A stretch of DNA of 64,000 nt, taken from the NCBI GenBank assembly GCA_964523545.1, contig CAZFZM010000007.1:33777-97776 (forward strand), written 5' to 3'. The notes under the pieces were generated by a model. That model saw only the letters and a program-made list of their open reading frames with translations, did no database searches and was not told the origin of the DNA. Positions within the stretch are counted from its first letter, which is position 1, and each line of letters opens with the position of its first letter. This document shows positions 1 through 64,000 of this stretch, one piece after another. The translations under genes were made by a program, and so were the position numbers. The stretch comes from an uncultured Thermotogae bacterium. GTDB lineage: Bacteria; Bipolaricaulota; Bipolaricaulia; UBA7950; UBA9294.

Positions 1-14
1 CCCTGCGACCGGCC

Positions 15-1181
15 TCAACCGGCGTTGAACTCCTCCCAAATCCGCTCGGCGAAACCGTTCTCCGTCAGGACGTCGACCGCCGTCATCGCCATCGCCTTGG
101 CCGCCGCGAGCATCGCGGCGTACCCGCGCTCCGAACCCGACGCTTCGGTGAACTGACGGGAGTGTCCGGCGACGTCGTCCTCGCAGATCTGAACGTAGGG
201 GTGAATCCCGGGAACGACCTGACTGACGTCGCCCATGTCGGTCGATCCCATCGACTTGTCCTTCGGGGGGTTGTACGGAATCCCGTTGACTTCGAGGTGT
301 TTCAGGAACCGCTCGCCGAGGACCTTGTTCGGCTTCATCGCCTTGTACTCGTGCCCGACACGGCTGAACTCGAGCCTCGCCCCGGTCGCGAGCGCGGCCC
401 CCTCGGCACATCTGCGGAGCTTCTCCAACAGCTCGTCGCGGTACTCGTTCTCCTGCGCGCGAACGTAGAACTCGGCCGAGGCGTACTCGGGCACGATGTT
501 CGGCTTGGCGCCGCCGTTGGCGATGATCCCGTGAATCCGGGCACCGTCTTTGATGTGCTGCCGCATCGCGTTGATCCCGTTGAACGTCTGGATGACCGCA
601 TCGAGCGCGTTGATCCCCTTCTCCGGACTCCCCGACGCGTGCGACGGCTTCCCGTGGAACTCGATCTTCACCTCGGTGATGGCGAGGCTCCCTCGGCCGA
701 TGGTCGTGTTCGTCGACGGGTGAAACATGATCGCCGCATCGACCCCCTCGAACAGGCCGGCGTCGATCATCAGCACCTTCCCTCCGCCTCCCTCCTCGGC
801 AGGCGTCCCGAGGAACAGCAGCTTGCCGGGCAGCTCGGACTTGATCGAGCCGACCGCCAACGCCGCCCCCAGCCCACCGGCCGCGATCAGGTTGTGACCG
901 CACGCGTGGCCGATCTCGGGCAACGCGTCGTACTCGCCGAGGATCGCCACCGTCGGTCCGTCGCTCGAAGCGGGATGCACGGCGCGAATCGCCGTCTCCA
1001 TGCCCGCCACGCCAAGTTCGACCTCGAACCCGACCTCCTCCAGCTCGCTCGCGAGCCGCTTCGCCGCACGGACCTCTTCGAACTTCACCTCCGGATGATC
1101 GAAGATGTCCTTCCCGACGTCGCGCAGACGCTCCTCCATCCGATCGATCGCTTCGCCGACCTGCGCCATCCAGTCACTCAT
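15..1181 (-). CDS. M20D-family amidohydrolase (hippurate hydrolase / N-acyl-amino acid amidohydrolase-like)
   Basis: Translation from MSDWMAQVG to ..EEFNAG carries the HACGHN metal-binding motif and overall M20D layout. ATG at 1181 follows GGAGG. The R-rich N-terminal extension of ORF 15..1640 is rejected. Its start overlaps the racemase stop by 4 nt (ATGA). Confidence 0.8.
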   Translation of the reverse strand: MSDWMAQVGEAIDRMEERLRDVGKDIFDHPEVKFEEVRAAKRLASELEEVGFEVELGVAGMETAIRAVHPASSDGPTVAILGEYDALPEIGHACGHNLIAAGGLGAALAVGSIKSELPGKLLFLGTPAEEGGGGKVLMIDAGLFEGVDAAIMFHPSTNTTIGRGSLAITEVKIEFHGKPSHASGSPEKGINALDAVIQTFNGINAMRQHIKDGARIHGIIANGGAKPNIVPEYASAEFYVRAQENEYRDELLEKLRRCAEGAALATGARLEFSRVGHEYKAMKPNKVLGERFLKHLEVNGIPYNPPKDKSMGSTDMGDVSQVVPGIHPYVQICEDDVAGHSRQFTEASGSERGYAAMLAAAKAMAMTAVDVLTENGFAERIWEEFNAG

Positions 1182-1891
1182 TCGGCCTCCTTGCCGTCTC
1201 CGGGCCGGACGCCCGGCCACGCGTCCCTCAACGTCGCTTCGACCAACCGATCGAGCGCATCGATCCACGGGATCACCATTTCGTCCCCGCGGACGAGTGA
1301 GATCTCCGTGCAGCCAGCGATCACCGCCTCCGCACCGTCGCCCTCGATCCGTCGTACGATCGCCGCGATCTCCTCCCCGGCAGACCGAGGATCCTCCCCC
1401 CGCTTGATCGCCTCGATCGCGTCCATGACGGCGCGCTGGTCCGCGGAATTCGGGAGAACAAGCCGGATCCCGCGGACCTCGCAGGCTTCCTGATACAGCC
1501 TCGCTCGGATCGTTCCGTCTGTCGCCAACAGGCCGACCGCCGCTCGGTCGATCGTCGCGACCGTCTCGCCGATCATGTCGAGAACCGGTACCGAGACCGC
1601 AGCGCGAATCTCCTCGATGTAGACGTGGGCCGTGTTGCAAGGCATGACGAGCAAATCGGCCCCGGCCGTCTCGAGCCGGCGGGCCATCGCCTGCAAGCTC
1701 GGAATCGGGCTCGGCCCGCGTCGGAGGATGGCGTCGGTCCGGTTCGGCACGCTCGGATCGTCGTCGATCAGAACGTGCAGATGCTCCTGTTCGGTCTGGA
1801 CTGGTGTTGCCGCAACGAGTCGCCGGAAGAACTCGACCGTCGCCGCCGGTCCCATCCCGCCGAGCACGCCGACGATTCCGCCGGTCCTCAT
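1178..1891 (-). CDS. Asp/Glu racemase family protein (aspartate racemase-like)
   Basis: N-terminus MRTGGIVGVLGGMGP..., PCNTAH and CTE motifs of Asp/Glu/hydantoin racemases. Start chosen at the internal ATG (M9 of the ORF); the upstream M is GTG. Confidence 0.8.
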   Translation of the reverse strand: MRTGGIVGVLGGMGPAATVEFFRRLVAATPVQTEQEHLHVLIDDDPSVPNRTDAILRRGPSPIPSLQAMARRLETAGADLLVMPCNTAHVYIEEIRAAVSVPVLDMIGETVATIDRAAVGLLATDGTIRARLYQEACEVRGIRLVLPNSADQRAVMDAIEAIKRGEDPRSAGEEIAAIVRRIEGDGAEAVIAGCTEISLVRGDEMVIPWIDALDRLVEATLRDAWPGVRPGDGKEAE

Positions 1892-2020
1892 TCGATGCCC
1901 CGCTTCCCGGTCCACCGCCGATCCATGCCGGACAGATTAGGCGACGGCCCCCGGCGGATCAATCGACGCGTGCGACCGCCTGTCCCTCGATGTAGACTCC
2001 TGCACCGCAAAGGAGGTTCG

Positions 2021-3046
2021 ATGCAGATCGGGAAGCTCGATCGGATCCCTCTCGGGACGTTCCCGACGCCGATTCACGAACTGAGAAACCTCCGCGAGCA
2101 CCTCGGAGGACCGCGGCTGTTCCTCAAGCGCGACGACCTGACAGGCCTCGGGCTCGGCGGCAACAAGCTCAGGAAGCTGGAATACGCGATGGCCGACGCC
2201 CTCGCCCGGAAGGCGACGACGATCGTCACCATCGGAGGTCCGCAGAGCAATCACGTCCGACTGACCACGGCGGCCGCGAACCGCCTCGGCCTCAGGACGA
2301 TCCTCGTGCTCCGCGGCGACGAGCCTTCCGTTGCGACCGGGAATCTTCTGATCGACCGGATCCTCGGCGCGGCCGAGATCCACTTCGTCGGCGCCGATGG
2401 GTATCCGAGCAAGACCGAGCTCGATCGGATCGCCGACGACAAGGCAGCGGAGATCGCCGCCCGCCTGGAGGCCGAGGGAGAGACGCCGTACGTCATTCCG
2501 AACGGCTGCAAGGCGATTCACGGTGCGTTCGGATACGCAGGCTGTGTCCTGGAGACGATGTCGCAGCTGCACGCCATGCACCTCGCGCCCGACGCGATCC
2601 TGTCCGCCGTGGGGACGTCGAGCACGCTGACCGGCCTGATTCTCGGCTCGCACCTGTACGCGAAGGGGGAGATCGACGTGATCGGAATCTCCGTCGCCGG
2701 CCCGAGCGACGCGCTCACTTCGCGTGTCGGCGCACAGCTCGACGAAGCGGTCGAGCGGCTTGGGCTCGATCTCGCGATTCCACGGTCGTCGATCGAGATC
2801 CTCGACGACTACGTCGGCGCCGGCTACGGGATCCCGACCGACGGGATGGTGGAAGCCGTCCTGCTCGCGGCGCGGACCGAGGGGATCGTCCTCGATCCAG
2901 TCTACACAGGGAAGGCGATGTCCGGACTGATCGATCTGGTGCGGGTGGGACGTTTCACCGAGCGCGACGTCGTCGTCCTTCTCCACACCGGCGGGATCCC
3001 AGGCCTGTTCGCCGACACCCAGATCGAGACGTTCCAGGCCGTCTGA
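2021..3046 (+). CDS. PLP-dependent ACC deaminase / D-cysteine desulfhydrase family enzyme
   Basis: AAGGAGG RBS 6 nt before ATG 2021. GGNKLRKLE PLP-lysine motif and fold-type II tryptophan-synthase-beta-like family. The 132-aa N-terminal extension of ORF 1625.. is discarded. Confidence 0.85.
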   Translation: MQIGKLDRIPLGTFPTPIHELRNLREHLGGPRLFLKRDDLTGLGLGGNKLRKLEYAMADALARKATTIVTIGGPQSNHVRLTTAAANRLGLRTILVLRGDEPSVATGNLLIDRILGAAEIHFVGADGYPSKTELDRIADDKAAEIAARLEAEGETPYVIPNGCKAIHGAFGYAGCVLETMSQLHAMHLAPDAILSAVGTSSTLTGLILGSHLYAKGEIDVIGISVAGPSDALTSRVGAQLDEAVERLGLDLAIPRSSIEILDDYVGAGYGIPTDGMVEAVLLAARTEGIVLDPVYTGKAMSGLIDLVRVGRFTERDVVVLLHTGGIPGLFADTQIETFQAV

Positions 3047-3221
3047 TTCCGGAGGCCCAACGGACGAGCGGAGGAGCATCGCTCCCCCGCCCATCGGCAC
3101 CGGGTGGTGCTAGCTGTCTGCTCGATGATGATGCCACATGACCCATATCAAGAGCGGGACATGAGGTCGGCCGAGGAGGGACATCCGACACCGTTGACCC
3201 AGCTCGCCTCGGCCGTCCCGA

Positions 3222-4586
3222 TTACCCGGCGCCCTCCCGCAGGTACGCGTCGATCGCTGCGGCGGCCCGCTTCCCGGCGCCCATCGCCTCGATGACGGTC
3301 GCGGCGCCGGTGACGATGTCGCCCCCGGCGAAGACGCCCGGCTTGCTCGTCTGCCCGGTCCCCGGATCGGCGACGATGTTCCCCCATCGGTTCAGATCAA
3401 GATCGCTCGTCGTCTGGGGGATGAGCGGATGCGGTCCGTTGCCGATCGCGATCACGACCGTGTCGACCTCGATCACGAATTCCGAGCCGTCGATCGGCAC
3501 CGGACGAGGTCGTCCGGTCTCGTCCGGCTCGGCGAGTTCCATCCGCACGCAACGCATCCCCTTCACCTGCCCGTCTTCTCCGATCAACTCGACCGGGGTG
3601 GTGAGGAGCTGGAATCGGATCCCCTCCTCCTTGGCGTGGTGAACCTCCTCGGCACGCGCCGGAAGCTCCTCCTCGCTGCGTCGGTAGACGACGATCGACT
3701 CCCGCGCTCCAAGGCGGAGGGCGGTCCGCGAGGAATCCATCGCCACGTTTCCCCCACCGACGGTGATGACGCGCTCGCCGATCTTGATCGGTGTGTCGTA
3801 TTCGGGGAACCGATAGGCGCGCATCAGGTTCGTCCGCGTGAGGAACTCGTTCGCAGAGTAGACGCCGTTCAGGTTCTCCCCCGGAACGCCGAGGAACCGG
3901 GGCAGCCCGGCGCCGGTGCCGATGAAGACCGCATCGTATCCTCTCTCCAGCAGCTCATCGACCGTGCAGATCCGGCCGATGACCTTGTTGACCAGGATCT
4001 CGACCCCCATCCGGCAGAGGGCGTCGACCTCCCGCTTGACGATCGCCTTCGGAAGACGAAACTCGGGGATCCCGTACATCAACACACCGCCGGCCTCGTG
4101 AAGCAGTTCGAACACGGTCACGGCGTGTCCGCGCTTCCGGAGCTCGCCCGCGGCGGTCAGCCCGGCGGGGCCGGCGCCGATCACCGCGACGCGCTTTCCC
4201 GTGTCGGGTGCGACGTCCGGGCAGCACGGCTCGTTCTCCGCTTCCCAGGTGGCGCAGAATCGCTCCAACCGGCCGATCGCCACCGGCTCGAACCGAATGC
4301 CGAGCGTGCAGACGCCCTGACATTGGGTCTCCTGCGGGCAGACGCGGCCGCAGACCGCTGGAAGGTCGTTCGCCGCCTTGATCGTGGCGATCGCCTCGGC
4401 GAACTGCCGGTGTTTGACCTGCTCGATGAACCTCGGGATGTCGATTCCCACCGGACAGCCTTCGATGCACGGGGCCGTCTTGCACTGGAGACAGCGCTCC
4501 GCCTCCTGGATCGCTTCTTCCTCGGTGTATCCGTAGGGAACCTCGGAGAAGTTGTGGATCCTCTCCTCCGACGGCTGTTCGCGCAT
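3222..4586 (-). CDS. NADPH-dependent glutamate synthase small-chain homolog (NfnB/SudA/GltD-like)
   Basis: Two Cys clusters (CLQCKTAPC...CPV; CGRVCPQETQCQGVC) and FAD/NAD Rossmann motifs (VAVIGAGPAG, VITVGGGNVAMD). Start at internal ATG (MREQPSEE); an alternative GTG start 8 codons upstream is possible. Confidence 0.85.
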   Translation of the reverse strand: MREQPSEERIHNFSEVPYGYTEEEAIQEAERCLQCKTAPCIEGCPVGIDIPRFIEQVKHRQFAEAIATIKAANDLPAVCGRVCPQETQCQGVCTLGIRFEPVAIGRLERFCATWEAENEPCCPDVAPDTGKRVAVIGAGPAGLTAAGELRKRGHAVTVFELLHEAGGVLMYGIPEFRLPKAIVKREVDALCRMGVEILVNKVIGRICTVDELLERGYDAVFIGTGAGLPRFLGVPGENLNGVYSANEFLTRTNLMRAYRFPEYDTPIKIGERVITVGGGNVAMDSSRTALRLGARESIVVYRRSEEELPARAEEVHHAKEEGIRFQLLTTPVELIGEDGQVKGMRCVRMELAEPDETGRPRPVPIDGSEFVIEVDTVVIAIGNGPHPLIPQTTSDLDLNRWGNIVADPGTGQTSKPGVFAGGDIVTGAATVIEAMGAGKRAAAAIDAYLREGAG

Positions 4587-4606
4587 CGGGGTCTGTTTCT
4601 CGACGA

Positions 4607-5455
4607 TCACTTCCCCGCTCCTTCGCCGGCCTCGGCCAGGTACCGATCGAGCGAACAGGCCTCCTCGTGGGCGTAGTATCCTTGCCGGGCCATCAACAGA
4701 TCGAAGTCGACCCGGTGGCCGTCGAACTCGGGACCGTCGACACACGCGAACTTGGAAACACCGCCGACGTCGACGCGGCATCCGCCGCACATCCCGGTCC
4801 CATCGATCATCACCGAGTTGAGGCTGACGGTCGTCGGCACGCCGAACTCACGCGTCAGGTCGCAGCACACCTTCATCATGATCGCCGGGCCGATCGCCCA
4901 GACGCGATCGATGCCGCGACCCGACGTCAAGATCTCGCGCAGTGGGTCGCTGACGAACCCTTTTCCCCCGAACGATCCGTCGTTTGTCATCACGTGCAGC
5001 TCGTCGCAGATGGCCTGGAACTTCTCGCGGTAGAACATGAGATCGCGACTCCTGTAGCCGATGATCCCGATCACGGTGTTCCCCGCCTCCTTGAGCGCAC
5101 GGGCGATCGGGTAGACCGGTGCGATCCCCACCCCACCGCCGACGCAGACGACCGTCCCGTAGTTCTCGATCTCCGACGGGACGCCGAGCGGTCCGGCAAA
5201 GTCGAGGACGTCGTCCCCGACGTGGAAGCGGTCACCCATCTCCCGCGTGCTCTTCCCGACTTCCTGTACCACCAGCGTGACGCCGCCGGTCTCCGGATCG
5301 CATTCGACAATCGTCAGCGGAATCCGCTCGCCTCGCTCGTGGAGACGCAGGACGATGAATTGACCCGGCTTTCCTCTCCGCGCGACCTCGGGGGCGTGGA
5401 TCACGTACTCCCGGATCGCCGGGCCGAGGGTCCTCTTGCTCAGGATTTCGTACAC
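4607..5455 (-). CDS. PyrK/SudB/NfnA-like FAD/NAD-binding [2Fe-2S] subunit
   Basis: Ferredoxin-NADP reductase-like fold with C-terminal CGGC..C..C cluster. GTG start preceded by GGAGG (10-nt spacer). Sits 20 nt upstream of the GltD-like gene, the classic NfnAB/SudBA arrangement. Confidence 0.75.
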   Translation of the reverse strand: MYEILSKRTLGPAIREYVIHAPEVARRGKPGQFIVLRLHERGERIPLTIVECDPETGGVTLVVQEVGKSTREMGDRFHVGDDVLDFAGPLGVPSEIENYGTVVCVGGGVGIAPVYPIARALKEAGNTVIGIIGYRSRDLMFYREKFQAICDELHVMTNDGSFGGKGFVSDPLREILTSGRGIDRVWAIGPAIMMKVCCDLTREFGVPTTVSLNSVMIDGTGMCGGCRVDVGGVSKFACVDGPEFDGHRVDFDLLMARQGYYAHEEACSLDRYLAEAGEGAGK

Positions 5456-5577
5456 GTCGGCAAAGCCTCCGATCAGACAATCGCCGGCCCCCCGAGGCCG
5501 ACGCCGGATTATCGCTGCCGCGCTCGCCCTTCTCAAACCCTGCATGCCAGGCGCTTCCGACGTACAATCCGGCCGTT

Positions 5578-6219
5578 TTGGACACGCGATACTACGTGGA
5601 GAGCGACGGCCGGATCTACCTCGTGCAGCGGGGCGAGGCCCTCGACCTACCCTTCCTCGGCGAGATCCCGTTCGACGTCGAACCGATCGCGCGTCTCCGC
5701 GCGGCCGAGCCGGTCTGGTTCTGCGTCCCGCGCCTCGACGGACACCCGAACGAGTGGCCGAGCAAGGACGACGTAGCCTCGATCGAGAACATCACGCCGC
5801 TCGTGCGTGAAGCCGTGCACGCGACGATGCCTCGCGTCGTGGTCGAGGCCGTCTGTCTCCGCGGGGACCGGATCCTCCTGGTAAAGGGGAACCGGGGCCT
5901 GACCAAGGACCGCTGGACCCTCCCCGGAGGGTTCCTTCGTTTCGGGGAGAGCCCGCGGGACGGCGTGCTGCGTGAAGTGCGCGAGGAAGTCGGCGTCGAC
6001 GCATCGGTCGAGAAACTCATCGACGCAGGCTCCAAGCTCGGGCAGCACACGCGCCTCCATTGGGTCATGCTCTTCTACCGTGTCCGGATCGACGGCGAGC
6101 CGGTGCCGAACCCGGACGAGATCGCAGAAGCCCGGTTCGTCGAGATCGCCGAGGCACGGGAGCTCGTCTCGGACGAGCTGATGTGGAACGCGATCGAGCG
6201 GATCGTCGCCGCCGTTTAA
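5578..6219 (+). CDS. NUDIX hydrolase
   Basis: Nudix box GGFLRFGESPRDGVLREVREEVGV. TTG start as given by the ORF track; the exact start is uncertain. Confidence 0.7.
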   Translation: MDTRYYVESDGRIYLVQRGEALDLPFLGEIPFDVEPIARLRAAEPVWFCVPRLDGHPNEWPSKDDVASIENITPLVREAVHATMPRVVVEAVCLRGDRILLVKGNRGLTKDRWTLPGGFLRFGESPRDGVLREVREEVGVDASVEKLIDAGSKLGQHTRLHWVMLFYRVRIDGEPVPNPDEIAEARFVEIAEARELVSDELMWNAIERIVAAV

Positions 6220-6244
6220 TGCTCGGTATCTCCGCGCCCCTAGA

Positions 6245-7366
6245 CTAGAGCAGCTCCATCTGAATCGACAGCTTGACGTCGACGTTCCACTCCAGGTAGT
6301 ACGGGCGGTGCTCGAGCGCCACGCCGAGCACGACATCGGCCGTATCGACCGGTGTCAACACGAGATCGAACGACAGGTTGTGAATGTCGGTCGGTTCACC
6401 GGCCCACGTCTCGCGCGAGAAATCGTACGCCGCGGTGAGGTTGAGGAAGTCCGCGATCAGGAAGTCGTACGCGATCGTGACGTCAATCCGGTTCGTCTCG
6501 AGGAGATCCGGCGACCCGGAGAACGATCCCTGGACGAGGAACTGCACCTGCGGGGTGGTCGTGAACGCGTAGTTGAACGCGCCGGTGACCAGCAGACCCG
6601 TCTCACCGCCGGACGGATCGAGAAGCGCGTAGCCGAGACCGAACTTCAGATCCCAACCGCAGTAGCGTGAAAACCCCCGTTCCTGGATGAATCGCGTGAT
6701 CTCCGAGATGTCGAGCGCATCGAGCCCGCCGGTCCGGACCAACCCGGACCCCTCGATGATCTCCATGACGACGGCGAGAAGATCGGCGAGCGAGTCGTAG
6801 GAGGTGACGCTACCGATCTCTCGTGCGATGATCTGCTGATCGACGGGATGAAGGTGATCGGTGAGGCTCCCTCGCTTCACGAGGTACTCGTCGATCCGTA
6901 CGGCCTTCGCCAACGGTGTCACGTCGGTAAACCGCCCGTACCCGAGGCCGACGTTGAACGAGAGACCGACCGCTTCGAACGACGACGAACTGCGGACGCT
7001 CGCGCCCGCGAAGGCGAAGTACGCGTTCTCGGATGAGAAGTAGCGCTTGTAGTTGCCGTCAGCGACGGTGGAGTACGTCGAGATGTCGACCGTCGAGATG
7101 AGCATCTCGTTCTCGAACGAGACATCGAACCCGAACTCTGGGGTGTCGTAGAGCCGGACGTACTCGGTTCCAAACGTGCCGTCGTTGACGTCGAAGCTCT
7201 CGAGACCGTACGGATCGTTGTGATACTGATACGAGAAGCTGAGCACCAACGTCGAGAGGTCGGTCAGTGGCGACTGGTATTCGCACAGCGGAATCGAGAG
7301 GCCCGCAACGCTCACGCCAACGACAAGTATCCACGACAGAAAGAACCACCGTCGCATCGCGATCAC
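6245..7366 (-). CDS. Secreted beta-strand-rich protein, possible outer-membrane beta-barrel
   Basis: N-terminal signal peptide (MIAMRRWFFLSWILVVGVSVAG) and alternating aromatic/polar beta-strand-like composition. No recognised enzymatic motif. Confidence 0.5.
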   Translation of the reverse strand: MIAMRRWFFLSWILVVGVSVAGLSIPLCEYQSPLTDLSTLVLSFSYQYHNDPYGLESFDVNDGTFGTEYVRLYDTPEFGFDVSFENEMLISTVDISTYSTVADGNYKRYFSSENAYFAFAGASVRSSSSFEAVGLSFNVGLGYGRFTDVTPLAKAVRIDEYLVKRGSLTDHLHPVDQQIIAREIGSVTSYDSLADLLAVVMEIIEGSGLVRTGGLDALDISEITRFIQERGFSRYCGWDLKFGLGYALLDPSGGETGLLVTGAFNYAFTTTPQVQFLVQGSFSGSPDLLETNRIDVTIAYDFLIADFLNLTAAYDFSRETWAGEPTDIHNLSFDLVLTPVDTADVVLGVALEHRPYYLEWNVDVKLSIQMELL

Positions 7367-7460
7367 CTCATTAAACCGTAGATCGGGCCCCGCAAGCGCT
7401 CAACCGAATCGATCCCCCGTCGAGGTGCGATATGTCCCGGGAAACGGAACCGTCGAATCG

Positions 7461-8546
7461 TTAGGCGTCGTCGCCGAACAGCGAGAGTTGCCGCTCGCGC
7501 GTCTCGCTCAAGCTCCCGACGCCGACGCCGATCAACCGAATTCCGCGCTCGTCGAGACGGGTCCGATCGCGCAGCAGGTGAACGGCGAGGGCCTCGATCA
7601 GGTGGACCGAGTCGGTCCCCGAACCGAGCCGCGTCTGGCGAGTGATCGTCCGGAAGTCGGGGTATCGAACCTTGATCCGCACCGTGCGGCAGACGAGTGA
7701 CTCGCGCTGCAGCTGCGAGACGACGAGGCGCGCCAGCCGCCTTGCTTCCCGCTCGATTTCCTCCGTCTCGGCCACGTCGAACGGGAAGGTCACCTCGCGC
7801 GAAATCGACTTGGACTCCGCCTCCCCCTGCAGCGGCGTCTCGTCGATCCCGCACGCCAGCTGCTGGAGGCGCCGTCCGTTGCTGCCGAACTCGCGCACGA
7901 GCAGCTCGAGCGGCGCGCGTCGGAGGTCACCGATCCGGAGTAGACCGAGGCCGCTCAACCGGCGCTCGGTGACCCTCCCCACCCCCCACAGCCTGTCGAT
8001 CGGAAGAGGATCGAGCAGCTCCTGCACCCCGTCCGGCTCGATCACCAGGAACCCGTCCGGCTTGCTCAGTTCGGACGCCAGCTTCGCCAGGAACCGATTC
8101 GGCGCCAGTCCGACCGAGCAGGTCAGCTTCGTTTCACTCTGAACACGGCGCTTGATCTCCCGAGCGACCGCTTCCGCCTTCTCCGGACCCTGTCCGTGTC
8201 GCGAGAGGTCGAAGAACGCCTCGTCGAGCGAGACCGTCTCGACCACCGGAGAATAGCGCCTGAGGATCCTGCGCACGACGTCCGAGATCTCCTTGTAGCG
8301 CGAGAACCGCGGCGAGAGGTAGATCCCGCCCGGGCATCGTCTCCGCGCGACGGCCATCGGCATCGCGCTGTGGATGCCGAACGCACGCGCCTCGTACGAC
8401 GCCGTGGAGACGACGCCGCGGGGACCGAGGCCGCCGACGATGACTGGTTTCCCGCGGTACTCGGTGCGATCGAGTTGCTCGACCGCGGCGAAGAACGCGT
8501 CCATGTCGAGGTGGCCGATCCGCCGCTGTTCGCCCACGGTCATCAC
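7461..8546 (-). CDS. dinB: DNA polymerase IV (Y-family)
   Basis: HLDMDAFFAAVE..., SIDEAFLD, and the full Y-family palm/fingers/little-finger layout. Confidence 0.9.
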   Translation of the reverse strand: MMTVGEQRRIGHLDMDAFFAAVEQLDRTEYRGKPVIVGGLGPRGVVSTASYEARAFGIHSAMPMAVARRRCPGGIYLSPRFSRYKEISDVVRRILRRYSPVVETVSLDEAFFDLSRHGQGPEKAEAVAREIKRRVQSETKLTCSVGLAPNRFLAKLASELSKPDGFLVIEPDGVQELLDPLPIDRLWGVGRVTERRLSGLGLLRIGDLRRAPLELLVREFGSNGRRLQQLACGIDETPLQGEAESKSISREVTFPFDVAETEEIEREARRLARLVVSQLQRESLVCRTVRIKVRYPDFRTITRQTRLGSGTDSVHLIEALAVHLLRDRTRLDERGIRLIGVGVGSLSETRERQLSLFGDDA

Positions 8547-9082
8547 CGCACTCCGAGCCGCCGCAACCCCTCACTCATCGCGGGATCCGTGACGTCGTTG
8601 ACGATCCGATACGCCGCCGGACCGTAGTCCGGCCCGTGATGAGGGGCGCGGCCCGGGTAGCCGACCCGTGCGAGCACGTCGGCGGAGAACGGGATCCGTC
8701 CCGCGGTCGCCAGCGCGACCGTCTCGTTCCACCGGCGTTCGTAGTCGGGCCGCCGGCCGTCCCTCCGGCGTTGCCCGACGAGCAGCTCGATCAACCGGTC
8801 GACCTCGATTCCCGACCGCTTGCAGGCGGCGAGATGAATCCGAGCCACGCGCCCCTCGGGATCGATCGCTTGCAGCGCCGGCTCGGCCGCCCGCGTGTCG
8901 TCGATCGGGAGTCGAACCCACTCCTCGCGGAGGGCGCTGCCGTACCGAACCGGATCGGCGAGCAAGTGGTCCCCTCCGAAGACGGACTGGTAGATCAGCT
9001 TCTGGAGATCCCGCTCGTCCATTCGCGGATGGCGGGCCCTCTCCGCCTCGATCACGTCGAGAAGGGCGTTCGTGTCGGCCAT
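8543..9082 (-). CDS. Hypothetical protein, translationally coupled to dinB
   Basis: 180-aa frame starting MADTNALLDV... with ordinary, non-repetitive composition. Its stop overlaps the dinB start by 4 nt. No family recognised. Confidence 0.5.
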   Translation of the reverse strand: MADTNALLDVIEAERARHPRMDERDLQKLIYQSVFGGDHLLADPVRYGSALREEWVRLPIDDTRAAEPALQAIDPEGRVARIHLAACKRSGIEVDRLIELLVGQRRRDGRRPDYERRWNETVALATAGRIPFSADVLARVGYPGRAPHHGPDYGPAAYRIVNDVTDPAMSEGLRRLGVR

Positions 9083-9107
9083 GAGGGTGAGGATAGAATC
9101 GGGCGAA

Positions 9108-9635
9108 ATGCCGATCAAGGGACGCGTAGCGATCACCGGCCGACCGGGGGTGGGGAAGACGACGGCGATCGAGCGCCTGCTCGGGGTCCTCCCCCTCTCC
9201 GCCGGGGGGATGATCACCAAGGAGATCCGGGTCTGCGGGCGCCGGGTCGGTTTCTCTCTCGTCGACGTAGCGACGGGCGAGGAGGGCATCCTCGCGCACC
9301 TGCACCGTCACGAAGGACCGAGAGTCGGCCGCTACACGGTCGATCTTCGTTCGCTGGCAGAGATCGGTGTCCGCGCGATCCGCCACGCCGTCGAGGCGTG
9401 CGACCTCGTGGTCGTCGACGAGATCGCCCCGATGGAGCTGACCTCGCCCGGTTTCGTCCCCGCCGTGGAGCAAGCCCTGGCGAGCGACAAGTCGTTGCTG
9501 ATCTCGACCCACGCCAACGCCGATCACCCGATCGCTCACAGGGTCCGCAAGGAGCTGTCGCTGTTCAGGATGAAACTGAGCAACCGCGACGTGCTGATCG
9601 ACGAGATCGCGGCTCACTTCGGGCTCACCGGGTAG
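9108..9635 (+). CDS. P-loop NTPase, THEP1/COG1618 family
   Basis: Walker A ITGRPGVGKTT, Walker B DEIAPME, about 175 aa. The start is only 25 nt from the divergent start at 9082. Confidence 0.7.
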   Translation: MPIKGRVAITGRPGVGKTTAIERLLGVLPLSAGGMITKEIRVCGRRVGFSLVDVATGEEGILAHLHRHEGPRVGRYTVDLRSLAEIGVRAIRHAVEACDLVVVDEIAPMELTSPGFVPAVEQALASDKSLLISTHANADHPIAHRVRKELSLFRMKLSNRDVLIDEIAAHFGLTG

Positions 9636-9659
9636 CCGGCTTGCGTGCGTGCGATGCCG

Positions 9660-10163
9660 CTACGCGAGATCCCTCAACCATCCACGCAAAACGTGCCGGA
9701 CGACCGCGAGGAGGACGACGGCCCCGAGCGTGAACATCACGTGCCCGACGTCGAGCCGTAGTATGGCGAACGCGAGCGCGTTCCCCGCCGCCGGGGGGTG
9801 CTCGGTGTCGGTGACGACCATCGCGAAGATGGCGAGGCTGACCGCCGCAGCGGCGATCAACCCCAGGGCGATCTCGTTGCCAGCCAGTCCGGCGACCGTC
9901 CGAATCGGAATCGAGCAGACAAGGCCGATGCTCAGACAGATCGCGTGCCCGCCGAGGAGATGACGCGGTTTCGCCGTCTCGTCGTGGGGCATCGCGAAGA
10001 CGATGAACGCGCTCGCCCCGAGTGCCGCGACGATCGTGCCGCTCGTTAGAACCCCCATCACCACCACGATGGCGGCAATGAGCCCGAAGGCAAGAAACGT
10101 CTGGAGGACGTAGTGAACCGGATCATCACGAAACTTCTCGTCAATCAGGCGAAGCCTCGACAC
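9660..10163 (-). CDS. HPP-family integral membrane protein
   Basis: 167-aa hydrophobic protein with an HPP-like 4-TM layout. GTG start preceded by AAGGAG (5-nt spacer). The long R-rich upstream part of ORF 9660..10673 is rejected. Confidence 0.6.
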   Translation of the reverse strand: MSRLRLIDEKFRDDPVHYVLQTFLAFGLIAAIVVVMGVLTSGTIVAALGASAFIVFAMPHDETAKPRHLLGGHAICLSIGLVCSIPIRTVAGLAGNEIALGLIAAAAVSLAIFAMVVTDTEHPPAAGNALAFAILRLDVGHVMFTLGAVVLLAVVRHVLRGWLRDLA

Positions 10164-10195
10164 CGAGTCTCCTTCCGGGAAGGAACCGCTTGGCG

Positions 10196-11140
10196 CTATT
10201 GCGCGAGGACGTGATGGACCGCCGCGACGAGCCCGTCGACGTCGAGCCCGTAGTGAGACAACAGGGCGTCGGCGTCCCCGGACTGCCCGAAGCGATCGTC
10301 GACGCCGACCCGGACGACGCGGGTCGGGTGGCGTTCCGACAGGGCCTCGCAGACCGCGCTTCCCAATCCACCGGTGATCTGGTGCTCCTCCGCCGTGACG
10401 ACGGCTCCCGTCTTCGCCGCGGAGGCGACGATCCCGTCCGCGTCGAGCGGCTTGATCGACGACGCGTTGATCACCTCGGCCGAGATCCCGCCTTCGGAGA
10501 GCCGCTCGCGGGCCTCGAGCGCGACCGAGACCATCACGCCACAGGCGACGATCGTGACGTCGGCCCCTTCGGCGAGGACCTCGGCTCTTCCGAGCTCGAA
10601 CGAGAACCCGTCGCTGTGGATCACCGGGAACGGGGCGCGCGCGAGTCGGACGTAGATCGGGCCGTCGTCGCACGAGGCAGCGAACCGCGTCACGGCCTCC
10701 GCCTCGACGGCGTCAGCGGGAACGATCACGCGCATGTTCGGGAGGACGCGCATGTTGGAAATGTCCTCCAACATCTGGTGGCTCGCACCGTCTTCCCCGA
10801 CCGTCAGCCCAGCGTGCGTGGCGACGATCCGGACAGGCACCTTGGGGTAAGCGACGACCTGTCGAATCTGCTCCCACACCTTCCCGGTCGCGAAGACGGC
10901 GAACGTCGACACGAACGGCCGATACCCGCTCATCGCCAATCCGGCCGCCGTCCCGATCATGTTCGCCTCGGCGACCCCCATGTTGAAGAACCGATCCGGG
11001 TGCTCGGCGGCGAAGGAGGACGTTTTCGTCGACCCCGCGAGATCGGCCGTGAGAACGACGATTCGTGGGTCTTCGCGTCCGAGCTGCGCGAGGGTCTTTC
11101 CGTACGCGTCGCGTGTCCCTTCCGTCCGATCGAAGCTCAC
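10196..11140 (-). CDS. Transketolase, C-terminal subunit (pyrimidine-binding + C-terminal domains)
   Basis: Matches the Pyr/C-terminal halves of transketolase ([16 protein letters not shown]..). 314 aa. Start overlaps the fsa stop (ATGA). Confidence 0.85.
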
Positions 11141-11775
11141 TTCGGGACCTCCTCCCAGTCCTTGAGGAATCGCTCGATCCCCGCGTCGGTCAACGGATGG
11201 TCGAACAGCTTCTTCAGCACCGCATACGGAACGGTCGCGACGTCGGCTCCGAGGGTCGCCGCCTCGACGACGTGACGGGGATGGCGGACGCTCGCGACGA
11301 GGACCTCGGTGGGGAACGCGTAGTTCGCGTAGATCCCGAGGATCTCAGCGATCAACCCCATCCCGTCTCCACCGACGTCGTCGATCCGGCCGACGAACGG
11401 AGACACGAACGTCGCGCCGCACTTGGCGGCGAGCAGTGCCTGATTCGCCGAGAAGACGAGGGTCACGTTCGTTCGGATCCCCTCGCCGGAGAGCCGCGCG
11501 ACCACCTGCATTCCGGCCTCGGTCATCGGGATCTTGATCACGACGTTTTCGTGGATCGAGGCGAGCTCGCGCGCCTCGGACGTCATGCCGTCGGGTCCGA
11601 GCGCGGTGACCTCGGCGCTGACCGGGCCGTCGACGATCCCGCAGATCTCGACGATCACCTCCTCGAACGGTCGCTTCTCCCGCGCGACGAGGGTCGGATT
11701 CGTCGTCACACCGTCGACCAGCCAGGCCATCTCGCGGATCTCCGACACGTTCGCCGTGTCGATGAACAGCTTCAT
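11137..11775 (-). CDS. Fructose-6-phosphate aldolase / transaldolase (TalC/FSA family)
   Basis: [15 protein letters not shown]...GVTTNPTL and Schiff-base lysine context IKIP. 212 aa. Confidence 0.85.
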
Positions 11776-12671
11776 GTCCCCTCCCCTTCGCTCCGTAGCT
11801 TCCGGACCGTCGCCAAGTTTAGCGGGTCGGCGTCCGAGCGGCCATCGATCACCTTCGGTGTCTCGAGCACGAACGGCAAGCCGCGAAGGTGCGGGTGTCG
11901 GACGATCGCGCCGATCCCGGACCGGCCGATCTCACCCTGCCCGATGTGGGCGTGGCGATCCCTGCGCGAGCCGAGCGGGAACCGCGAGTCATTGAGATGG
12001 ATCATCTCGAGCCGATCGAGGCCGACCGTGCGGTCGAACCGGTGCACCGTCTCGTCGACCGCCTTGCGTGTCCGCAGGTCGTACCCCGCCGAGAGCGCGT
12101 GACACGTGTCGAGGCAGACACCGATCCGGGACGCGTCGGTGATTCCGTCGAGGATCGCCGAGAGCTCGTCAAACGAGGCACCGATCGTTGTCCCGGATCC
12201 GGCGGTGTTCTCCAGCAGGAGCCGCACGCCGGGCGACCCGGCCCAGGTCGTCGACTCGATCAAGCGATCGATCGCGTCGGCGATCCGGTCGATCCCCGCC
12301 TGCGCCCCGCTCCCGACGTGTGCGCCGAGGTGGGTGACCAGCGCCTCGGCCCCGAGCAGCCCGGCCCGCCGAAACTCCTCGATCAGCCCGTCGACCGAGC
12401 GTTCGTACAGCTCCTCGTCCGGACTGGCGAGGTTGAGCAGGTACATCGTGTGGACGACGAGGTACCGGATCGACGAGCCGCCCCGACGGCCGCGAAACCG
12501 GCATGCGACCTCGTCGGTGATCTCCTTCATCCGCCACACCGCCGGACTGTGTGTGAAGATCTGCAGCGCGTTATTTCCCAACTCTTCCGCCTCGTCGATC
12601 GCCCGTGAAAACCCTTTGGCGATCGACAGGTGGCATCCGAGGAGGAACCGGTCGTCTGGGCCGTTCATCAT
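11772..12671 (-). CDS. nfo: Endonuclease IV (AP endonuclease family 2)
   Basis: TIM-barrel xylose-isomerase-like AP endonuclease motifs (LLENTAG, HLND, CLDTCH). Overlaps the fsa start (ATGA). Confidence 0.9.
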
Positions 12672-12759
12672 CGACGATTATCGAAGCGCCCGCTCGGACC
12701 CTCAACCGAAGGTTTGCCGGACGCCGCCGCGCTGGGTACGGTTTGCGCGGAGGGACCCA

Positions 12760-14145
12760 ATGAACTATCAGGTCGTCGTCGTCGGTGGAGGACCGGGCGG
12801 CTACGCGTGCGCCATCCGCTGCGCCCAACTCGGTCTCCGCGTCGGACTGGTGGAGGAGCGGGAGCTCGGCGGCGTCTGCCTCAACCGGGGCTGTGTCCCG
12901 ACCAAGGCGCTCTACGCCGCGACGAAGCTCGTCGAGAAGGCCCGCACGGCAGACGAGATGGGGATCGTGTTTTCGCCCCCATCGATCGACCCGGCGACGC
13001 TCGCCAAGTGGAAAGAGCGCGTCGTGTCGAAGCTCGTCGGCGGCATCGAAACCCTCCTCGACAAGAACGGCGTCGACCTCTTCCGTGCCCGCGGTCGACT
13101 CGAAGGCCCTGGGCGCGTCGCGCTCGTTTCCGGCGAACCTTTGGCCGCCGAACGGATCGTCCTCGCCACCGGCTCGTCGCCGATCGAGATCCCGGGTTTC
13201 TCGTTCGACGATCCGGACGTCTGGTCGTCGGACGACGCGCTGGCGCTGACCGAGATCCCCGCGCGGCTGTCCGTGATCGGCGGCGGCGTCATCGGCCTCG
13301 AGCTGGCGACGATCTACCGACGCCTCGGCAGCTCGGTCACCGTGATCGAGCTTCTGCCTGAGATCCTCTCGACCGTCGACCTCGATCGCCGGACCCTCGG
13401 CGTGGTGAAGCGGTCTCTCTCGGAACAGGGGATCGACGTTCGGACGGGCACGGCAGCCGATTCGCACGAGCCGACGAACGGCGTCCTCGCCGTCAGGCTG
13501 AGCGCCGGCGCCGCCCTCGAGGCCGACCGCGTTCTCCTCGCGGTCGGCCGCCGGCCGAACACGGCCGACCTCGGACTGGAGTCGGTCGGCCTCGAACCGG
13601 AGCCGAGCGGCTTCCTCGCCGTGGACGACAACCTGGAGACCAACGCCCGGGGTGTCCACGCGATCGGCGACTTGGTGCCCGGTCCGATGCTCGCCCACAA
13701 GGCGGCGGCCGAGGGTGTCGCGCTCGCCGACGCGCTCGCCGGCGGGAAGATGAGATCCCTCGACCACGAGAAGATCCCACAGGCGATCTTCACCGACCCC
13801 GAGATCGCGTCGGTTGGCCTCTCCGAACGGACCGCGAAGGAACGCGGGCAAGAGATCCTCGTCGGGCGATTCCCCTACGCCGCGCTCGGCAAGGCGCTCG
13901 GGATGCGCGACGACGCCGGCTTCTTTCAGATCGTCGCCGACGCGGCGAACCATCGGATCCTCGGGGCGCAGATCGTCGGCGCCGAGGCGTCCGATCTCAT
14001 TTCGGAGGCCGCCGTTGCGCTTCAGGCGGGGCTCTCGCTCGAAGCGATCGCCGAGGCGGTCCATCCGCATCCGACGCTGCCGGAAGGGTTGAAGGAAGCG
14101 GCGGAGAGCGCCCTCGGCAGGGCGATCCATGCGGTCAACCGCTAG
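12760..14145 (+). CDS. lpd: Dihydrolipoyl dehydrogenase
   Basis: GGGPGGY FAD motif, redox-active disulfide GGVCLNRGCVPTK, and C-terminal HPHPTL(P)E dimerisation/His-Glu motif. GGAGGG RBS before ATG 12760. No E1/E2 partner in the window. Confidence 0.9.
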   Translation: MNYQVVVVGGGPGGYACAIRCAQLGLRVGLVEERELGGVCLNRGCVPTKALYAATKLVEKARTADEMGIVFSPPSIDPATLAKWKERVVSKLVGGIETLLDKNGVDLFRARGRLEGPGRVALVSGEPLAAERIVLATGSSPIEIPGFSFDDPDVWSSDDALALTEIPARLSVIGGGVIGLELATIYRRLGSSVTVIELLPEILSTVDLDRRTLGVVKRSLSEQGIDVRTGTAADSHEPTNGVLAVRLSAGAALEADRVLLAVGRRPNTADLGLESVGLEPEPSGFLAVDDNLETNARGVHAIGDLVPGPMLAHKAAAEGVALADALAGGKMRSLDHEKIPQAIFTDPEIASVGLSERTAKERGQEILVGRFPYAALGKALGMRDDAGFFQIVADAANHRILGAQIVGAEASDLISEAAVALQAGLSLEAIAEAVHPHPTLPEGLKEAAESALGRAIHAVNR

Positions 14146-14194
14146 CGGCCGAATCGTCGCGTCGAACGGACGCTCGACCGGGCGATCCACACGA

Positions 14195-15496
14195 TCAATC
14201 GGTCGCCACGCCGTATTCGACTTCGGACGAGGCGGCGTCCTCTGCCGCGCACACCGGTGAGCCATTCGGCGTCTGATCCTCGATGTGAATCAACGGGGGG
14301 ACGAAGAAGCTGATCAGCGCCGTCGCCGTGCAGATCAGACCCGCCAAGAGAAACCAGAACGGTACGCCGGTCACGTCCGCTACCGGGCCGGCGATCGCCA
14401 GCCCGATCGGTGTCGTCAGCGAGAACAGGCTTCCCAACAGCGCAAACACGCGTCCCTGCATCTCCGCAGGGACGGTCGCCTGCAACAGCGCGATGATCGG
14501 ACCGTCGGTGAGTGAGACCATCACCCCGACGACGAAGACGCTGGCGATTCCGAGCCAGAACATGTGCGCCGGGGTCAATCCGAGGACGACGCAGGCGAGG
14601 CCGATCCCGAGGAGCCCCGCCAGGATCGTGTAGACCTTCCTCTTGAAACCGCCCCAGATGCTAAGCACCAGACCGCCGATGAGGATCCCCGCGCCGGCCA
14701 TCGCCTCGAAGAAGCTGAGCTCCGGCGCTCCGCCACCGAAATGGGCTTTGATCAGGAGGGGGGAGAGCGAAAACGCCGGCTGCAAAGCAATTTTCAGGAT
14801 CGATGCCCCAATCAGAAGTCCGACAAGCCCCGGCCAACTGAGGACGAAGCGGAGGCCTTCCCTCGCGTTGGCGAGGAACGATCGCGCCTTGACTGCCTCG
14901 ATGTGCTCTCGCGCGGGCTGGGGCACGAACAGGAACAGCAGCGGCGTAACGGCGAACGCCGCCGTCGCCACGTCGACCATCATGACCCCATGGAGCGGCA
15001 TCAGCGACATCAGCAACGCGCCGAGCGGCGGGCCGATGATGTTCAGCAGCCCCTGGACCGTCTGATTGAGACCTCCGATCCGTGTGTAATGCCGCTCGGG
15101 CACCATCAGCGTCGTCGAGGCGGCCATCGCCGGCCAGTGAAAGGTCCCGCCGAACGACCGGGCGAGCATCACCACGTAGACGTGCCAGACCTCCATCGCG
15201 CCCGACCAGAACAGGTACGCGAGCCACAGCGAGATCAGGGCAATGAAAGAGTCGGAGACGATCATCACCGCACGCCGATTCCATCGGTCGATCAGCGCAC
15301 CGACGAACGGTCCGAGGACGATCTGCGGGATCAACGCCACCAGCGTCGCGAAGGCGAGAACCGTGGCCGAGCCGGTCGTCGTCGTCAGCCACCACACCAG
15401 TGCAAACTGAGCCGCTCGACTGCCGACGATCGACAGCTGTTGGCCGGTCCAGATCGTGAAGAAACGACCCTTCCAGCGCCCGTCCACGGTTCCCAT
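14195..15496 (-). CDS. MFS transporter
   Basis: 12 predicted TM segments and an MFS signature region. ATG preceded by GGAGG. Confidence 0.8.
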   Translation of the reverse strand: MGTVDGRWKGRFFTIWTGQQLSIVGSRAAQFALVWWLTTTTGSATVLAFATLVALIPQIVLGPFVGALIDRWNRRAVMIVSDSFIALISLWLAYLFWSGAMEVWHVYVVMLARSFGGTFHWPAMAASTTLMVPERHYTRIGGLNQTVQGLLNIIGPPLGALLMSLMPLHGVMMVDVATAAFAVTPLLFLFVPQPAREHIEAVKARSFLANAREGLRFVLSWPGLVGLLIGASILKIALQPAFSLSPLLIKAHFGGGAPELSFFEAMAGAGILIGGLVLSIWGGFKRKVYTILAGLLGIGLACVVLGLTPAHMFWLGIASVFVVGVMVSLTDGPIIALLQATVPAEMQGRVFALLGSLFSLTTPIGLAIAGPVADVTGVPFWFLLAGLICTATALISFFVPPLIHIEDQTPNGSPVCAAEDAASSEVEYGVATD

Positions 15497-15565
15497 TCGG
15501 CCTCCGGGCTCCAACGATTTCGCTTCGTCAGTCGGCGCGCACCCGGATTCGGTTCAACGGAGTCT

Positions 15566-16303
15566 TCAGACCTTCTGTTGCCGTTCGACGACCGCGTCGT
15601 CGTGGACCTTGAGCGTCTCGGCGTACTCGACGGTCCCGATCTTGCAGCCGGGGCCGATCTCGACCCGTTTACCCCGGACGACGTCGGCGATCGTGTTCTC
15701 GAGATGAATCTCGTCACCTTCGATCTGCGACGTCCGAAGCTCGGCCGTTCCTCCGCCGGTCAGCATCTTCGCCAGGCCGCTGAGCAGGGCCGAGCCAAGC
15801 GACTCGGGACGCTCGACGTAGATCTTCTCCCCGCCGATCTCCCTTGCCGTACAGCGCCCCGCGAGGCGGATCCCCACCTTGTCGGCCGACAGGAGGCCAT
15901 CGATGCCGAACCCTCCGCTCGCCTTGAAGATGTCGGCCTCCACGTCGCCTCCAACGCGGAAACTGCCACTGCTCTTGAAGTATTCGGCGGCAACGTCCCC
16001 CTCGGCGTGAAAGTGTCCCGACGACTTGAACTCCTTCGCGTCGACCGGCCCTTCGATCTTGGCAGAGCCGCTGACCCGCATCTCGTCGGCTCGGACCGCC
16101 CCGCCAAATTTCCCGCTGCCGGAGACCGTGATTTGACCCGCTTCGGTCCGTCCCGAAACCCGGCCCGACCCGGAGATCCTCAGCTCCTCGGCGCTCAGAT
16201 CGCCATCGATCCTGCCCGATCCGGAGATCGCGACGCGCTGGTACTCTCCGCCGCCGAGGTGGCCGGAGCCGGATATGCTCACTGATCGACGTTCATCACT
16301 CAT
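15566..16303 (-). CDS. DUF4097-type beta-helical repeat protein (YhbE/YvlB/LiaG-like)
   Basis: Nine or more degenerate repeats of I/VSGSG/AxI/V (ISGSGHL, ISGSGRI, ISGSGRV, VSGSGKF, VSGSAKI, SSGHF, SSGSF, ASGGF). Start overlaps the upstream gene stop (ATGA). Confidence 0.7.
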   Translation of the reverse strand: MSDERRSVSISGSGHLGGGEYQRVAISGSGRIDGDLSAEELRISGSGRVSGRTEAGQITVSGSGKFGGAVRADEMRVSGSAKIEGPVDAKEFKSSGHFHAEGDVAAEYFKSSGSFRVGGDVEADIFKASGGFGIDGLLSADKVGIRLAGRCTAREIGGEKIYVERPESLGSALLSGLAKMLTGGGTAELRTSQIEGDEIHLENTIADVVRGKRVEIGPGCKIGTVEYAETLKVHDDAVVERQQKV

Positions 16304-17064
16304 TGGTTCACCTCACGTTCGTCCGATTCTCGGTGCGCGTCGTCCTCGCCCGTCGGTGTCTCTCCGCCGGTCCGGTCGGGCGCTTCACCGGCCTGCGCTC
16401 CGTCACTGCGGACGAGGTCGAGCTTGATCCGCTGCAGAACGGTCGTCAGGTCGACCGTCTCGACGACCTCGATCTCCGGATCGAAGATCGCGCCTTCCTC
16501 CGTCAACGCCACGAGGCTGATCTGCGCCGAGATCCCGCCGGACGCGACGCGCTTCCGCAACAGGTACAGGCGGACCCCGTTCTCCGACACGCGATCGAGG
16601 AGCCCCTTTCTTTGTTCCCGCGCCAACGTCCGCTTCACGAGATCGATCTCCTCGTCCCGGGCGGCTTGACGCAACCGGCTGAGGACACCGAGGAGGAACG
16701 CCTGCCAGATCGAAACGGCCTCTTCCGACGCCTCGTCCGGACAGCACGTCCGCAGCAGGTCATCGTCGAGCCAACCGAGGCGCTCGAGCTGCGCCAGGGC
16801 CACCTTCAGCTTGGCGTTGACACGCGTGGTGATCAGCTCGGCCAGGTCATCGAGCGGGTGATCGTCCTTCATCGCCTTGATCCGCTCGATCCGTTCAAAG
16901 ATCTTGTCCCGGGGGAAGAACGTCTCCTGCCCGGTGAACGTCGAGCGGCGGATGAACCACACTTCCGGGATGAGTCCCTTCCGCTTCCACCGGTAGAGCT
17001 GACCGTAGGAGATCCCCATCTTCTCGAGGACCTCCTTCTTCGAGATCAGTTTTTCGTCGTCCAT
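16300..17064 (-). CDS. DUF4004/YhbD-like protein with N-terminal MerR-like HTH
   Basis: N-terminus MDDEKLISKKEVLEKMGISYGQLYRWKRKGLIPE resembles a MerR-type HTH. GGGGGAG RBS. Co-directional and overlapping with the DUF4097 gene, as in Bacillus yhbDEF. Confidence 0.6.
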   Translation of the reverse strand: MDDEKLISKKEVLEKMGISYGQLYRWKRKGLIPEVWFIRRSTFTGQETFFPRDKIFERIERIKAMKDDHPLDDLAELITTRVNAKLKVALAQLERLGWLDDDLLRTCCPDEASEEAVSIWQAFLLGVLSRLRQAARDEEIDLVKRTLAREQRKGLLDRVSENGVRLYLLRKRVASGGISAQISLVALTEEGAIFDPEIEVVETVDLTTVLQRIKLDLVRSDGAQAGEAPDRTGGETPTGEDDAHRESDEREVNQ

Positions 17065-17078
17065 GTCTCCCCCTAAGC

Positions 17079-17092
17079 AACAGCATACTGTT
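17079..17092. promoter_or_regulatory. Short inverted repeat AACAG-N4-CTGTT between the sORF stop and the yhbD-like RBS
   Basis: aacagcatactgtt lies directly 3' of the sORF stop and about 4 nt before the GGGGGAG RBS of the MerR-like-HTH gene. Confidence 0.25.
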
Positions 17093-17263
17093 CTATTTTG
17101 CCGTTGCGCCGCTCGGGCGGACCCGACACGGCACCCGATCACAAACCGGCTCGCGATCCCAGACTCTGCTCCGCTCCACTTCGATCTTTTCCAGACTAGA
17201 TGATAACTTTTGAGCGTACACCATTCGCATGAGCTTCTCCATGTCGTAGTACGTAAGTGCCAT
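17093..17263 (-). CDS. Candidate small protein (56 aa), first cistron of the yhbD-like operon
   Basis: ATG preceded by GGAGGTGA (6-nt spacer), lying about 25 nt downstream of a TTGACA-17-TATACT promoter. Translation MALTYYDMEKLMRMVYAQKLSSSLEKIEVERSRVWD... is not low-complexity. Confidence 0.3.
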   Translation of the reverse strand: MALTYYDMEKLMRMVYAQKLSSSLEKIEVERSRVWDREPVCDRVPCRVRPSGATAK

Positions 17264-17294
17264 CCGATTCACCTCCGCGGGAGAAGTTATTGGC

Positions 17295-17323
17295 AGTATA
17301 ACATCACATTGTTCTGTTGTCAA
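17295..17323 (-). promoter_or_regulatory. Near-consensus sigma70 promoter TTGACA-N17-TATACT driving the sORF / yhbD-like / DUF4097 operon
   Basis: The reverse complement of 17295-17323 reads TTGACA acagaacaatgtgatgt TATACT. The predicted TSS is about 25 nt upstream of the sORF ATG at 17263. Confidence 0.45.
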
Positions 17324-17395
17324 GGCCGCGGTGCTCCACCGCTCACGCGCGGACCGCTTCCGACCCGGCGGGGTCCTTCATCTCGCGCAGATCCC

Positions 17396-17424
17396 TTGTC
17401 GCGCGTTGCGCGGCAATCGATAAT
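17396..17424 (+). promoter_or_regulatory. Candidate sigma70-like promoter TTGTCG-N17-GATAAT for the duplicated membrane protein gene
   Basis: ttgtcg (17396-17401), 17-nt spacer, gataat (17419-17424), about 70 nt upstream of ATG 17498. Confidence 0.3.
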
Positions 17425-17497
17425 CCCGGAGACGCGTTAGAAAACGGTATCGGAGTCGGCTTACATCCTCCGCCGAGGACAAGAGGAGTGCGCATCG

Positions 17498-18040
17498 ATG
17501 CTGATTGTGTGGATCCTACGGCTTGTTCTGCTTGCGGTCTTCCTTCCGCTGTTGATCCCGTTTGGCGCTCTGGCCGGCGCGTTCGTCTTCTCCCCGATTC
17601 CGATCGCGCTCCTTTCGTTGGCGCTCGCGCTGCTGGCACTCGCCGTCGTCCTCGGGCTGATCCTCGGCGTCCTCGGGACGCTGGTCGACGTCCTGATCGT
17701 CCTGACGTTGATCGGGATCGCCTGGAAGTGGCCGCGCGGGATCCACGCACCCTTCCCGGCGAAGATCCGACTGGCCTACCGCGGTCTCCGAAACGCGTTC
17801 CGACAGCAGCTGAGGCATTGCTCCGCGACCGACTTCGCCCTCTCCCTCGCGATCGTGATCATCGCGATCATCCTCAGCCTCTCGTCGGGATTCCTCCACT
17901 TCCTCCTCACCGTTCTCGTCGTGCTCCTGATCGTCGGCGTGGTCTGGAAGTGGCCGCGGAGCCCGCACCTGCCATTCCTGCGCAAGCTCCAGCTCGCACT
18001 CCGATCGCTGTGGGAAGACCTCCGATCGCGGTTCCGCTAA
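17498..18040 (+). CDS. Small polytopic membrane protein with internal duplication
   Basis: AGAGGAG RBS. Hydrophobic segments plus a twice-repeated amphipathic motif (IAWKWPRGIHAPFPAKIRLAYRGL and VVWKWPRSPHLPFLRKLQLALRSL). Confidence 0.55.
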   Translation: MLIVWILRLVLLAVFLPLLIPFGALAGAFVFSPIPIALLSLALALLALAVVLGLILGVLGTLVDVLIVLTLIGIAWKWPRGIHAPFPAKIRLAYRGLRNAFRQQLRHCSATDFALSLAIVIIAIILSLSSGFLHFLLTVLVVLLIVGVVWKWPRSPHLPFLRKLQLALRSLWEDLRSRFR

Positions 18041-18089
18041 GCGCGGTGAACGGGTGGAGAGCCCGGTTCAAAGAAACCGTCTCGGCGTT

Positions 18090-19733
18090 TCACTTGCCCG
18101 GACATTGTGCGGCGACCGCCGGATCGATCCCTTTGTTCCCGTAGGCGGTGTCGAAGTGGGCCGCGAACTCGCCGGCCAGCTTCGACGCCCGTGCCCTGTA
18201 CTTCGCCGCGTCCTGCCACGCGCGTTCCGGTCTGAGGATCTCGGGTGGCACCCCGGGACAGGATCGAGGAATCGACACGTGGAAGAGCTCGTCTCGATCG
18301 TACGCCACGTCCCGAAGCCCACCCGACAGGGCGGCGTGAACCATCGTCCGGGTGAGTGAGATGTCCATCCTCCCGGCCTCCCCGTACGGGCCACCGCTCC
18401 ATCCGGTGTTGACGAGGTAGACGTCGGTCCCGTGTGCGTCGAGCCGCTCGCCGAGCATCCGCGCGTAGACGTCGGGGTTGCGCGGCATGAACGGCTCCCC
18501 GAAGAACCGGGAGAAGGTCGTCTTCGGTTCGACGACGCCGGTCTCGGTCCCGGCGAGCTTGCTCGTGTAGCCCATCAGGAACCAGAGCATCGCCTGCTCT
18601 TTCGTCAGGAGCGCGATCGGGGGAAGGACCCCGTTCGCGTCCGCAGTGAGAAAGAGGATCGTTCGAGGATGTCCGCCGATCGACGACGGCTTCACGTTCG
18701 AGAGGAACCGCAGAGGGTACGAGCCGCGGGTGTTCGGGGTGAAACGATCGTCGGTCAGGTCGAACGTCCCGTCCGGACGCAGCACCGCGTTCTCCACGAT
18801 CGCGCCGTGTCGCTCGACGGCGTCCTCGTGCAGGACCGCGCGGTAGATCTCCGGCTCCTTCGTCGGATCGAGGTCGATCAGCTTCGCGTAGCAGCCGTTC
18901 TCGAAGTTCGCGATCCCGCGATCGCTCCACCCGTGCTCGTCGTCTCCGAGAAGCGCGCGATGCGGGTCCGCGGAGAGTGTCGTCTTCCCCGTCCCGGACA
19001 GGCCGAGCAGGAGGGCGATGTCTCCGTCGGGTCCCTCGTTCGCCGAGCAGTGGAGCGGGAGAACGCCCTCGGCGGGGAGCAGGTAGTTCGCCACGGTGAA
19101 CAACAGCTTCTTCACCGAGCCGCAGTACGCCGATCCGTAGACGACGCCGATTCGCCGATCGAGGTCCATCCCGATGACCATCGTCGACGTCCCGCCGATC
19201 CGCGGATCGAACCGCAGCCGTCCCTCGTACCGGCGGGGATCGAGCTTGTCATACGGCAGCGCAAACAGGTGAAACGGGCGACCGGCGAAGACGCTCTCAC
19301 CGATTTCGGGGGGAACGGGCCGGAACATGTTGTCGACGAACAGCGCCGTCAGCGCGCGGTCGGTGACGACCTTGACCGGCATCGCGTACGAAGGATCCGC
19401 TCCGATCGTTCGGTCGAGTTCGTAGACCCGATCCTTGCCGCCGAGCGTCTCCATCGCGTCCTCGAGGATCCGATCGAAGGTCTCTTCCCCGATCGCGAGG
19501 TTGTTCGGCGAGTCCCAGTCGATCGTCCCCTCGCTCTCGGTGCGGCGGACGATGACCGTGTCCGCCGGGCTTCGTCCGGTCGACTCCGGCGGAGTCCACG
19601 TCGCCAGGGCGCCGGACGCGCTGACCTTCGCCTCGCCGCGGCCGATCGTGGCTCGGATCAGTTCCTCTCTTCGCGGGTTCGCGTCGGCGCTCGAGCGCGC
19701 CAGCAGCCGCTTCAGATTCCGGTCGAAGTCCAT
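18090..19733 (-). CDS. pckA: Phosphoenolpyruvate carboxykinase (ATP)
   Basis: Kinase-1a GLSGTGKTTLS, PEPCK-ATP family motifs. Start chosen at MDFDRNLKRLL...; an ATG 10 codons upstream is an alternative. Confidence 0.9.
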   Translation of the reverse strand: MDFDRNLKRLLARSSADANPRREELIRATIGRGEAKVSASGALATWTPPESTGRSPADTVIVRRTESEGTIDWDSPNNLAIGEETFDRILEDAMETLGGKDRVYELDRTIGADPSYAMPVKVVTDRALTALFVDNMFRPVPPEIGESVFAGRPFHLFALPYDKLDPRRYEGRLRFDPRIGGTSTMVIGMDLDRRIGVVYGSAYCGSVKKLLFTVANYLLPAEGVLPLHCSANEGPDGDIALLLGLSGTGKTTLSADPHRALLGDDEHGWSDRGIANFENGCYAKLIDLDPTKEPEIYRAVLHEDAVERHGAIVENAVLRPDGTFDLTDDRFTPNTRGSYPLRFLSNVKPSSIGGHPRTILFLTADANGVLPPIALLTKEQAMLWFLMGYTSKLAGTETGVVEPKTTFSRFFGEPFMPRNPDVYARMLGERLDAHGTDVYLVNTGWSGGPYGEAGRMDISLTRTMVHAALSGGLRDVAYDRDELFHVSIPRSCPGVPPEILRPERAWQDAAKYRARASKLAGEFAAHFDTAYGNKGIDPAVAAQCPGK

Positions 19734-19836
19734 CCCATCCCACCCGTCGCGGCAACGACTCATGTCGCCGCTCGTCGCAGTCGCCGGATCATATCAGACC
19801 GCTCGGCCGCACGAAAGGACGATCGCCGGTGCGCGA

Positions 19837-20604
19837 TCAGACCGACAGCCGGAACAGCCGGACCGCGCTCTCCGTCGTCCGCGCGGCGACGTCCTCGACA
19901 TCGATCTCCTTCAACGTCGCGATCTCTTCGGCGACGTACCGCACGTACGACGGTTCGTTGCGGCGCCCGCGGTACGGGACCGGCGTCAAGTACGGACAGT
20001 CCGTTTCGATCAGCAGCCGCTCCAGCGGCACGGCCTTGACGGCTTCGCGAAGGGCGCCGTTCTTCGGGAAGGTCACCGGTCCCCCGATCCCGAGGTGAAG
20101 GCCGAGGTCGAGGAACTCCCGAGCGAGCTCCGCGTCGCCGAGGAACGAGTGAACCACGCCTCGGTGCCCGTCACCGACCCGCCGGAGGATCGCGAGAAGA
20201 TCGTCGGTCGACTCCCGGTTGTGCAGGCAGATCGGCAGGTCGACGCGCCGCGCCAGATCGAGCTGCTCCCGGAAGGCCCTCCGCTGCGCGTCCCGTGGGG
20301 AGAGATCCCGATAGTAGTCGAGGCCGATCTCCCCGATCGCGACGGCCTCGCCGTGCCTGGCGAGTTCTTCCAACTCGCCAAGCACGACGCCGTCGACATG
20401 CTTGGCGTCGTGCGGATGGACGCCGACCGTCGCCCAGATCCGCCGATGCCGCCGAGCCAGACGGACGACCTCCCGGCTCGAACCGAGATCGGAACCGATC
20501 GTGACGATTCCGATTCCTTCGGCGAACGCGCGCGCGATCACGGCGGCGCGATCCTTCTCGAACGCGCGGTCGTCGAGGTGGGCGTGACTGTCGATCAACC
20601 GCAT
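19837..20604 (-). CDS. tatD: TatD-family metal-dependent hydrolase/DNase
   Basis: MRLIDSHAHLD start motif, TIM-barrel amidohydrolase His/Glu/Asp residues. The R-rich N-terminal extension is rejected. Confidence 0.85.
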   Translation of the reverse strand: MRLIDSHAHLDDRAFEKDRAAVIARAFAEGIGIVTIGSDLGSSREVVRLARRHRRIWATVGVHPHDAKHVDGVVLGELEELARHGEAVAIGEIGLDYYRDLSPRDAQRRAFREQLDLARRVDLPICLHNRESTDDLLAILRRVGDGHRGVVHSFLGDAELAREFLDLGLHLGIGGPVTFPKNGALREAVKAVPLERLLIETDCPYLTPVPYRGRRNEPSYVRYVAEEIATLKEIDVEDVAARTTESAVRLFRLSV

Positions 20605-22145
20605 CCCTCGACCTCTCGGAGCGCCTCGGGGATCCGATCGATCAGGTCCGACGGAGTGAGAGACCGGGCCGAGCGCTTCCGCGCGTAGATCTCCGCGGCG
20701 AGGCCGTGTACGTAGGTCCCGGCGAGGGCCGCGTCGGCGAGTGGGGCCCCACCGGCAATGAACCCGGCAATCAGACCGGTGAGCACGTCTCCGCTCCCGC
20801 CTGTCGCGAGGCCGTCGGTCCCGGTCGGATTCAAGTAGACGCCCCCTTCGGGGAGCCCGATTGCCGTCGGTCGGCCCTTGAGGACGAGAACGACCCCGTG
20901 TTCGCGGGCGAACTCTCCCGCGACGTCTCGGCGCTCCGCGTCGATCCATTCCGGCGCCTCGCCCGCCATCGCTCCGAGTTCCCCCGGATGCGGGGTCAGG
21001 ATCGCCCGCCCGGCGAGCCGGGCCAGGACGTCCTCGTGTCCGTCGAGGGCGTACAGCCCGTCGGCGTCGAGAACGATCGGGCCGGAGAACAGCTCGAAGA
21101 CCGCACGCACCGCGTCGAGCGCCGCCGGGGCACGCGAGAGACCCGGTCCGACGGCCAGAACCCCGGCACGCTGCATCACGTCACGAAGGCGGGCGCTCTC
21201 GATGCTCGCGATGTGCCCTTCCTCATCGGGAAGCGGGATCGTGAGGACCTCGGGGAGCGTCGCTTCGAAGACCGGTTCGAGAGAGGCCGGTGCGGCCAGA
21301 TACACCAGTCCGGCTCCGGCCCGCAGCGCCCCGCGGCAGCAGAGGATCGCCGCCCCGGTCATTCCCGTCGACCCGGCAAAGATCAGGACCCGGCCGAACG
21401 TCCCCTTGTGGCCGTCCGGCCGTCGGGCGGGCAACCGGTGTCGGATCCCCGATGCCTCGCAGACCCGCGCCCACGGCTCGGCGTTCCGAAGGACGGACCC
21501 CGGATAGGCAACGTCGACGACGGCCGTGTTCCCGCAGTGCCCGGCCGCGGGGTAGAACAGGTGCGCCGGCTTGAGGAACGCCATCGCGAGGGTGACGTCG
21601 GCGCGGACCGCTTCGCCTGTCGTATCGCCGCTGTCCGATGCCAGCCCGCTCGGCAGATCGAGGGAGACCGTCTTCGCGCGGCTCGCGTTCAGTTGCTCGA
21701 CGAACCGGAGCGCCTCCCCGTCCAACCGTCGGGTCAGGCCGCTCCCGAACAGCCCGTCGACGACGCAGTCGGCCCGATCGAGCGCCGTGGCCAGCTCGTC
21801 GGCGGAAGCGGGCCGGGCCGGATTGGCGCCGGTGGCGCCGAGCCGCTCGGCCATTCTCCGGACCGCCGGCGAACAGTTCGGGAGCGGGGAGAGCAGAAGT
21901 GTCTGAACGTCGACGTCCGCCTCGCGCAGGCGGCGCGCGACGACGAGCCCGTCGCCGCCGTTGCCACCCGGTCCGACGAGGACGACCGCCCGCCGGGGGC
22001 GGAGCCGGTCGAGGATCCACGCGGCCGCGCTCGCGCCGGCGCTCTCCATCAGCGCGTCCCGCTCGATCCCCGACGCGTTCGCGCGCTCGTCGAGCTCCCG
22101 TTGATCCGCCGCTCGCAGCACCCACCGTTCGTCAGCGACGCCCAT
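20595..22145 (-). CDS. nnr: Bifunctional NAD(P)H-hydrate epimerase/dehydratase (YjeF N+C)
   Basis: YjeF-N (GPGGNGGDGLV) fused to carbohydrate-kinase-like YjeF-C (GTGDVLTG). GGAGG RBS. Overlaps the tatD start by 10 nt. Confidence 0.85.
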   Translation of the reverse strand: MGVADERWVLRAADQRELDERANASGIERDALMESAGASAAAWILDRLRPRRAVVLVGPGGNGGDGLVVARRLREADVDVQTLLLSPLPNCSPAVRRMAERLGATGANPARPASADELATALDRADCVVDGLFGSGLTRRLDGEALRFVEQLNASRAKTVSLDLPSGLASDSGDTTGEAVRADVTLAMAFLKPAHLFYPAAGHCGNTAVVDVAYPGSVLRNAEPWARVCEASGIRHRLPARRPDGHKGTFGRVLIFAGSTGMTGAAILCCRGALRAGAGLVYLAAPASLEPVFEATLPEVLTIPLPDEEGHIASIESARLRDVMQRAGVLAVGPGLSRAPAALDAVRAVFELFSGPIVLDADGLYALDGHEDVLARLAGRAILTPHPGELGAMAGEAPEWIDAERRDVAGEFAREHGVVLVLKGRPTAIGLPEGGVYLNPTGTDGLATGGSGDVLTGLIAGFIAGGAPLADAALAGTYVHGLAAEIYARKRSARSLTPSDLIDRIPEALREVEGCG

Positions 22146-23085
22146 CGCCCGCCTCCAGAAACCGCTCCCAGGCCGCGACGATCTCACCCGCAACTTCACT
22201 CGCACTCCGTCCGGTCACGTCCCACCAGCTTACACCCTTCTCGCGCCGGAACCAGGCGGTCTGCCTGCGGACGAGACCCCACGTTCTGTTCGCGATCTCC
22301 CGCTCCATCCCGTCCCCCGAAATGCGACCGTCGATGTGCGCCATCGCTTCAGGTACACCGATCGTCCGATACGCCTGGCAATCCGGATCGAGACCCTCTT
22401 CCCGAAGCCGCCTGACCTCGTCGACCAGTCCTCTCTCGACCATCCGACGGACGCGCGCCGCGATCGCCGCCCGATGATCGGCACGCGCCCGCCGAAGGCC
22501 GACGACGAAGAACCGAAGCGGGAGCGGCGCCGCTTCGGCCTGCCACGCAGAGATCGGCCGTCCGGTCAGTCGATGGACCTCGAGCGCGCGCGTGATCCGC
22601 AAGCGATCGTTCGGGTGAATCGATCTCGCCGCCGCCGGATCGGCCGACTGAAGCTCTTCGTACAACTCGCCGACGCTCCGCTCCTCCATCGCCGCGCGGA
22701 GTCGGTCGTCCTTCGCCGGTCCCTCGAAGATCCCGCGAAGGATCGCCCCGAGGTAGAGCGTCCCGCCTCCCACGACGACCGCGACGTGCCCGCGGGCGGC
22801 GATCTCCGGGATCAACCGCTCAACGTCCCTTCGAAACGCCATCGCGTCGTACGTTTCGCGTAGCGGCACGCAGTCGATCAGATGGTGGGGAATCCCGCTT
22901 CGTTCCACTTCGGACGGCTTGTCGGTGACGACGTCCAGCCCGACGAAGAACGCCCGCGAGTCGGCCGAGATGATCTCCCCGTCGAGACGCGAGGCGACCT
23001 CGACGCCGACCGCCGTCTTGCCGACCGCCGTCGGCCCCAGGAGGACCAGGACCGGGTCTCGACGGCCCTCGGTCGGCCGGGCCAC
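22132..23085 (-). CDS. miaA: tRNA dimethylallyltransferase
   Basis: P-loop GPTAVGKT and IPHHLID motif. GTG start. Overlaps the nnr start by 14 nt. Confidence 0.9.
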   Translation of the reverse strand: MARPTEGRRDPVLVLLGPTAVGKTAVGVEVASRLDGEIISADSRAFFVGLDVVTDKPSEVERSGIPHHLIDCVPLRETYDAMAFRRDVERLIPEIAARGHVAVVVGGGTLYLGAILRGIFEGPAKDDRLRAAMEERSVGELYEELQSADPAAARSIHPNDRLRITRALEVHRLTGRPISAWQAEAAPLPLRFFVVGLRRARADHRAAIAARVRRMVERGLVDEVRRLREEGLDPDCQAYRTIGVPEAMAHIDGRISGDGMEREIANRTWGLVRRQTAWFRREKGVSWWDVTGRSASEVAGEIVAAWERFLEAGDGRR

Positions 23086-23092
23086 GTCGTTC

Positions 23093-24472
23093 CTAGTCTT
23101 CCGCGAGGAGGAGCTCGCGGAACCGTTTCAACTCGGCGCGGCGGGACGGATGCTTCAGCTTCTCGATCGCCTTGATCTCGATCTGGCGGACCCGCTCGCG
23201 GGTGATGTTGAACTTGAGCGACACGTCCTTGAGCGTTCGAGGATGCCCGTCCTCGAGCCCGTACCGAAGCTTGAGGATCTCGCGCTCCCGTTCGTCGAGC
23301 TGATCGAGCGCGCGGGAGAGCTGCTCGCGAAGGAACATCCGGAACGTCTCCTTCGTCGGAGACGGCGAGGACGGATCCTCGATGAAATCGCCGAGCGTGT
23401 CCTCGTCCTCGTCACCGATCGGCCGCTCGAGCGACGCGGTGTACTGCGAGACGGACTCGACCTTCTTGATCTTGTCGATCGACATCCCGGTCAGCTCGGA
23501 CAGATCTTCGAGGGTCGGGGCCGAGCCGTGGGACTGGATGTACTCACGTTTGACCCGGTTCAGCTCGCGCACGGTCTCGATCATGTGGACCGGGACGCGG
23601 ATCGTTCGAGACTGGTCGGCGATCGCCCGGGTGATCGCCTGGCGGATCCACCACGTCGCGTAGGTCGAGAACTTGTAGCCCCGCGTGTAGTCGAACTTCT
23701 CGACCGCCTTCATCAGCCCCATGTTCCCTTCCTGGATCAGATCGAGGAACGACAGGCCGCGATTCATGTACCGCTTGGCGATCGAGACGACGAGACGCAG
23801 GTTCGAAATGGTCAAGCGGTCGCGCGCCGCCCGTCCCGTGCGGACCAACTCGTTGAGCTGCTCGAGCGTCGGCTTCTTGGGAAGCTCGTCACCGAGCTTC
23901 TCCTCGAACGAGGAGGAGACGAGGAGTTCGGCCGCCGCGCTCCCCTTCTCGACCAGGTCCTCGAGTTCGACCCGCTCGACGTCGGGAAGGCTCTTGTTCT
24001 TCCTCAGCTCCGACTTCGCGTCCTTGCCCGCCTGTACGGCGATCGACAGCTCGGCGTACGCGCCGAGCTCCATCGCCTTGGCGAGCTCCACTTCGCCCTC
24101 CTTGGTGAGAAGCGGAACCTTGCCGATCTCGCGCAGGTACGTCTTGACCGGATCCTCACGGCGGGCGGACGCATCACGATCCCTCCACTGCGAGGCCATC
24201 TGCGCCTTGAGGGCCCTCTTCGCCACGGACTCCTGGAGGATGTCGTCGGTCTCCGAGTCCCCTTCCTCGTCCTCGAGCAGGTCCTCGGGATCGGTCAAAT
24301 CGTCCTCAAGGGGGTCGGTCGGAGCGGACTCCTTGTCCTTGTCCTTGCTCTCGGCGCTCGCTTCTTCCGGAGAGGACGCCTCAACCGCGTCGTCGGGCTC
24401 GGCCTCCGCGACGGTGCGCTTCGGCTTCGCCGGGTCCTTCTTGGAAGTCCCCTTCTGCTTCTTGGCGGTCAT
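23093..24472 (-). CDS. rpoD: RNA polymerase sigma-70 primary sigma factor
   Basis: Regions 1.2-4.2 conserved ([44 protein letters not shown]). Start overlaps the dnaG stop (ATGA). Confidence 0.95.
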
Positions 24473-26181
24473 CCATCCCCTTTCGCAGTCAATGTCTTCG
24501 CCTTCAACGCGATCTTCTTCTCCATCAGTCCGTTCCAGCGCTCCCAGTCCCCGGCATCGGCCGCTTCCTCGAGCTGTTTCGTCAGATCCTTCAGTTCCTG
24601 TTCGACTTCGGGCAGCGGCACCAGCCGCGCCAGCGCATCCTCCACCGCCTTGTCCGTGTCGCTGAATCGGACCGGCGCCAACGCGTAGTAGCTCGCCCGA
24701 CGCGATGATTCCTCGTCCAGATGGTCAACCAGCGCGCTCAATTCTGCAACGCCGGCCGCAAGCGCCTCCACGATCGGCCGGTTCCCCTCCGAGAAGGACT
24801 CCGGCGTCGCGAACTCGGAGATCCGATCCCAGGTGATCTCACCGCGAAGGAGAAGGGAGAGGAGGACCTCCTCCTCCCCCCACGTCTCGACCGTGCCCTG
24901 GGCGTCCCGATCCGACCAGTGAACCTCGCGCCGGCGGGGAAGCTCCCTGCGCACGGACTCGACGGAAAGGTCGAGGAGGTCGGCCAGGTGTCTCTCGATC
25001 TCCTCACGGAGCGTCGGCACGCGGACCGCTTGGTAGAACTCCCGCACCGCGTCGAGGATCAGCTCCTTGCCGCGGGCGGTCGACCGGTCGTGCTCCGCAA
25101 GCACCCGATCGACGAAGAACCGATGAAACGGAATCGCCGCTCGGATCGCCGCTTCCATCGCTTCAGCTCCCTCGCGCCGGACGAGGCCGTCCGGGTCCTC
25201 CCCACTCGGCAGCTGGACGACGCGAACCCCGAGCCCGCTGTTCCGCAGGATCTGCATCCCGCGGATCGCCGCCGCGCCGCCGGCCGCGTCCTGGTCGTAG
25301 GAGATCACGACGTCGTCGACGAACCGTTTCAGCAGGTCGGCCTGGCCCTGCGTCAGCGACGTCCCCATGCTTCCGACGGCGTTCGTCAAACCGGCCTGCT
25401 GAAGTGTCAGGACGTCGGTGTATCCCTCGACGAGGACGGCGGTCCGCGTCGCCGCCATCCCCTCACGCGCCCACGGCAACCCGTACAGGAGCCGTCCCTT
25501 GTCGAACAACGGGGTCTTGGGGGAGTTGAGGTACTTCGGTTCGCCCTCGAACGCCCTGCCGCCAAACGCGATCGGCCGGCCGGAGAGGTCGTGGATGGGG
25601 AAGATCGTCCGATCGCGGAAGCGATCGTAGGTGTTCTCGTCCCCGCGGACGAGCAGGCCGAGCTCGACCAGCGTCGCCTCGCCGTGTCGCGACCCGAACC
25701 GCCGCTTCAGATTGTCCCAGCCGGCCAGCGCGTAGCCGAGCCCGTACTGCGCCCAAGACGCCTCGTCGTACCCGCGCTCCAGGAGATACGCGCGCGCCTT
25801 CTTCCCGGCGTCTCCCGTCAGATTGGCGGCGAAGTACTCGGCCGCTTCGGCGGTGATCCGACGGAGCTTCTCTCGCTCGCCGTCCTCGCTCGCCTCGAAC
25901 GACATCCCGACCTCGGCGGCGAGGCGCTTCACCGCCTCGATGAACGACAGCCGCTCGATCTTCATCAGGAAGGCGATGACGTCGCCCCCCTCGCCGCAGC
26001 CGAAGCAGTGCCACAACCCCTTCTCCGCGTTGACGACCATCGAAGGGGTGTCGTCCTTGTGGAACGGGCAGCGGCCCTTGAAGTTGGCCCCCGACTTGGC
26101 CAGCGAGACGTAGCGGGAGATCAGCCCGATGGTGTCGACCCGCTCCTTGATCGCCTGGACGTCCGCGCGGTTCCCCTTCAT
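24469..26181 (-). CDS. dnaG: DNA primase
   Basis: Zn-ribbon [13 protein letters not shown]...CFGCG, TOPRIM domain EGYTDV/DQDAAG. Confidence 0.95.
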
Positions 26182-26762
26182 CAGCGACCTCGCTCCATCG
26201 GGATACCGACGAGAAACGGATTGGTTTCGCGTTCCCTATCGAGCGTCGTGGCCGGTCCGTGGCCCGGATAGACGATCGGATCGCCGGGCAGCTCACCGAT
26301 CCGTCGGAGAGACTCTTGCATCTCGCGCGACGATCCTCCGGGCAGATCGGTCCTCCCGATCGAGCCGGCGAACAGGAGATCTCCGGCAAACAGCGCGCCG
26401 TCGGCGACGAGGACGACGCTTCCCGGCGAGTGTCCCGGCGTGTGGAGGACCTTCAACCCGGCGACGATCTCGTCCCCCTCATTCATGTATCGATCGAACG
26501 GCCGATGGTCCGGGAAGAAGTGATCGACGTACGGTAGGTCGGCCCGGTGGATCATCACCGCCGCTCCGTTGCAGGCCCACGCCCCGCCGACGTGATCGAA
26601 GTGTCCGTGGGTGAGGACGACGGCGTCGACCGGCCTGTCGCCGAGGAACGACACGAGCGCCTCCGAATCGTCGGCCGGGTCGATCAACACGGTCCGTCCC
26701 GCAATCTCGACCCGATAGCAGTTCGTCGCCAGAGATCCCAAACAGACCGACGATACGTGCAT
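26181..26762 (-). CDS. MBL-fold metallo-hydrolase (hydroxyacylglutathione hydrolase-like)
   Basis: THGHFDHVGG metal-binding motif. ATG preceded by GAAGGAGAG. Stop overlaps the dnaG start by 1 nt. Confidence 0.75.
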   Translation of the reverse strand: MHVSSVCLGSLATNCYRVEIAGRTVLIDPADDSEALVSFLGDRPVDAVVLTHGHFDHVGGAWACNGAAVMIHRADLPYVDHFFPDHRPFDRYMNEGDEIVAGLKVLHTPGHSPGSVVLVADGALFAGDLLFAGSIGRTDLPGGSSREMQESLRRIGELPGDPIVYPGHGPATTLDRERETNPFLVGIPMERGR

Positions 26763-26773
26763 CCCGCTCTCCT

Positions 26774-27538
26774 TCAGGCTCGGGCGACCGTCAACACCAC
26801 CACGGACGGGTACCCGCCGCGCTTCAGTACCCGGGCGCACTCTTCCACGGTCGATCCGGTCGTGCCGATGTCGTCGACGAGAAGAACCCGCTCCCGACCG
26901 TATCGTAGCAGCCCGAAGGCGTCCCGCAAGTTCGTTTGTCGTTGCCGGGCGGTCAACCGGCCCTGCGGCGGCGTGACCCGGATCTTCTCCAGGGTCCCGC
27001 AAACCGGCTTCCGGAGACGTCTGGCCACGCCGCGCGCCAGAAGCTCCGCCTGATTGAATCCCCGTTCCCGGCGGTCCCGCGGCGTCATCGGGACGTACGT
27101 GATCAGCTCGAACGCGCCTCCGATTCCTCGTTTGTGAATCCAATCGGCCATTCGGCTCGCCAGGAATCGACCGATCGCGGTCTCCTTGCCGAACTTCAGT
27201 CTGCGGACCAGCTCTCCCCAGGGACCGTCGTACGGACCGAGTGACCCGAAGCGATCGACGGCGCGCTCGCGCGTGCCGCAACGGAGACAAAGATCGAGCG
27301 ACGGATCCGGAAGCTCCTCCCCGCAGCGCGTACATCGAGGTCCGGGCAGCCCGGGGAGGGCCGCCTCGCACTCCGGGCAGAGAACCGCCAAGGAGTCGAG
27401 CTCCCCGCCGCAGAGCGCGCAGTCCGGCGGGTAGAGCAGCCCGATCAGTCCCTCGAGGGCGCGTCGGACCGGGTCGACGAGGCTACAGGAGCCGCGCGAC
27501 CCGCACCAGCTGGTGGGTGTACCCCCACTCGTTGTCAT
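26774..27538 (-). CDS. comF: ComF family phosphoribosyltransferase-domain protein
   Basis: N-terminal CxxC..CxxC zinc finger plus C-terminal PRTase motif VLLVDDIGTTGST. The only in-frame start codon (ATG 27538) lies 56 nt inside the 3' end of gap. Confidence 0.7.
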   Translation of the reverse strand: MTTSGGTPTSWCGSRGSCSLVDPVRRALEGLIGLLYPPDCALCGGELDSLAVLCPECEAALPGLPGPRCTRCGEELPDPSLDLCLRCGTRERAVDRFGSLGPYDGPWGELVRRLKFGKETAIGRFLASRMADWIHKRGIGGAFELITYVPMTPRDRRERGFNQAELLARGVARRLRKPVCGTLEKIRVTPPQGRLTARQRQTNLRDAFGLLRYGRERVLLVDDIGTTGSTVEECARVLKRGGYPSVVVLTVARA

Positions 27539-28475
27539 AGAACGCCATGACCTTCAGGAACCGCCCGTCGATGACGTTGGTCGTCGTCAGATCGACGACG
27601 CTCGGGCGATCGTCGCCGATGACGTCGGAGGAGACCATCGGGTCTTCGCTCACGCCGAGAACCCCGGACAGCTCTCCTTCGGCGTAGCGACGGAACAGAT
27701 CGTTGACCTCGTCGGCCGTTGCGTCCTCCGTCAGCTCGACGGTCACGTCGCTGACCGATCCGGTGGCAACCGGAACGCGGAACGCGACCCCGTCCATCTT
27801 CCCGGCGAGCGAGGGGAGGATCTTCGTCGTCGCCTTTGCCGCACCGGTCGTCGTCGGGACGATGTTGATCGCCGCGGCTCGAGCGCGGGACGGCTTCGAG
27901 TGCGGGGCATCGACGAGCCGTTGGTCGCCGGTGTACCCGTGGATCGTCGCGAGCAGCGCGTGGGCGACGCCGATCTCCTTCTCCAGGACGTACATCACCG
28001 GGACGAACGAGTTCGTCGTGCACGACGCCGCGGACACGATGTCCGCGCTCGCCTCGATCGCGTCGTGGTTCACTCCATAGACGATCTGAGGAATGCCCTC
28101 TCCCTTCGGCGGAGCGGAGAGCAAGACCCGCTTGGCTCCGGCCTGCAGGTGAAGCTTCGCCTTCTCGGGCGAGAGGAACACGCCGGTCGACTCGACGACG
28201 AGGTCGATCCCCATCTCGCCCCAGGGAAGCTTGTCCGGCTCCCGCTCGGCCAGCAGCTTGACCACCTTCCCGTCGACGCCCAGCCCTCCGTCCACCTCGT
28301 GAACCTCACGGTCGTACCGGCCGTAGATGGAATCTCGCGTCAACAGGTAGCGCGCCATCTCCGCGTTGAAAAACGGATCGTTGACCGCCACGATCTCCAG
28401 GTCCGGGTCTCCGAACGCGACGCGGAAGAACGCCCTTCCGATCCGCCCGAAGCCGTTGATCGCCACTTTCTTCAT
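27483..28475 (-). CDS. gap: Glyceraldehyde-3-phosphate dehydrogenase
   Basis: NGFGRIGR NAD motif and catalytic SCTTNS. AAGGAGG RBS. Confidence 0.9.
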   Translation of the reverse strand: MKKVAINGFGRIGRAFFRVAFGDPDLEIVAVNDPFFNAEMARYLLTRDSIYGRYDREVHEVDGGLGVDGKVVKLLAEREPDKLPWGEMGIDLVVESTGVFLSPEKAKLHLQAGAKRVLLSAPPKGEGIPQIVYGVNHDAIEASADIVSAASCTTNSFVPVMYVLEKEIGVAHALLATIHGYTGDQRLVDAPHSKPSRARAAAINIVPTTTGAAKATTKILPSLAGKMDGVAFRVPVATGSVSDVTVELTEDATADEVNDLFRRYAEGELSGVLGVSEDPMVSSDVIGDDRPSVVDLTTTNVIDGRFLKVMAFYDNEWGYTHQLVRVARLL

Positions 28476-28478
28476 CCT

Positions 28479-29060
28479 TCAAGCCTCCTTCCCTGTGCCC
28501 TTCCCCTCGATCATCTCGACGAAGTATCGGTGGATCCGCACGTCGTCGGTCAACTCCGGATGAAAGCTGCAGGCCAGCACGTTCCCTTCGCGCGCCATCA
28601 CGGCGATCCCTTCGTAACGGGCCATCGTCTCAACCCCGGGTCCGCTGCGGACGATGTACGGCGCGCGAATGAACACTGCCGGCACCGTACCGATCCCCTC
28701 GACCTCGAGCGCCGTCTCGAAGCTGTCGACCTGGCGCCCGGAAGCGTTCCGCTCGACCGCGATGTCGATCGCACGAACGTACTCCGACGGTCGTCCGTCG
28801 ACCTCCTTTGCCAGGAGGATCATGCCGGCGCACGTCCCGAACATTGGGAAGCCGTCGGCCGCGAGCGCGCGGAGTCGATCGATCAGACCGCCGTCCGCGA
28901 GGAGGGACATCGTCGTCGACTCCCCCCCGGGGAGGATCAGCCCATCGATCTCCGCCAGGTCGTCGGTCTGCTTGACGACGCGCGGGTCGATCCCCAACCG
29001 GGACAGGCTTCTTGCGTGCTCGCGGACGGCCCCCTGCAGGCCGAGGATCCCGATCCTCAT
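28479..29060 (-). CDS. pdxT: Pyridoxal 5'-phosphate synthase glutaminase subunit
   Basis: Class I GATase with catalytic GTCAG and HPE. Start overlaps the pdxS stop (ATGA). Confidence 0.9.
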
Positions 29061-29941
29061 TTGCCGCGCGTCTGCATCAGCTCGTGCTCGGGGATCTCCT
29101 CGATCGCGATGCCGCTCATCGCTTCGCCCAATCCGCCCGAGACCTCGGCGACGACCTTCGGTTCGTCGTAGTGGGTCGTCGCGCGGACGATCGCCCGCGC
29201 ACGCTTCTCCGGATCGGAGGACTTGAAGACACCGCTGCCGACGAAGATCCCGTCGCAGCCGAGCTGCATCATCATCGCAGCGTCGGCCGGGGTCGCGATT
29301 CCGCCGGCGGCGAAGTTGACGACCGGCAGACGCCCCGCGTCGCGGATCGCCAGCAGCATCTGGTACGGCGCCCCGAGCTCCTTGGCGAGCGTCATCAGCT
29401 CTTCCGGCGGCGCGGCGAGCACGTCGCGAATCTGCTCGTTCATCAACCGCATGTGGCGGACCGCTTCGATGACGTTTCCGGTGCCCGGCTCGCCCTTGGT
29501 ACGGATCATCGCCGCACCTTCCCCGATTCGCCGACAGGCCTCGCCCAGATCCCGGGCTCCGCAGACGAACGGAACGGTGAAGTCCCACTTGTTGACGTGG
29601 TAGTCGGGATCGGCGGGGGTGAGGACTTCCGATTCGTCGATGTAGTCGACCCCGAGCTCCTGAAGGATCTGCGCCTCGGCGAAATGCCCGATGCGAACCT
29701 TCGCCATGACCGGAATCGAGACGGCGTCAAGGATCTCCTTCACCTTCGTCGGATCTGCCATCCGCGCGACCCCGCCTTGGGCTCGGATGTCCGCTGGAAC
29801 CCGCTCCAGGGCCATCACCGCGACGGCCCCGGCGGCTTCGGCGATCCGTGCCTGCTCCGCGGTCGTGACGTCCATGATCACGCCGCCCTTGAGCATCTCG
29901 GCCAGGCCGCTCTTCACCCGATAGGTTCCCTTTTCCACCAT
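29057..29941 (-). CDS. pdxS: Pyridoxal 5'-phosphate synthase lyase subunit
   Basis: Highly conserved PdxS/SNZ sequence ([38 protein letters not shown]). Confidence 0.95.
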
Positions 29942-30037
29942 CGTACTCACCTTCCCCTACGACGTGCGGCCCGATTATACCGCCACGCCGTGCCTGTCAA
30001 CAGGCACGGGGATTCGCTTCCCAAGAGGATTCGCGGG

Positions 30038-30862
30038 TCAGTTGCTCCGACGTCGGCCGTCCGGGTCGGCCCAGTTCAGTTTCGCGTCGAGAACGCGGAA
30101 GAACGACGGTGACTCTGCGAGGCGGACAAGCCGCGTCGGCCGGTCGCTCCGGCGGACCACAACCTCCGAGTCGGCCGGAAGGGCGGTCACGAGGTCACCG
30201 TCCGCGATCAACTGGACTTCGGTCCGCGCGCGAAGGCGGAGGACCTCGTCCGCCGGGAAGATCACCGGACGGAGACCGAGCCGGTGCGCCGCGTGCGGCG
30301 TCGCGAGAATGCAGGCCGCCGGCGGGACGACGATCGGGCCGCCCGCGGAGAGGCTGTACGCCGTCGAGCCGGTCGCCGTGGCCAGGATCAACCCGTCCCC
30401 CGGATACGCCGAGACGATTCCGTCCCCCCACGACAACTCCAGTTCGCAGAACCGCGAATCGGTCGTTCCGGTCACGACGAGGTCGTTCAACACGGAGCCC
30501 CTCGTCACCCCGGCATCGTAGGCCAGGCGCATCCGCTCCTCAATCGAGACGTGGCCGTCGTAGACGTGCTCCAACGCCGCGTCCCAACCGTCGAGCCCCG
30601 CCTGCGTGAGAAAGCCGAGGCTTCCGATGTTGATCCCGAGGATCGGTACTCCGGACTCGGCGAAGAGGCCGGCGGCGCGAAGGACCGTCCCGTCCCCGCC
30701 GAGCGCGACGACGATCGCCGCTGCGTCTTCCGGAGGGGCGGTCTCGCTCACCGGGATCGCGACGATTCCGTGGCTCTCGCACCAGGCCTCCATCCGCTCC
30801 AGCACGGGGAGGGTGTCCGGTTTCGACGCATTGACCACGAAGTAGATCCGATCGAGCTTCAC
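30038..30862 (-). CDS. nadK: NAD kinase
   Basis: GGDGT and NxGxLGFL motifs. GTG start with a weak RBS. Confidence 0.85.
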   Translation of the reverse strand: MKLDRIYFVVNASKPDTLPVLERMEAWCESHGIVAIPVSETAPPEDAAAIVVALGGDGTVLRAAGLFAESGVPILGINIGSLGFLTQAGLDGWDAALEHVYDGHVSIEERMRLAYDAGVTRGSVLNDLVVTGTTDSRFCELELSWGDGIVSAYPGDGLILATATGSTAYSLSAGGPIVVPPAACILATPHAAHRLGLRPVIFPADEVLRLRARTEVQLIADGDLVTALPADSEVVVRRSDRPTRLVRLAESPSFFRVLDAKLNWADPDGRRRSN

Positions 30863-30893
30863 GCGAGGATGGTAGCGAGCGGGGAAACCGCCA

Positions 30894-31709
30894 TCAAGAG
30901 GAGCGCTGCGACACGTGCTTCCAGCGGCAGACGACTCGCTCGATCACCTCGATCAGGATGTACAGCGCCAGCCCGAGGAGCGCCATCGCCACGATCCCGG
31001 CGAACGCCTGAGCGCCGCTGTAGATGTTGGATTCGATGAACGATCCGAGGCCGCCGCGACGGGGATCGAACGCCCCGGTCGTCTCGGCGATGTACAGAAA
31101 CGCCATCCCCAATCCGACGGAGACACGCAGGCTCGTCAGAATCGAGGGAAGCGTCGCCGGGAGGACGACGTGCCAGTAGACCTGCCAACGCGACGCCCCG
31201 GCGGCGAGCACGCTCGTGACGTGCTCCAGGTCGATCTGCTTCGCCGCCCCGCGCGCCGAGACGAGGATCTGGAAGAAGAGTGCCGTCGTGACGATCGCGA
31301 CCTTCACCGGGTTCCCGAGGCCGAACAGCAGAAACAGAATCAGGATGAACGCGACCTGCGGGATCGGATAGACAATGTAGATCATCGGCGAGATCAGCTG
31401 GTCGAGCCGGCGCTCGTGGCCGATGAGGAGCCCGAGCGGATAGCCGAGCGAGAGCGCGATCAGCATCGCCGTCACGAGCCGCCACGCGGAGACCCAGAAG
31501 TTGCGGAACAGCGTCGGCCCGAGCCGCTTCATCTCGACGATCGCGCGGATCGGGTTCGGAAGAAACGCCCGGCCCTTGACGTGCTCGACGATCTCGCTGG
31601 CGATCCACCATGCGAGCAGGAGAATCGCAATGGCGGCGACGTAGCGGAGCACGTGCCAGACGTACGGCCGCTCCCGAAGCCCCCTCAACCTTCGCCGCGT
31701 TCGGTTCAT
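30894..31709 (-). CDS. ABC transporter permease (NitT/TauT family, BPD_transp_1)
   Basis: 6-TM permease with EAA-like loop. The real start is internal (MNRTRRRL..), preceded by GGGAGG. The 315-aa R-rich extension of ORF 30894..32654 is rejected. Confidence 0.8.
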   Translation of the reverse strand: MNRTRRRLRGLRERPYVWHVLRYVAAIAILLLAWWIASEIVEHVKGRAFLPNPIRAIVEMKRLGPTLFRNFWVSAWRLVTAMLIALSLGYPLGLLIGHERRLDQLISPMIYIVYPIPQVAFILILFLLFGLGNPVKVAIVTTALFFQILVSARGAAKQIDLEHVTSVLAAGASRWQVYWHVVLPATLPSILTSLRVSVGLGMAFLYIAETTGAFDPRRGGLGSFIESNIYSGAQAFAGIVAMALLGLALYILIEVIERVVCRWKHVSQRSS

Positions 31710-32437
31710 CCTTCCAGCGCCTCCCTCAATTGCGCCACGACGCCGGCGAACGCCTCGCTCTCCCGATACCGGAGGTCCCCGACGCCCGGGTTGCCGACCA
31801 CCGTCTTGATCCGCGCCGGCCGCTCGGTGAGGACCGCGATCCGCTGACCCAGGAACGCCGCCTCCTCGATGTCGTGGGTCACGAGGAGAAGCGAGAAGCG
31901 CCGCTGCAGCCAGAGCTGGAGGAAGAGATCCTGGATCCGCTCCTTGGTCAGCGTGTCGAGGGAGGCGAGCGGCTCGTCCATCAGCATCACCGTAGGGGCC
32001 GTCGACAGCGCGCGGGCGATCCCGACGCGGCGCTTCATCCCCTCGGAGAGCTCGGTCGGGAACCTTCCCTTTGCGCTCGCCAGTCCGAGCTCCTCGAGGA
32101 CGGAGGCCGCCGTTTTCTCCGGATACTCCTTCCCGAGAAGAAGGCTCAGGTTCGCGTTCTGCCAGACGGTCTTCCACGGAAGGAGCCCCGCGTTCTGCAG
32201 GATCAGAGCGATCTCTCTTCGCGGGCCGACGATCGGCTCGCCGCCGATCTCGATCGCTCCTCCCCGAGGTCGAACCAGCCCCGCAACGGCGAACAGGAGC
32301 GTCGTCTTCCCGCATCCGGACGGGCCGATCAGCGACAGGCTCTCCCCCGGCTCGACCCGGAGCGAGATCCCGTCGACGGCGAGTACGGCGCGCGTTCCGC
32401 GGCCGTACTCGATGACGACGTCGCTGATCTCGATCAT
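31706..32437 (-). CDS. ABC transporter ATP-binding protein (NitT/TauT family)
   Basis: Walker A GPSGCGKTT, signature LSEGMKRR, Walker B LLMDEP. ATGA overlaps on both sides. Confidence 0.85.
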   Translation of the reverse strand: MIEISDVVIEYGRGTRAVLAVDGISLRVEPGESLSLIGPSGCGKTTLLFAVAGLVRPRGGAIEIGGEPIVGPRREIALILQNAGLLPWKTVWQNANLSLLLGKEYPEKTAASVLEELGLASAKGRFPTELSEGMKRRVGIARALSTAPTVMLMDEPLASLDTLTKERIQDLFLQLWLQRRFSLLLVTHDIEEAAFLGQRIAVLTERPARIKTVVGNPGVGDLRYRESEAFAGVVAQLREALEG

Positions 32438-33444
32438 CGGACGAATTGGAAGTCGGTGATCTCAGCGTACGTCGGCTTGACGAAGACGTAGCCCTTCCGA
32501 ACCATCCACGCCAGGATCGCCTCGTAGTCCGGTTGAGCCAGAATCGACGGGCACTCGTAGACCGGGATCGGGATGGCGTCGAGGACCTCCTGGTTGATCG
32601 TCGTGCGGTCCGCCCCCTGGAAGAAGAGGGAGAGCGCGATGTCGATTCCCACATCGATCAGCTCGTCGCGTGGCGTGCCGTTGATCCGTTCGATCGCCTC
32701 GGTGTAGGCGGCGTAGAAGGCGGCAACCGCTTCCGGATGGGCCTCGACGAAGCTGCTGCGGAAGACGACCACCGCCGGGAGGACGCCGGTCTCCGAGAAG
32801 TCGTCGAGGATCACTAGCTCGATCGGCCGCCCTCCGGCCGGATAGTAGGTCGCCAGATAGGTGACGTACGGCTCGGGCAGAACGGCCGCCGGCAGGGTCT
32901 GCGCCCCGAACCAGACCGCCATCTGCAGCATGTCGTGGAAGAACAGCGTCTGCTTCGGCTCCGCGTCTACGCTCTGCCGATCGGCGAGGAGCCGCTCGAG
33001 CAGGTACTCGTAGTCGCTCCGGTAGATCGTCCCGATCGAGTAGTCCGAGGCAAGAAGCGCGTCCATCGAGTCGAGCCGGTACGACGCCGGCGAGAGGAGC
33101 GCCAGTGCGAGGCTCCCCGTCTGCGGGCGCGAGGCCGCCGCGCTCGTGATCACGATGTTCCCCCCGTTCGTCGCGTCGAGGATCGATCGGGTGACGTCCT
33201 CCATCATCCCGTCGAGGTTCCCGGTCATCAGGGCGGCGCTCCGCTGCTGGTTGTCGGTAATGCCGATCAGATCGACCGACACGCCGTGCGCCTCGAACAG
33301 GCCCCACTCCTGCGCGAACGCGATCGGAAGCGCCTCGAGGACCGGGGGAAGACTGAACCGGAGAGGCGGGGTCGTCTCTCCGGCGGCCGCGACGGAGATC
33401 GAGAAGAGACAACAGAAAAAGACCGCCCGTCGAATCCAGACCAT
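32434..33444 (-). CDS. ABC transporter substrate-binding protein (NMT1/SsuA/TauA-like)
   Basis: Signal peptide MVWIRRAVFFCCLFSISVAAA and a periplasmic-binding fold of the nitrate/sulfonate/taurine family. First gene of a three-gene importer operon. Confidence 0.75.
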   Translation of the reverse strand: MVWIRRAVFFCCLFSISVAAAGETTPPLRFSLPPVLEALPIAFAQEWGLFEAHGVSVDLIGITDNQQRSAALMTGNLDGMMEDVTRSILDATNGGNIVITSAAASRPQTGSLALALLSPASYRLDSMDALLASDYSIGTIYRSDYEYLLERLLADRQSVDAEPKQTLFFHDMLQMAVWFGAQTLPAAVLPEPYVTYLATYYPAGGRPIELVILDDFSETGVLPAVVVFRSSFVEAHPEAVAAFYAAYTEAIERINGTPRDELIDVGIDIALSLFFQGADRTTINQEVLDAIPIPVYECPSILAQPDYEAILAWMVRKGYVFVKPTYAEITDFQFVR

Positions 33445-33594
33445 CGCCGTTCCCCCTCACAGACTGGGATCTCGTCCGCGATTATACCCTCCGCCGTTGC
33501 GGCGACCAATCGGCCGTACCCCGTATCCCCTCCCCACTTTCTCCCTTCCGGCGGGCGGAAAGCGGCGCGGGAATCGGGTATCATCGCGGTTCTC

Positions 33595-35328
33595 ATGGAT
33601 CGGCTGCACACGTGGTTGTGGCGGTATCGGGGGCGAATCCTCGCGGGGTTCGTCTCGCTCCTTGTGGTGAACGGGGCGACGATTCTCGTCCCGTTGGTCA
33701 TCCGCGAGGCGATCGATCGCCTGACTCGGGGCGAGGGAGCCCTCCTGCAGAGCGGCCTGATGATCACCGGCCTGGCCGCCGTCGTGATGGCGTTTCGCTT
33801 CCTCTGGCGCTACTTCTTCATCGGCGCAGCGCGGCGGATCGAGCGCGCGATCCGGGCGAAGCTGTACTCGCACCTGTTGAGCCTCTCCGCCTCGTTCTAC
33901 AACGAGACGAAGACCGGCGACCTGATGGCCCACGCGACCAACGACATCGAGGCCGTCGCCCGCGCGTGCGGCTTCGGCGTCCTCACGATCGCCGACCCGC
34001 TGTTCATGATCCCCGTTTCGGTCGCGATCATGACGTCGATCGACCCCCGCCTGACGCTGTACGCGATCCTTCCCCTTCCGATCCTGGCGTTGTTCATGGT
34101 CTGGTTCGGCGCGGTGATCCACCGCCGATTCGAGGCCGTACAGGAAGCGTTCTCGACCCTCATGGAGAAGGTCAGGGAGACCGTCTCCGGGGTCCGGGTG
34201 GTGAAGTCGTTCGTCCAGGAACGGGGGACCGAGACCGACTTCTCGATCACCAACCAGCTGCAGGTCGACCGGAATATGGCGCTCGTCCGGATCCACGGGC
34301 TGTTCCACCCGCTGATCGAGCTGCTCTCCGGCGCGTCGCTGGCGATCATCCTGTGGATCGGCGGGATCGACGTCATCCGCGCCTCGATCTCACTCGGCGA
34401 CTTCGTCGCGTTCACGCAGTACCTGTCGATGCTGATCTGGCCGATGATCGCCATGGGCTGGGCCGTCAATCTCATCCAGCGGGGAAGAGCCTCGCTCGGG
34501 CGGATCAACCGCCTCCTCGCCGAGACGCCGGGGATCGTCGAGCCGGCCAAGCCTCGCTCGTTGCGCGGGACCCGGATCGAGATCCGGGACCTGACGTTCG
34601 CCTACCCCTCGTCGAACGGGCGGCGCGCGGCGCCGGCGCTCTCCGACGTCCAACTGACGATCGAGGAAGGGATGACCCTCGGCGTCGTCGGTCTGACCGG
34701 CGCGGGGAAGAGCACCCTGGCGCACCTGATCCCGCGGATCTTCGATCCCCCGGTCGGGACGATCTGCATCGGCGGGGTCGACATCCGCGACGTCGCGCTC
34801 GACGAGCTTCGCCGCTCGATCGGCTTCGTCCCGCAGGACCCGTTCCTCTTCTCGGCGACGCTGGCGGAGAACATCGCGTTCGGCGTGCCGGAGGCGTCGC
34901 GGGAGGCGGTCGAGAAGGCGGCGACCCTCGCCGGGATCCACGAGGAGATCCTCGAGTTTCCGGAGGGGTACGAGACGACCGTCGGCGAGCGCGGGATCTC
35001 CCTCTCCGGCGGTCAGAAACAGCGCGTCGCGATCGCCCGCGCCCTCTTCCTCAATCCGCAGATCGTCATCTTCGACGACCCGCTCTCCGCCGTCGATGCC
35101 GAGCGGGAGGAGTACATCCTCGGCAAGCTGCGCGAGTTCTTCCACGGGAGGACGAGCATCCTCATCGCCCATCGAATCTCCGCCGTGATGCACGCCGACC
35201 AGACGATCGTCATCGACAAGGGGCGGATCGTGGAACGGGGAACACACGATGAGCTGATCGCCGGCGGCGGGATCTACAACAGGATCTGGCGACTGCAACA
35301 GGCGGAAAGGAGGGCGATCCGACCGTGA
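33595..35328 (+). CDS. ABC exporter, fused TMD-NBD subunit 1
   Basis: Six TM helices followed by Walker A GLTGAGKST, LSGGQKQR and Walker B IFDDPLSAVD. The 220-aa N-terminal extension of ORF 32935.. is rejected. Confidence 0.85.
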   Translation: MDRLHTWLWRYRGRILAGFVSLLVVNGATILVPLVIREAIDRLTRGEGALLQSGLMITGLAAVVMAFRFLWRYFFIGAARRIERAIRAKLYSHLLSLSASFYNETKTGDLMAHATNDIEAVARACGFGVLTIADPLFMIPVSVAIMTSIDPRLTLYAILPLPILALFMVWFGAVIHRRFEAVQEAFSTLMEKVRETVSGVRVVKSFVQERGTETDFSITNQLQVDRNMALVRIHGLFHPLIELLSGASLAIILWIGGIDVIRASISLGDFVAFTQYLSMLIWPMIAMGWAVNLIQRGRASLGRINRLLAETPGIVEPAKPRSLRGTRIEIRDLTFAYPSSNGRRAAPALSDVQLTIEEGMTLGVVGLTGAGKSTLAHLIPRIFDPPVGTICIGGVDIRDVALDELRRSIGFVPQDPFLFSATLAENIAFGVPEASREAVEKAATLAGIHEEILEFPEGYETTVGERGISLSGGQKQRVAIARALFLNPQIVIFDDPLSAVDAEREEYILGKLREFFHGRTSILIAHRISAVMHADQTIVIDKGRIVERGTHDELIAGGGIYNRIWRLQQAERRAIRP

Positions 35329-37403
35329 ACGGGCACTTCCAAGAAGACGAAGTCCTCGGCAAGGCGTTCGACGCCCGCCTGATGCGCCGATTGATCCGCT
35401 TCCTCAAGCCGTATCGCGCGCTGTTCGCCGCCTGCGTCTTGCTGACGGTCGTGATCGCCGGGATTCAGCTCGCCATCCCCTACTTCAGCAAGATCGCGAT
35501 CGACAGCTTCATGACCCTGCCACGCAGCATCGTCGAGCTCGACGCCGCGCCGTCCGAAGGGAATCCGGTCGATCTCGGCGACGGCCGGTACCTCGTGGAG
35601 ACGCAGGCGGTCCCCTCGGAACTCCGGCGCGACTGGGAGGCCGCGGGGGCGCTGTCGACCGAGCGGTACTTCCTGATCGAAGCCGGCTCCGACGAAGCGG
35701 AGGTCGTCGAGCGGCACCCGGAAGCGTTCACCTCCGTCCCGCGCGGTTGGATTGCCACGGAGGACGACCTTCGTGCGTTGCCGGTTCGTGACGTCGAGCG
35801 GCTCCGCGGCGCGGCGGTCGCTGGGATCGTACGCCTCGCCGCGATGTTCATCGTGGTTCTGCTGATCCGCTTCGTCTTCACGATCCTCCAGGTCTACCTT
35901 CTGCAGTACACCGGCCAGCGCGTGATGTACGACATGCGTCGCGGTCTGTTCGCGCACGTCCTGCGGCTGCCGCTCCGGTTCTTCGACCGCAACCCGGTCG
36001 GTCGGCTCGTCACCCGGGTGACCAACGACGTCGCCGCGATCAACGAGATGTTCACCTCGATGCTGGTGAACCTGTTTCGCGACGCCTTTCTCATCCTCGG
36101 GATCCTGATCGTGATGTTCGGCCTCGAGTGGAGGCTGGCCCTCGTCATCTTCGCGCTGTTCCCGGTGATCGTCATCGCCGCGTGGCAGTTCCGAAACCGG
36201 GTCCGTGTCGCCTACCGGGAGGTCCGCAGGCAGATCGCGCGCCTGAACGCCTACATCCAGGAATCGATCTCCGGGATGCGGATCATCCAGGTGTTCGTCC
36301 AGGAGCTGAAGGCGAACGAGCGGTTCTCCGAGATCAACCAGGCGAAGTACGTCGCCCAGATACGCCAGATGCTGACGTTCGCCGTCTTCCGCCCGATGAT
36401 GAGCTTCCTCAGCTCGTTCGCGATCGCGCTCGTCATCTGGTACGGCGGCTTCAACGTCCTCCGCGGAAGCCTGTCGCTCGGCGCGCTGACCGCGTTCATC
36501 CAGTACGCGCGCATGCTGTTCGAGCCCGTCCTCAATCTTTCGGAGGGGTACAACGTCCTTCAGGCAGCGATGGCGTCGTCGGAGCGAATCTTCCGTCTCC
36601 TCGACGAGGACGTCGAAGACCCGGGAGCCGGGGAGGTCCTTCCCGCTCCCGAGGGGCGGATCGAGTTCCGGGACGTCTGGTTCGCCTACAACGACGAGGA
36701 TTGGGTCCTGAAGGGCGTGTCGTTCGTCGCGGAGCCCGGTAAGCACGTGGCGATCGTCGGGCCGACCGGCTCGGGGAAAACGACGATCATCCGGATCCTG
36801 CTTCGGATGTACCCCATCCAAAGGGGACAGATTCTCCTCGACGGCGTCCCGATCGAGCGGCTCGACCTCGCGCACCTCCGTTCGCGGATGGCCGTCGTGC
36901 TCCAGGACGTGTTCCTCTTCTCCGGCGACATCATGGACAACATCAAGCTGCGGTCGAACATCCCGGAGGAGGTGGCGATCGAGTCGGCCCGGTTCGTCAA
37001 CGCCGACTTCGTCGAGGCGCTCCCCGACGGGTACCACACCGAGGTCAAGGAGCGGGGCGTCACGTTGTCGGTCGGCGAGCGGCAGCTGTTGTCTTTCGCA
37101 AGGGCGGTCGCGTTCGATCCGACGGTCCTCGTCCTCGACGAGGCGACGGCGAGCATCGACTCGCACACCGAGGCGCTGATCCAGCGTTCGCTGCACAAGA
37201 TCATGGAGGGGAGAACGTCGATCGTGATCGCCCACCGTCTGTCGACGATCCGCGAGGCGGACACGATCATCGTCCTCCACAAGGGCGAGCTGGTCGAGTC
37301 GGGGACGCACAAACAGCTTCTCGCTCTCGACGGTCTCTACGCCGCGCTCCACAGCCTCCAGTTCGCGGAGACCGGGAGTACCGCCCTCGACAGCGCTTCC
37401 TGA
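35325..37403 (+). CDS. ABC exporter, fused TMD-NBD subunit 2 with ~110-aa extracytoplasmic insertion
   Basis: GTG start overlaps the upstream TGA (GTGA). Walker A GPTGSGKTT, LSVGERQL, Walker B LVLDEATAS. A roughly 110-aa soluble segment sits between TM1 and TM2. Confidence 0.85.
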   Translation: MNGHFQEDEVLGKAFDARLMRRLIRFLKPYRALFAACVLLTVVIAGIQLAIPYFSKIAIDSFMTLPRSIVELDAAPSEGNPVDLGDGRYLVETQAVPSELRRDWEAAGALSTERYFLIEAGSDEAEVVERHPEAFTSVPRGWIATEDDLRALPVRDVERLRGAAVAGIVRLAAMFIVVLLIRFVFTILQVYLLQYTGQRVMYDMRRGLFAHVLRLPLRFFDRNPVGRLVTRVTNDVAAINEMFTSMLVNLFRDAFLILGILIVMFGLEWRLALVIFALFPVIVIAAWQFRNRVRVAYREVRRQIARLNAYIQESISGMRIIQVFVQELKANERFSEINQAKYVAQIRQMLTFAVFRPMMSFLSSFAIALVIWYGGFNVLRGSLSLGALTAFIQYARMLFEPVLNLSEGYNVLQAAMASSERIFRLLDEDVEDPGAGEVLPAPEGRIEFRDVWFAYNDEDWVLKGVSFVAEPGKHVAIVGPTGSGKTTIIRILLRMYPIQRGQILLDGVPIERLDLAHLRSRMAVVLQDVFLFSGDIMDNIKLRSNIPEEVAIESARFVNADFVEALPDGYHTEVKERGVTLSVGERQLLSFARAVAFDPTVLVLDEATASIDSHTEALIQRSLHKIMEGRTSIVIAHRLSTIREADTIIVLHKGELVESGTHKQLLALDGLYAALHSLQFAETGSTALDSAS

Positions 37404-37513
37404 AATGCTTTTCCTTGCCGATCCAGTGCCGAGCGGTATCATCGATCGAGAGGCGCACGGTGTTCGTTCGCTGGGCGCTTTTGCTGCTAGGCATACTCGG
37501 TACCGAGGAAGAA

Positions 37514-40423
37514 ATGGCAGGAACTGGTGAAGCAACAGACCGGCACCACGACCCGGCGACGGACAACCTGTACGAGCAGCTGTTCGAGCAGAGCGTCGAC
37601 GGGATCCTCCTGATCCGAAACGGGGTCGTCCTCCGCGCCAACTCGGCGTTCTGCGCTATGCACGGATACGAGCCGGACAAAGTGATCGGTCGGAGCCCGA
37701 TTGAATTCATTCACCCGGACGACCGAGCGACCGCTCGAGAACGGATGGCCGCCCTCGCAACTGGGCAGCACCTACCGAAGGCGTTCACCTACCGCACCCT
37801 CCATCGCGACGGACGCACGCTGTGGATCGAAGCAACAAGCCGCCCGCTTCAAGGAGACGCTCCGCACAGCTTCCTGGCGATCTGCCGCGACGTCACCGAC
37901 CGACAACGAGCGGCGCGCGCGTTGCGCGAGAACGCGGACAAGCTTCGCGGCGTGATCGAGCACTCGGCCGATGCGATCATCCTCGTCGGCACCGACGGCG
38001 CGATTCTCGAGTGGAACCCGAGCGCCGAGCGGCTCTTCCGAATCCCGCGGTCGGACGCGCTCGAGATGACACTCCCCCAGATCGAGCGACAGCTCGCCTT
38101 CGGAAGCTCGGATGGAGAGGAGTTGCCGCACCGTGCTGACGACATTCTCACGCGCTTCTTCGAACGGGGCGACGAAACCGAGCTCGACATCGAGCGGCAG
38201 ATTGCGTTCACACGGCCGGACGAGACGCGCCGGACGATCCGGGCGATCGCCCGACCGATTCCGACCGAGTGCGGTCGGCTCCTGTGCATCTTCGCGCGCG
38301 ACGTGACCGATGAACGGGAGCACGCGGCGACGCTTCGCGAGAGCGAAGCCCGATACCGAGGTCTGTTCGACAGCCTGCCGATCGGCCTCTACCGGACCAC
38401 TCCGGACGGGCGGATCGTCGACGCCAATCTGGCGCTGGTGGAGATGCTCGGATACCCGGACCGCGAGACGCTCCTCGACACGGCGGTCGAGGACGGCTAC
38501 GCAGAGCGCGAGGCGCGCCGCACCTGGAAACAGCGAATCGAGCGGGACGGCGTGATCGAGGGAGCGGAGGCCGTGTGGCGCACCTACGACGGTCAGGCGC
38601 TGTGGATCGAGGAGAGCGCCAGAGTCGTTCGCGACGAGGACGGACGGGTCGAATTCTACGAGGGATCGGCGAAGGACATCTCCGATCGGAAGCGGATCGA
38701 GGAGGCGCTCGATCGGGAGAAGGCGTACTTCGAGCAGCTGTTCGCCGCGGCTCCCGAGGCCGTCGTCCTCTGCGACAGCAGCGGGAAGGTCCTCCGGATC
38801 AACGCCGAATTCACACGCCTGTTCGGCTACGGCGAAGAAGAGAGCACGGGTGTGGACGTCGACGCGCTCGTCGCGCCGCCGTCCGGCGAGCTCCGGAGCG
38901 AGGCGGAATCGATCACCGAGAAGGTGACCCGCGGAGAGCAGATCTTCATCGAGGCGGGCCGGCGGCGGAAGGACGGTTCCTTCGTCGACGTCTCCGTCCT
39001 CGCTCAACCGATCTTCGTCGGGGACGAGCGGGTCGGCGTCTACGCGATCTACCGCGACATCGGCCCCAGGAAGGCCGCCGAGGAGGCGCTCCGTCGAGAG
39101 AAGGCGCGATTCGAGCAGCTCTACGAGGCGTCTCCCGAGGCGATCGTTCTGTGCACGAACGAGAGCGTCGTCCTCCGAGTGAATTCGGAATTCACGCGCC
39201 TGTTCGGCTACACGAAGGAGGAGGCGATCGGCGCGAACATCGATCGGCTCCTCTCACCGTCGGGGGACGAAATGCTCGAAGAGGCCCTCGCCCTGACGCA
39301 GCGAATCGCCGACGGGAAGAGGGACTCTCTCGAAACCGTCCGCCGGAAGAAGGACGGCGGCTTCGTCCACGTGTCCATTCTCGGGACACCGATCCGGATG
39401 GACGGAGAGCAGATCGCGGTCTACGGAATCTACAGAGACATTTCCGCGCGGAAGGAAGCGGAGGCGGCCCTGGCGAACGCTCGTCGGAGGGTCGAGCGCC
39501 TCCACGAGGCCGCCGGGCGCCTCGAGCGGGCGGAGAGCGAAGACGACGTCTATCGAATCGTCATGGAGACGGCGGAGCACATCCTCGGCTTCTCCTACTG
39601 CGCGATCGACGTCGCCCGGAACGGCCTCCTGATCACCCAGGCCGTCTCTTCGCAGACGCCGAGGTCGCGGATCTGGAGGATGCCGATCGCCAAGGTCGGA
39701 ATCGCTGGCGAGGTCTACCGAGACGGGAAGACGTCGATCGAAAACGACGTCCGAGCCAGTCAGCTGAGTGAGCGATCCTCGAAGCGGATTCGATCGGTGA
39801 TCAGCGTGCCGATCCGCGGCATCGGTGTTTTTCAAGCCGCGTCGTACGAGCCGGGTGCGTTCAATGAAGACGACGCCCGCCACTTGGAGATCCTCCTCGG
39901 CCACGCGGCCGAGGCACTCGCGCGACTCTCCCTGCAGCAGGAACTGATCGACCAAGCGATCCGCGATCCGCTGACCGGCCTGTTCAACCGGCGCTACTTC
40001 AATGAGGTGATCGAGCAGGAGACCCTGCGCGCCACGCGATACGACCATCCGCTCGGACTGATGATGATCGATGTCGACCGGTTCAAGGAGATCAACGACT
40101 GCCTCGGGCACCAGGCCGGCGACGACGTCCTCCGGGAGATCGCCGGCGTGCTGCAGGCATCCGTACGTGAGATCGACTTCATCGTCCGCTACGGCGGCGA
40201 CGAGTTCCTGATCGTCCTCACCGAGACCGGCGAGGAGGCCGAACGTGCGGCGGAACGGATCCGCACCGCCGTCCGAGAGAACACGGAGCTGCGGCGAATC
40301 ACCGGTTTCCCCGTCACGGTGTCGGTCGGAACGACCGCGTGGCGTCCCGATTCCGAGCTGACCGTCGAGCTGGCGCTTGCCCGCGCCGACGAACGGATGT
40401 ACGAGGACAAGCGGCGCGGATAG
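37514..40423 (+). CDS. Multi-PAS / GAF / GGDEF diguanylate cyclase
   Basis: At least 5 PAS modules, a GAF-like segment, and a C-terminal GGDEF domain with an intact RYGGDEF active site and RxxD I-site. Start chosen at ATG 37514 (GAGGAAGAA upstream); a TTG start at 37415 is an alternative. Confidence 0.85.
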   Translation: MAGTGEATDRHHDPATDNLYEQLFEQSVDGILLIRNGVVLRANSAFCAMHGYEPDKVIGRSPIEFIHPDDRATARERMAALATGQHLPKAFTYRTLHRDGRTLWIEATSRPLQGDAPHSFLAICRDVTDRQRAARALRENADKLRGVIEHSADAIILVGTDGAILEWNPSAERLFRIPRSDALEMTLPQIERQLAFGSSDGEELPHRADDILTRFFERGDETELDIERQIAFTRPDETRRTIRAIARPIPTECGRLLCIFARDVTDEREHAATLRESEARYRGLFDSLPIGLYRTTPDGRIVDANLALVEMLGYPDRETLLDTAVEDGYAEREARRTWKQRIERDGVIEGAEAVWRTYDGQALWIEESARVVRDEDGRVEFYEGSAKDISDRKRIEEALDREKAYFEQLFAAAPEAVVLCDSSGKVLRINAEFTRLFGYGEEESTGVDVDALVAPPSGELRSEAESITEKVTRGEQIFIEAGRRRKDGSFVDVSVLAQPIFVGDERVGVYAIYRDIGPRKAAEEALRREKARFEQLYEASPEAIVLCTNESVVLRVNSEFTRLFGYTKEEAIGANIDRLLSPSGDEMLEEALALTQRIADGKRDSLETVRRKKDGGFVHVSILGTPIRMDGEQIAVYGIYRDISARKEAEAALANARRRVERLHEAAGRLERAESEDDVYRIVMETAEHILGFSYCAIDVARNGLLITQAVSSQTPRSRIWRMPIAKVGIAGEVYRDGKTSIENDVRASQLSERSSKRIRSVISVPIRGIGVFQAASYEPGAFNEDDARHLEILLGHAAEALARLSLQQELIDQAIRDPLTGLFNRRYFNEVIEQETLRATRYDHPLGLMMIDVDRFKEINDCLGHQAGDDVLREIAGVLQASVREIDFIVRYGGDEFLIVLTETGEEAERAAERIRTAVRENTELRRITGFPVTVSVGTTAWRPDSELTVELALARADERMYEDKRRG
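38717..39480 (+). repeat. Intragenic tandem duplication of a PAS module (two units of about 380 nt) inside the GGDEF gene
   Basis: Unit 1 begins gagaaggcgtacttcgagcagctgttcgcc...gaattcacacgcctgttcggctac. Unit 2 begins gagaaggcgcgattcgagcagctctacgag...gaattcacgcgcctgttcggctac. Protein units EKAYFEQLFAAAPEAVVLCD... and EKARFEQLYEASPEAIVLCT... are colinear for about 127 aa. Coordinates approximate. Confidence 0.5.
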
Positions 40424-40443
40424 GCCGTTTGAACATCGCCCGT

Positions 40444-40878
40444 ATGGACGAGACGCCTCGCAGCCGGAAGGTCTTCGCCTACGTGATACGCATCACAGAC
40501 GGCGCCTCGGAGCTGCTCGTCCTCGAGTCCCTCGACGAACCGGGATTCGAGGTCCCGAAGGGCGAGGTCGAGGACGGCGAGACGCTCGCCCAGGCCGTCG
40601 AACGCGAGCTGCTCGAGGAGGTTGGGATCACCGGCGCTCGCGTTGTCAGGGAGCTCGGGACGGCCGCCTGGCAGGACGAGCGGCAGCACTTCCTTCTCGT
40701 CGAGGCGCCGTCCGGACTCCCCCGCACGTTCGAGCACACCGTCACCGGCAGCGGGATCGACGCGGGATTCCGCTATCGGTTCCGCTGGCTGCCGGCCGAC
40801 CGCGAACTGCACGATCGACTCGTCCAGGGGTGCGATCGGTTCGTCGATGGGCTGCTCGCCGCGCGCAAGGCCTTGTAG
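40444..40878 (+). CDS. NUDIX hydrolase
   Basis: Nudix box GEVEDGETLAQAVERELLEEVGI. Weak RBS. Lies 20 nt after the GGDEF gene stop. Confidence 0.65.
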   Translation: MDETPRSRKVFAYVIRITDGASELLVLESLDEPGFEVPKGEVEDGETLAQAVERELLEEVGITGARVVRELGTAAWQDERQHFLLVEAPSGLPRTFEHTVTGSGIDAGFRYRFRWLPADRELHDRLVQGCDRFVDGLLAARKAL

Positions 40879-41013
40879 CACCGTTCGGTCGCCGCAGCCG
40901 AAGGGGACCGCGGTCCCGGTTGCGTTGAGTTCCACCGCCCGATAGGATCTCCACGTAGCAGATCTATCTACATTCAAAGAAAGCTCCATCGAGTGCCGGG
41001 TGGGAGGTCGCGG

Positions 41014-42021
41014 ATGCTCTCCTACGTCGTGAAGCGAGTCCTGAGCACCGTTCCGGTCTTCGTCGTCGTCTCGTTCGTCTCGTTCGGCCTGATCTCCCTC
41101 TTCCCCGGAGACTTCTACACTCCGTCGCTGTTCGGCGCGGCGCTGACCGGCCTCGACCCGCACGAGGTCCACGAAGCCCTTCGCGCCATGTCGGGAATCG
41201 ACAAGCCGTTCGTCGTGCAGTGGTGGATTTGGATCAGCGGAGTGGTCACCCGTGGCGACTTCGGGTTCTCCTTCCAGAGCGGCGGCTCGGTGTCGCGCTT
41301 CATCTTCCATCCCGACAGCGGTCTCTACTGGACCCTGATCATCGTCGGCACGTCGATGTTCCTCGCATGGCTGTTCGGGATCCCCCTCGGGATCCTGACG
41401 GCCGTCCGACACAATCGCTGGATCGATTGGCTCATCACCGGCGTCACGTACATGGGGATCTCGATCCCCGGATACGTGCTCGGGTGGATCTTCCTCTGGT
41501 TCATCTTCCGGTTCGTCGACTCGATGGTCTGGAAGTCGTGGCTGTGGGGGCTGTGCCACTACGCGTACCGAGGCCAGCCGCTGACGTGGGCGAAGGCGCT
41601 CAACCACACGTACCACCTCCTCCCGGCGTGGCTGATCGTCGGCGCGCCGATGTTCGCCATCGTCGTCCGCTACTTGAAGATGAGCTTCCTCGACACGCTC
41701 AAGGAACCGTACCTGACGACCGCCCGGTCGAAGGGGTTGAAGGAGGGCCGGGTTCTCCTCAAGCACGCCCTCCGCAACGCGGTCAACCCGTTGGTCAGCA
41801 TGCTCGGCATGATGCTCCCGACGCTTCTCACCGGATCGATCATCGCAACGACCGTCCTCGGCCTCCCGACGTTCGGAAGGCTCTTCCTCAACGCGGTGGA
41901 GAGCCAGGACCAACACGTGCTCACCGCCGCGCTGCTCTTCTACTCCGTCTTCCTCATCGTCGGGAACCTGATCGCCGATCTGCTGCTCGCGGTTCTCGAC
42001 CCGCGGATTCGATACACCTAG
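41014..42021 (+). CDS. ABC peptide/nickel-type permease (DppB/OppB family)
   Basis: GGAGG RBS. Long extracytoplasmic loop after TM1 plus the BPD_transp_1 EAA loop (TARSKGLKEGRV). No cognate DppC, DppD/F or SBP in the window. Confidence 0.8.
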   Translation: MLSYVVKRVLSTVPVFVVVSFVSFGLISLFPGDFYTPSLFGAALTGLDPHEVHEALRAMSGIDKPFVVQWWIWISGVVTRGDFGFSFQSGGSVSRFIFHPDSGLYWTLIIVGTSMFLAWLFGIPLGILTAVRHNRWIDWLITGVTYMGISIPGYVLGWIFLWFIFRFVDSMVWKSWLWGLCHYAYRGQPLTWAKALNHTYHLLPAWLIVGAPMFAIVVRYLKMSFLDTLKEPYLTTARSKGLKEGRVLLKHALRNAVNPLVSMLGMMLPTLLTGSIIATTVLGLPTFGRLFLNAVESQDQHVLTAALLFYSVFLIVGNLIADLLLAVLDPRIRYT

Positions 42022-42049
42022 CGGCGTCTTCCCGAACCCTGAGAGAGAA

Positions 42050-42061
42050 GTGCCCGGGCAC
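42050..42061. repeat. 12-bp perfect palindrome GTGCCCGGGCAC between the convergent dppB-like and subtilase genes
   Basis: Lies 29 nt after the dppB-like stop and about 20 nt after the subtilase stop on the other strand. No U-tract follows. Confidence 0.2.
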
Positions 42062-42080
42062 ACCGCGCTTTCGGAGGGCT

Positions 42081-43442
42081 CTACGGCGCCACCGCACCGG
42101 CGGCGTTGATCCGCCCGTACCCGTAGTACGGATCCGGCCCCGGGGCCCCGAGGTCATCGGCCGATTGGCGCAGTTCGCGGAGGACGTCCGACGGCTTCAT
42201 GGGACCGCCGTTCCTCTCGATGATGAGCGCCGCGACCCCGGCGACGTGCGGAGCCGCCTGGCCGGTGCCGCCGAACCACGCGTACCATTGGTCGTTCGTG
42301 CAGTTGAGCACCAGATCGAAGAACCACAGCGGCAGGTCGAAGTCCGCGTTGCCGCCCGGGGCCGCGAGGTCGATCTGCGAACCGGAATCGGAGTAGAACG
42401 CGAACCGGTCGAGGTCGACGCCGTGGTCGTCCGCCCAGCCGATCGGACCGGTCGCCGACGTAACGGCCGCGCAACTGACGTCGGACGGGACGTGCATCCA
42501 ACCTCGAGCGCCGGTCCCTTCGTGCGCGTCGTTTCCCGCGCTCGCCACGAGGAAGACGCCCTGCTGCTCGGCGTAGTCGAGCGTCTTCTTCAACAGGTTG
42601 ACGAAGCCGGCGATCTCGTTCGTCCCAACGTAGACGTCGCCGGAGCTCGTCCGGACGTACCCGTCCTGCGACACGTACGCGCCGAGGCTCATGTTGGCGA
42701 CGTCCGCGTCGATCGCAACGGCGTAGAGAATCCCCTCGATCATCCAGCTGAAGCTGCCGCTTCCCGCGCCGTCGAGCACCTTGATCGCGACGATCTCTGC
42801 GTTCGGCGCGACGCCGACGACCCCGATCGCGTTGTCGGCGGCCGCAACGATCCCCGCGATGTTCGTTCCGTGCCCGTCCAAGTCGTCGACGAACGGCTCG
42901 TGCGGAACGAACGAGACGGAGAGCGCCGTGTTCAAGTTCGGCGTCAGGTCAGGATGCAGCACGTCGACGCCCGTGTCGAGCACCGCCACGCGCACCCCCG
43001 CACCGGTGTATCCGGCGTTCCACGCCTCCGGCGCGTCGATCGCCAGCATGTCCCACTGGTATTCGGAGAAGAACGGCTCGTCCTCGTCGATGTGCTCGTC
43101 GTTCAGCTCGACGCGCTCGATGTCCGGCAGCCAGCCGATCGCGACGTCGGGGATCGCCACGTCGAACCCGTCCACCCCTTCGATCGCCGCGAGGAAGCCC
43201 GCGTCCCCGGTCACCAGAACCGCGTCGACCTCCTCGAGCACGGCTCGGACCGTCCCGCCGTACGACTCGATCGTCGCTTCGACGTTCTTCGGGAGCTTGT
43301 GGAACGCGAGGATGTAGTCGTCGCCGAGCTCCATCCATTGAAGACCCGCCGGACGCTTCTGTCCGAACCACGACGTGGAGCCGACGAGGATCACCGCCAG
43401 CGCGAACAGACAATACCCGCCCAGGATCAGCCGTCTCTTCAC
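42081..43442 (-). CDS. Prepro-subtilase (S8 family) with Ser-to-Gly at the catalytic serine position
   Basis: Signal peptide and I9 propeptide are present, as are the catalytic Asp (VAVLDTGV), His (DGHGTNIAG) and oxyanion Asn (ASAGND). The GTSMAxPHVAG motif reads GTGQAAPHVAG, with a ggc codon at about 42261-42263. Confidence 0.8.
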   Translation of the reverse strand: MKRRLILGGYCLFALAVILVGSTSWFGQKRPAGLQWMELGDDYILAFHKLPKNVEATIESYGGTVRAVLEEVDAVLVTGDAGFLAAIEGVDGFDVAIPDVAIGWLPDIERVELNDEHIDEDEPFFSEYQWDMLAIDAPEAWNAGYTGAGVRVAVLDTGVDVLHPDLTPNLNTALSVSFVPHEPFVDDLDGHGTNIAGIVAAADNAIGVVGVAPNAEIVAIKVLDGAGSGSFSWMIEGILYAVAIDADVANMSLGAYVSQDGYVRTSSGDVYVGTNEIAGFVNLLKKTLDYAEQQGVFLVASAGNDAHEGTGARGWMHVPSDVSCAAVTSATGPIGWADDHGVDLDRFAFYSDSGSQIDLAAPGGNADFDLPLWFFDLVLNCTNDQWYAWFGGTGQAAPHVAGVAALIIERNGGPMKPSDVLRELRQSADDLGAPGPDPYYGYGRINAAGAVAP

Positions 43443-43552
43443 GCTGTCGCTGTCCCGCTCCCTTCAGCGGACGATGAGATCCGCGTATCAAGTATATCGG
43501 AATATATGCCGAAACGAATTGCCCGATAAGTGAAGGGCGCGTGGTGCCGCCG

Positions 43553-44500
43553 TTACGAGACGCGGTCCGGGTTTGATCCTCGCGCCTGGGACGCGATCAT
43601 CCCGACGAGCATCAGTCCACAGCCGGCGAGCATCCGGGCGGTCATCGCCTCACCCAGGATCAGCCACCCGCCGAGAACGGCAAACGCCCCCTCCAGGCTA
43701 AGGACGATCCCGGCCCGCGTCGGGTCGACCCGCCGCTGCCCGACGACCTGCAGCGTGTAGGCGACGCCGGTCGACAGGAGGCCGGCGTAGAGGATCGGGA
43801 TCCCCGCCCGCAGCAGATCCGCAAACGGAATCCTCTCCGAGATCAGGCCAACGACCAGGCTGAGCGCCCCGCAGATCGTGAACTGGACCGCCGCGATCCG
43901 GATCGGCCGGACCCTCCCCGCCAGCCAGCCGATCACGTGGACGTGCACCGCCCAACCGAACGCGCTCGCGAGAACCAGCCCGTCCCCGAGCCCGAGGCCG
44001 AACCCTCCGGTGACGCTCAACAGGTACAGCCCGGCGACCGCGAGGATTGCGCCGCCCCAGACCGGAAGCCCAATCCGCTGCCTACGCAGCAGCCCGAGAA
44101 CCGGGACGATCACGACGTAGAGGCCGGTGATGAACCCCGCCTTGCCCGCCGTCGTGTACACGATCCCGACCTGCTGCAGCGACGCTGCCGCGAACAGGAC
44201 GAGCCCGGCCAGCGCCAATCCCCACGCGATTCCCTTCCGGCCTGCCGCTTCGGGGACGCGGCGGTCCCGCCGCAGAAGGAGAAGCGGGACAAGCGATGCG
44301 CTACCGAGGAGGAATCGGACGCCGTTGAACGTGAACGGTCCGACGTGTTCCATCCCCGCCCGCTGCGCGACGAACGCGAATCCCCAGATCACCGAGGCGA
44401 GCAGAAGCTGCACCAGGCCGAGGGGCTGGTAACCCCTCCATGCCGGAGTCTCGCTTGCAGGACCGGCTACGGTTCCTGTTGTCGCTCGCCGCCTTCGCAC
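43553..44500 (-). CDS. EamA/DMT-superfamily transporter
   Basis: 10-TM protein with duplicated EamA domains. GTG start preceded by GAGGAAGGTGA. Confidence 0.8.
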   Translation of the reverse strand: MRRRRATTGTVAGPASETPAWRGYQPLGLVQLLLASVIWGFAFVAQRAGMEHVGPFTFNGVRFLLGSASLVPLLLLRRDRRVPEAAGRKGIAWGLALAGLVLFAAASLQQVGIVYTTAGKAGFITGLYVVIVPVLGLLRRQRIGLPVWGGAILAVAGLYLLSVTGGFGLGLGDGLVLASAFGWAVHVHVIGWLAGRVRPIRIAAVQFTICGALSLVVGLISERIPFADLLRAGIPILYAGLLSTGVAYTLQVVGQRRVDPTRAGIVLSLEGAFAVLGGWLILGEAMTARMLAGCGLMLVGMIASQARGSNPDRVS

Positions 44501-44714
44501 TGCTCGTCACCTTCCTCATCGCGCGCGCTGCGCCCGAACCCGCCTTCCACGCAGACGCCGCCACATCGGGCTCACACCGGAGACGAGTGCGCGGAGGCGA
44601 TTCGCGCGAGTATAATCCTGCACCGCCGGGAAGGCGTCGAGCGAACGCCCCACGTTCGGGGACGGCCAACCACACCGGCTGAAAGGCTCTGCTGCGAATC
44701 GAAGGAGGAGACCC

Positions 44715-45647
44715 GTGAAGCACGTCGTGACGTTCCGCGAATGGGAAGCCGAAGAGATTCTGCGGATCATCGATCTCGCCGCCCAAGTCAAGGCAACGCC
44801 GCAGGCGTACGCCGATCGGCTCGCTGGCGACACGCTCATCTTGCTCTTCCAGAAGACGTCGACCCGAACGCGCGTCTCGTTCGAGGTCGGCATGGCCGAG
44901 CTGGGGGGCACCGCGGTGTACCTCGATTGGCGGACGACCAACATCCCCATCACGGATCTCCAGTACGAAACGCGGTACCTCAGCCGGAACTGCTTCGCCC
45001 TCATGGCCCGACTGTTGCACCACGCGGACATGCGGGCGATGGCCGAGGCCGCGACCGTCCCGGTCATCAACGGCCTCGACGACATGTACCACCCGACGCA
45101 GGCCCTCTCCGACTACTTCACCCTCCGGGAGAAGTGGGGGGGCTTCGAAGGGCGGAAGCTCGTCTACGTTGGCGTCCACAACAACGTCGCGAACTCGCTG
45201 CTCGCGATCGGCCCCAGGCTGGGCGTGGAGGTCTGCCTGGTCACGCCGCTCGTGAACGACGCGAGCCTCGACCCGTCGCTGCTCGACGAGGCGGCCGCCA
45301 CCGGCCTGTACCGTTCGTCGGACGACATCCGCGGCGAGATCCTGGAGGCCGACGCCGTCTACGTCGACACGTGGGTGGACATGGAGTTCTACACCGATCC
45401 CGCCTACGAGGACGAGCGGACACGCAGGGAGCGCACCATGATGCCGTTCAAGCTGACCCGCGAGCTGTTGGACGGCTCCGACGCGCTGATCCTGCACGAC
45501 ATGCCGATCCACCCCGGCTTCGAGATCGAGCCGGAGCTCGTCGACGATCCGCGGTCGGTCATCTTCGATCAGGCGGAGAACCTGCGGCACGCGCGAAAGG
45601 CGCTCCTCCTCACCCTGGCGGAAGGGGACGGGAAGAAGCGGAGCTGA
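44715..45647 (+). CDS. Aspartate/ornithine carbamoyltransferase-fold protein (atypical)
   Basis: GAAGGAGGAG RBS and GTG start. STRTR carbamoyl-phosphate motif and HPTQ are present. The HCLP/HPLP motif is replaced by HDMP. Confidence 0.75.
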   Translation: MKHVVTFREWEAEEILRIIDLAAQVKATPQAYADRLAGDTLILLFQKTSTRTRVSFEVGMAELGGTAVYLDWRTTNIPITDLQYETRYLSRNCFALMARLLHHADMRAMAEAATVPVINGLDDMYHPTQALSDYFTLREKWGGFEGRKLVYVGVHNNVANSLLAIGPRLGVEVCLVTPLVNDASLDPSLLDEAAATGLYRSSDDIRGEILEADAVYVDTWVDMEFYTDPAYEDERTRRERTMMPFKLTRELLDGSDALILHDMPIHPGFEIEPELVDDPRSVIFDQAENLRHARKALLLTLAEGDGKKRS

Positions 45648-45692
45648 CCGCCGGGAGCGGCGCGGCCGGCTGTCCGTCCCGAGACTCCGGCG

Positions 45693-46319
45693 CTATCCGC
45701 GACCGGGCGGTCGCACCATGAACCAGATCGGCAGGTTTCCGACCGGCTCGCGCTCCTCGAGGACGGTCTCGAAGCCGCGCTTTCGGTAGAACGCAACGTT
45801 CCCCTCGGTCTGGGTCTCAAGGTAGCAGGGGACGCCGTCCGCGTCGGCCCTCGCCAGCACCGGCTCGAGGAGCCGTCCGCCGATCCCCTGTCCCTGCGCC
45901 TCCGGCGCCACCCCGAGGGTCCACAGGTACCAGTGCGGTCCGGTCATCAGCTCCTTGTGGTGGTTGTCGATGAACCGCATCAGCGCGAAGAACCGGTCGC
46001 GGGCGTCCCTCGGCAGCCGCATCATCGACCGAGGCAGCGCCATGCCGGTCCGGAGCATCTTCCACAGCGTTGTTTTCGTGTTCTCCGGCGCGATCCAACA
46101 GGCCGCCCCCTCCCCCTCGGGCGTCGTCAGCGCCTCGCCGTAGACGCGCGCGAAGCCGATCAGCGCGTCCCACATCGGTCGCAGCAGCGTCCCGCGCGCC
46201 TCGCGATCCGGGAGGACGCACGACCACATCGTGTCGTCGAGGAAGGCGCGGGTCAACGAATCGGCCGCTCGCTCACGAATGGAACGCTTGACGGGGACGA
46301 TCTGGACCTCTCCGTTCAA
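45693..46319 (-). CDS. GNAT-family N-acetyltransferase
   Basis: Motif A QGQGIGGRLL. TTG start preceded by GGAGGAGG (7-nt spacer). Confidence 0.7.
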   Translation of the reverse strand: MNGEVQIVPVKRSIRERAADSLTRAFLDDTMWSCVLPDREARGTLLRPMWDALIGFARVYGEALTTPEGEGAACWIAPENTKTTLWKMLRTGMALPRSMMRLPRDARDRFFALMRFIDNHHKELMTGPHWYLWTLGVAPEAQGQGIGGRLLEPVLARADADGVPCYLETQTEGNVAFYRKRGFETVLEEREPVGNLPIWFMVRPPGRG

Positions 46320-46359
46320 GGTCGGTCCTCCTCCTTCGCGATGCGCACCATCGCGCTCC

Positions 46360-47199
46360 TTACCGCTCCGGCAGCGCCCCGTGGGCCTCGCGGACAAGCG
46401 ACAGCACCCGCTCCGGCAGCCCTTCGGCCTGCCCCTGGTGAAGCAGGCAGCGAAGCAGGTTCCGCGCGTTGACGTAGCGGTGATGGACGCCCGGCAGGTC
46501 TCCGTCGTACCGGGCCTCGGGCACGAGCGACGTGAGCCAATCGCGCACGTCGTTTTCTGCCAGGATCTCGCGCTGCAACGCGCGGATCATCGCCGTCGCC
46601 GCCCGGGCGTCCTCCTCGTGGCCCCAGACCGTCCGGTCGGTCACGAGGTTGCGGCCGAGGCAGTCGAGGATCCCCCGAAGCTTTTCGGCCCCGATCTCCT
46701 CGCACTGCGCCAGCTCCCCGAGCGTGTCGGCCGCATGCGCCGTCGCGTGGGCCCAGAACGTCTCCGGGGAGACGAAGCCGCGCAGATCCTGCTCGGCGTC
46801 GAGATACCGGATCACCGTTTCGACGAGCCGATCGAGCTCCTCGGACGAGAGGTACGCCTTCTCCCGGTGGGCCTGGACGAACGGACCAAGCGCGAGAACC
46901 GCGAACGCGCGCATGTACACCGTGTCCGATCCCGTCTCGCCGGTGCCGAGGAAGAGGTGCTCTTCGTCCGCGATCGTCCAGAGGAGCTCGCGAAGCTCCT
47001 CGTCCGGCAGCTCGCGCCGGATCGCCCAGAGATGGAGGATCCCGTAGACCCTCCACTCGCGAAGCTTCCCGTCCGTCGATCCGAGGAGCGGAAGGATTTC
47101 TTTGCAGAACGTGAACGGGTCGAGGCCTTCAGGCACTGCGCCCTTCGCCTCCACGATCTCTCCGATCCGCGCCAACCGTGCGTCGCCTTGTGAAGTCAT
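46360..47199 (-). CDS. Hypothetical alpha-helical protein (possibly DUF2785-like)
   Basis: 280-aa non-repetitive frame. Start assignment weak, with no clear SD sequence. Confidence 0.45.
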   Translation of the reverse strand: MTSQGDARLARIGEIVEAKGAVPEGLDPFTFCKEILPLLGSTDGKLREWRVYGILHLWAIRRELPDEELRELLWTIADEEHLFLGTGETGSDTVYMRAFAVLALGPFVQAHREKAYLSSEELDRLVETVIRYLDAEQDLRGFVSPETFWAHATAHAADTLGELAQCEEIGAEKLRGILDCLGRNLVTDRTVWGHEEDARAATAMIRALQREILAENDVRDWLTSLVPEARYDGDLPGVHHRYVNARNLLRCLLHQGQAEGLPERVLSLVREAHGALPER

Positions 47200-47340
47200 G
47201 CCGGAGAGGGTAGCCGATCCCTCGCGCCCGCCCAACCGGCCGGGATCACCGGGCGTCGGCACGATCCGACACGGTTCCCGACAGTTGGGCCTTCCGTCGT
47301 TTTTCACGGAAACCCTATTCAGAACTTCGCTTCCTGAAGA

Positions 47341-47370
47341 TTGACATCCGCGCGCGGCAAACCATATAAT
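47341..47370 (+). promoter_or_regulatory. Perfect consensus sigma70 promoter TTGACA-N18-TATAAT upstream of the Na/Pi symporter
   Basis: ttgaca (47341-47346), an 18-nt spacer, then tataat (47365-47370), lying 32 nt before ATG 47402. Degenerate TTC/TTG hexamer direct repeats sit immediately upstream at roughly 10-13-bp spacing. Confidence 0.5.
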
Positions 47371-47401
47371 CCCATCCATCTATACACTCCGGGCGGTCGC
47401 T

Positions 47402-49006
47402 ATGGATGCGGTGGGGGTTCTGTTTAGCACGGTCGGCGGGCTCGCCCTCTTCCTGTACGGCCTCCGCGTCCTGAGCGACGCCCTCAAGCGGGCGATCGGC
47501 GATCGGATGCGCTCCCTCCTTGAGCGGCTGACCGGGAAGGCGTATCGCGGTGCGATCGTCGGGGCGCTGACGTGCGGCACCCTGCAATCGAGCAGCATGA
47601 CGATGGTCCTGCTGATCGGCCTGATCAACGCCGGGGCGCTCACCCTGGCCCAGGGGATCGGGGTGATGCTCGGCTCGGAGATCGGCACGACCGTGACCGC
47701 GCAGATCATCGCGTTCAAGATCGGCCACTACTATCTGCCGATCATCGCGTTCGGATTCCTCCTCGCCGAGATCTTCCGCGGCAAGCGGGCCGGCGACGTC
47801 GGGCGGATCGTCCTCGGCTTCGGTCTCCTCTTCCTCGGGATGAGCGTCGTCTCCGGCGGGCTGAAGGGGCTGGCGCAGACCGAGGGCGTGCTTCGGCTGC
47901 TCCAGAGCTGTGCCGATCGTCCACTCCTCGGTGTCCTCGTCGGTGCCGGCGTCACCGCCGTCATCCAGAGTTCGTCGGCGATGACTGCGCTCGTCATCGG
48001 AATGGGGAGCGCCGGACTCCTGTCGCTGCCGGCAGCGATCGCCCTCATCCTCGGCGCGAACATCGGGACGACGATCACCGCGCAGATCGCGTCGATCGGC
48101 TCGTCCCTGTCGTCGCGGCGGCTGGCCGTGGCCCAGCTGTTCGTCAACGTCCTCGGCGTTGCCGCGTTCGTTCCGATCGTCGGTTGGTACGCGGGGCTCG
48201 TCGCGCTGACGTCGTCGTCCCTCACGCGGCAGATCGCCAACGCGCACACCTTCTTCAACGTCCTCGTCACGCTCGCTCTCATTCCCTGCGTCGGCGGATT
48301 GGTCTGGATCGTCACCCGCCTCGTCCCCGGGAAGGAGCGCGGTGAGCCCGTCGAGCCCCAGTATCTGGGCGATCAATTCCTCCGCCTGCCCCAGGTCGCC
48401 CTACAGCAAGCGCGCCGCGAGCTGATGCGGATGGGGAGAATGACCGTCGAGATGCTGTCTGCCTCGCGTGGCGCGCTCTTCGAGCAGGGCGCCCTCGAAG
48501 CGTCCTCCGTGTTCGAGACCGAAGACGCCATCGACACGCTGCAGGACGCCGTCGACGAGTACCTCGATCGCATCGACGGAAGCTCCCTGTCGGTCGAGGA
48601 CGAGCGGCGGCTTCACGTCTTCCGCCACGTCGTCGGCGACATCGAGCGGATCGGCGACCACGCCGTCAACATCGCCCAGCGGGCCGGCCGCGCCCGGCGG
48701 AACGGCCACCCGTTCTCGAAGCTCGCCGTCGACGAGCTGGGGCACATGTTCGATCGAGCGACCGAGCTGTATCGCCTGTCGCTCCGCGCCCTCCAGGGGG
48801 AGGATCAGGATGCCGCTCACCAAGCGCTCGAAGTCGAGAAGGACGTCGATCGGCTCGAGACCCAGTACAAGGCGACCCACGTCCGCCGGCTCGAAGACGG
48901 GACGTGCGACCCCCAAGCCGGGATCCTGTTCGTCGAGATCCTCCACAACCTCGAACGCATCGGCGATCACGCCGTCAACATCGCCGGGGACGTGCTGCTG
49001 ATCTAG
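47402..49006 (+). CDS. Na+/phosphate symporter with C-terminal PhoU-like repeats
   Basis: Duplicated Na/Pi-cotransporter II-related membrane domain (QSSSMT / QSSSAMT) plus two PhoU-like helical repeats. Preceded by a consensus promoter. Confidence 0.85.
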   Translation: MDAVGVLFSTVGGLALFLYGLRVLSDALKRAIGDRMRSLLERLTGKAYRGAIVGALTCGTLQSSSMTMVLLIGLINAGALTLAQGIGVMLGSEIGTTVTAQIIAFKIGHYYLPIIAFGFLLAEIFRGKRAGDVGRIVLGFGLLFLGMSVVSGGLKGLAQTEGVLRLLQSCADRPLLGVLVGAGVTAVIQSSSAMTALVIGMGSAGLLSLPAAIALILGANIGTTITAQIASIGSSLSSRRLAVAQLFVNVLGVAAFVPIVGWYAGLVALTSSSLTRQIANAHTFFNVLVTLALIPCVGGLVWIVTRLVPGKERGEPVEPQYLGDQFLRLPQVALQQARRELMRMGRMTVEMLSASRGALFEQGALEASSVFETEDAIDTLQDAVDEYLDRIDGSSLSVEDERRLHVFRHVVGDIERIGDHAVNIAQRAGRARRNGHPFSKLAVDELGHMFDRATELYRLSLRALQGEDQDAAHQALEVEKDVDRLETQYKATHVRRLEDGTCDPQAGILFVEILHNLERIGDHAVNIAGDVLLI

Positions 49007-49216
49007 GTAGCCCATTGCTAGCAAGTTGCTGTTACAGTCGTAGGCTTCGCGTTAGCCTTGCCGCCATGTCTCCCCGCCAACTCGGCAGACGGCAACCGAA
49101 ACAGCATCGTCCTCAACCGCCCCGGTCTTTCCTTAGTACCGTGAAAGGAACGTGGGTGGACGCTCCCTCTTCTGGGAGACAAGTGCAAGGGTTCACAGAT
49201 CTCCAGCACAACCATC

Positions 49217-49930
49217 TCATAAGCCAAGATAGAGCGCACCAACCTGCGGATCCCGGAGCAAGTCACGTGAGGAACCTTGAAGACAGATTCGGCCGATCTG
49301 GAATACGTAGGTCCGATCCGAGTTCAGCAACGCCATCCGGGCGTTTTGCTCTACAAGGAGGACGCTAGTGCTATCATCTGGAATCGCCGCGATTTTTCCG
49401 AAAACAACCTCTACGTAATTCGGTGACAGAGCGAACGACGGCTCATCAAGCAATAAGAGAACCGGACGGAGCATCAGGGCTCTGCCCATTGAGAGAAGCT
49501 GTTGCTCGCCTCCGCTGAGTGTCGATGCACGTCGATGTTGCAGCCGGCGCAGGAGCGGGAACATGGATAGTACATCCGCAAGCCTTTCGTCAATAAGCCT
49601 TCCCCGCCTCAGGGTGTAGGCCCCGAGCAAGAGGTTCTCAAGCACTGACATGGATCCAAAGACATGCCTCTCCTCAGGCGCAAGAACTAGTCCCTTTCTG
49701 ACCAGTTTGTACGGAGGCAGTCCTGTGATCCTCTCGCCAGAGAGCGTGACTGCTCCCTCATTGCATGATACAAAGCCGCTGATGGCCTTCAATGTAGTGG
49801 ACTTGCCTGCTCCGTTTGGGCCGATCAGACTTACAACCTCACCTGCACCTACAACAAGGTCCAGGTCTTCAATAGCTCGTTCGTCTCCGTATCGGACGGA
49901 TAGCCCCTCTACTTCGAGCAAACTTCCCAT
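49217..49930 (-). CDS. livF: Branched-chain amino acid ABC transporter ATP-binding protein (LivF-type)
   Basis: Walker A GPNGAGKST, LSGGEQQLL, Walker B LLLDEPS. GGAGGGAG RBS. Roughly 53% GC. Confidence 0.85.
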   Translation of the reverse strand: MGSLLEVEGLSVRYGDERAIEDLDLVVGAGEVVSLIGPNGAGKSTTLKAISGFVSCNEGAVTLSGERITGLPPYKLVRKGLVLAPEERHVFGSMSVLENLLLGAYTLRRGRLIDERLADVLSMFPLLRRLQHRRASTLSGGEQQLLSMGRALMLRPVLLLLDEPSFALSPNYVEVVFGKIAAIPDDSTSVLLVEQNARMALLNSDRTYVFQIGRICLQGSSRDLLRDPQVGALYLGL

Positions 49931-50182
49931 GTCACTCCCTCCGAAACACCGACTTCCGGCACACAAGCCAGGGAACCCTTGCGTCATCGAATTCTACGGA
50001 TCCAAGCCGTCCAGTTGAAGCATGAAGCTACAGGACGTGGGGACCATGCCCGCTGTGAGACAGACACAGGGCCTTAGCACAGGTCGCTCTGGTCCTTTGT
50101 AGGCAAGACGGCGATCGACGACAATGGGAGTTGGTATGTGGATGCGTATACGGCCAAACAAGTCGATCGCTGAGGGACGAAC

Positions 50183-50866
50183 ATGAAAGCCAACAGGAAC
50201 GGCCCTTTTGCGCGCTTCTGGACAGAGGATTACTTCACGAAGTGGGCGAATGATCCAGGAGACGATACGATTCAGGAATGGCTGCACGGCGAGGAAAGCC
50301 TACTGGATGTTGAGATCCGCAAGTTGGGTCGGCCAGCCCTCCTAGACATAGGATGCGGTTATGGGCGGCACATCTCTCGGATTCGTCTTCTCTGCAGTTC
50401 GATTGTTGGCATTGACAACAACCGGGCTGTGCTTGACAGAGCCATTGCCACCAAGGAGAAAGATAACTGGGAGAATGTCCAGTTCCTACTCCGGGACGCT
50501 CGAAAAACCAGGCTCTCGGCCGATGAGTTTGACATGACGATATGCATGACGAACACGCTGGGGAACATCCCGAAGCGCAAGGTTGAAGCTCTGAAGGAGA
50601 TGAAGCGGGTCACCCGCCCTGGAGGTGTGATCCTCCTCAGCGTGTACTCTGAGAGAGCGCTTGAAGCGCGTCATGCGTCATATGCGCATGTGAAGCTGCA
50701 CATCAAGAGCGTGACTCACAGTGGTACAATTCTCACAACAGAAGGCCTTAGGTCAGAGCAATTCACTCGAGACCGACTAGCAAGGCTTCTGACAGCCGCA
50801 GAGATAGGTGACGCTGAGATTCGAGTGCTCTCGTCGATCTCCTATGCTGTTGTAGCACGAGTCTAG
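50183..50866 (+). CDS. Class I SAM-dependent methyltransferase
   Basis: Motif I LLDIGCGYGRH, motif post-I VGIDNN, PGG motif III. GAGGGA RBS. Encoded on the strand opposite the surrounding liv genes; its 3' end overlaps the livG 3' end by 4 nt. Confidence 0.75.
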   Translation: MKANRNGPFARFWTEDYFTKWANDPGDDTIQEWLHGEESLLDVEIRKLGRPALLDIGCGYGRHISRIRLLCSSIVGIDNNRAVLDRAIATKEKDNWENVQFLLRDARKTRLSADEFDMTICMTNTLGNIPKRKVEALKEMKRVTRPGGVILLSVYSERALEARHASYAHVKLHIKSVTHSGTILTTEGLRSEQFTRDRLARLLTAAEIGDAEIRVLSSISYAVVARV

Positions 50867-51651
50867 TTGCTTTCGGTGTGTAAAACGGCCCCGCTGGAGA
50901 GTCCAAGGTACGCCTCAACTACGTTTTGCTGCAACATTACTTCATTCGGGCGCCCATCGGCAATCATGCGCCCGTAGTTCAGAACAATCACGCGGTCAGA
51001 GACCTGGTGGATCATCCTCAGATCATGCTCGATGAAGAGGACTGTCTTCCCAGCCTCAGCTAGAGCGCGAACTACCTTGTTGATCTTCTCGCGTGTCTCG
51101 GGAAACACGCCGGCAGCCGGCTCATCAAGCAGCATGAGCGAAGCATCCGAGGAAATCGCTCGGGCTAGTTCTAGGAGCTTCCGCTGTCCATGCGACAATG
51201 TTCCGCCAAGCGCAGTCTGCTTGCCGATGAGACCTACCGTGCGAAGTGACCGAACCGCTTTTTCTTCAGCGTGATCTTCCGCATGTTTCACTCTGCGTCG
51301 GCAGAAGACCGCGGGCAAGATCCCCTCCTCAGCGTGTATGTACTGGTGTGCCAGCATCACGTTTTCTAGCACGCTCATCTCACGCATGATCCGTATCCTC
51401 TGGAACGTCCGCGCTACTCCAAGACGCGCTATGCGGTACGTGGACATCTGGCGCAATGAACAGCCATCGAGAAAGATCTCACCCCCTGACGACGATACTA
51501 CCGAGGTGATGAGATTGAACACGGTTGTCTTCCCCGATCCGTTTGGGCCAACCAGCGCAGTAACAGTTCCCTGCCTGACACAGAATGATAGATCGTCTAC
51601 TGCAACGACACCGTCAAACTCTTTACGAAGAGCCTCTACTCGAAGTATCAC
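50863..51651 (-). CDS. livG: Branched-chain amino acid ABC transporter ATP-binding protein (LivG-type)
   Basis: Walker A GPNGSGKTT, LSHGQRKLLE, Walker B LMLLDEPAAG. GTG start. Confidence 0.85.
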   Translation of the reverse strand: MILRVEALRKEFDGVVAVDDLSFCVRQGTVTALVGPNGSGKTTVFNLITSVVSSSGGEIFLDGCSLRQMSTYRIARLGVARTFQRIRIMREMSVLENVMLAHQYIHAEEGILPAVFCRRRVKHAEDHAEEKAVRSLRTVGLIGKQTALGGTLSHGQRKLLELARAISSDASLMLLDEPAAGVFPETREKINKVVRALAEAGKTVLFIEHDLRMIHQVSDRVIVLNYGRMIADGRPNEVMLQQNVVEAYLGLSSGAVLHTESN

Positions 51652-51660
51652 TGCTCGATC

Positions 51661-52530
51661 CTACCTCAGTTTGTGGGTACCCAGAAGCCCCTGAGGCCTC
51701 CACAGCATCAGAGTAATTAGGATTAGGCCGTATAGAATCTGCCTGGCATAGGGCGCGCTACCTGTAGGCAGTCCTACGAAGCGAAGCAGTTCCGGCACTA
51801 GTGTTAGAAGAAGTGCCCCCACCAGGGGGCCCCAGAAGCTCCCCAATCCGCCGAGTATGACCATGAGGAGAACGAGGATTGTTTCCGTAATCGAAAAGGA
51901 GTCAGGGGAGACAAACCTCACGTAATGAGCATTCAGGCTACCTGCGATGCCTGCGATGCCTGCGCCCACGCCGAATATCTTCACCTTGGCACCATAAGTG
52001 TCCTTGCCACACGTCATTGCCGCCGTCTCATCCTCTCGAATCGCTCGCAACACACGCCCAAGCGGGCTTCGCATGATGCACGCAGTCACAGCCAGAACTG
52101 CTGCCAAACACAGAACTGGGACAGGCAGAAACTCAAGCGGCGAGATCAAGTCGTGATTGGCAACAGACAATGAGGGGATGCCCGGAAGACCCAGCGGGCC
52201 ACGAGTCACTGATACCCAGTTTCGAGCCACGCAAGCTGCCAGGAGACCCAGCGCGAAGGTCGCGAGCGCCAAGTAGTCACCCCGAAGGCGAAGTGCAACT
52301 GCACCAACCAGTATGCCTATACTTCCTGCAATGAGAATGCCAAGTGCAAGACCGAGCCACGGAGACAGTCCTACGTAGTTTGATAGGAGAGCAGTAGTGT
52401 AGGCCGCGACTCCAGCGAAAGCAGCGTGCCCAAAGCTTGCCAGCCCGGTGACTCCGACAACGAGATTGAGGCCTATGGCGACAATCCCATACGTAATGGA
52501 GTTCACAAGAATATGAAGAATGTAGTTCAC
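51661..52530 (-). CDS. livM: Branched-chain amino acid ABC transporter permease (LivM-type)
   Basis: 8-10 TM permease of the LivHM family. GTGA overlap with the livH stop. Confidence 0.8.
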   Translation of the reverse strand: MNYILHILVNSITYGIVAIGLNLVVGVTGLASFGHAAFAGVAAYTTALLSNYVGLSPWLGLALGILIAGSIGILVGAVALRLRGDYLALATFALGLLAACVARNWVSVTRGPLGLPGIPSLSVANHDLISPLEFLPVPVLCLAAVLAVTACIMRSPLGRVLRAIREDETAAMTCGKDTYGAKVKIFGVGAGIAGIAGSLNAHYVRFVSPDSFSITETILVLLMVILGGLGSFWGPLVGALLLTLVPELLRFVGLPTGSAPYARQILYGLILITLMLWRPQGLLGTHKLR

Positions 52531-53405
52531 AACTGCTCCCTGGAAGTACCAAGAATCCCTTGGGGGCGTAAGAGCAGGAACAGAATCAGGATTCCAAATG
52601 CGATGGCATCTTTCCAGCCAGAAGAGATGGATATGACGCCAACGTTCTCGGCAAGTCCAACAAGCAAAGCTCCAAGGATCGCCCCCATTGTGTTCCCCAC
52701 GCCACCAACAACAGATGCAACAATCCCCTTGAGCATTAGCGGCATTCCCATAGTGGGCTCCAGACGTGTCTCAAGAGCAATGAGAGCCCCTCCAATTCCA
52801 GCGAGGAAAGACCCCAAACCAAAGGAGAGTCGGATCATCGCCTCAGGATCTATACCGACAGCCCTGGCGCCTGTTTCATCATCCGAAGCCGCGCGTACTG
52901 CCCATCCAACCCGTGACTTCAACAAGAAGACACGAACAGCCAGCGTGGCCATCACTGCCACGCCGAGTATGGCTAGTTGGCTAATCGTTATCGTGCCGAA
53001 TCCCAGGCTGATACCAGCGGCTGCTGGTTGACTTCTCAACAGCAGAGGGCGACTGCCGAATGCCAACGCAAGGGCATTCTGAAACACAATAAGTGTGCCA
53101 AAGGATGCCAGTAGAAACGCAAGAGGAGGACTCCGCCTGCTCCTCAGTGGGCGGTAGACGACGAAGTCAATGGCAATTCCAACAGCCGATGCTCCCAAGC
53201 CACCCAGCAGCAGAGACGCTGCAAGTCCCCAACCCGCCATGTGCATCGCCGCATAGGCCACATAGGCCCCGCACGCAATTGCTGCCCCATGGGCGAAGTT
53301 GAAGAACTTGACAACCCGATATGTAAGTGAGAATCCAACTGCCACCAAAGCGTAGATCCCCGCAGCTACAAGACCATTGACAACCAGTTGGCCAAGAAGG
53401 CGCAT
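52527..53405 (-). CDS. livH: Branched-chain amino acid ABC transporter permease (LivH-type)
   Basis: MRLLGQLVVNGLVAAGIYALVAVGFSL is a typical LivH N-terminus. The start is about 1 nt uncertain. Overlaps the upstream hypothetical by about 8 nt. Confidence 0.8.
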   Translation of the reverse strand: MRLLGQLVVNGLVAAGIYALVAVGFSLTYRVVKFFNFAHGAAIACGAYVAYAAMHMAGWGLAASLLLGGLGASAVGIAIDFVVYRPLRSRRSPPLAFLLASFGTLIVFQNALALAFGSRPLLLRSQPAAAGISLGFGTITISQLAILGVAVMATLAVRVFLLKSRVGWAVRAASDDETGARAVGIDPEAMIRLSFGLGSFLAGIGGALIALETRLEPTMGMPLMLKGIVASVVGGVGNTMGAILGALLVGLAENVGVISISSGWKDAIAFGILILFLLLRPQGILGTSREQL

Positions 53406-53412
53406 CTTTGGG

Positions 53413-54450
53413 CTAGGTGCGGTGCGCCGCCACACCACCAACCGGTTCGCGAAGCCCAAGAAACTCGGCACCTTGACCCAGAGACGAGTCGTTGGGCCAC
53501 CGGCACTCCCTAGCAGCACGACATAGAAGAGCAAGGGATGCCTTTGATTCATCCCAGATGGTCTCATTGCCAATCCGCGGTCTTGCCTCTATGTCGGTCC
53601 TACCTTCGGAATGAACGTACCACCAGACAGCCCTCTTGTCATGCTCTAACGCCACACCTTCAGTCTCCGCCCCCAAGTCGACCATCAGGAAGTCCGGACA
53701 GGGATTGTCCTCAGCACAACCAGTCCTAATCGCAAAGGTACGGAGCCGGTGGTTCTCCTGATCCGTTGCGTGTCTGTTCATCCACTTCACTAGGTCTTCG
53801 AGCACAAGGGGTATGCAATGAACTCTGAAATACCTGTGTAGCTCGATGAGTTTCTCAAAGAACCTGCCTCGAGCCCTGTACGCAGTAGATGGGTAGACGA
53901 GAATCCGAAGGCTGAAGAACCCTTGAGGTGCGCCCCCCTGCGCCAGTGACTCCAGTAGCGCAGCCTCCTCAGCGCGATACTCAGCTCCGTTCTGGTTTCC
54001 TATGCTCATTCCATGTCCTGCTTCGATTCCGGAGCAGCTTCTCCGACAGAATTCAACTACTGTCTTGACTCCTTGTACCATGAGGTAGTAGGTAAACGTC
54101 GGACTCTCCCAGAGTGCGAGCGGCTTGCTTGAGACGGCGCATAGACTGCGCCTGGCAGCCTTCATAGCATCGGTGAGGCCCTTTGCCTCGTTGAGGTCTG
54201 GAACTGGGGTTTCTCCAACGGGTCTCGAGAAGAGCACACGGATGAGCAGCTGCAGGATCGCAACCAAGAACAGAATCAGAATGTTGGCCAAGTAGTAAAA
54301 CCCGCTCGATACAAGAGTGCGGTCGTAGATGTACAACAACACAGCTGCCGCAAAAGCTGCGAACAGGCCAAGAGCCAGACTGCCAAGAATCTGTCGTACG
54401 CCGAGCAGTACTACGACGTCATCACGCATTCGCGGTCGAAGGAACCGCAT
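53413..54450 (-). CDS. Hypothetical membrane-anchored protein inserted within the liv operon
   Basis: AAGGAGG RBS 5 nt before the ATG. Two N-terminal TM helices followed by a soluble domain of about 250 aa, Cys-rich and matching no known family. Lies between the SBP and livH genes. Confidence 0.5.
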   Translation of the reverse strand: MRFLRPRMRDDVVVLLGVRQILGSLALGLFAAFAAAVLLYIYDRTLVSSGFYYLANILILFLVAILQLLIRVLFSRPVGETPVPDLNEAKGLTDAMKAARRSLCAVSSKPLALWESPTFTYYLMVQGVKTVVEFCRRSCSGIEAGHGMSIGNQNGAEYRAEEAALLESLAQGGAPQGFFSLRILVYPSTAYRARGRFFEKLIELHRYFRVHCIPLVLEDLVKWMNRHATDQENHRLRTFAIRTGCAEDNPCPDFLMVDLGAETEGVALEHDKRAVWWYVHSEGRTDIEARPRIGNETIWDESKASLALLCRAARECRWPNDSSLGQGAEFLGLREPVGGVAAHRT

Positions 54451-54477
54451 GGAGACCTCCTTGCTTCCACATGTCAC

Positions 54478-55614
54478 CTACTCGTACAAGAACTCAAACC
54501 TGCCGTTTCTGACTGTCTTGAGCATTAGAGGTTTGACGGTATCGCCGTTCTCGTCGATCGTGATCACACCCGATGCACCTTCGAACCCGACAACAGAATA
54601 GAGTGCATCCCGGAACTCGTCCGCTGTGCTGGCGCCGTCACAGATAGCCTGACCAACTAGCATCATTGCATCATAGGCTTCAGCACAGAAGAGACCAGGT
54701 TCCGCACCAAACCTCTCGCGAAATGCATCCAGAAACTCATCACGCGGTGCATATCCTCCTGCCGGTTCGTAGTCCCACGTAGTGAATATAACCCCCTCCG
54801 CAGCCTCGCCAGCCTGTTGGAGGATCTCCTGGTCATCGAACATCACCGTGCTAAGGAACTGAGTATGCATTCCTAACTCAACAGCCTGTATCAGTATAGG
54901 AATCATCTCCTTGTATCCGACGAGGAAGACGGCGTCCGGCGCCGCGGCTTTGATCTTGGTCAGCTGTGTCCGGAAATCCGTCGCGTCTTGATCAAACGCT
55001 TCGGCAAGTAAGATTGTCCCTCCAAGAGCACTGAATTCCCTTTCGAATACCTCTCTCAAGCCGACACCGTAGTCATTCACGATGTACAGGATGGCAACAG
55101 TCCGCAGGTTCAGAGCCTCGTATGCCTTCGATGCCATCACAGCACCCTCGTAAACGTCAGAGAGGCAAACCCTGAATATGTAGTCACCAGCATTCGTTAT
55201 CTCTGGTGCAGACGATACTGGTGAAAGGAGTACAACCTGGGAGTCCTCGCACACAGGCGCAACCGCCTGTGTTACGGAGCTACCCATCGCTCCTATGATC
55301 ACTGAAACGCCATTAACGTCGATGAGTTTCCGTGCACCGCTCAGGCCTACCTGAGGTGTCAGCTGAGTGTCTTCGTACACTACGTGAATTCGTGTTCGGC
55401 AGAACCCAGCAGTCTTGTCAAGTGCGAGCTCAATCCCCTGCTGTGCATTCTGCCCGTACATCGCACCGGATCCAGTAAGTGGCAGAAGAGCCCCAATCGT
55501 AAACTCATCACTCATGGACTCTCCGCCCCATGGCGGAAAGAGCCCCAGCCAAATAGCGATCCCAGCAGCGATTGCCACCGTCACGCCGATGCAGACACCG
55601 CGCTTGCTTTTCAC
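54478..55614 (-). CDS. Branched-chain amino acid ABC transporter substrate-binding protein (LivK/Peripla_BP_6-like)
   Basis: N-terminal signal/anchor followed by TIGALLPLTGSGAMYGQNAQQGIELA, typical of LivK/LivJ. GTG start preceded by GGAGGGAGGTG. Confidence 0.8.
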   Translation of the reverse strand: MKSKRGVCIGVTVAIAAGIAIWLGLFPPWGGESMSDEFTIGALLPLTGSGAMYGQNAQQGIELALDKTAGFCRTRIHVVYEDTQLTPQVGLSGARKLIDVNGVSVIIGAMGSSVTQAVAPVCEDSQVVLLSPVSSAPEITNAGDYIFRVCLSDVYEGAVMASKAYEALNLRTVAILYIVNDYGVGLREVFEREFSALGGTILLAEAFDQDATDFRTQLTKIKAAAPDAVFLVGYKEMIPILIQAVELGMHTQFLSTVMFDDQEILQQAGEAAEGVIFTTWDYEPAGGYAPRDEFLDAFRERFGAEPGLFCAEAYDAMMLVGQAICDGASTADEFRDALYSVVGFEGASGVITIDENGDTVKPLMLKTVRNGRFEFLYE

Positions 55615-55646
55615 CTCGCACCTCCCTCCAACCCATGACCTCCCCT

Positions 55647-55707
55647 TCTACGCTAGCAGGTCATGAGAAATAATCTCTCTGCTGTAGCTACCCGAAGCTA
55701 GCGTAGA
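55647..55707. promoter_or_regulatory. 11-bp perfect inverted repeat TCTACGCTAGC...GCTAGCGTAGA (39-nt spacer) between the IclR gene and the liv-type operon
   Basis: Arms at 55647-55657 and 55697-55707, about 35-90 nt upstream of the SBP start codon (55614) on the minus strand. The inner loop contains a GTAGCTAC palindrome. Confidence 0.4.
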
Positions 55708-56095
55708 CCCTTTTCGCGCCCCTGCTTCATGATGGTTTCTTGTGACATCCACTGTACTTCCATGACGAAGAAAGGTCAACACCTGAGATACTCAGTTGAA
55801 AGCGGACTCGATAAGGAAGGGGCAGAGATCACCGGAGACTCGGTCCCTTCGGTGCGTGAACGCCGGGGCAGCTTCAAGAAGGCGACTAAACCGATCTAGC
55901 GCTCTCGCTCGGATGGACTCTCCTGCATAGCTTCACCACTCAACTCCCACTGTGCAGCCAAGGAGCCAGTCGTTCGAAGGGACGAGGGACAGGATCAGTA
56001 TTCGTCCTTCAGGCCTGCGATTGGCGGCAATTCGAGCATTGCATGAGCGCCGTGAACTGGCCCCCGAACTGGAAGCCGTGAGCTGTCTCGGCTTC

Positions 56096-56881
56096 CTACC
56101 CCCGTCGCGTCTCCTGCGCGGTGATCTCGCGGGTGATGCGGCGGGCGGCGTCGGTGAGCAGGCCGATCAGTTGCTGTCGGGGGGAGCCCTCTCCTCGGTG
56201 GCGAGGCACGGAGGCACCGAGCGAGGCGACGATCCTCCCGGAGAAGGAGAAGATCGGCGCGGCGATCCCGCGCGTTCCTTCAATCGCCTCGCCGTCGCTC
56301 TCGGAGTAGCCGTTCTTCCGGATCTTCTCCGATTCCTGAAGAAGGATCGCCGGATCGGTGATCGTCGTGTCGGTGAACCGCTCGAGCCCGACGTCCTCGA
56401 TGATCATCTCCTGCTCCGTCGGCTCGAGGTGGGCGAAGATCGCCTTCCCGGTGGCGCTGGCGTGCAGGGGATAGGTGTCGCCGAGGTCGTAGGACACGCG
56501 GAGGGTGTGGTGCCCCTCGACGATCTCCATGCAGATCCCGACGTGCTCGTGCAGTCCGCAGAGGATGATCGTCTCCCCGGTCTCGCGGGCGATCCGCTCC
56601 ATGTACGGGAGCGCCACGTCGCGGAGCGGCCTGTGCGTCATCGTCGCGGCGAGCTCGAGGATCTTCGCCCCCAAGCGATAGCCGGGACGCTCGGACGCCT
56701 CCTCGACGAGCAGGTGCGCCCTCAACGCGGCGACGTAGCGATACGCGGTGCTCCGCGGAAGGCCGAGATCCTCGGCGATCTCGGAGACCTGAAGAACCGG
56801 ACGTTCGACGAACAGGGTCAGGATCTTGACGCACTTCTCGAGCGTGCCCAGCGGGCCGTCGTGCTCCCTCGGTCCCATCAT
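56096..56881 (-). CDS. IclR-family transcriptional regulator
   Basis: N-terminal wHTH (LGLPRSTAYRYVAALR) and C-terminal IclR effector domain. ATG-ATG start preceded by ACGGAGA. Native high GC. Confidence 0.85.
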   Translation of the reverse strand: MMGPREHDGPLGTLEKCVKILTLFVERPVLQVSEIAEDLGLPRSTAYRYVAALRAHLLVEEASERPGYRLGAKILELAATMTHRPLRDVALPYMERIARETGETIILCGLHEHVGICMEIVEGHHTLRVSYDLGDTYPLHASATGKAIFAHLEPTEQEMIIEDVGLERFTDTTITDPAILLQESEKIRKNGYSESDGEAIEGTRGIAAPIFSFSGRIVASLGASVPRHRGEGSPRQQLIGLLTDAARRITREITAQETRRG

Positions 56882-56982
56882 TCGAGATCTCCGTTCGTGG
56901 AATGCGCCGATCGTAGTCCGCTCAGGCGCACCCAGCAACCCATCTCCGGCCGCTTCGCGGCTCCGATCCGACGGACCGATCG

Positions 56983-58830
56983 TCAACCGACGACGTCCGG
57001 CCGATCCGGCACGTCGTAAAGGATGTCATCCAGGGGATGCCGATACAGCCCCTGCTCCAAGCGGTTCTGGTCGAAGTAGTGGCCCATGAGGCCGATCGAG
57101 CGGCCGAGGACGAACAGGGCGTTGAACGTGCCCATCGCGATCATCCGGTCGATCTCCTCGTCGGTGAATTCGAGCTCCTTGAGCAGATCGACCAGCAGCA
57201 CGCCGATGCACCCGTCGACGTTCAGGATCAGGTTGTTCTTCTTCTGCGTCGTAACGGCCTCGACGGACAACGCGTAGTCGAGCAGCGGCGTCGCGCGGAA
57301 GTGCGTCCGCGCGTAGGTCTTCATCAGCTCGACCCGCTTGTCCGGATGCTCGATCGTGTGCAGCCGGTGGCCGATCCCCTGGATGTTGACGCTCTTCGAC
57401 TTCATGTGGTCGACGAAGTCGCGCGGCGCCATCCGGTTCCTCAGGCCGAAGAGGAAGTGCTCGGCTGCGCCGTTGACCGCCCCGCCGAACCGGGGGCCGA
57501 TCGTTACGATCCCGCTGACGAGCGACGAGATGAGGTCCTTCCCCGCCCGGGCGGTGACGATCGCGTTGTGCGCGCCGGAGACGGCGGCACCGTGGTCGGC
57601 GATGATCTGGACGACCATCTCGAGGAACTCGCGCGCGTAGGCGGGGATCTCCTTCTTGAACCAGAGGAGGCCGATCACGCCGCCGATCCCGAGCTTCCGC
57701 TCGATCACCTCGTCGATCGGCACGCCGCAGTAGTTGTGCACGTCGCCGGACTCGTCGCAGATGGTGGAGACGAAGCTCGTCGGCTTGCGCACGAGCCCCT
57801 CGGCCACCGCTTGGGCGTAGTCCATCGGGATCGCCGGAGACTCGAACTCCTCGGCCGGGACGATCGTCCCGTCGGCGACGAGCTTCTCGTACGTCTCCCG
57901 GATCTTCTCGCCGTAGTCGTCGAACGAGTCAGGAACGATGACGCCGGCGTCGCGCAACGCTTGGTTCTTCGCGTCGGCGGTCTCGTTCTCCGTGCCGGCC
58001 TTCGCCCCGGCGTGGCCGAACTGAACCTGGCCGGGGAGCACCTTGGCGCACGTCCCGGTCGCCCACATGACGAGCGGCTTCGTGATTCGCCCGCCCTTCA
58101 CGGCGGCCGCGATCTCGTGCTCGGCCGTGCCACCGACCTCCCCGAGGCAGACGAGCAGCTTGATCTTGGGGTTCTCCTCGTAGCGAAGCAGGTGATCGAG
58201 GAGGGTCGAGCCGGGGAAGGCGTCGCCGCCGATCGCGATCCCCTCGTACAGCCCGTCGGTCGCGCGGGCGATGATGTTGTACGCCTCGTTCGACATCCCG
58301 CCGGAGACGGAGACGAACCCGACCGACCCGGGCCGGTACAGCTTCGCCTCCTTGATGTTGTCCATCGTGCCGGCGGTGTTGCCGATCTTGAACGAGCCGG
58401 CCTGGATCCCGCCAACGGTCGCCGGGCCGATGATCCACTTGCCCCGCTCCTTCGCGGTCGCGGCGAGGATCCGCGCGTGCCGCTCGGGGACGCCCTCGGC
58501 GATGACGGCGATCGTGCGGATCGTCTCCGTGCCGAGTGCCTCCATCGTCGAGTCGAACGCCGAACGCTGCGAGGCGAAGTTGATCATCACGTCGGCGTCC
58601 GGCCAGCGCTCCGTCGCCTGCGCGATCGTCTGGACCTTGGGGATCGTGATCTCCCGCGTCCCCCAGAAGAACTTCTCGAAGCCGCGGCGCTCGGGGGTGA
58701 TCATCGCGACGACGGACGGGGCGTCCTTGCGGCAGAGATAATCGAAGTCGAGCATCCGCTGCACGGCGCGCGTCTGGTTGCCGTACACGAACGCCTTCGT
58801 GTCGCGCGAGAACAGCTCGTACCGTTCCAT
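56983..58830 (-). CDS. aclA: ATP-citrate lyase alpha subunit (CoA-binding/phospho-His domain + citrate-synthase-like domain)
   Basis: Catalytic His context QFGHAGA, succinyl-CoA-synthetase-alpha-like N-terminal half, and citryl-CoA-lyase-like C-terminal half (GIGHRLHTIEHPDKRV). 615 aa. The aclB stop lies 2 nt upstream. Confidence 0.85.
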   Translation of the reverse strand: MERYELFSRDTKAFVYGNQTRAVQRMLDFDYLCRKDAPSVVAMITPERRGFEKFFWGTREITIPKVQTIAQATERWPDADVMINFASQRSAFDSTMEALGTETIRTIAVIAEGVPERHARILAATAKERGKWIIGPATVGGIQAGSFKIGNTAGTMDNIKEAKLYRPGSVGFVSVSGGMSNEAYNIIARATDGLYEGIAIGGDAFPGSTLLDHLLRYEENPKIKLLVCLGEVGGTAEHEIAAAVKGGRITKPLVMWATGTCAKVLPGQVQFGHAGAKAGTENETADAKNQALRDAGVIVPDSFDDYGEKIRETYEKLVADGTIVPAEEFESPAIPMDYAQAVAEGLVRKPTSFVSTICDESGDVHNYCGVPIDEVIERKLGIGGVIGLLWFKKEIPAYAREFLEMVVQIIADHGAAVSGAHNAIVTARAGKDLISSLVSGIVTIGPRFGGAVNGAAEHFLFGLRNRMAPRDFVDHMKSKSVNIQGIGHRLHTIEHPDKRVELMKTYARTHFRATPLLDYALSVEAVTTQKKNNLILNVDGCIGVLLVDLLKELEFTDEEIDRMIAMGTFNALFVLGRSIGLMGHYFDQNRLEQGLYRHPLDDILYDVPDRPDVVG

Positions 58831-58831
58831 C

Positions 58832-60100
58832 CTACTTCCCCCCTTCGAGCGCCATCGGGACGACGGCCGTCATGTGCGTCTCCGGGCCGTACACCTCGAT
58901 CGGCACGCCGATCCGCTCGCCCGCTCGCCGCATCTTCTCCAGCCCTTCCACGTAATTCGGACCGCCGCGGCGGACGAAGATCCTCACGTTGTTCTGCTGC
59001 AGTCGCTCCTTGTACGCCTCGAGCGCCTGGATGATCCCGGTGAACGTCTTCGCCACGTCGGTGAAGTTGGCGATCCCGCCGCCGATGACGAGGAACTTCG
59101 CCCGCCCCTTCGGATCGGGCGTCCGCGTCATCAGATCGAGCACCGTCTTTGTGTACTCGTATGTCATCTCGGTCGACGGGTTGCCCGAGTACTCGCCGTA
59201 GTTGGCGAGCTCGTCGGCGAAGCCGAGGTCGACGACGGTGTCGGCGTAGATGACGGACGCCCCGCCGCCAGCGACGAGGAGCCACACCCGACCGTCCGGA
59301 TTGAGGACGGTCAGCTTGAGCGACGCGCCCGTCTTCTCGTCGAGCGACTTCACGTACGCCTCTTCCTCCGTCGTCGTCGTCCCGAACGGCTTCGGGAACT
59401 CGATCGTCCCCCACCGCTCGGCGCACTGGTACGCCGCGGTGTCGTCGAGCTTGGCCACCGCGTCCAGAGCGACGATCGTTCCGTCGGCCAGGGTGAACGG
59501 GTTGAGCTCGAGGTAGGCGAAGTGGTCGTCGACGTAGATCCGGTACAGCGCCTCGATGAAGGAAACGACCTCCTCCTGCTCAGGAAACTCCGGGAGCCGT
59601 TCCTCGAGGGTGGCCCGGTCGAGCGTCCCGAGAATAGGCACCTCGATCTCGATCACCGTCTCCCAGACCGATTCGATGTCGACGCCTCCCTCAGTCGAGA
59701 AGTGAATGACGTCCGCGTCGCGTCTCGACGTGAACGCCACGTAGTACTCGACGTCGTGCGGGACGAACGGCTCGATCAAGAAGTGGGTCAGGACACCGGT
59801 CGTCTTCCCGCCGGCCCCCTCGATCGTGACCTGCTTGTTCCTCCGCTCGCCGATCCACGTCTTGACCTCGTCGAAGCTTTTGTCGACGAAGAGCAAGTCA
59901 TTCACCCCGCGCTTGCCGAACAGCTGGTCGGGCTTGGCCACGAGCTTCGTCGTCTCGAGCCACGGCCGCTGCGCGGGCAGGCCGTCGAGGTCGGTGTCCG
60001 GACCGACGAGAACGAGCCGCTCGTCGGCCGTCGACGCGGCGCCGAGGGCCCTCGCCAGCATCCGCTTCGCGTCGTATTCGCGTATCCCTCGTTGTGCCAT
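58832..60100 (-). CDS. aclB: ATP-citrate lyase beta subunit (ATP-grasp, SucC-like)
   Basis: ATP-grasp succinyl-CoA-synthetase-beta-like fold. The 422-aa length and order aclB-aclA match ACL operons. AAGGAAGG RBS. Confidence 0.85.
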   Translation of the reverse strand: MAQRGIREYDAKRMLARALGAASTADERLVLVGPDTDLDGLPAQRPWLETTKLVAKPDQLFGKRGVNDLLFVDKSFDEVKTWIGERRNKQVTIEGAGGKTTGVLTHFLIEPFVPHDVEYYVAFTSRRDADVIHFSTEGGVDIESVWETVIEIEVPILGTLDRATLEERLPEFPEQEEVVSFIEALYRIYVDDHFAYLELNPFTLADGTIVALDAVAKLDDTAAYQCAERWGTIEFPKPFGTTTTEEEAYVKSLDEKTGASLKLTVLNPDGRVWLLVAGGGASVIYADTVVDLGFADELANYGEYSGNPSTEMTYEYTKTVLDLMTRTPDPKGRAKFLVIGGGIANFTDVAKTFTGIIQALEAYKERLQQNNVRIFVRRGGPNYVEGLEKMRRAGERIGVPIEVYGPETHMTAVVPMALEGGK

Positions 60101-60116
60101 GTCTCTCGAACCTTCC

Positions 60117-61421
60117 TTACATCCGCCGGACGATCTCGTCGCCGAACGCCGAGCAGGAGAGGAGCGTCGCCCCTTCCATCTGCCGCTCGAGGTCGTAGGT
60201 GACCCTCTTCGCCGCGATCGCCGCCTTGATCCCCTGCACGATCAGGTCGGCCGCGGGCTGCCAGTTCATGTACCGCAGCATCTCGACCGCGGAGAGGATG
60301 AGGCTCCCCGGGTTGACCTTGTCCTGGCCGGCGTGCTTCGGCGCGGTGCCGTGCGTCGCCTCGAAGATCGCGTGCCCGGTCTGGTAGTTGATGTTCGCGC
60401 CGGGAGCGACGCCGAGCCCGCCGACCTGCGCCGCCGCGGCGTCGGTGACGTAGTCGCCGTTCAGGTTCATTGTCGCGACGACCGAGTACTCGGTCGGGCG
60501 AAGGAGCATCTGCTGGAAGAACTGGTCGGCGATCCGGTCGTTGATCAGGATCTTCCCCTCCGGGACCCGGCCGCCGTGCTCCGCGGTCACTTCCTCCTCG
60601 CCGACGAGCTGCGGGTACTCATTCGCGACCTCGTAGCCCCAGTCGCGGAACGCCCCCTCGGTGAACTTCATGATGTTCCCCTTGTGGACGAGGGTGACCG
60701 TCGGGCGCCGGTTGGCGACGGCGTACTCGATCGCCGCGCGGACGAGCCGCTTCGAGCCCTCGGCGCTGATCGGTTTGACCCCGATGCCGCAGTGCTCGGG
60801 AAACCGGATCTTCCGGCCGACGTGCATCTCCTCGTCGAGGAAGCCGATGATCTTCTTCGCCTCGGCGGAGTCGGCCTGCCACTCGATCCCGCAGTAGACG
60901 TCCTCGGTGTTCTCGCGGAAGAAGACGATGTCGACGTCCTCCGGCCGCTTGACCGGCGCCGGGGTTCCGATGTGCTGCACCGGGCGGACGCAGGCGTAGA
61001 GGTCGAGGAGGACCCGCAGCGTCACGTTGAGGCTTCGAATTCCTCCGCCGACCGGCGTGGTCAGCGGTCCCTTGATCGCTACAAGGTAGGTGCGGATCGC
61101 GTCGACCGTCTCCTCCGGGAGGTACAGCTTCTGCCGCTCGTCGGGCTCGATCGCGGCGATCTCGTCCTCACTGAGCTCCGGATGGTTGACCTCGATCGCC
61201 TCGTCACCGGCGAGGACCTTCAGCCACGCGATCTTCCGCCCGCCGCCGAACGCCTTCTCCACCGCGGCGTCGACGACCTCGATCATCACCGGCGTGATGT
61301 CGACGCCGGTTCCGTCCCCGCGGATGTAGGGGACGATCGGACGGTCGGGAACGTTCAACCCGTCGGCGCCCTTCGTAATCGCTGTTCCGCTCGTTGGCTC
61401 CGGTGCCTCTCGATCGGCCAT
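60117..61421 (-). CDS. icd: Isocitrate dehydrogenase (NADP-dependent, homodimeric type)
   Basis: Conserved IDH family blocks ([21 protein letters not shown]). GAAGGAGGG RBS. Confidence 0.9.
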
Positions 61422-61467
61422 GGTGTTGCCCTCCTTCGGAGGTCGATTCCGCCCTCTCGCTCGCCCC

Positions 61468-63351
61468 TTATCCCGAGATCCCCGCGGTGAAAGCTAGGAG
61501 ACCGCCGGCTCGGACCACGTCCGCCTCGCGTTCGGACAGGTCGTGCACCGCCACCAGCGTCGTCCCCTTCGTGAGGTTCTTCACCGTCAGCTCGGGCGCG
61601 TCGAGGGACGACACGTCGATCTCGAGCCGGTCGCCCTGCTCGACGGCGTCGGTGTCGGCGACGATCGGAAGGATCCCCATGTTGATCAGGTTCGCCCGGT
61701 GAATCCGCGCGAACGCCTTCGCGATCACCGCCTCGATCCCGAGCCTCCACGGTGCGAGCGCCGCGTGCTCGCGCGACGATCCCTGCCCGTAGTTGTCCCC
61801 GCCGACGATGAACCCGCCGCCCGCTTCGTCTGCACGCTGGGCGAACGTCTCGTCCTCGTAGTGGAAGGTGTACTTCGCGATCTCCGGCAGGTTCGATCGC
61901 AGGTGCTGGGTCAGCGGTCCGGCGGGGAGGATCGCGTCGGTCGACACGCCGTCGCCGAGCTTCAGGAGCACCTCGCCACGGAGGACCGGCTCGAGCGGCG
62001 TCTGCCTTCCGAGCGGCACGATGTTCGGGCTCCGGCGGATCTCGACGCTCGGCCCCTCCGGTTCGAGGATCAGGTAGTCGTCGACGGTCAGCCGGTCGAC
62101 CTTGACCTTCGGCTCGGGCAGCTTGCGCGGGTCGACGATGACGCCCTTCAGCGCCGACGCGGCCGCGACCTGCGGCCCGCACAGCGCCAGCTTGCCGAAC
62201 TTGTTCCCGCCGCGGCCCTCCCAGTTTCGGTTGACGGTCCGAAGCGACAGGTGCCCGGTCCCCGGGACGAAGCCGATGCCGATGCACGCGTTGCACCCCG
62301 GTTCGATCATCCGGACGCCGGCTTTCGTGAGCTCGAGGAAGCTCCCGTCCTCCATCAGCATCTCCCACGCCTGCCGCGAGCCGGGGGAGACGATGACGTC
62401 GACGTCGGTCGAGACCTTCTTCCCCTTGAGCATCTCGGCGACGAACTTGATGTCCCGGTACGACCCGTTGGTGCACGAGCCGATGAATACCTGGTCGAGC
62501 TTCGTTCCCGCCACCGCCTCGACGTCGAACACGTTGTCCGGCATCCCGGGCATCGCCACGAGCGGTACGAGCGTCGAGAGGTCGATCTCGATCGTCTCGT
62601 CGTAGACCGCGTCCTCGTCGGCCTTGAGCTCCGTCCAATCTCCCTCGCGACCCTGCATCCTCAGGAACGCCCGTGTGACCTCGTCGGACGGGAAGATCGA
62701 CGACGTCGCGCCGGTCTCGGTCCCCATGTTCGTGATCGTCGCGCGCTCGGGGACGGAGAGCGTCTTCACCCCCGGTCCGGCGAACTCGAGGACGTAGCCG
62801 ACGCCGCCCTTCACCGAGATCCTCCGAAGCAGTTCCAGAGCCACGTCCTTGGCGCTGACGTTCGGCGGGAGCTTCCCGGTCAGGACGATCCTCATCACCT
62901 TCGGGACGGTCAGATAGAAGGGGCCGCCGCCCATCGCCACGGCGACGTCCATCCCCCCGGCGCCGATCGCCAGCATCCCCAGGCCGCCCCCGGTCGGCGT
63001 GTGGGAATCCGAGCCGATCAGCGTCTTGCCCGGGACCCCGAACCGCTCGTAGTGGATCTGATGGCAGACGCCGTTTCCGTTCTTGGAGAACTTCGCGCCG
63101 TAGCGCGACGCGATCGTCTGAAGGAAGACGTGGTCGTCGGTCGATTCTCCCTTGAACCCGAGCGACGTGTGGTCGGAGTACGAAACCGCCAGATCGGCCT
63201 TCACGCGGTCGAGCCCGAGCGCCTCGAACTCGAGCCACGCCATCGTTCCGGTCGAGTCCTGCGTGAGACACTGGTCGATCCGGATCCCGACTTCCTGCCC
63301 CCGCTCCGAGGTCCCCTCACGGACGTGGTCCGCGAGGATCTTCTCCATCAT
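61468..63351 (-). CDS. acn: Aconitase-family hydratase (fused LeuC/LeuD-like, ~630 aa)
   Basis: Fe-S cluster ligand region CNACIG, substrate-binding SDSHT, and fused swivel domain. The start is uncertain between the ATG at about 63351 and a GTG at 63372. Confidence 0.8.
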
Positions 63352-63456
63352 GGTTTGCGGCACGGCGATCACCTCGTTCGAAGCGCCGGCATTATAGCGC
63401 GATTCCGTGTTCTCGAAAAGTGCGATCGACGAACAGCATCGTCTCTATATACGAGA

Positions 63457-64000
63457 TCAGAGGCGATGCCGCCGCAGACACCGAAGGACCTCGTCGATGA
63501 TCGCGTCGGGCGTCGACGCCCCGGCGGTCAAGCCGATCAACGGGAACCCCCCGAGCATCGACGAGCCGATTTCGTCGGCCGAAGCAACGAGGAAGGTCGG
63601 GACGTCGGCGGCTCGGCAGACGTCGACGAGCCGGACCGTGTTCGCCGAGCTTCGGCTCCCGACGACGACCATCCCGTCGACCCGTGCGGCGAGATCACGC
63701 GCCGCGCGGTATCGGCGGACCGTCTCCGGGCAGGTGGTGTCGACGACGGTAATGTCTCCGTCGGAGCGAGCCCTCACCGCGCCGACGAACCGTTCGAACC
63801 CTTCCGGATCGGCCGTCGTCTGGGCGAGGAGCGCGATCGGCGGTTCGATCGAAGCGTCCATGAGATCGGCGGATTCGGTCGCCACGCCGCGTCCGCCGGT
63901 CCGCGACAGGATCCCGCGGACCTCCGGGTGCGCCGGATCGCCGTAGACGATCACGGTCCGCCCGGCTGCCGTGTGCTCCGCCGCCGCCTGCTGCGCTCGG
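63457..64000 (-). CDS. ispH: 4-hydroxy-3-methylbut-2-enyl diphosphate reductase, 5'-truncated by the window edge
   Basis: C-terminal IspH/LytB blocks (QTT, TTCPETV, VVVGSRSSANTVRL). The frame continues to the window edge. Confidence 0.8.
   Translation of the reverse strand, partial: RAQQAAAEHTAAGRTVIVYGDPAHPEVRGILSRTGGRGVATESADLMDASIEPPIALLAQTTADPEGFERFVGAVRARSDGDITVVDTTCPETVRRYRAARDLAARVDGMVVVGSRSSANTVRLVDVCRAADVPTFLVASADEIGSSMLGGFPLIGLTAGASTPDAIIDEVLRCLRRHRL

Follow-up and report, generated by a model that had tools for sequence, protein, structure and literature searches.

A seven-gene block in a Candidatus Bipolaricaulota genome is a horizontally acquired cassette that encodes a member of a distinct clade of HAAT-family (liv-type) ABC importers, together with a membrane protein of an undescribed family, here called protein X, and a class I SAM-dependent enzyme. 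The cassette, of ~7.1 kb, lies within a 64-kb stretch of DNA (the window, analysed here in full) and sits between the stop codons of two convergent native genes encoding a Na/Pi-PhoU symporter and an IclR regulator. To our knowledge, Bipolaricaulota is a candidate phylum without cultured representatives. The textbook ABC importer consists of a binding protein, two permease domains, and two ATPases.

The GC content of the block is 0.549, from 49007 to 55950 or to ~56095, versus 0.665 for the rest of the 64-kb window, where all other 1-kb bins have a GC content of at least 0.61. GC3 is 0.54-0.60 in the seven island genes versus 0.87-0.95 in the flanking Na/Pi, IclR, and Acl genes, and the GC-normalised tetranucleotide profile of the island correlates with the remainder of the window at r=0.47, versus 0.965-0.985 for every other 7-kb segment. 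An earlier note on this DNA had described a low-GC compositional island, and the deviation of all three measures confirms it. The note had placed the left edge at the 3' end of the Na/Pi gene, where GC indeed falls directly after the stop (49006), and the recovery at 55950, which was too early; the true right edge is ~145 bp further, GC returning at ~56040-56095, at the IclR stop (56096). The left junction (49007..49216) consists of 210 bp of low-GC spacer, running from the Na/Pi-PhoU stop codon (49004-49006) to the stop of the livF-like gene. The right junction (55615..56095) is a 480-bp low-GC region upstream of the operon that reaches the IclR stop codon, has a GC content of 0.48-0.60 as far as ~56040, and matched no Rfam family.

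Horizontal acquisition, which the earlier note had also proposed, is borne out by this foreign composition, by the absence of the cassette from 15/15 related Bipolaricaulota genomes fetched, and by a synteny break exactly at both flanking stop codons. Homology to relatives L008-L011 stops at window positions 49004-49006 (the Na/Pi stop codon) and restarts at 56095-56112 (the IclR stop codon), and in relatives this slot is filled differently, by an EamA gene plus one resembling a kinase in L009 and by a HicB-like gene in L008. The note had named as contrary evidence the same gene order, vertically inherited and of the same composition, in close relatives; the search for it was negative, and the only lineage that keeps the order is an unrelated one. 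The block thus combines deviant composition with absence from close relatives, as a genomic island does. Of the mobility hallmarks of such islands, no integrase or transposase was found in the island, where all seven ORFs are cargo, no tRNA was found in the 64 kb, and no direct repeats were found flanking the island. The closest known cassette is 42-65% identical, and the donor lineage is unsampled.

An assembly or binning artefact, in which 7 kb from a different organism became joined into a Bipolaricaulota contig, is highly improbable. The window does derive from a metagenome-assembled genome, its composition jumps abruptly, and the sole other record of the exact sequence is a Logan contig whose ends lie 70 bp and ~60 bp inside the host genes and which has little other sequence. 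That contig, however, was independently assembled with a different assembler and crosses both junctions at 100% identity, and host sequence on both sides means that two chimeric joins would be needed, both hitting intact stop codons exactly and truncating no gene. Additionally, an analogous cassette at L001, a locus assembled from six different samples, is likewise island-like, with flanks of higher GC3. A native operon, inherited vertically and owing its unusual composition to expression level or amino-acid content, would fit the seven of seven intact ORFs with good ribosome-binding sites, but it is effectively refuted by its absence from all 15 relatives, by a GC3 that is independent of amino-acid content and ~0.3 below that of flanking genes, and by the foreign tetranucleotide signature.

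The transporter genes are all on the minus strand, and their domain matches support the LivK-like SBP and the LivH, LivM, LivG, and LivF types assigned in the earlier note. The substrate-binding protein (SBP; 378 aa, 54478..55614) has a GTG start, a GGAGGGAGG ribosome-binding site, and an N-terminal hydrophobic anchor or signal; it matches Peripla_BP_6 at E 3e-56 (PF13458, E 2.9e-56, 192 bits versus a cut-off of 31.7), and its best solved relative is a T. maritima amino-acid SBP (3td9, E 4e-54). Two permeases match BPD_transp_2 (PF02653, 168 and 135 bits): a LivM-like protein of 289 aa (51661..52530, E 3e-49) that is 49-57% identical to permeases of the other four X-containing operons described below, and a LivH-like protein of 292 aa from ATG 53405 (52527..53405, E 4e-39), in which the profile begins at residue 64 of the long ORF. 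Two ATPases match PF00005 at ~100 bits each: a LivG-like protein of 262 aa (50863..51651, E 1.8e-28), whose BCA_ABC_TP_C tail scores 19.6 bits, under that profile's cut-off, and a LivF-like protein of 237 aa (49217..49930, E 1.7e-28), which starts at ATG 49930 with a GGAGGG ribosome-binding site, has a GC3 of 0.56, and is 65% identical to its L001 orthologue. This parts list, a Peripla_BP_6 SBP with two BPD_transp_2 permeases and two ATPases in one operon, is that of E. coli LivJ/K-LivHMGF and UrtABCDE (HAAT, TC 3.A.1.4). As the note had suggested, this is not a housekeeping liv operon, since every transporter protein scores below the NCBIfam equivalog cut-off for its E. coli LivFGHMK counterpart (LivF 181/441, LivG 222/362, LivM 179/366, LivH 140/379, and SBP 114/477 bits). 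Compared with these known systems, the island cassette carries a SAM enzyme and adds a sixth, membrane-anchored component, X, between the SBP and permease genes. We know of no described HAAT system with an accessory protein like X, and a literature search for such an importer found none.

The ligand-contact residues of LivJ, which we take to be Y18, S79, A100, T102, Y150, Y202, and E226, presumably include in E226 the Glu that holds the alpha-ammonium group of the ligand. Compared with the LivJ reference sequence, verified against PDB 1z15, the window SBP keeps Y18, S79, D121, Y150, and Y202, and has Ser in place of T102 and Val in place of E226. The E226 position is V, T, or P in all five X-linked SBPs.

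Protein X (345 aa, 53413..54450, minus strand) has no known family and consists of a membrane hairpin and a cytoplasmic domain with a PLD-superfamily fold. The earlier note had described a two-TM protein of this length without a recognisable family, preceded by an AAGGAGG ribosome-binding site, and an opposite-strand class I SAM methyltransferase with a 4-nt overlap with the 3' end of livG (convergent, 50863-50866). All of this was confirmed; the AAGGAGG lies 7 nt upstream of ATG 54450, and the two transmembrane helices are N-terminal. The 8-nt overlap that it reported between X and livH, in contrast, is a 7-nt gap when read from the sequence (X stop TAG 53413-53415, livH ATG 53405), and the two genes would overlap only if livH started at the alternative GTG codons 53435 or 53438. 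The hairpin is present in most family members, and both of its termini are placed inside because fusion to a SAM enzyme, described below, requires it. The cytoplasmic domain has the PLD/Nuc core fold, though Foldseek E-values exceed 0.1 and identity is 5-13%, and the X family profile detected no sequence-level relationship to PDB entries. The HxK(x)4D (HKD) motif is absent from the window X, and in 48 aligned family members it is matched only once, by a non-conserved string in the variable linker of P0007; the place of the missing motif was judged by motif spacing and not by superposition. The conserved polar residues S107, S108, R182, H205, C212, E218, and D253, of which R182 is strictly conserved, suggest a binding or active site.

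Compared with the PLD superfamily, represented by the Nuc endonuclease (1bys), Zucchini/MitoPLD (4ggj, 4h4a), NucT (6ehi), and the cardiolipin and phosphatidylserine synthases, in which two HKD halves come together through duplication or dimerisation, X has one PLD-like domain, to which helices are added, and its conserved residues differ (W114, R182, H205, C212, D253). The HKD-less PLD-like domains of TrmB/TrmBL2 (sugar-binding domain) and FAM83 (DUF1669) have no detectable sequence similarity to X and, unlike X, belong to soluble regulators or scaffolds that are neither membrane-tethered nor linked to ABC permeases or methyltransferases. X matched none of the PADLOC anti-phage defence models. 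The X family comprises 54 clusters among 1.84 billion representative proteins, is currently unannotated, and is an undescribed protein family.

The methyltransferase (MT; 227 aa, 50183..50866, plus strand) has a Rossmann-type SAM-binding core with GxGxG. Among the PADLOC defence models it gave only a partial match, of this core to mad2 (109/492 profile positions). The azetidine-2-carboxylate (AZE) synthases AzeJ/VioH have a class I MT fold and a published signature of FY, PFNxxGN, RxxYYxxC, and GxxxG (PMC11794875), and the island enzyme is an AzeJ-like MT. It is probably not an AZE synthase, since the signature is lacking: PFNxxGN and RxxYYxxC each occur in 0/42 of the sequences compared and the canonical GxGxG in 42/42, and the equivalents of the catalytic F134 and Y175 of AzeJ, assigned by motif spacing and not by superposition, are Thr and Ser. 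The MT and livF-like genes diverge from an intergenic region (49931..50182) presumed to hold promoters for both. In L001 these genes likewise diverge, from a spacer of 210 bp; no sequence conservation was found, and a promoter scan was at chance level.

The MT is orthologous to the C-terminal domain of fused X-MT proteins. Among the longer X homologues recovered by profile search, a C-terminal class I MT domain is present in seven of the ten scanned with Pfam, and in 31 the C-terminal half can be aligned with the entire window MT. In ~30 other clusters X is fused to an MT domain orthologous to that of the island, and the model of a fused homologue from Bipolaricaulota reaches pLDDT 90 and pTM 0.75. 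These alignments indicate that a protein made elsewhere as one chain (hairpin, X, and MT in that order) is split in the island into X and MT and, because the two are so fused, that MT is a dedicated partner of X.

Identical order and strands of all seven genes, the opposite-strand MT included, are found in L001-L006, one locus of an unrelated metagenomic lineage seen in six samples, whose seven proteins are all 42-65% identical to those of the window. Related cassettes adjoin an integrase (L036) or a DNA methylase and HNH pair (L001). Unfused X is encoded between the SBP gene and that of the first permease, tightly spaced within the operon, in 5/5 independent lineages (the window, L001, L036, L039/40, and L041/42) that span GC 35-66%. 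The transporter proteins of these five operons are 42-84% identical to one another and form one orthologous clade; X itself is only 22-42% identical. A SAM enzyme is present in four of the five operons, in differing forms and positions: an AzeJ-like MT in the window and L001, another class I MT in L039, and a B12-binding radical SAM enzyme between X and livH in L041. No SAM enzyme was found near the L036 operon. The earlier note regarded the operon as interrupted by two non-transporter genes. That description does not hold, given the constant position of X, the fusions to MT, and a mixed-strand layout kept in the distant L001; as judged from gene order and fusion, X and MT are conserved partners of the transporter rather than interruptions.

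The best explanation, which we hold with moderate confidence, is that of an acquired HAAT cassette with X and a partner SAM enzyme, in which the imported substrate is modified with SAM on entry. The SBP would capture an amino-acid-like carboxylate, with most LivJ ligand contacts kept and the alpha-ammonium Glu lost, for import via the LivH/M-like permeases and LivG/F-like ATPases. X would stand next to the permease at the cytoplasmic face, where it may bind substrate and/or recruit the SAM enzyme, and the imported molecule would be methylated or otherwise SAM-modified while entering the cell, a modification that would trap, detoxify, or convert it. We infer that the job of the cassette is to modify, at the membrane, a substrate resembling an amino acid, and the coupling of X to the permease and MT follows from operon position and fusion, that is, from guilt by association. 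A more specific proposal, which we offer tentatively, is that X represents a new class of accessory subunit for ABC importers. Tethered in the membrane and built on a PLD fold without HKD, it would act as an adaptor, docking a SAM enzyme at the HAAT cytoplasmic exit so that substrate is modified on entry, and would be reused in other bacteria as a fused, free-standing membrane methyltransferase.

Alternatively, the transporter could be an ordinary branched-chain/aromatic amino-acid importer, with X and MT an independent membrane-bound methyltransferase, acting for example on a lipid head group or in stress or defence, that merely shares the mobile cassette. Fused X-MT genes adjoin HAAT genes in 0/7 distinct contexts seen, so X-MT can work without this transporter, and several of them lie among integrases, transposases, SAD_SRA-HNH, reverse transcriptase, or Macro-domain genes. 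We nevertheless consider this reading rather unlikely: X occupies exactly the same intra-operon place in every lineage, beside transporters of one orthologous clade, and the PLD catalytic motif for lipid head-group chemistry is absent. Moreover, the L036 operon has X without any MT, and X is therefore tied to the transporter and not only to MT. It is more doubtful still that X is a regulatory subunit (gating or trans-inhibition) that turns the importer on or off when its HKD-less PLD-fold domain senses a metabolite in the cytoplasm, with the SAM enzymes acting downstream in metabolism and physically uncoupled. The recurrent X-MT fusion points instead to an X coupled directly, both physically and functionally, to the enzyme, and the strictly conserved R182 and conserved C212, H205, and D253 fit catalysis as well as sensing.

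The cassette provides a clean case of recent gene gain in Bipolaricaulota, and demonstrates that an operon of mixed strands that looks "interrupted" can move and be conserved as one unit. If X and MT merely hitch-hike, the block would be an ordinary accessory transporter island carrying a new membrane methyltransferase family. If modification on entry is correct, it would amount to a group-translocation-like, import-coupled tailoring for an ABC importer; a conserved sixth component, tied to the permease genes and by fusion to a SAM enzyme, would represent a new coupling of uptake and chemistry, and would give a first functional handle on the rare, unannotated X family.

Seven genes occupy the low-GC island of the window, and the gene assignments made for them in the earlier note were all correct. 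The importer genes lie on the reverse strand and comprise a Peripla_BP_6 substrate-binding protein (SBP, 54478-55614), two BPD_transp_2 permeases (LivH-like, 52527-53405; LivM-like, 51661-52530) and two ATPases (LivG-like, 50863-51651; LivF-like, 49217-49930). Also on this strand is X (53413-54450; 345 aa), which has no significant match to any family; the class I SAM methyltransferase MT (50183-50866) is encoded on the opposite strand. The AAGGAGG site ahead of the X start codon (ATG 54450) and the convergent 4-nt overlap of MT and livG are present as described; the reported 8-nt overlap of X and livH is absent, the livH ATG at 53405 lying 7 nt past the X stop codon. Rfam detected no riboswitch or other RNA family in the island or ahead of the operon, and a promoter and terminator scan gave a chance-level result.

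The importer had been regarded as interrupted by X and MT. A word-indexed search of 5.8 billion proteins returned a single other cluster for X, P0002, at 42% identity. The six contigs bearing it, L001-L006, were rejected as independent contexts, as all are one locus recovered from six samples. This locus keeps the order and strands of the window, MT and X included: SBP, X, two permeases, the LivG-like ATPase, MT (opposite strand, convergent with livG) and the LivF-like ATPase. All seven proteins are orthologous between the window and L001, at 42-65% identity, and the seven genes form a conserved module. The L001 cassette has a GC3 of 0.68-0.74, below the 0.82-0.92 of its flanks, and adjoins a DNA methylase and HNH pair. 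Alignment of the non-coding DNA of the window and L001 revealed no conservation except for one 28-nt stretch upstream of the SBP gene (window 55816-55843, L001 6828-6855; 22/28 identical; coding strand CGAGyyTCCsGTGATCTyTGCCyCkTCC), which could be an operator or could reflect chance.

X is a recurrent in-operon partner of one clade of the liv-type (HAAT) ABC importers. In every context that could be read, unfused X is part of a liv-type operon, flanked by the SBP gene on one side and the gene of the first permease on the other, and this holds in five independent lineages spanning 35-66% GC: the window, L001, L036, L039/L040 and L041/L042. The L036 operon has no SAM enzyme, a frameshifted livF and an integrase nearby; that of L039/L040 has a different class I methyltransferase, upstream and on the same strand; and in that of L041/L042 X is separated from the first permease by a B12-binding radical SAM enzyme. 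Between the five operons the transporter proteins share 42-84% identity (SBPs 47-65%) and X just 22-42%. By these comparisons, the X-linked importers are one orthologous transporter clade with a fast-evolving extra component. The idea that X and MT are unrelated insertions is not supported: X occurs in the same slot in five lineages, and fused X-MT proteins occur elsewhere.

Two of these operons have further features. An apparent frameshift splits the LivF-like gene of L036 (11579-12303) into ORFs of 155 aa and 85 aa; as the contig name suggests a long-read assembly, the cause may be a sequencing error rather than loss of the gene's function. The L041 radical SAM enzyme (2685-4421, 578 aa), which stands in the stead of the class I methyltransferase, is a generic class B protein whose best matches, BchE, HpnR and PhpK, are all sub-threshold.

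The X family is small. A profile search of 1.84 billion representative proteins yielded only 54 clusters, 44 of them at E <1e-10, and a metagenome scan with an eight-sequence alignment found seven loci; a scan of genome contigs with a two-sequence alignment, whose search patterns were too narrow, found no relatives. X had been described as having no recognisable family, and indeed no library searched gave a match above its cut-off: NCBIfam, PADLOC and PHROGs gave none at all, and Pfam gave only ABC_export at 15 bits, far under the 29.7-bit threshold. The plasmid and phage collections contained no X homologue, and the X profile had no match among PDB sequences. A confident AlphaFold2 model built from a 48-sequence alignment (pLDDT 84, pTM 0.76) begins at the N-terminus with two long helices (residues 12-42 and 49-74), after which comes an alpha/beta domain (86-316). 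By simple hydropathy analysis of the 48 aligned members, 33 have two hydrophobic segments and 11 others have one. When the model was compared with the PDB by Foldseek, families of the PLD superfamily were top-ranked, but all at E >0.1. The model thus predicts a PLD-like fold for X without the HxKxxxxD (HKD) motif that defines the superfamily, so that X is set apart from its members by the catalytic motif. This motif is absent from the window X and is not conserved across the 48 members, the sole match being a string in a variable linker of protein P0007. The residues that are conserved are W114 and R182 (100%), C212 (94%), D253 (92%) and H205 (90%), as well as S107, S108, Y186 and E218.

The majority of X homologues are 520-600 aa long, and seven of ten long homologues scanned with Pfam carry a C-terminal Methyltransf_25/11 domain. 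The island MT (227 aa) aligns over its full length (residues ~10-226) to the C-terminal halves of 31 long homologues, at 30-41% identity and E down to 3e-39, and shares with them the family-specific motifs F-W/F...W (at the N-terminus), GCGxGRH, CMTNTxGN, SVY, RxxSYxxV and EGLxSEQF. One fused protein, P0019, comes from a Bipolaricaulota assembly (GCA_028277345.1; model pLDDT 90, pTM 0.75). As MT is orthologous to the fused C-terminal domain, the window and L001 carry a split version of the fused protein. Split and fused forms make a classic Rosetta-stone link, and on this sequence relationship X and MT probably constitute one functional unit. The fusion of X homologues to a SAM enzyme requires that the soluble domain of X face the cytoplasm.

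The main alternative to a role for X in the importer sees X-MT as an autonomous membrane methyltransferase, such as a lipid-directed one, hitch-hiking in the cassette. This fits the free-standing fused X-MT forms, none of which lay beside HAAT genes in the seven distinct contexts read; several of these contained integrases, transposases, a SAD_SRA-HNH gene, a reverse transcriptase together with genes for RNase T and UvrD, or a Macro-domain gene following X-MT. It is at odds, however, with the invariant in-operon position of X and with the one operon that has X but no MT. It is also possible that X is purely regulatory.

Individual fused loci have varied surroundings. In L029 (9860-12081), a Macro-domain gene comes directly after a 577-aa X-MT, its start overlapping the X-MT stop; the X-MT gene is divergent from two SBP_bac_1 binding-protein genes, and GC dips to 0.57 across the X part from ~0.65 around it. 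The neighbourhoods in L043 (1-15692; PDDEXK, DprA/SLOG-like, a 1019-aa reverse transcriptase with RNase T, and a UvrD helicase) and L038 (1-13879; SAD_SRA-HNH, a Ser/Thr kinase and three integrase/transposase genes) look like defence or mobile islands.

Restriction-modification, with X as a PLD nuclease and MT as its methyltransferase, was rejected, since X has no HKD motif and MT is of the small-molecule type; MT had no significant match to the DNA-methylase families of Pfam. MT was likewise rejected as an AZE synthase, the published signature of which (FY, PFNxxGN, RxxYYxxC, GxxxG; PMC11794875) it does not carry, and is therefore treated as a SAM-dependent transferase. The MT family has NxxGN, RxxxY and a canonical GxGxG, and, by motif spacing, Thr and Ser where AzeJ has its catalytic Phe134 and Tyr175. 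The retained Asn, Tyr and Arg, placed by the same motif spacing, could bind an amino-acid carboxylate.

Closest to the SBP are an amino-acid binding protein of Thermotoga maritima (3td9, E 4e-54) and other proteins of the Leu/Ile/Val type. We aligned the five X-linked SBPs to E. coli LivJ, the sequence of which was verified against 1z15. LivJ residues Y18, S79, D121, Y150 and Y202 are kept in all five, and T102 is replaced by Ser. In all five, V, T or P takes the place of LivJ E226, which holds the alpha-ammonium group of the ligand, and a conserved F-D/E-D comes next. This pattern suggests that the ligand may be an amino-acid-like carboxylate other than canonical Leu/Ile/Val.

The island itself is sharp and genuine, as had been proposed. 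GC is 54.9% in 49007-55950 and 66.5% in the remaining 57 kb, where no 1-kb bin falls below 61%; all seven island genes have a GC3 of 0.54-0.60, and the Na/Pi-PhoU, IclR and citrate-lyase-like genes that flank them have 0.87-0.95. With base composition normalised, the tetranucleotide correlation between 49001-56000 and the rest of the window is only r=0.47, compared with 0.965-0.985 for every other 7-kb segment. Of the limits first assigned, 49007-55950, the left one stands, as GC falls directly past the Na/Pi stop codon (49004-49006); GC rises again only at ~56040-56095, at the IclR stop (56096), and the right edge therefore lies ~145 bp further out. A search of GTDB species representatives with the Na/Pi protein found 15 loci (identity up to 87%), all from Candidatus Bipolaricaulota (also labelled Acetothermia, "Thermotogae" or "Atribacteria"). 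None of the 15 relatives encodes the cassette, their livF and livG matches being unrelated ABC ATPases at 24-31% identity, and nucleotide homology to the three closest stops at 49004-49006 and resumes at 56095-56112. The horizontal acquisition put forward earlier is thus borne out: the composition is foreign, the cassette is absent from the relatives, and synteny breaks at both flanking stop codons. Vertical inheritance is essentially excluded. So is an assembly chimera, since two separate joins would both have had to fall precisely on intact stop codons; moreover, a 7220-bp Logan contig from run SRR14802572 (L007) is identical to 48937-56156, across both ends, and both junctions are therefore reproduced by a second assembler.

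The slot downstream of Na/Pi is a variable region among relatives: in L009 it is occupied by an EamA transporter and a large HATPase protein, in L008 by a HicB-like gene. The window contains no tRNA genes, and the island has no integrase and no convincing flanking direct or inverted repeats. A 47-nt direct repeat within the Na/Pi gene (48630-48676 and 48939-48985, 83% identical) matches the protein's two PhoU domains, an ordinary internal duplication and not a boundary repeat. The Logan contig covers no more than 70 bp of the Na/Pi gene and ~60 bp of the IclR gene; one possible reading is that co-existing strains vary in their host flanks, or that coverage varies there, around a uniform island, which would fit recent gain in one strain.

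The surrounding region is a mosaic also outside the island. Segments 37375-40999, 43507-44686 and 46271-47364 have host-like GC and no counterpart in L008, the closest relative; one of the genes there encodes a DUF2785 protein (46360-47379) and has a GNAT acetyltransferase as its neighbour. The IclR gene (window 56096-56986, L008 17887-18675) precedes the citrate-lyase block in the window and in L008 follows the equivalent of 57005-61440, on the opposite side of that block, so that a local rearrangement coincides with the right junction of the island. The block includes a 615-aa protein (56983-58830, reverse strand) with CoA_binding, Ligase_CoA and Citrate_synt domains, arranged as in an ATP-citrate-lyase alpha subunit or citryl-CoA enzyme; its composition is host-like (GC3 0.95), it is 85% identical in L008, and it is possibly a reverse-TCA or citrate-cleavage gene. 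The phylum of the host is usually described as Wood-Ljungdahl acetogens.

In itself, the island is an ordinary case of an accessory transporter gained horizontally. Its unusual side is the sixth component, with a PLD fold, and the way this is fused to a SAM enzyme in some cases and split from it in others; no description of such an importer component or of this link was found in the family libraries and literature searched. We propose that X would dock at the importer and bind the incoming substrate, recruit the SAM enzyme, or both, and that uptake would thereby be coupled to SAM-dependent modification of the substrate.

Follow-up and report, generated by a model that had tools for sequence, protein, structure and literature searches.

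ATP-citrate lyase (ACL) is found in several settings that bear on the locus described here. The best solved match for both of its subunits is the archaeal enzyme of Methanothrix (Methanosaeta) concilii (ACLY-A/B; PDB 6hxi, 6znw), also a two-subunit ACL with the same domain order and the same catalytic Asp. Human and animal ACLY (PDB 6o0h, 6poe) differs: its parts are fused into one chain that has a regulatory linker, it works in the cytosol as a lyase for lipid synthesis, and it is not encoded in an operon with aconitase and isocitrate dehydrogenase (IDH). The same overall reaction is catalyzed in Hydrogenobacter by homologous parts (PDB 6hxq, 6hxp), with citryl-CoA synthetase and citryl-CoA lyase as separate enzymes. 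AclBA of Chlorobium limicola (PDB 6hxj) shares its two-subunit architecture and its chemistry with the ACL described here. It is part of a proven autotrophic cycle that includes 2-oxoglutarate:ferredoxin oxidoreductase (OGOR) and fumarate reductase. A clostridial operon of citrate synthase, aconitase and IDH encodes the same three-step arm for 2-oxoglutarate, with the same TIGR01342-type short aconitase; it uses Re-citrate synthase instead of ACL, which makes the arm irreversible and conserves no ATP. The ACL reaction is reversible, and in Desulfobacter, according to the account cited in PMC7117926, ACL runs both ways instead of citrate synthase. Desulfobacter operates the full cycle, either to oxidize acetate or to grow autotrophically.

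In surveys of metagenome-assembled genomes, aclA and aclB routinely serve as a single marker for autotrophy by the reductive TCA (rTCA) cycle (PMC9586279; PMC11287216), and a complete rTCA cycle is found in few ACL-bearing taxa (bioRxiv 10.1101/2022.10.25.513756). ACL in Acetothermia is already known and was noted in 2016. An oil-reservoir OP1 genome with 64.3% G+C carries ACL alpha and OGOR without fumarate reductase (PMC4725000), Ca. Bipolaricaulis anaerobius lacks SDH/FRD and its partial TCA cycle was read as biosynthetic (PMC6092417), and in Ca. Acetothermum autotrophicum citrate synthase is present and the rTCA cycle was not found (PMC3267732). Here we analyze an ACL operon in a 64-kb stretch of DNA (the window) from an uncultured member of Ca. 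Bipolaricaulota (Acetothermia/OP1).

Results

A compact operon with a conserved promoter box

Four intact minus-strand genes, acn, icd, aclB and aclA, follow one another with successive gaps of 46, 16 and 1 nt (Table 1), and their products match profiles above the cutoffs, which bears out the compact cluster proposed in a preliminary description of this DNA. At the acn/icd junction, a TAA is followed by 46 nt with GAAGGAGG upstream of the icd ATG. The icd stop had been placed inside the aclB ribosome-binding site; this is roughly right, with GGAAGG actually coming directly after the icd TAA and the aclB ATG after 16 nt. The aclB/aclA junction reads TAG-g-ATG and is, with its 1-nt gap, the tightest of the three couplings. 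A terminator scan found no minus-strand terminator within the cluster.

Table 1. Window coordinates of the operon, its promoter element and the adjoining regulator
Feature	Coordinates	Strand	Description and basis
-10 box TATAAT of operon promoter	63391..63396	-	hexamer count and conservation in relatives
acn	61468..63363	-	aconitase with large and small subunits fused, 631 aa starting at GTG 63363; NCBIfam and Pfam
icd	60117..61421	-	homodimeric prokaryotic-type NADP-isocitrate dehydrogenase, 434 aa; TIGR00183
aclB	58832..60100	-	ATP-citrate lyase beta, ATP-grasp plus citrate-binding domain, 422 aa
aclA	56983..58830	-	ATP-citrate lyase alpha: CoA-binding, phosphohistidine, citryl-CoA lyase module; 615 aa
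iclR-family transcriptional regulator	56096..56881	-	261 aa from ATG 56881, 101 nt downstream of aclA

Translation of acn, which the ORF map lists at 61468-63372, most likely begins at GTG 63363, with a GAGGTGAT ribosome-binding site ending 5 nt before it. Six relatives keep the start as GTG or ATG, and the GAGGTGAT site is also conserved among relatives. The gene had been called correctly, but its start had been set at ATG 63351, 12 nt inside the gene. A TATAAT box had been described 20-40 nt upstream of acn; it lies at 63396-63391, 27 nt from the GTG, and is kept as TATAAT or TACAAT in five relatives (L001, L004, L006, L007, L026), most of which also have TTGCAT ∼17 nt upstream of it. The window contains five copies of this hexamer (0.88 expected), and comparison with the ORF map puts each of them upstream of a gene and in the correct orientation. 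A two-hexamer scan did not list the operon promoter because the −35 region in the window is poor. The third-position G+C of the four genes, at 0.91-0.95, is the maximum in the window, which hints at high expression.

The regulator next to aclA matches IclR_C (PF01614, 133.4 bits) and HTH_IclR (PF09339, 38.3 bits) in Pfam. In NCBIfam it scores highest against BhcR, with 157 bits where the cutoff is 350, and no equivalog cutoff was reached. We placed its start from the onset of tblastn matches (q30-48) and an upstream GGAG. Orthologues with 45-74% identity sit between acn and icd in 22 of the 22 relatives that extend far enough. The protein probably tunes expression to an organic-acid effector. 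The acn-icd-aclB-aclA cluster is a sigma-70-type operon with a conserved IclR-family gene adjoining.

The operon encodes aconitase, NADP-IDH and a two-subunit ACL

Acn scores 817.7 bits against the aconitate hydratase profile NF005558 (cutoff 612) and 788.5 bits against TIGR01342 (cutoff 719). It contains the Pfam domains Aconitase and Aconitase_C, which makes the earlier label of a "fused LeuCD-type" aconitase a fair one, and the three Fe-S cluster cysteines are present in GSCTNG (295) and GCNACIG (356). These matches assign it to the short fused aconitases (NF005558/TIGR01342), a subfamily whose substrate specificity is known by annotation only. Icd scores 624.6 bits against the prokaryotic NADP-IDH profile TIGR00183 (cutoff 567.3) and 614.9 bits against NF005425 (cutoff 490).

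AclB matches PF24948 (243.4 bits, cutoff 83) and the Citrate_bind domain PF16114 (289.3 bits, cutoff 26.8). AclA contains CoA_binding, Ligase_CoA and Citrate_synt domains in Pfam, scores 64.7 bits against PF00549, and includes a citryl-CoA lyase module as part of the alpha chain (PF00285 over residues 390-592). The GHAGA phosphohistidine loop reported in the preliminary description is at AclA 272-276. In alignments with human ACLY, E112, H273, H413, H488 and D539 of AclA correspond to E599, H760, H900, H975 and D1026, and G306, N345, F346, T347 and R378 of AclB correspond to G309, N346, F347, T348 and R379, so that every ACL catalytic residue checked is retained. We take H413, H488 and D539 to be the catalytic His, His and Asp and, together with E112, to have the roles described in the ACLY structure papers. 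The residue altered in the M. concilii mutant (PDB 6znw) aligns with D539.

Both subunits score far higher against ACLs than against related enzymes. AclA reaches 843 bits against M. concilii (6hxi_B, 60% identity), 795 against human ACLY (58% identity over 606 AclA residues) and 392 against Chlorobium (6hxj_B), versus 99 for succinyl-CoA synthetase (SCS), 84 for citryl-CoA synthetase (CCS), 43 for citryl-CoA lyase (CCL) and 24 for citrate synthase (CS). AclB reaches 513.8 bits against M. concilii (6hxi_A), 397 against human ACLY and 156 against Chlorobium, versus 66 for CCS and 50 for SCS. The low CCS and CCL scores (84, 66 and 43 bits) are those of the Hydrogenobacter enzymes, from which AclA also differs by its fused lyase module. 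The window ACL falls in a M. concilii/eukaryote-like clade, outside the Chlorobium clade of classical rTCA autotrophs. Judged from sequence, AclA and AclB are a genuine two-subunit ACL (EC 2.3.3.8). One refuting outcome named in the preliminary description, grouping with succinyl-CoA synthetase and citrate synthase, did not arise: both subunits group with ACLs. ACL had further been called rare in bacteria, which is overstated: our search scored 7752 homologous proteins at E≤1e-20.

Conservation is limited to the citrate arm

The cluster is present in at least 22 related species-level genomes, and its conservation in more than 20 genomes places the acn-icd-aclB-aclA arrangement far beyond chance. 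In 18 Bipolaricaulota loci, the order is acn-iclR-icd-aclB-aclA. In Myxococcota, Anaerolineae and Acidimicrobiia, acn is followed by a type II (eukaryote-like) NADP-IDH gene and then by aclB-aclA. A Thermoplasmatota locus reads acn-aclB-aclA and then a monomeric IDH, and a Hodarchaeota (Asgard) locus reads aclB-aclA and then an Iso_dh gene. Throughout these five lineages, aclBA thus adjoins another type of IDH, mostly together with acn. Several distinct IDH genes have therefore been recruited to the same neighbors, and the selected unit is the citrate arm rather than the whole cycle. In one Acidimicrobiia locus (L041), a GTP-PEPCK gene comes directly after aclA.

Among the genes identified in the 10-kb flanks of related loci, we found no other conserved rTCA neighbor, and no glutamate dehydrogenase or transporter was linked to the conserved cluster there. 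A citrate/tricarboxylate transporter was found neither in the window cluster nor among the neighbors conserved across relatives. The 64-kb window contains no OGOR, pyruvate:ferredoxin oxidoreductase (PFOR), fumarate reductase, succinyl-CoA synthetase, fumarase or malate dehydrogenase. The NfnAB-like pair that the preliminary description had linked to the operon is real (3222-4790 and 4607-5545); it lies 51 kb away, is a common anaerobe enzyme and adds nothing to the argument. An ATP-PEPCK, an M20 peptidase, a subtilase and an amino-acid ABC transporter are also encoded in the window.

Discussion

We tentatively read the operon as the citrate arm of an incomplete TCA cycle, reversible and coupled to ATP, probably with ACL in place of citrate synthase, and give this reading a probability of about 40%. 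The reactions of ACL, aconitase and NADP-IDH are all near equilibrium. The three enzymes form a self-contained, fully reversible link of 2-oxoglutarate with acetyl-CoA and oxaloacetate: acetyl-CoA + oxaloacetate + ADP + Pi + NADP+ <-> citrate <-> isocitrate <-> 2-oxoglutarate + CO2 + NADPH + ATP + CoA. By replacing citrate synthase, ACL would save the thioester energy as ATP and make the arm reversible, serving a branched TCA cycle rather than a closed autotrophic one. The main flux would probably be citrate-forming, from acetyl-CoA supplied by fermentation or the Wood-Ljungdahl pathway to 2-oxoglutarate/glutamate and NADPH, with reversal possible at high 2-oxoglutarate, CO2 and NADPH. Desulfobacter, whose ACL is described as citrate-forming or bidirectional in the work that PMC7117926 cites, offers a functional model, and the presence of citrate synthase without the rTCA cycle in Ca. 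Acetothermum autotrophicum fits CS and ACL as alternatives within the phylum. Several points argue against this reading. OGOR, PFOR, a non-canonical fumarate reductase or citrate synthase may lie elsewhere in the genome, beyond the 64-kb window; flux direction is set by nothing in the sequence; classical rTCA organisms cluster some of the same genes, so synteny does not exclude that cycle; and the high third-position G+C, as a hint of high expression, would fit a main route of carbon fixation or catabolism as well.

The GTP-PEPCK gene after aclA in Acidimicrobiia fits citrate cleavage leading to gluconeogenesis at least as well, and points to a second, rather unlikely reading in which the arm runs the other way. 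Amino-acid-derived 2-oxoglutarate, for example from glutamate, would be reductively carboxylated by NADP-IDH, isomerized and then cleaved by ACL to acetyl-CoA and oxaloacetate, feeding acetate and ATP formation as well as gluconeogenesis in a peptide-fermenting anaerobe. This would resemble the reductive glutamine metabolism of hypoxic animal cells, and the clade of this ACL is the one nearest to eukaryotic ACLY, a lyase in eukaryotes. Inducible IclR-type regulators are typical of catabolic operons, the peptidase, subtilase, amino-acid transporter and ATP-PEPCK genes of the window are consistent with such a metabolism, NfnAB could supply NADPH, and Bipolaricaulota have been described as amino-acid/peptide users (PMC6092417). 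However, published reconstructions (PMC6092417) run 2-oxoglutarate oxidatively through OGOR to succinyl-CoA, the conserved cluster comes without a linked glutamate dehydrogenase or transporter, one ATP is spent at the ACL step, and here too the sequence leaves direction unset.

The preliminary description had gone from ACL to a reductive TCA cycle. As the cluster would then be the citrate-cleaving end of a complete cycle for autotrophic CO2 fixation, we considered what speaks for this step: the ACL is genuine with its catalytic residues intact, its close gene packing predicts co-transcription with the two preceding rTCA steps, the very high third-position G+C suggests strong expression, related OP1 genomes possess OGOR and PFOR, the window encodes NfnAB and ATP-PEPCK, and aclAB is the routine marker of the cycle. 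Yet the step finds no support here. The window and the flanks examined contained no OGOR, PFOR or fumarate reductase, nor any further rTCA gene among the flank genes identified. The ACL is not of the far more distant Chlorobium type (392 and 156 bits for AclA and AclB, versus 843 and 514 for M. concilii), and the same ACL clade is found in Myxococcota, Acidimicrobiia, Anaerolineae and Asgard. These four lineages are generally regarded as heterotrophs. Fumarate reductase is reported absent both in the ACL-bearing OP1 genome (PMC4725000) and in Ca. Bipolaricaulis (PMC6092417), the autotrophy of this phylum is ascribed to the Wood-Ljungdahl pathway, and the full cycle occurs in few ACL-bearing taxa. 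We consider a complete cycle improbable. The operon is genuine, and its three-step link does not by itself demonstrate CO2 fixation by the rTCA cycle.

Catabolism of external citrate or isocitrate, with ACL replacing the CitDEF citrate lyase and IclR as a citrate-responsive switch, is very unlikely: ACL does cleave citrate and every relative carries an IclR gene inside the cluster, but no citrate/tricarboxylate transporter was found in the window cluster or among the neighbors conserved across relatives, and IDH, superfluous for citrate fermentation, is present in some type in almost every lineage.

The reversible citrate arm that we favor has consequences for marker-based inference. A genuine aclAB occurs here in a phylum with Wood-Ljungdahl-attributed fixation and published genomes without fumarate reductase, and what is conserved from phylum to phylum is no more than the three steps that join 2-oxoglutarate to acetyl-CoA and oxaloacetate. 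Should ACL act there as a reversible stand-in for citrate synthase that conserves ATP, many autotrophy calls made from this marker in sediments and the subsurface would need revisiting. A broader proposal, which we regard as possible but doubtful, is that acn and aclBA form a laterally spreading, self-sufficient cassette for a reversible citrate arm, to which several different IDH genes were added independently in different phyla. Such a cassette would replace citrate synthase in anaerobes short of energy (Bipolaricaulota, Thermoplasmatota, Asgard archaea, Methanothrix), with citrate formation yielding ATP and reversal on demand; the aclAB marker would then systematically mislabel these organisms as rTCA autotrophs, and the bacterial clade nearest to eukaryotic ACLY would have had some ancestral role outside carbon fixation. 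As the prokaryotic clade closest to the eukaryotic enzyme (58% identity to human), it bears on the origin of eukaryotic ACLY. In a neighbor-joining (NJ) tree, M. concilii ACLY pairs with an Anaerolineae sequence and not with the Bipolaricaulota clade.

The cluster encodes an ATP-citrate lyase with its two partner enzymes

The cluster comprises four intact genes, acn, icd, aclB and aclA, all on the minus strand, and family and domain matches bear out the identities given to them in the preliminary description (see the table of features). Aconitase and Aconitase_C domains (Pfam) lie on a single chain in the acn product, which keeps the three Fe-S cysteines. Its start is most likely GTG 63363, 5 nt past the ribosome-binding site GAGGTGAT; both the start (GTG or ATG) and the ribosome-binding site are kept in six relatives, and ATG 63351, previously taken as the start, is internal to the gene.

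Features of the window, with the matches or content on which each assignment is based
Feature	Position	Strand	Match or content
acn	61468-63372 (as listed)	-	NF005558 aconitate hydratase, 817.7 bits (cutoff 612); TIGR01342, 788.5 bits (cutoff 719)
icd	60117-61421	-	TIGR00183 prokaryotic NADP-isocitrate dehydrogenase, 624.6 bits (equivalog cutoff 567.3)
aclB	58832-60100	-	ACL-specific ATP-grasp PF24948, 243 bits; citrate-binding PF16114, 289 bits
aclA	56983-58830	-	CoA-binding and CoA-ligase domains, then C-terminal citrate-synthase-like domain
iclR	56096-56881 (most likely)	-	both IclR domains
TATAAT	63396-63391	-	27 nt before acn start
ispH	63457-63954	-	directly before acn; cut by window end
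NfnAB- or SudAB-like pair	3222-4790 and 4607-5545	-	Fer4_20 and Pyr_redox_2; DHODB_Fe-S_bind and NAD_binding_1
ATP-PEPCK	18090-19763
Signalling protein	37415-40423	+	1002 aa; four or five PAS, GAF, C-terminal GGDEF
Low-G+C island	49050-56000		52-58% G+C, 66-68% on both sides
SAM methyltransferase	50183-50866	+	in island
354-aa ORF	53413-54477	-	no Pfam match
Liv binding protein	54478-55614	-	branched-chain amino-acid ABC transporter
Two Liv permeases, two Liv ATPases		-	same operon

ATP-citrate lyase (ACL) is a well-known enzyme family of well-known structure. Judged by sequence, AclBA is an ACL, and it scores far higher against solved ACL structures than against those of related enzymes. The GHAGA motif occupies AclA residues 272-276. 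AclA E112, H273, H413, H488 and D539 align with human ACLY E599, H760, H900, H975 and D1026, and AclB G306, N345, T347 and R378 align with G309, N346, T348 and R379 of the same protein; this conservation is observed here, and the residues presumably have the roles described for them in ACLY structure papers. Succinyl-CoA synthetase and citrate synthase, the two families whose grouping with AclA and AclB would have spoken against the preliminary assignment, are ruled out by bit scores too far below the ACL matches. A separate citryl-CoA synthetase and lyase are likewise ruled out, as the alpha subunit carries a fused lyase module.

Bit scores of AclA and AclB against solved structures
Structure	AclA	AclB
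Methanothrix concilii ACLY	843	514
Human ACLY	795	397
Chlorobium limicola ACL	392	156
Succinyl-CoA synthetase	99	50
Citryl-CoA synthetase	84	66
Citryl-CoA lyase	43	n/a
Citrate synthase	24	n/a

The genes are tightly packed behind a conserved promoter box

Only 46 nt separate acn from icd, a gap that contains GAAGGAGG. The icd-aclB junction is 16 nt, with GGAAGG directly after TAA, and a single nucleotide lies between aclB and aclA (TAG-g-ATG); the next gene, of the IclR family, follows aclA after 101 nt. No terminator-like site was found on the minus strand within the cluster.

Upstream of acn lies a TATAAT hexamer, one of five in this 66%-G+C window (0.88 expected; five were reached in 0 of 100 shuffles). 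Checked against the ORF map, each of the five (29974, 33481, 44611, 47365 and 63391) is intergenic, about 24-100 nt before a gene start and in matching orientation, which suggests that -10 boxes in this organism are of the canonical sigma-70 kind and easily spotted against the G+C background. Five relatives carry TATAAT or TACAAT at the same position as the acn box, and most of them have TTGCAT about 17 nt further upstream. Owing to the weak -35 region of the window itself, the acn promoter is absent from the results of a two-hexamer scan, and the call is based instead on how enriched and how conserved the -10 box is.

Different isocitrate dehydrogenases accompany the same ACL across phyla

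Among species-representative genomes, the nearest AclA sequences come from MAGs labelled Candidatus Bipolaricaulota or Acetothermia (78-91% identity), and the label "uncultured Thermotogae" on some close-relative MAGs looks like a loose assignment. Close homologues already carry the NCBI name "ATP citrate synthase [Candidatus Bipolaricaulota bacterium]". The arrangement iclR-icd-aclB-aclA is found in all 22 Bipolaricaulota loci that reach far enough upstream of aclB, with acn directly upstream in 18 of them (acn-iclR-icd-aclB-aclA). Conservation in relatives also extends upstream of the cluster to the isoprenoid genes ispG, ispH and hpnC/D/E; downstream of it, no conserved neighbors were found. 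Before acn, two layouts occur in relatives (L001, L003, L005, L021 and L025): ispG with ispH, or ispH and then yjbQ plus the squalene-synthesis genes hpnC/hpnD/hpnE.

The module crosses phylum boundaries. Outside Bipolaricaulota, the same ACL clade occurs at 58-70% identity. Loci from Myxococcota, Anaerolineae and Acidimicrobiia (L029, L038 and L041) encode, in this order, acn, a eukaryote-like type II NADP-isocitrate dehydrogenase (IDH; NF006156, 630-647 bits), aclB and aclA. In a Thermoplasmatota locus (L032), acn, aclB and aclA are followed by a monomeric IDH (11883-14123; PF03971, 1244 bits), and in a Hodarchaeota locus (L037), aclB and aclA by an Iso_dh gene (3079-4284). Different IDH genes beside the same partners mean that several distinct IDHs have been placed next to aclBA or acn. 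Of the evidence gathered here, this speaks most strongly for selection acting on a single unit, the three-step citrate arm linking acetyl-CoA and oxaloacetate to 2-oxoglutarate. Such varied recruitment also implies caution in using aclAB as a marker of autotrophy; in the searchable papers, we found neither this use of different IDH types in the module nor the resulting caution described. In one Acidimicrobiia locus (L041), a GTP-PEPCK gene (11902-13854) lies directly 3' of aclA.

In a midpoint-rooted neighbor-joining tree, descriptive only and built without a Chlorobium-type outgroup sequence, the Bipolaricaulota sequences form one clade, with Thermoplasmatota and Myxococcota/Acidimicrobiia as its sister. 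One database homologue of AclA (P0039) begins with a complete AclA and continues into another AclA copy, which is truncated at its N terminus and has a degenerate histidine loop (QMGHMAVL vs QFGHAGA); it is not an AclB-AclA fusion. About 12 other listed matches of 1004-1040 aa (P0040, P0041, P0047 and others) probably share this double form, given their length and unusually high scores at 54-57% identity.

The operon probably serves a branched TCA cycle as its citrate arm

The reactions of ACL, aconitase and NADP-IDH all lie near equilibrium, and that of citrate synthase is strongly exergonic. With ACL in place of citrate synthase, the route from acetyl-CoA and oxaloacetate to 2-oxoglutarate would thus become reversible, and thioester energy would be conserved as ATP. 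A passage of PMC7117926 cites Desulfobacter for such a replacement, operating in both directions. Given these properties and this precedent, the operon most likely serves as the citrate arm in a branched TCA cycle. The sequences themselves show the enzyme identities, the operon packing, the promoter box and the module shared across phyla; the direction of flux and the role of IclR are inferred. Tentatively, we favor a citrate-forming flux that would supply 2-oxoglutarate/glutamate and NADPH (probability about 0.4). The same reversibility would also allow amino-acid-derived 2-oxoglutarate to be cleaved to acetyl-CoA and oxaloacetate, a direction that we consider rather unlikely.

The preliminary description had instead proposed a reductive TCA (rTCA) cycle. 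Although ACL, aconitase and IDH would all fit a complete autotrophic cycle, the available evidence does not support this proposal, and we regard it as improbable. Within the 64-kb window, we found no 2-oxoglutarate:ferredoxin or pyruvate:ferredoxin oxidoreductase, fumarate reductase, succinyl-CoA synthetase, fumarase or malate dehydrogenase. The literature agrees: the TCA cycle of Ca. Bipolaricaulis anaerobius is incomplete, lacks succinate dehydrogenase/fumarate reductase and is read as biosynthetic (PMC6092417), citrate synthase is present and rTCA was not found in Ca. Acetothermum autotrophicum (PMC3267732), and the Wood-Ljungdahl pathway is held responsible for autotrophy in Bipolaricaulota. 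According to a survey of citrate-cleavage enzymes, few ACL-bearing taxa possess a complete rTCA cycle, and ACL has spread by horizontal transfer (bioRxiv 10.1101/2022.10.25.513756). The window's own genome presumably contains no full cycle either. Catabolism of external citrate, for which the same enzymes might serve, is very improbable, and part of the probability is given to none of these readings.

The NfnAB-like pair invoked in favor of rTCA is indeed present, but we reject it as supporting evidence, since it lies 51 kb from the ACL cluster and such pairs are common in anaerobes. The window also encodes an ATP-PEPCK, GAPDH, transketolase and transaldolase.

For ACL in Acetothermia, the literature offers a single sentence, from Hu et al. 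2016 (PMC4725000); our search found no other statement about what ACL does in Bipolaricaulota. Coskun 2023 is silent on the TCA cycle, and the search returned nothing usable on the role of the Methanothrix ACL.

The window's iclR has moved next to a low-G+C island

The iclR product reaches no equivalog cutoff. Its gene follows aclA only in the window and lies between acn and icd in all 22 related Bipolaricaulota loci that extend to this point, which makes the compact four-gene block a derived state; the short acn-icd gap indicates that iclR was excised cleanly.

In its present position, iclR adjoins a sharp low-G+C island, directly downstream of it, in which an operon encodes a Liv-type ABC transporter for branched-chain amino acids. 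The 354-aa ORF lies between the Liv binding protein and the first permease. In one related locus (L026), the genes matching window positions 40999-49004, a syntenic stretch of about 8 kb, begin about 1.8 kb past aclA, which marks the island as an insertion, or possibly as the product of a chimeric assembly. As to features that might account for the island and for the move of iclR, tRNA genes were absent and the flanking repeats were short and chance-like. Elsewhere in the window, the PAS- and GAF-containing signalling protein ends in a diguanylate cyclase domain.
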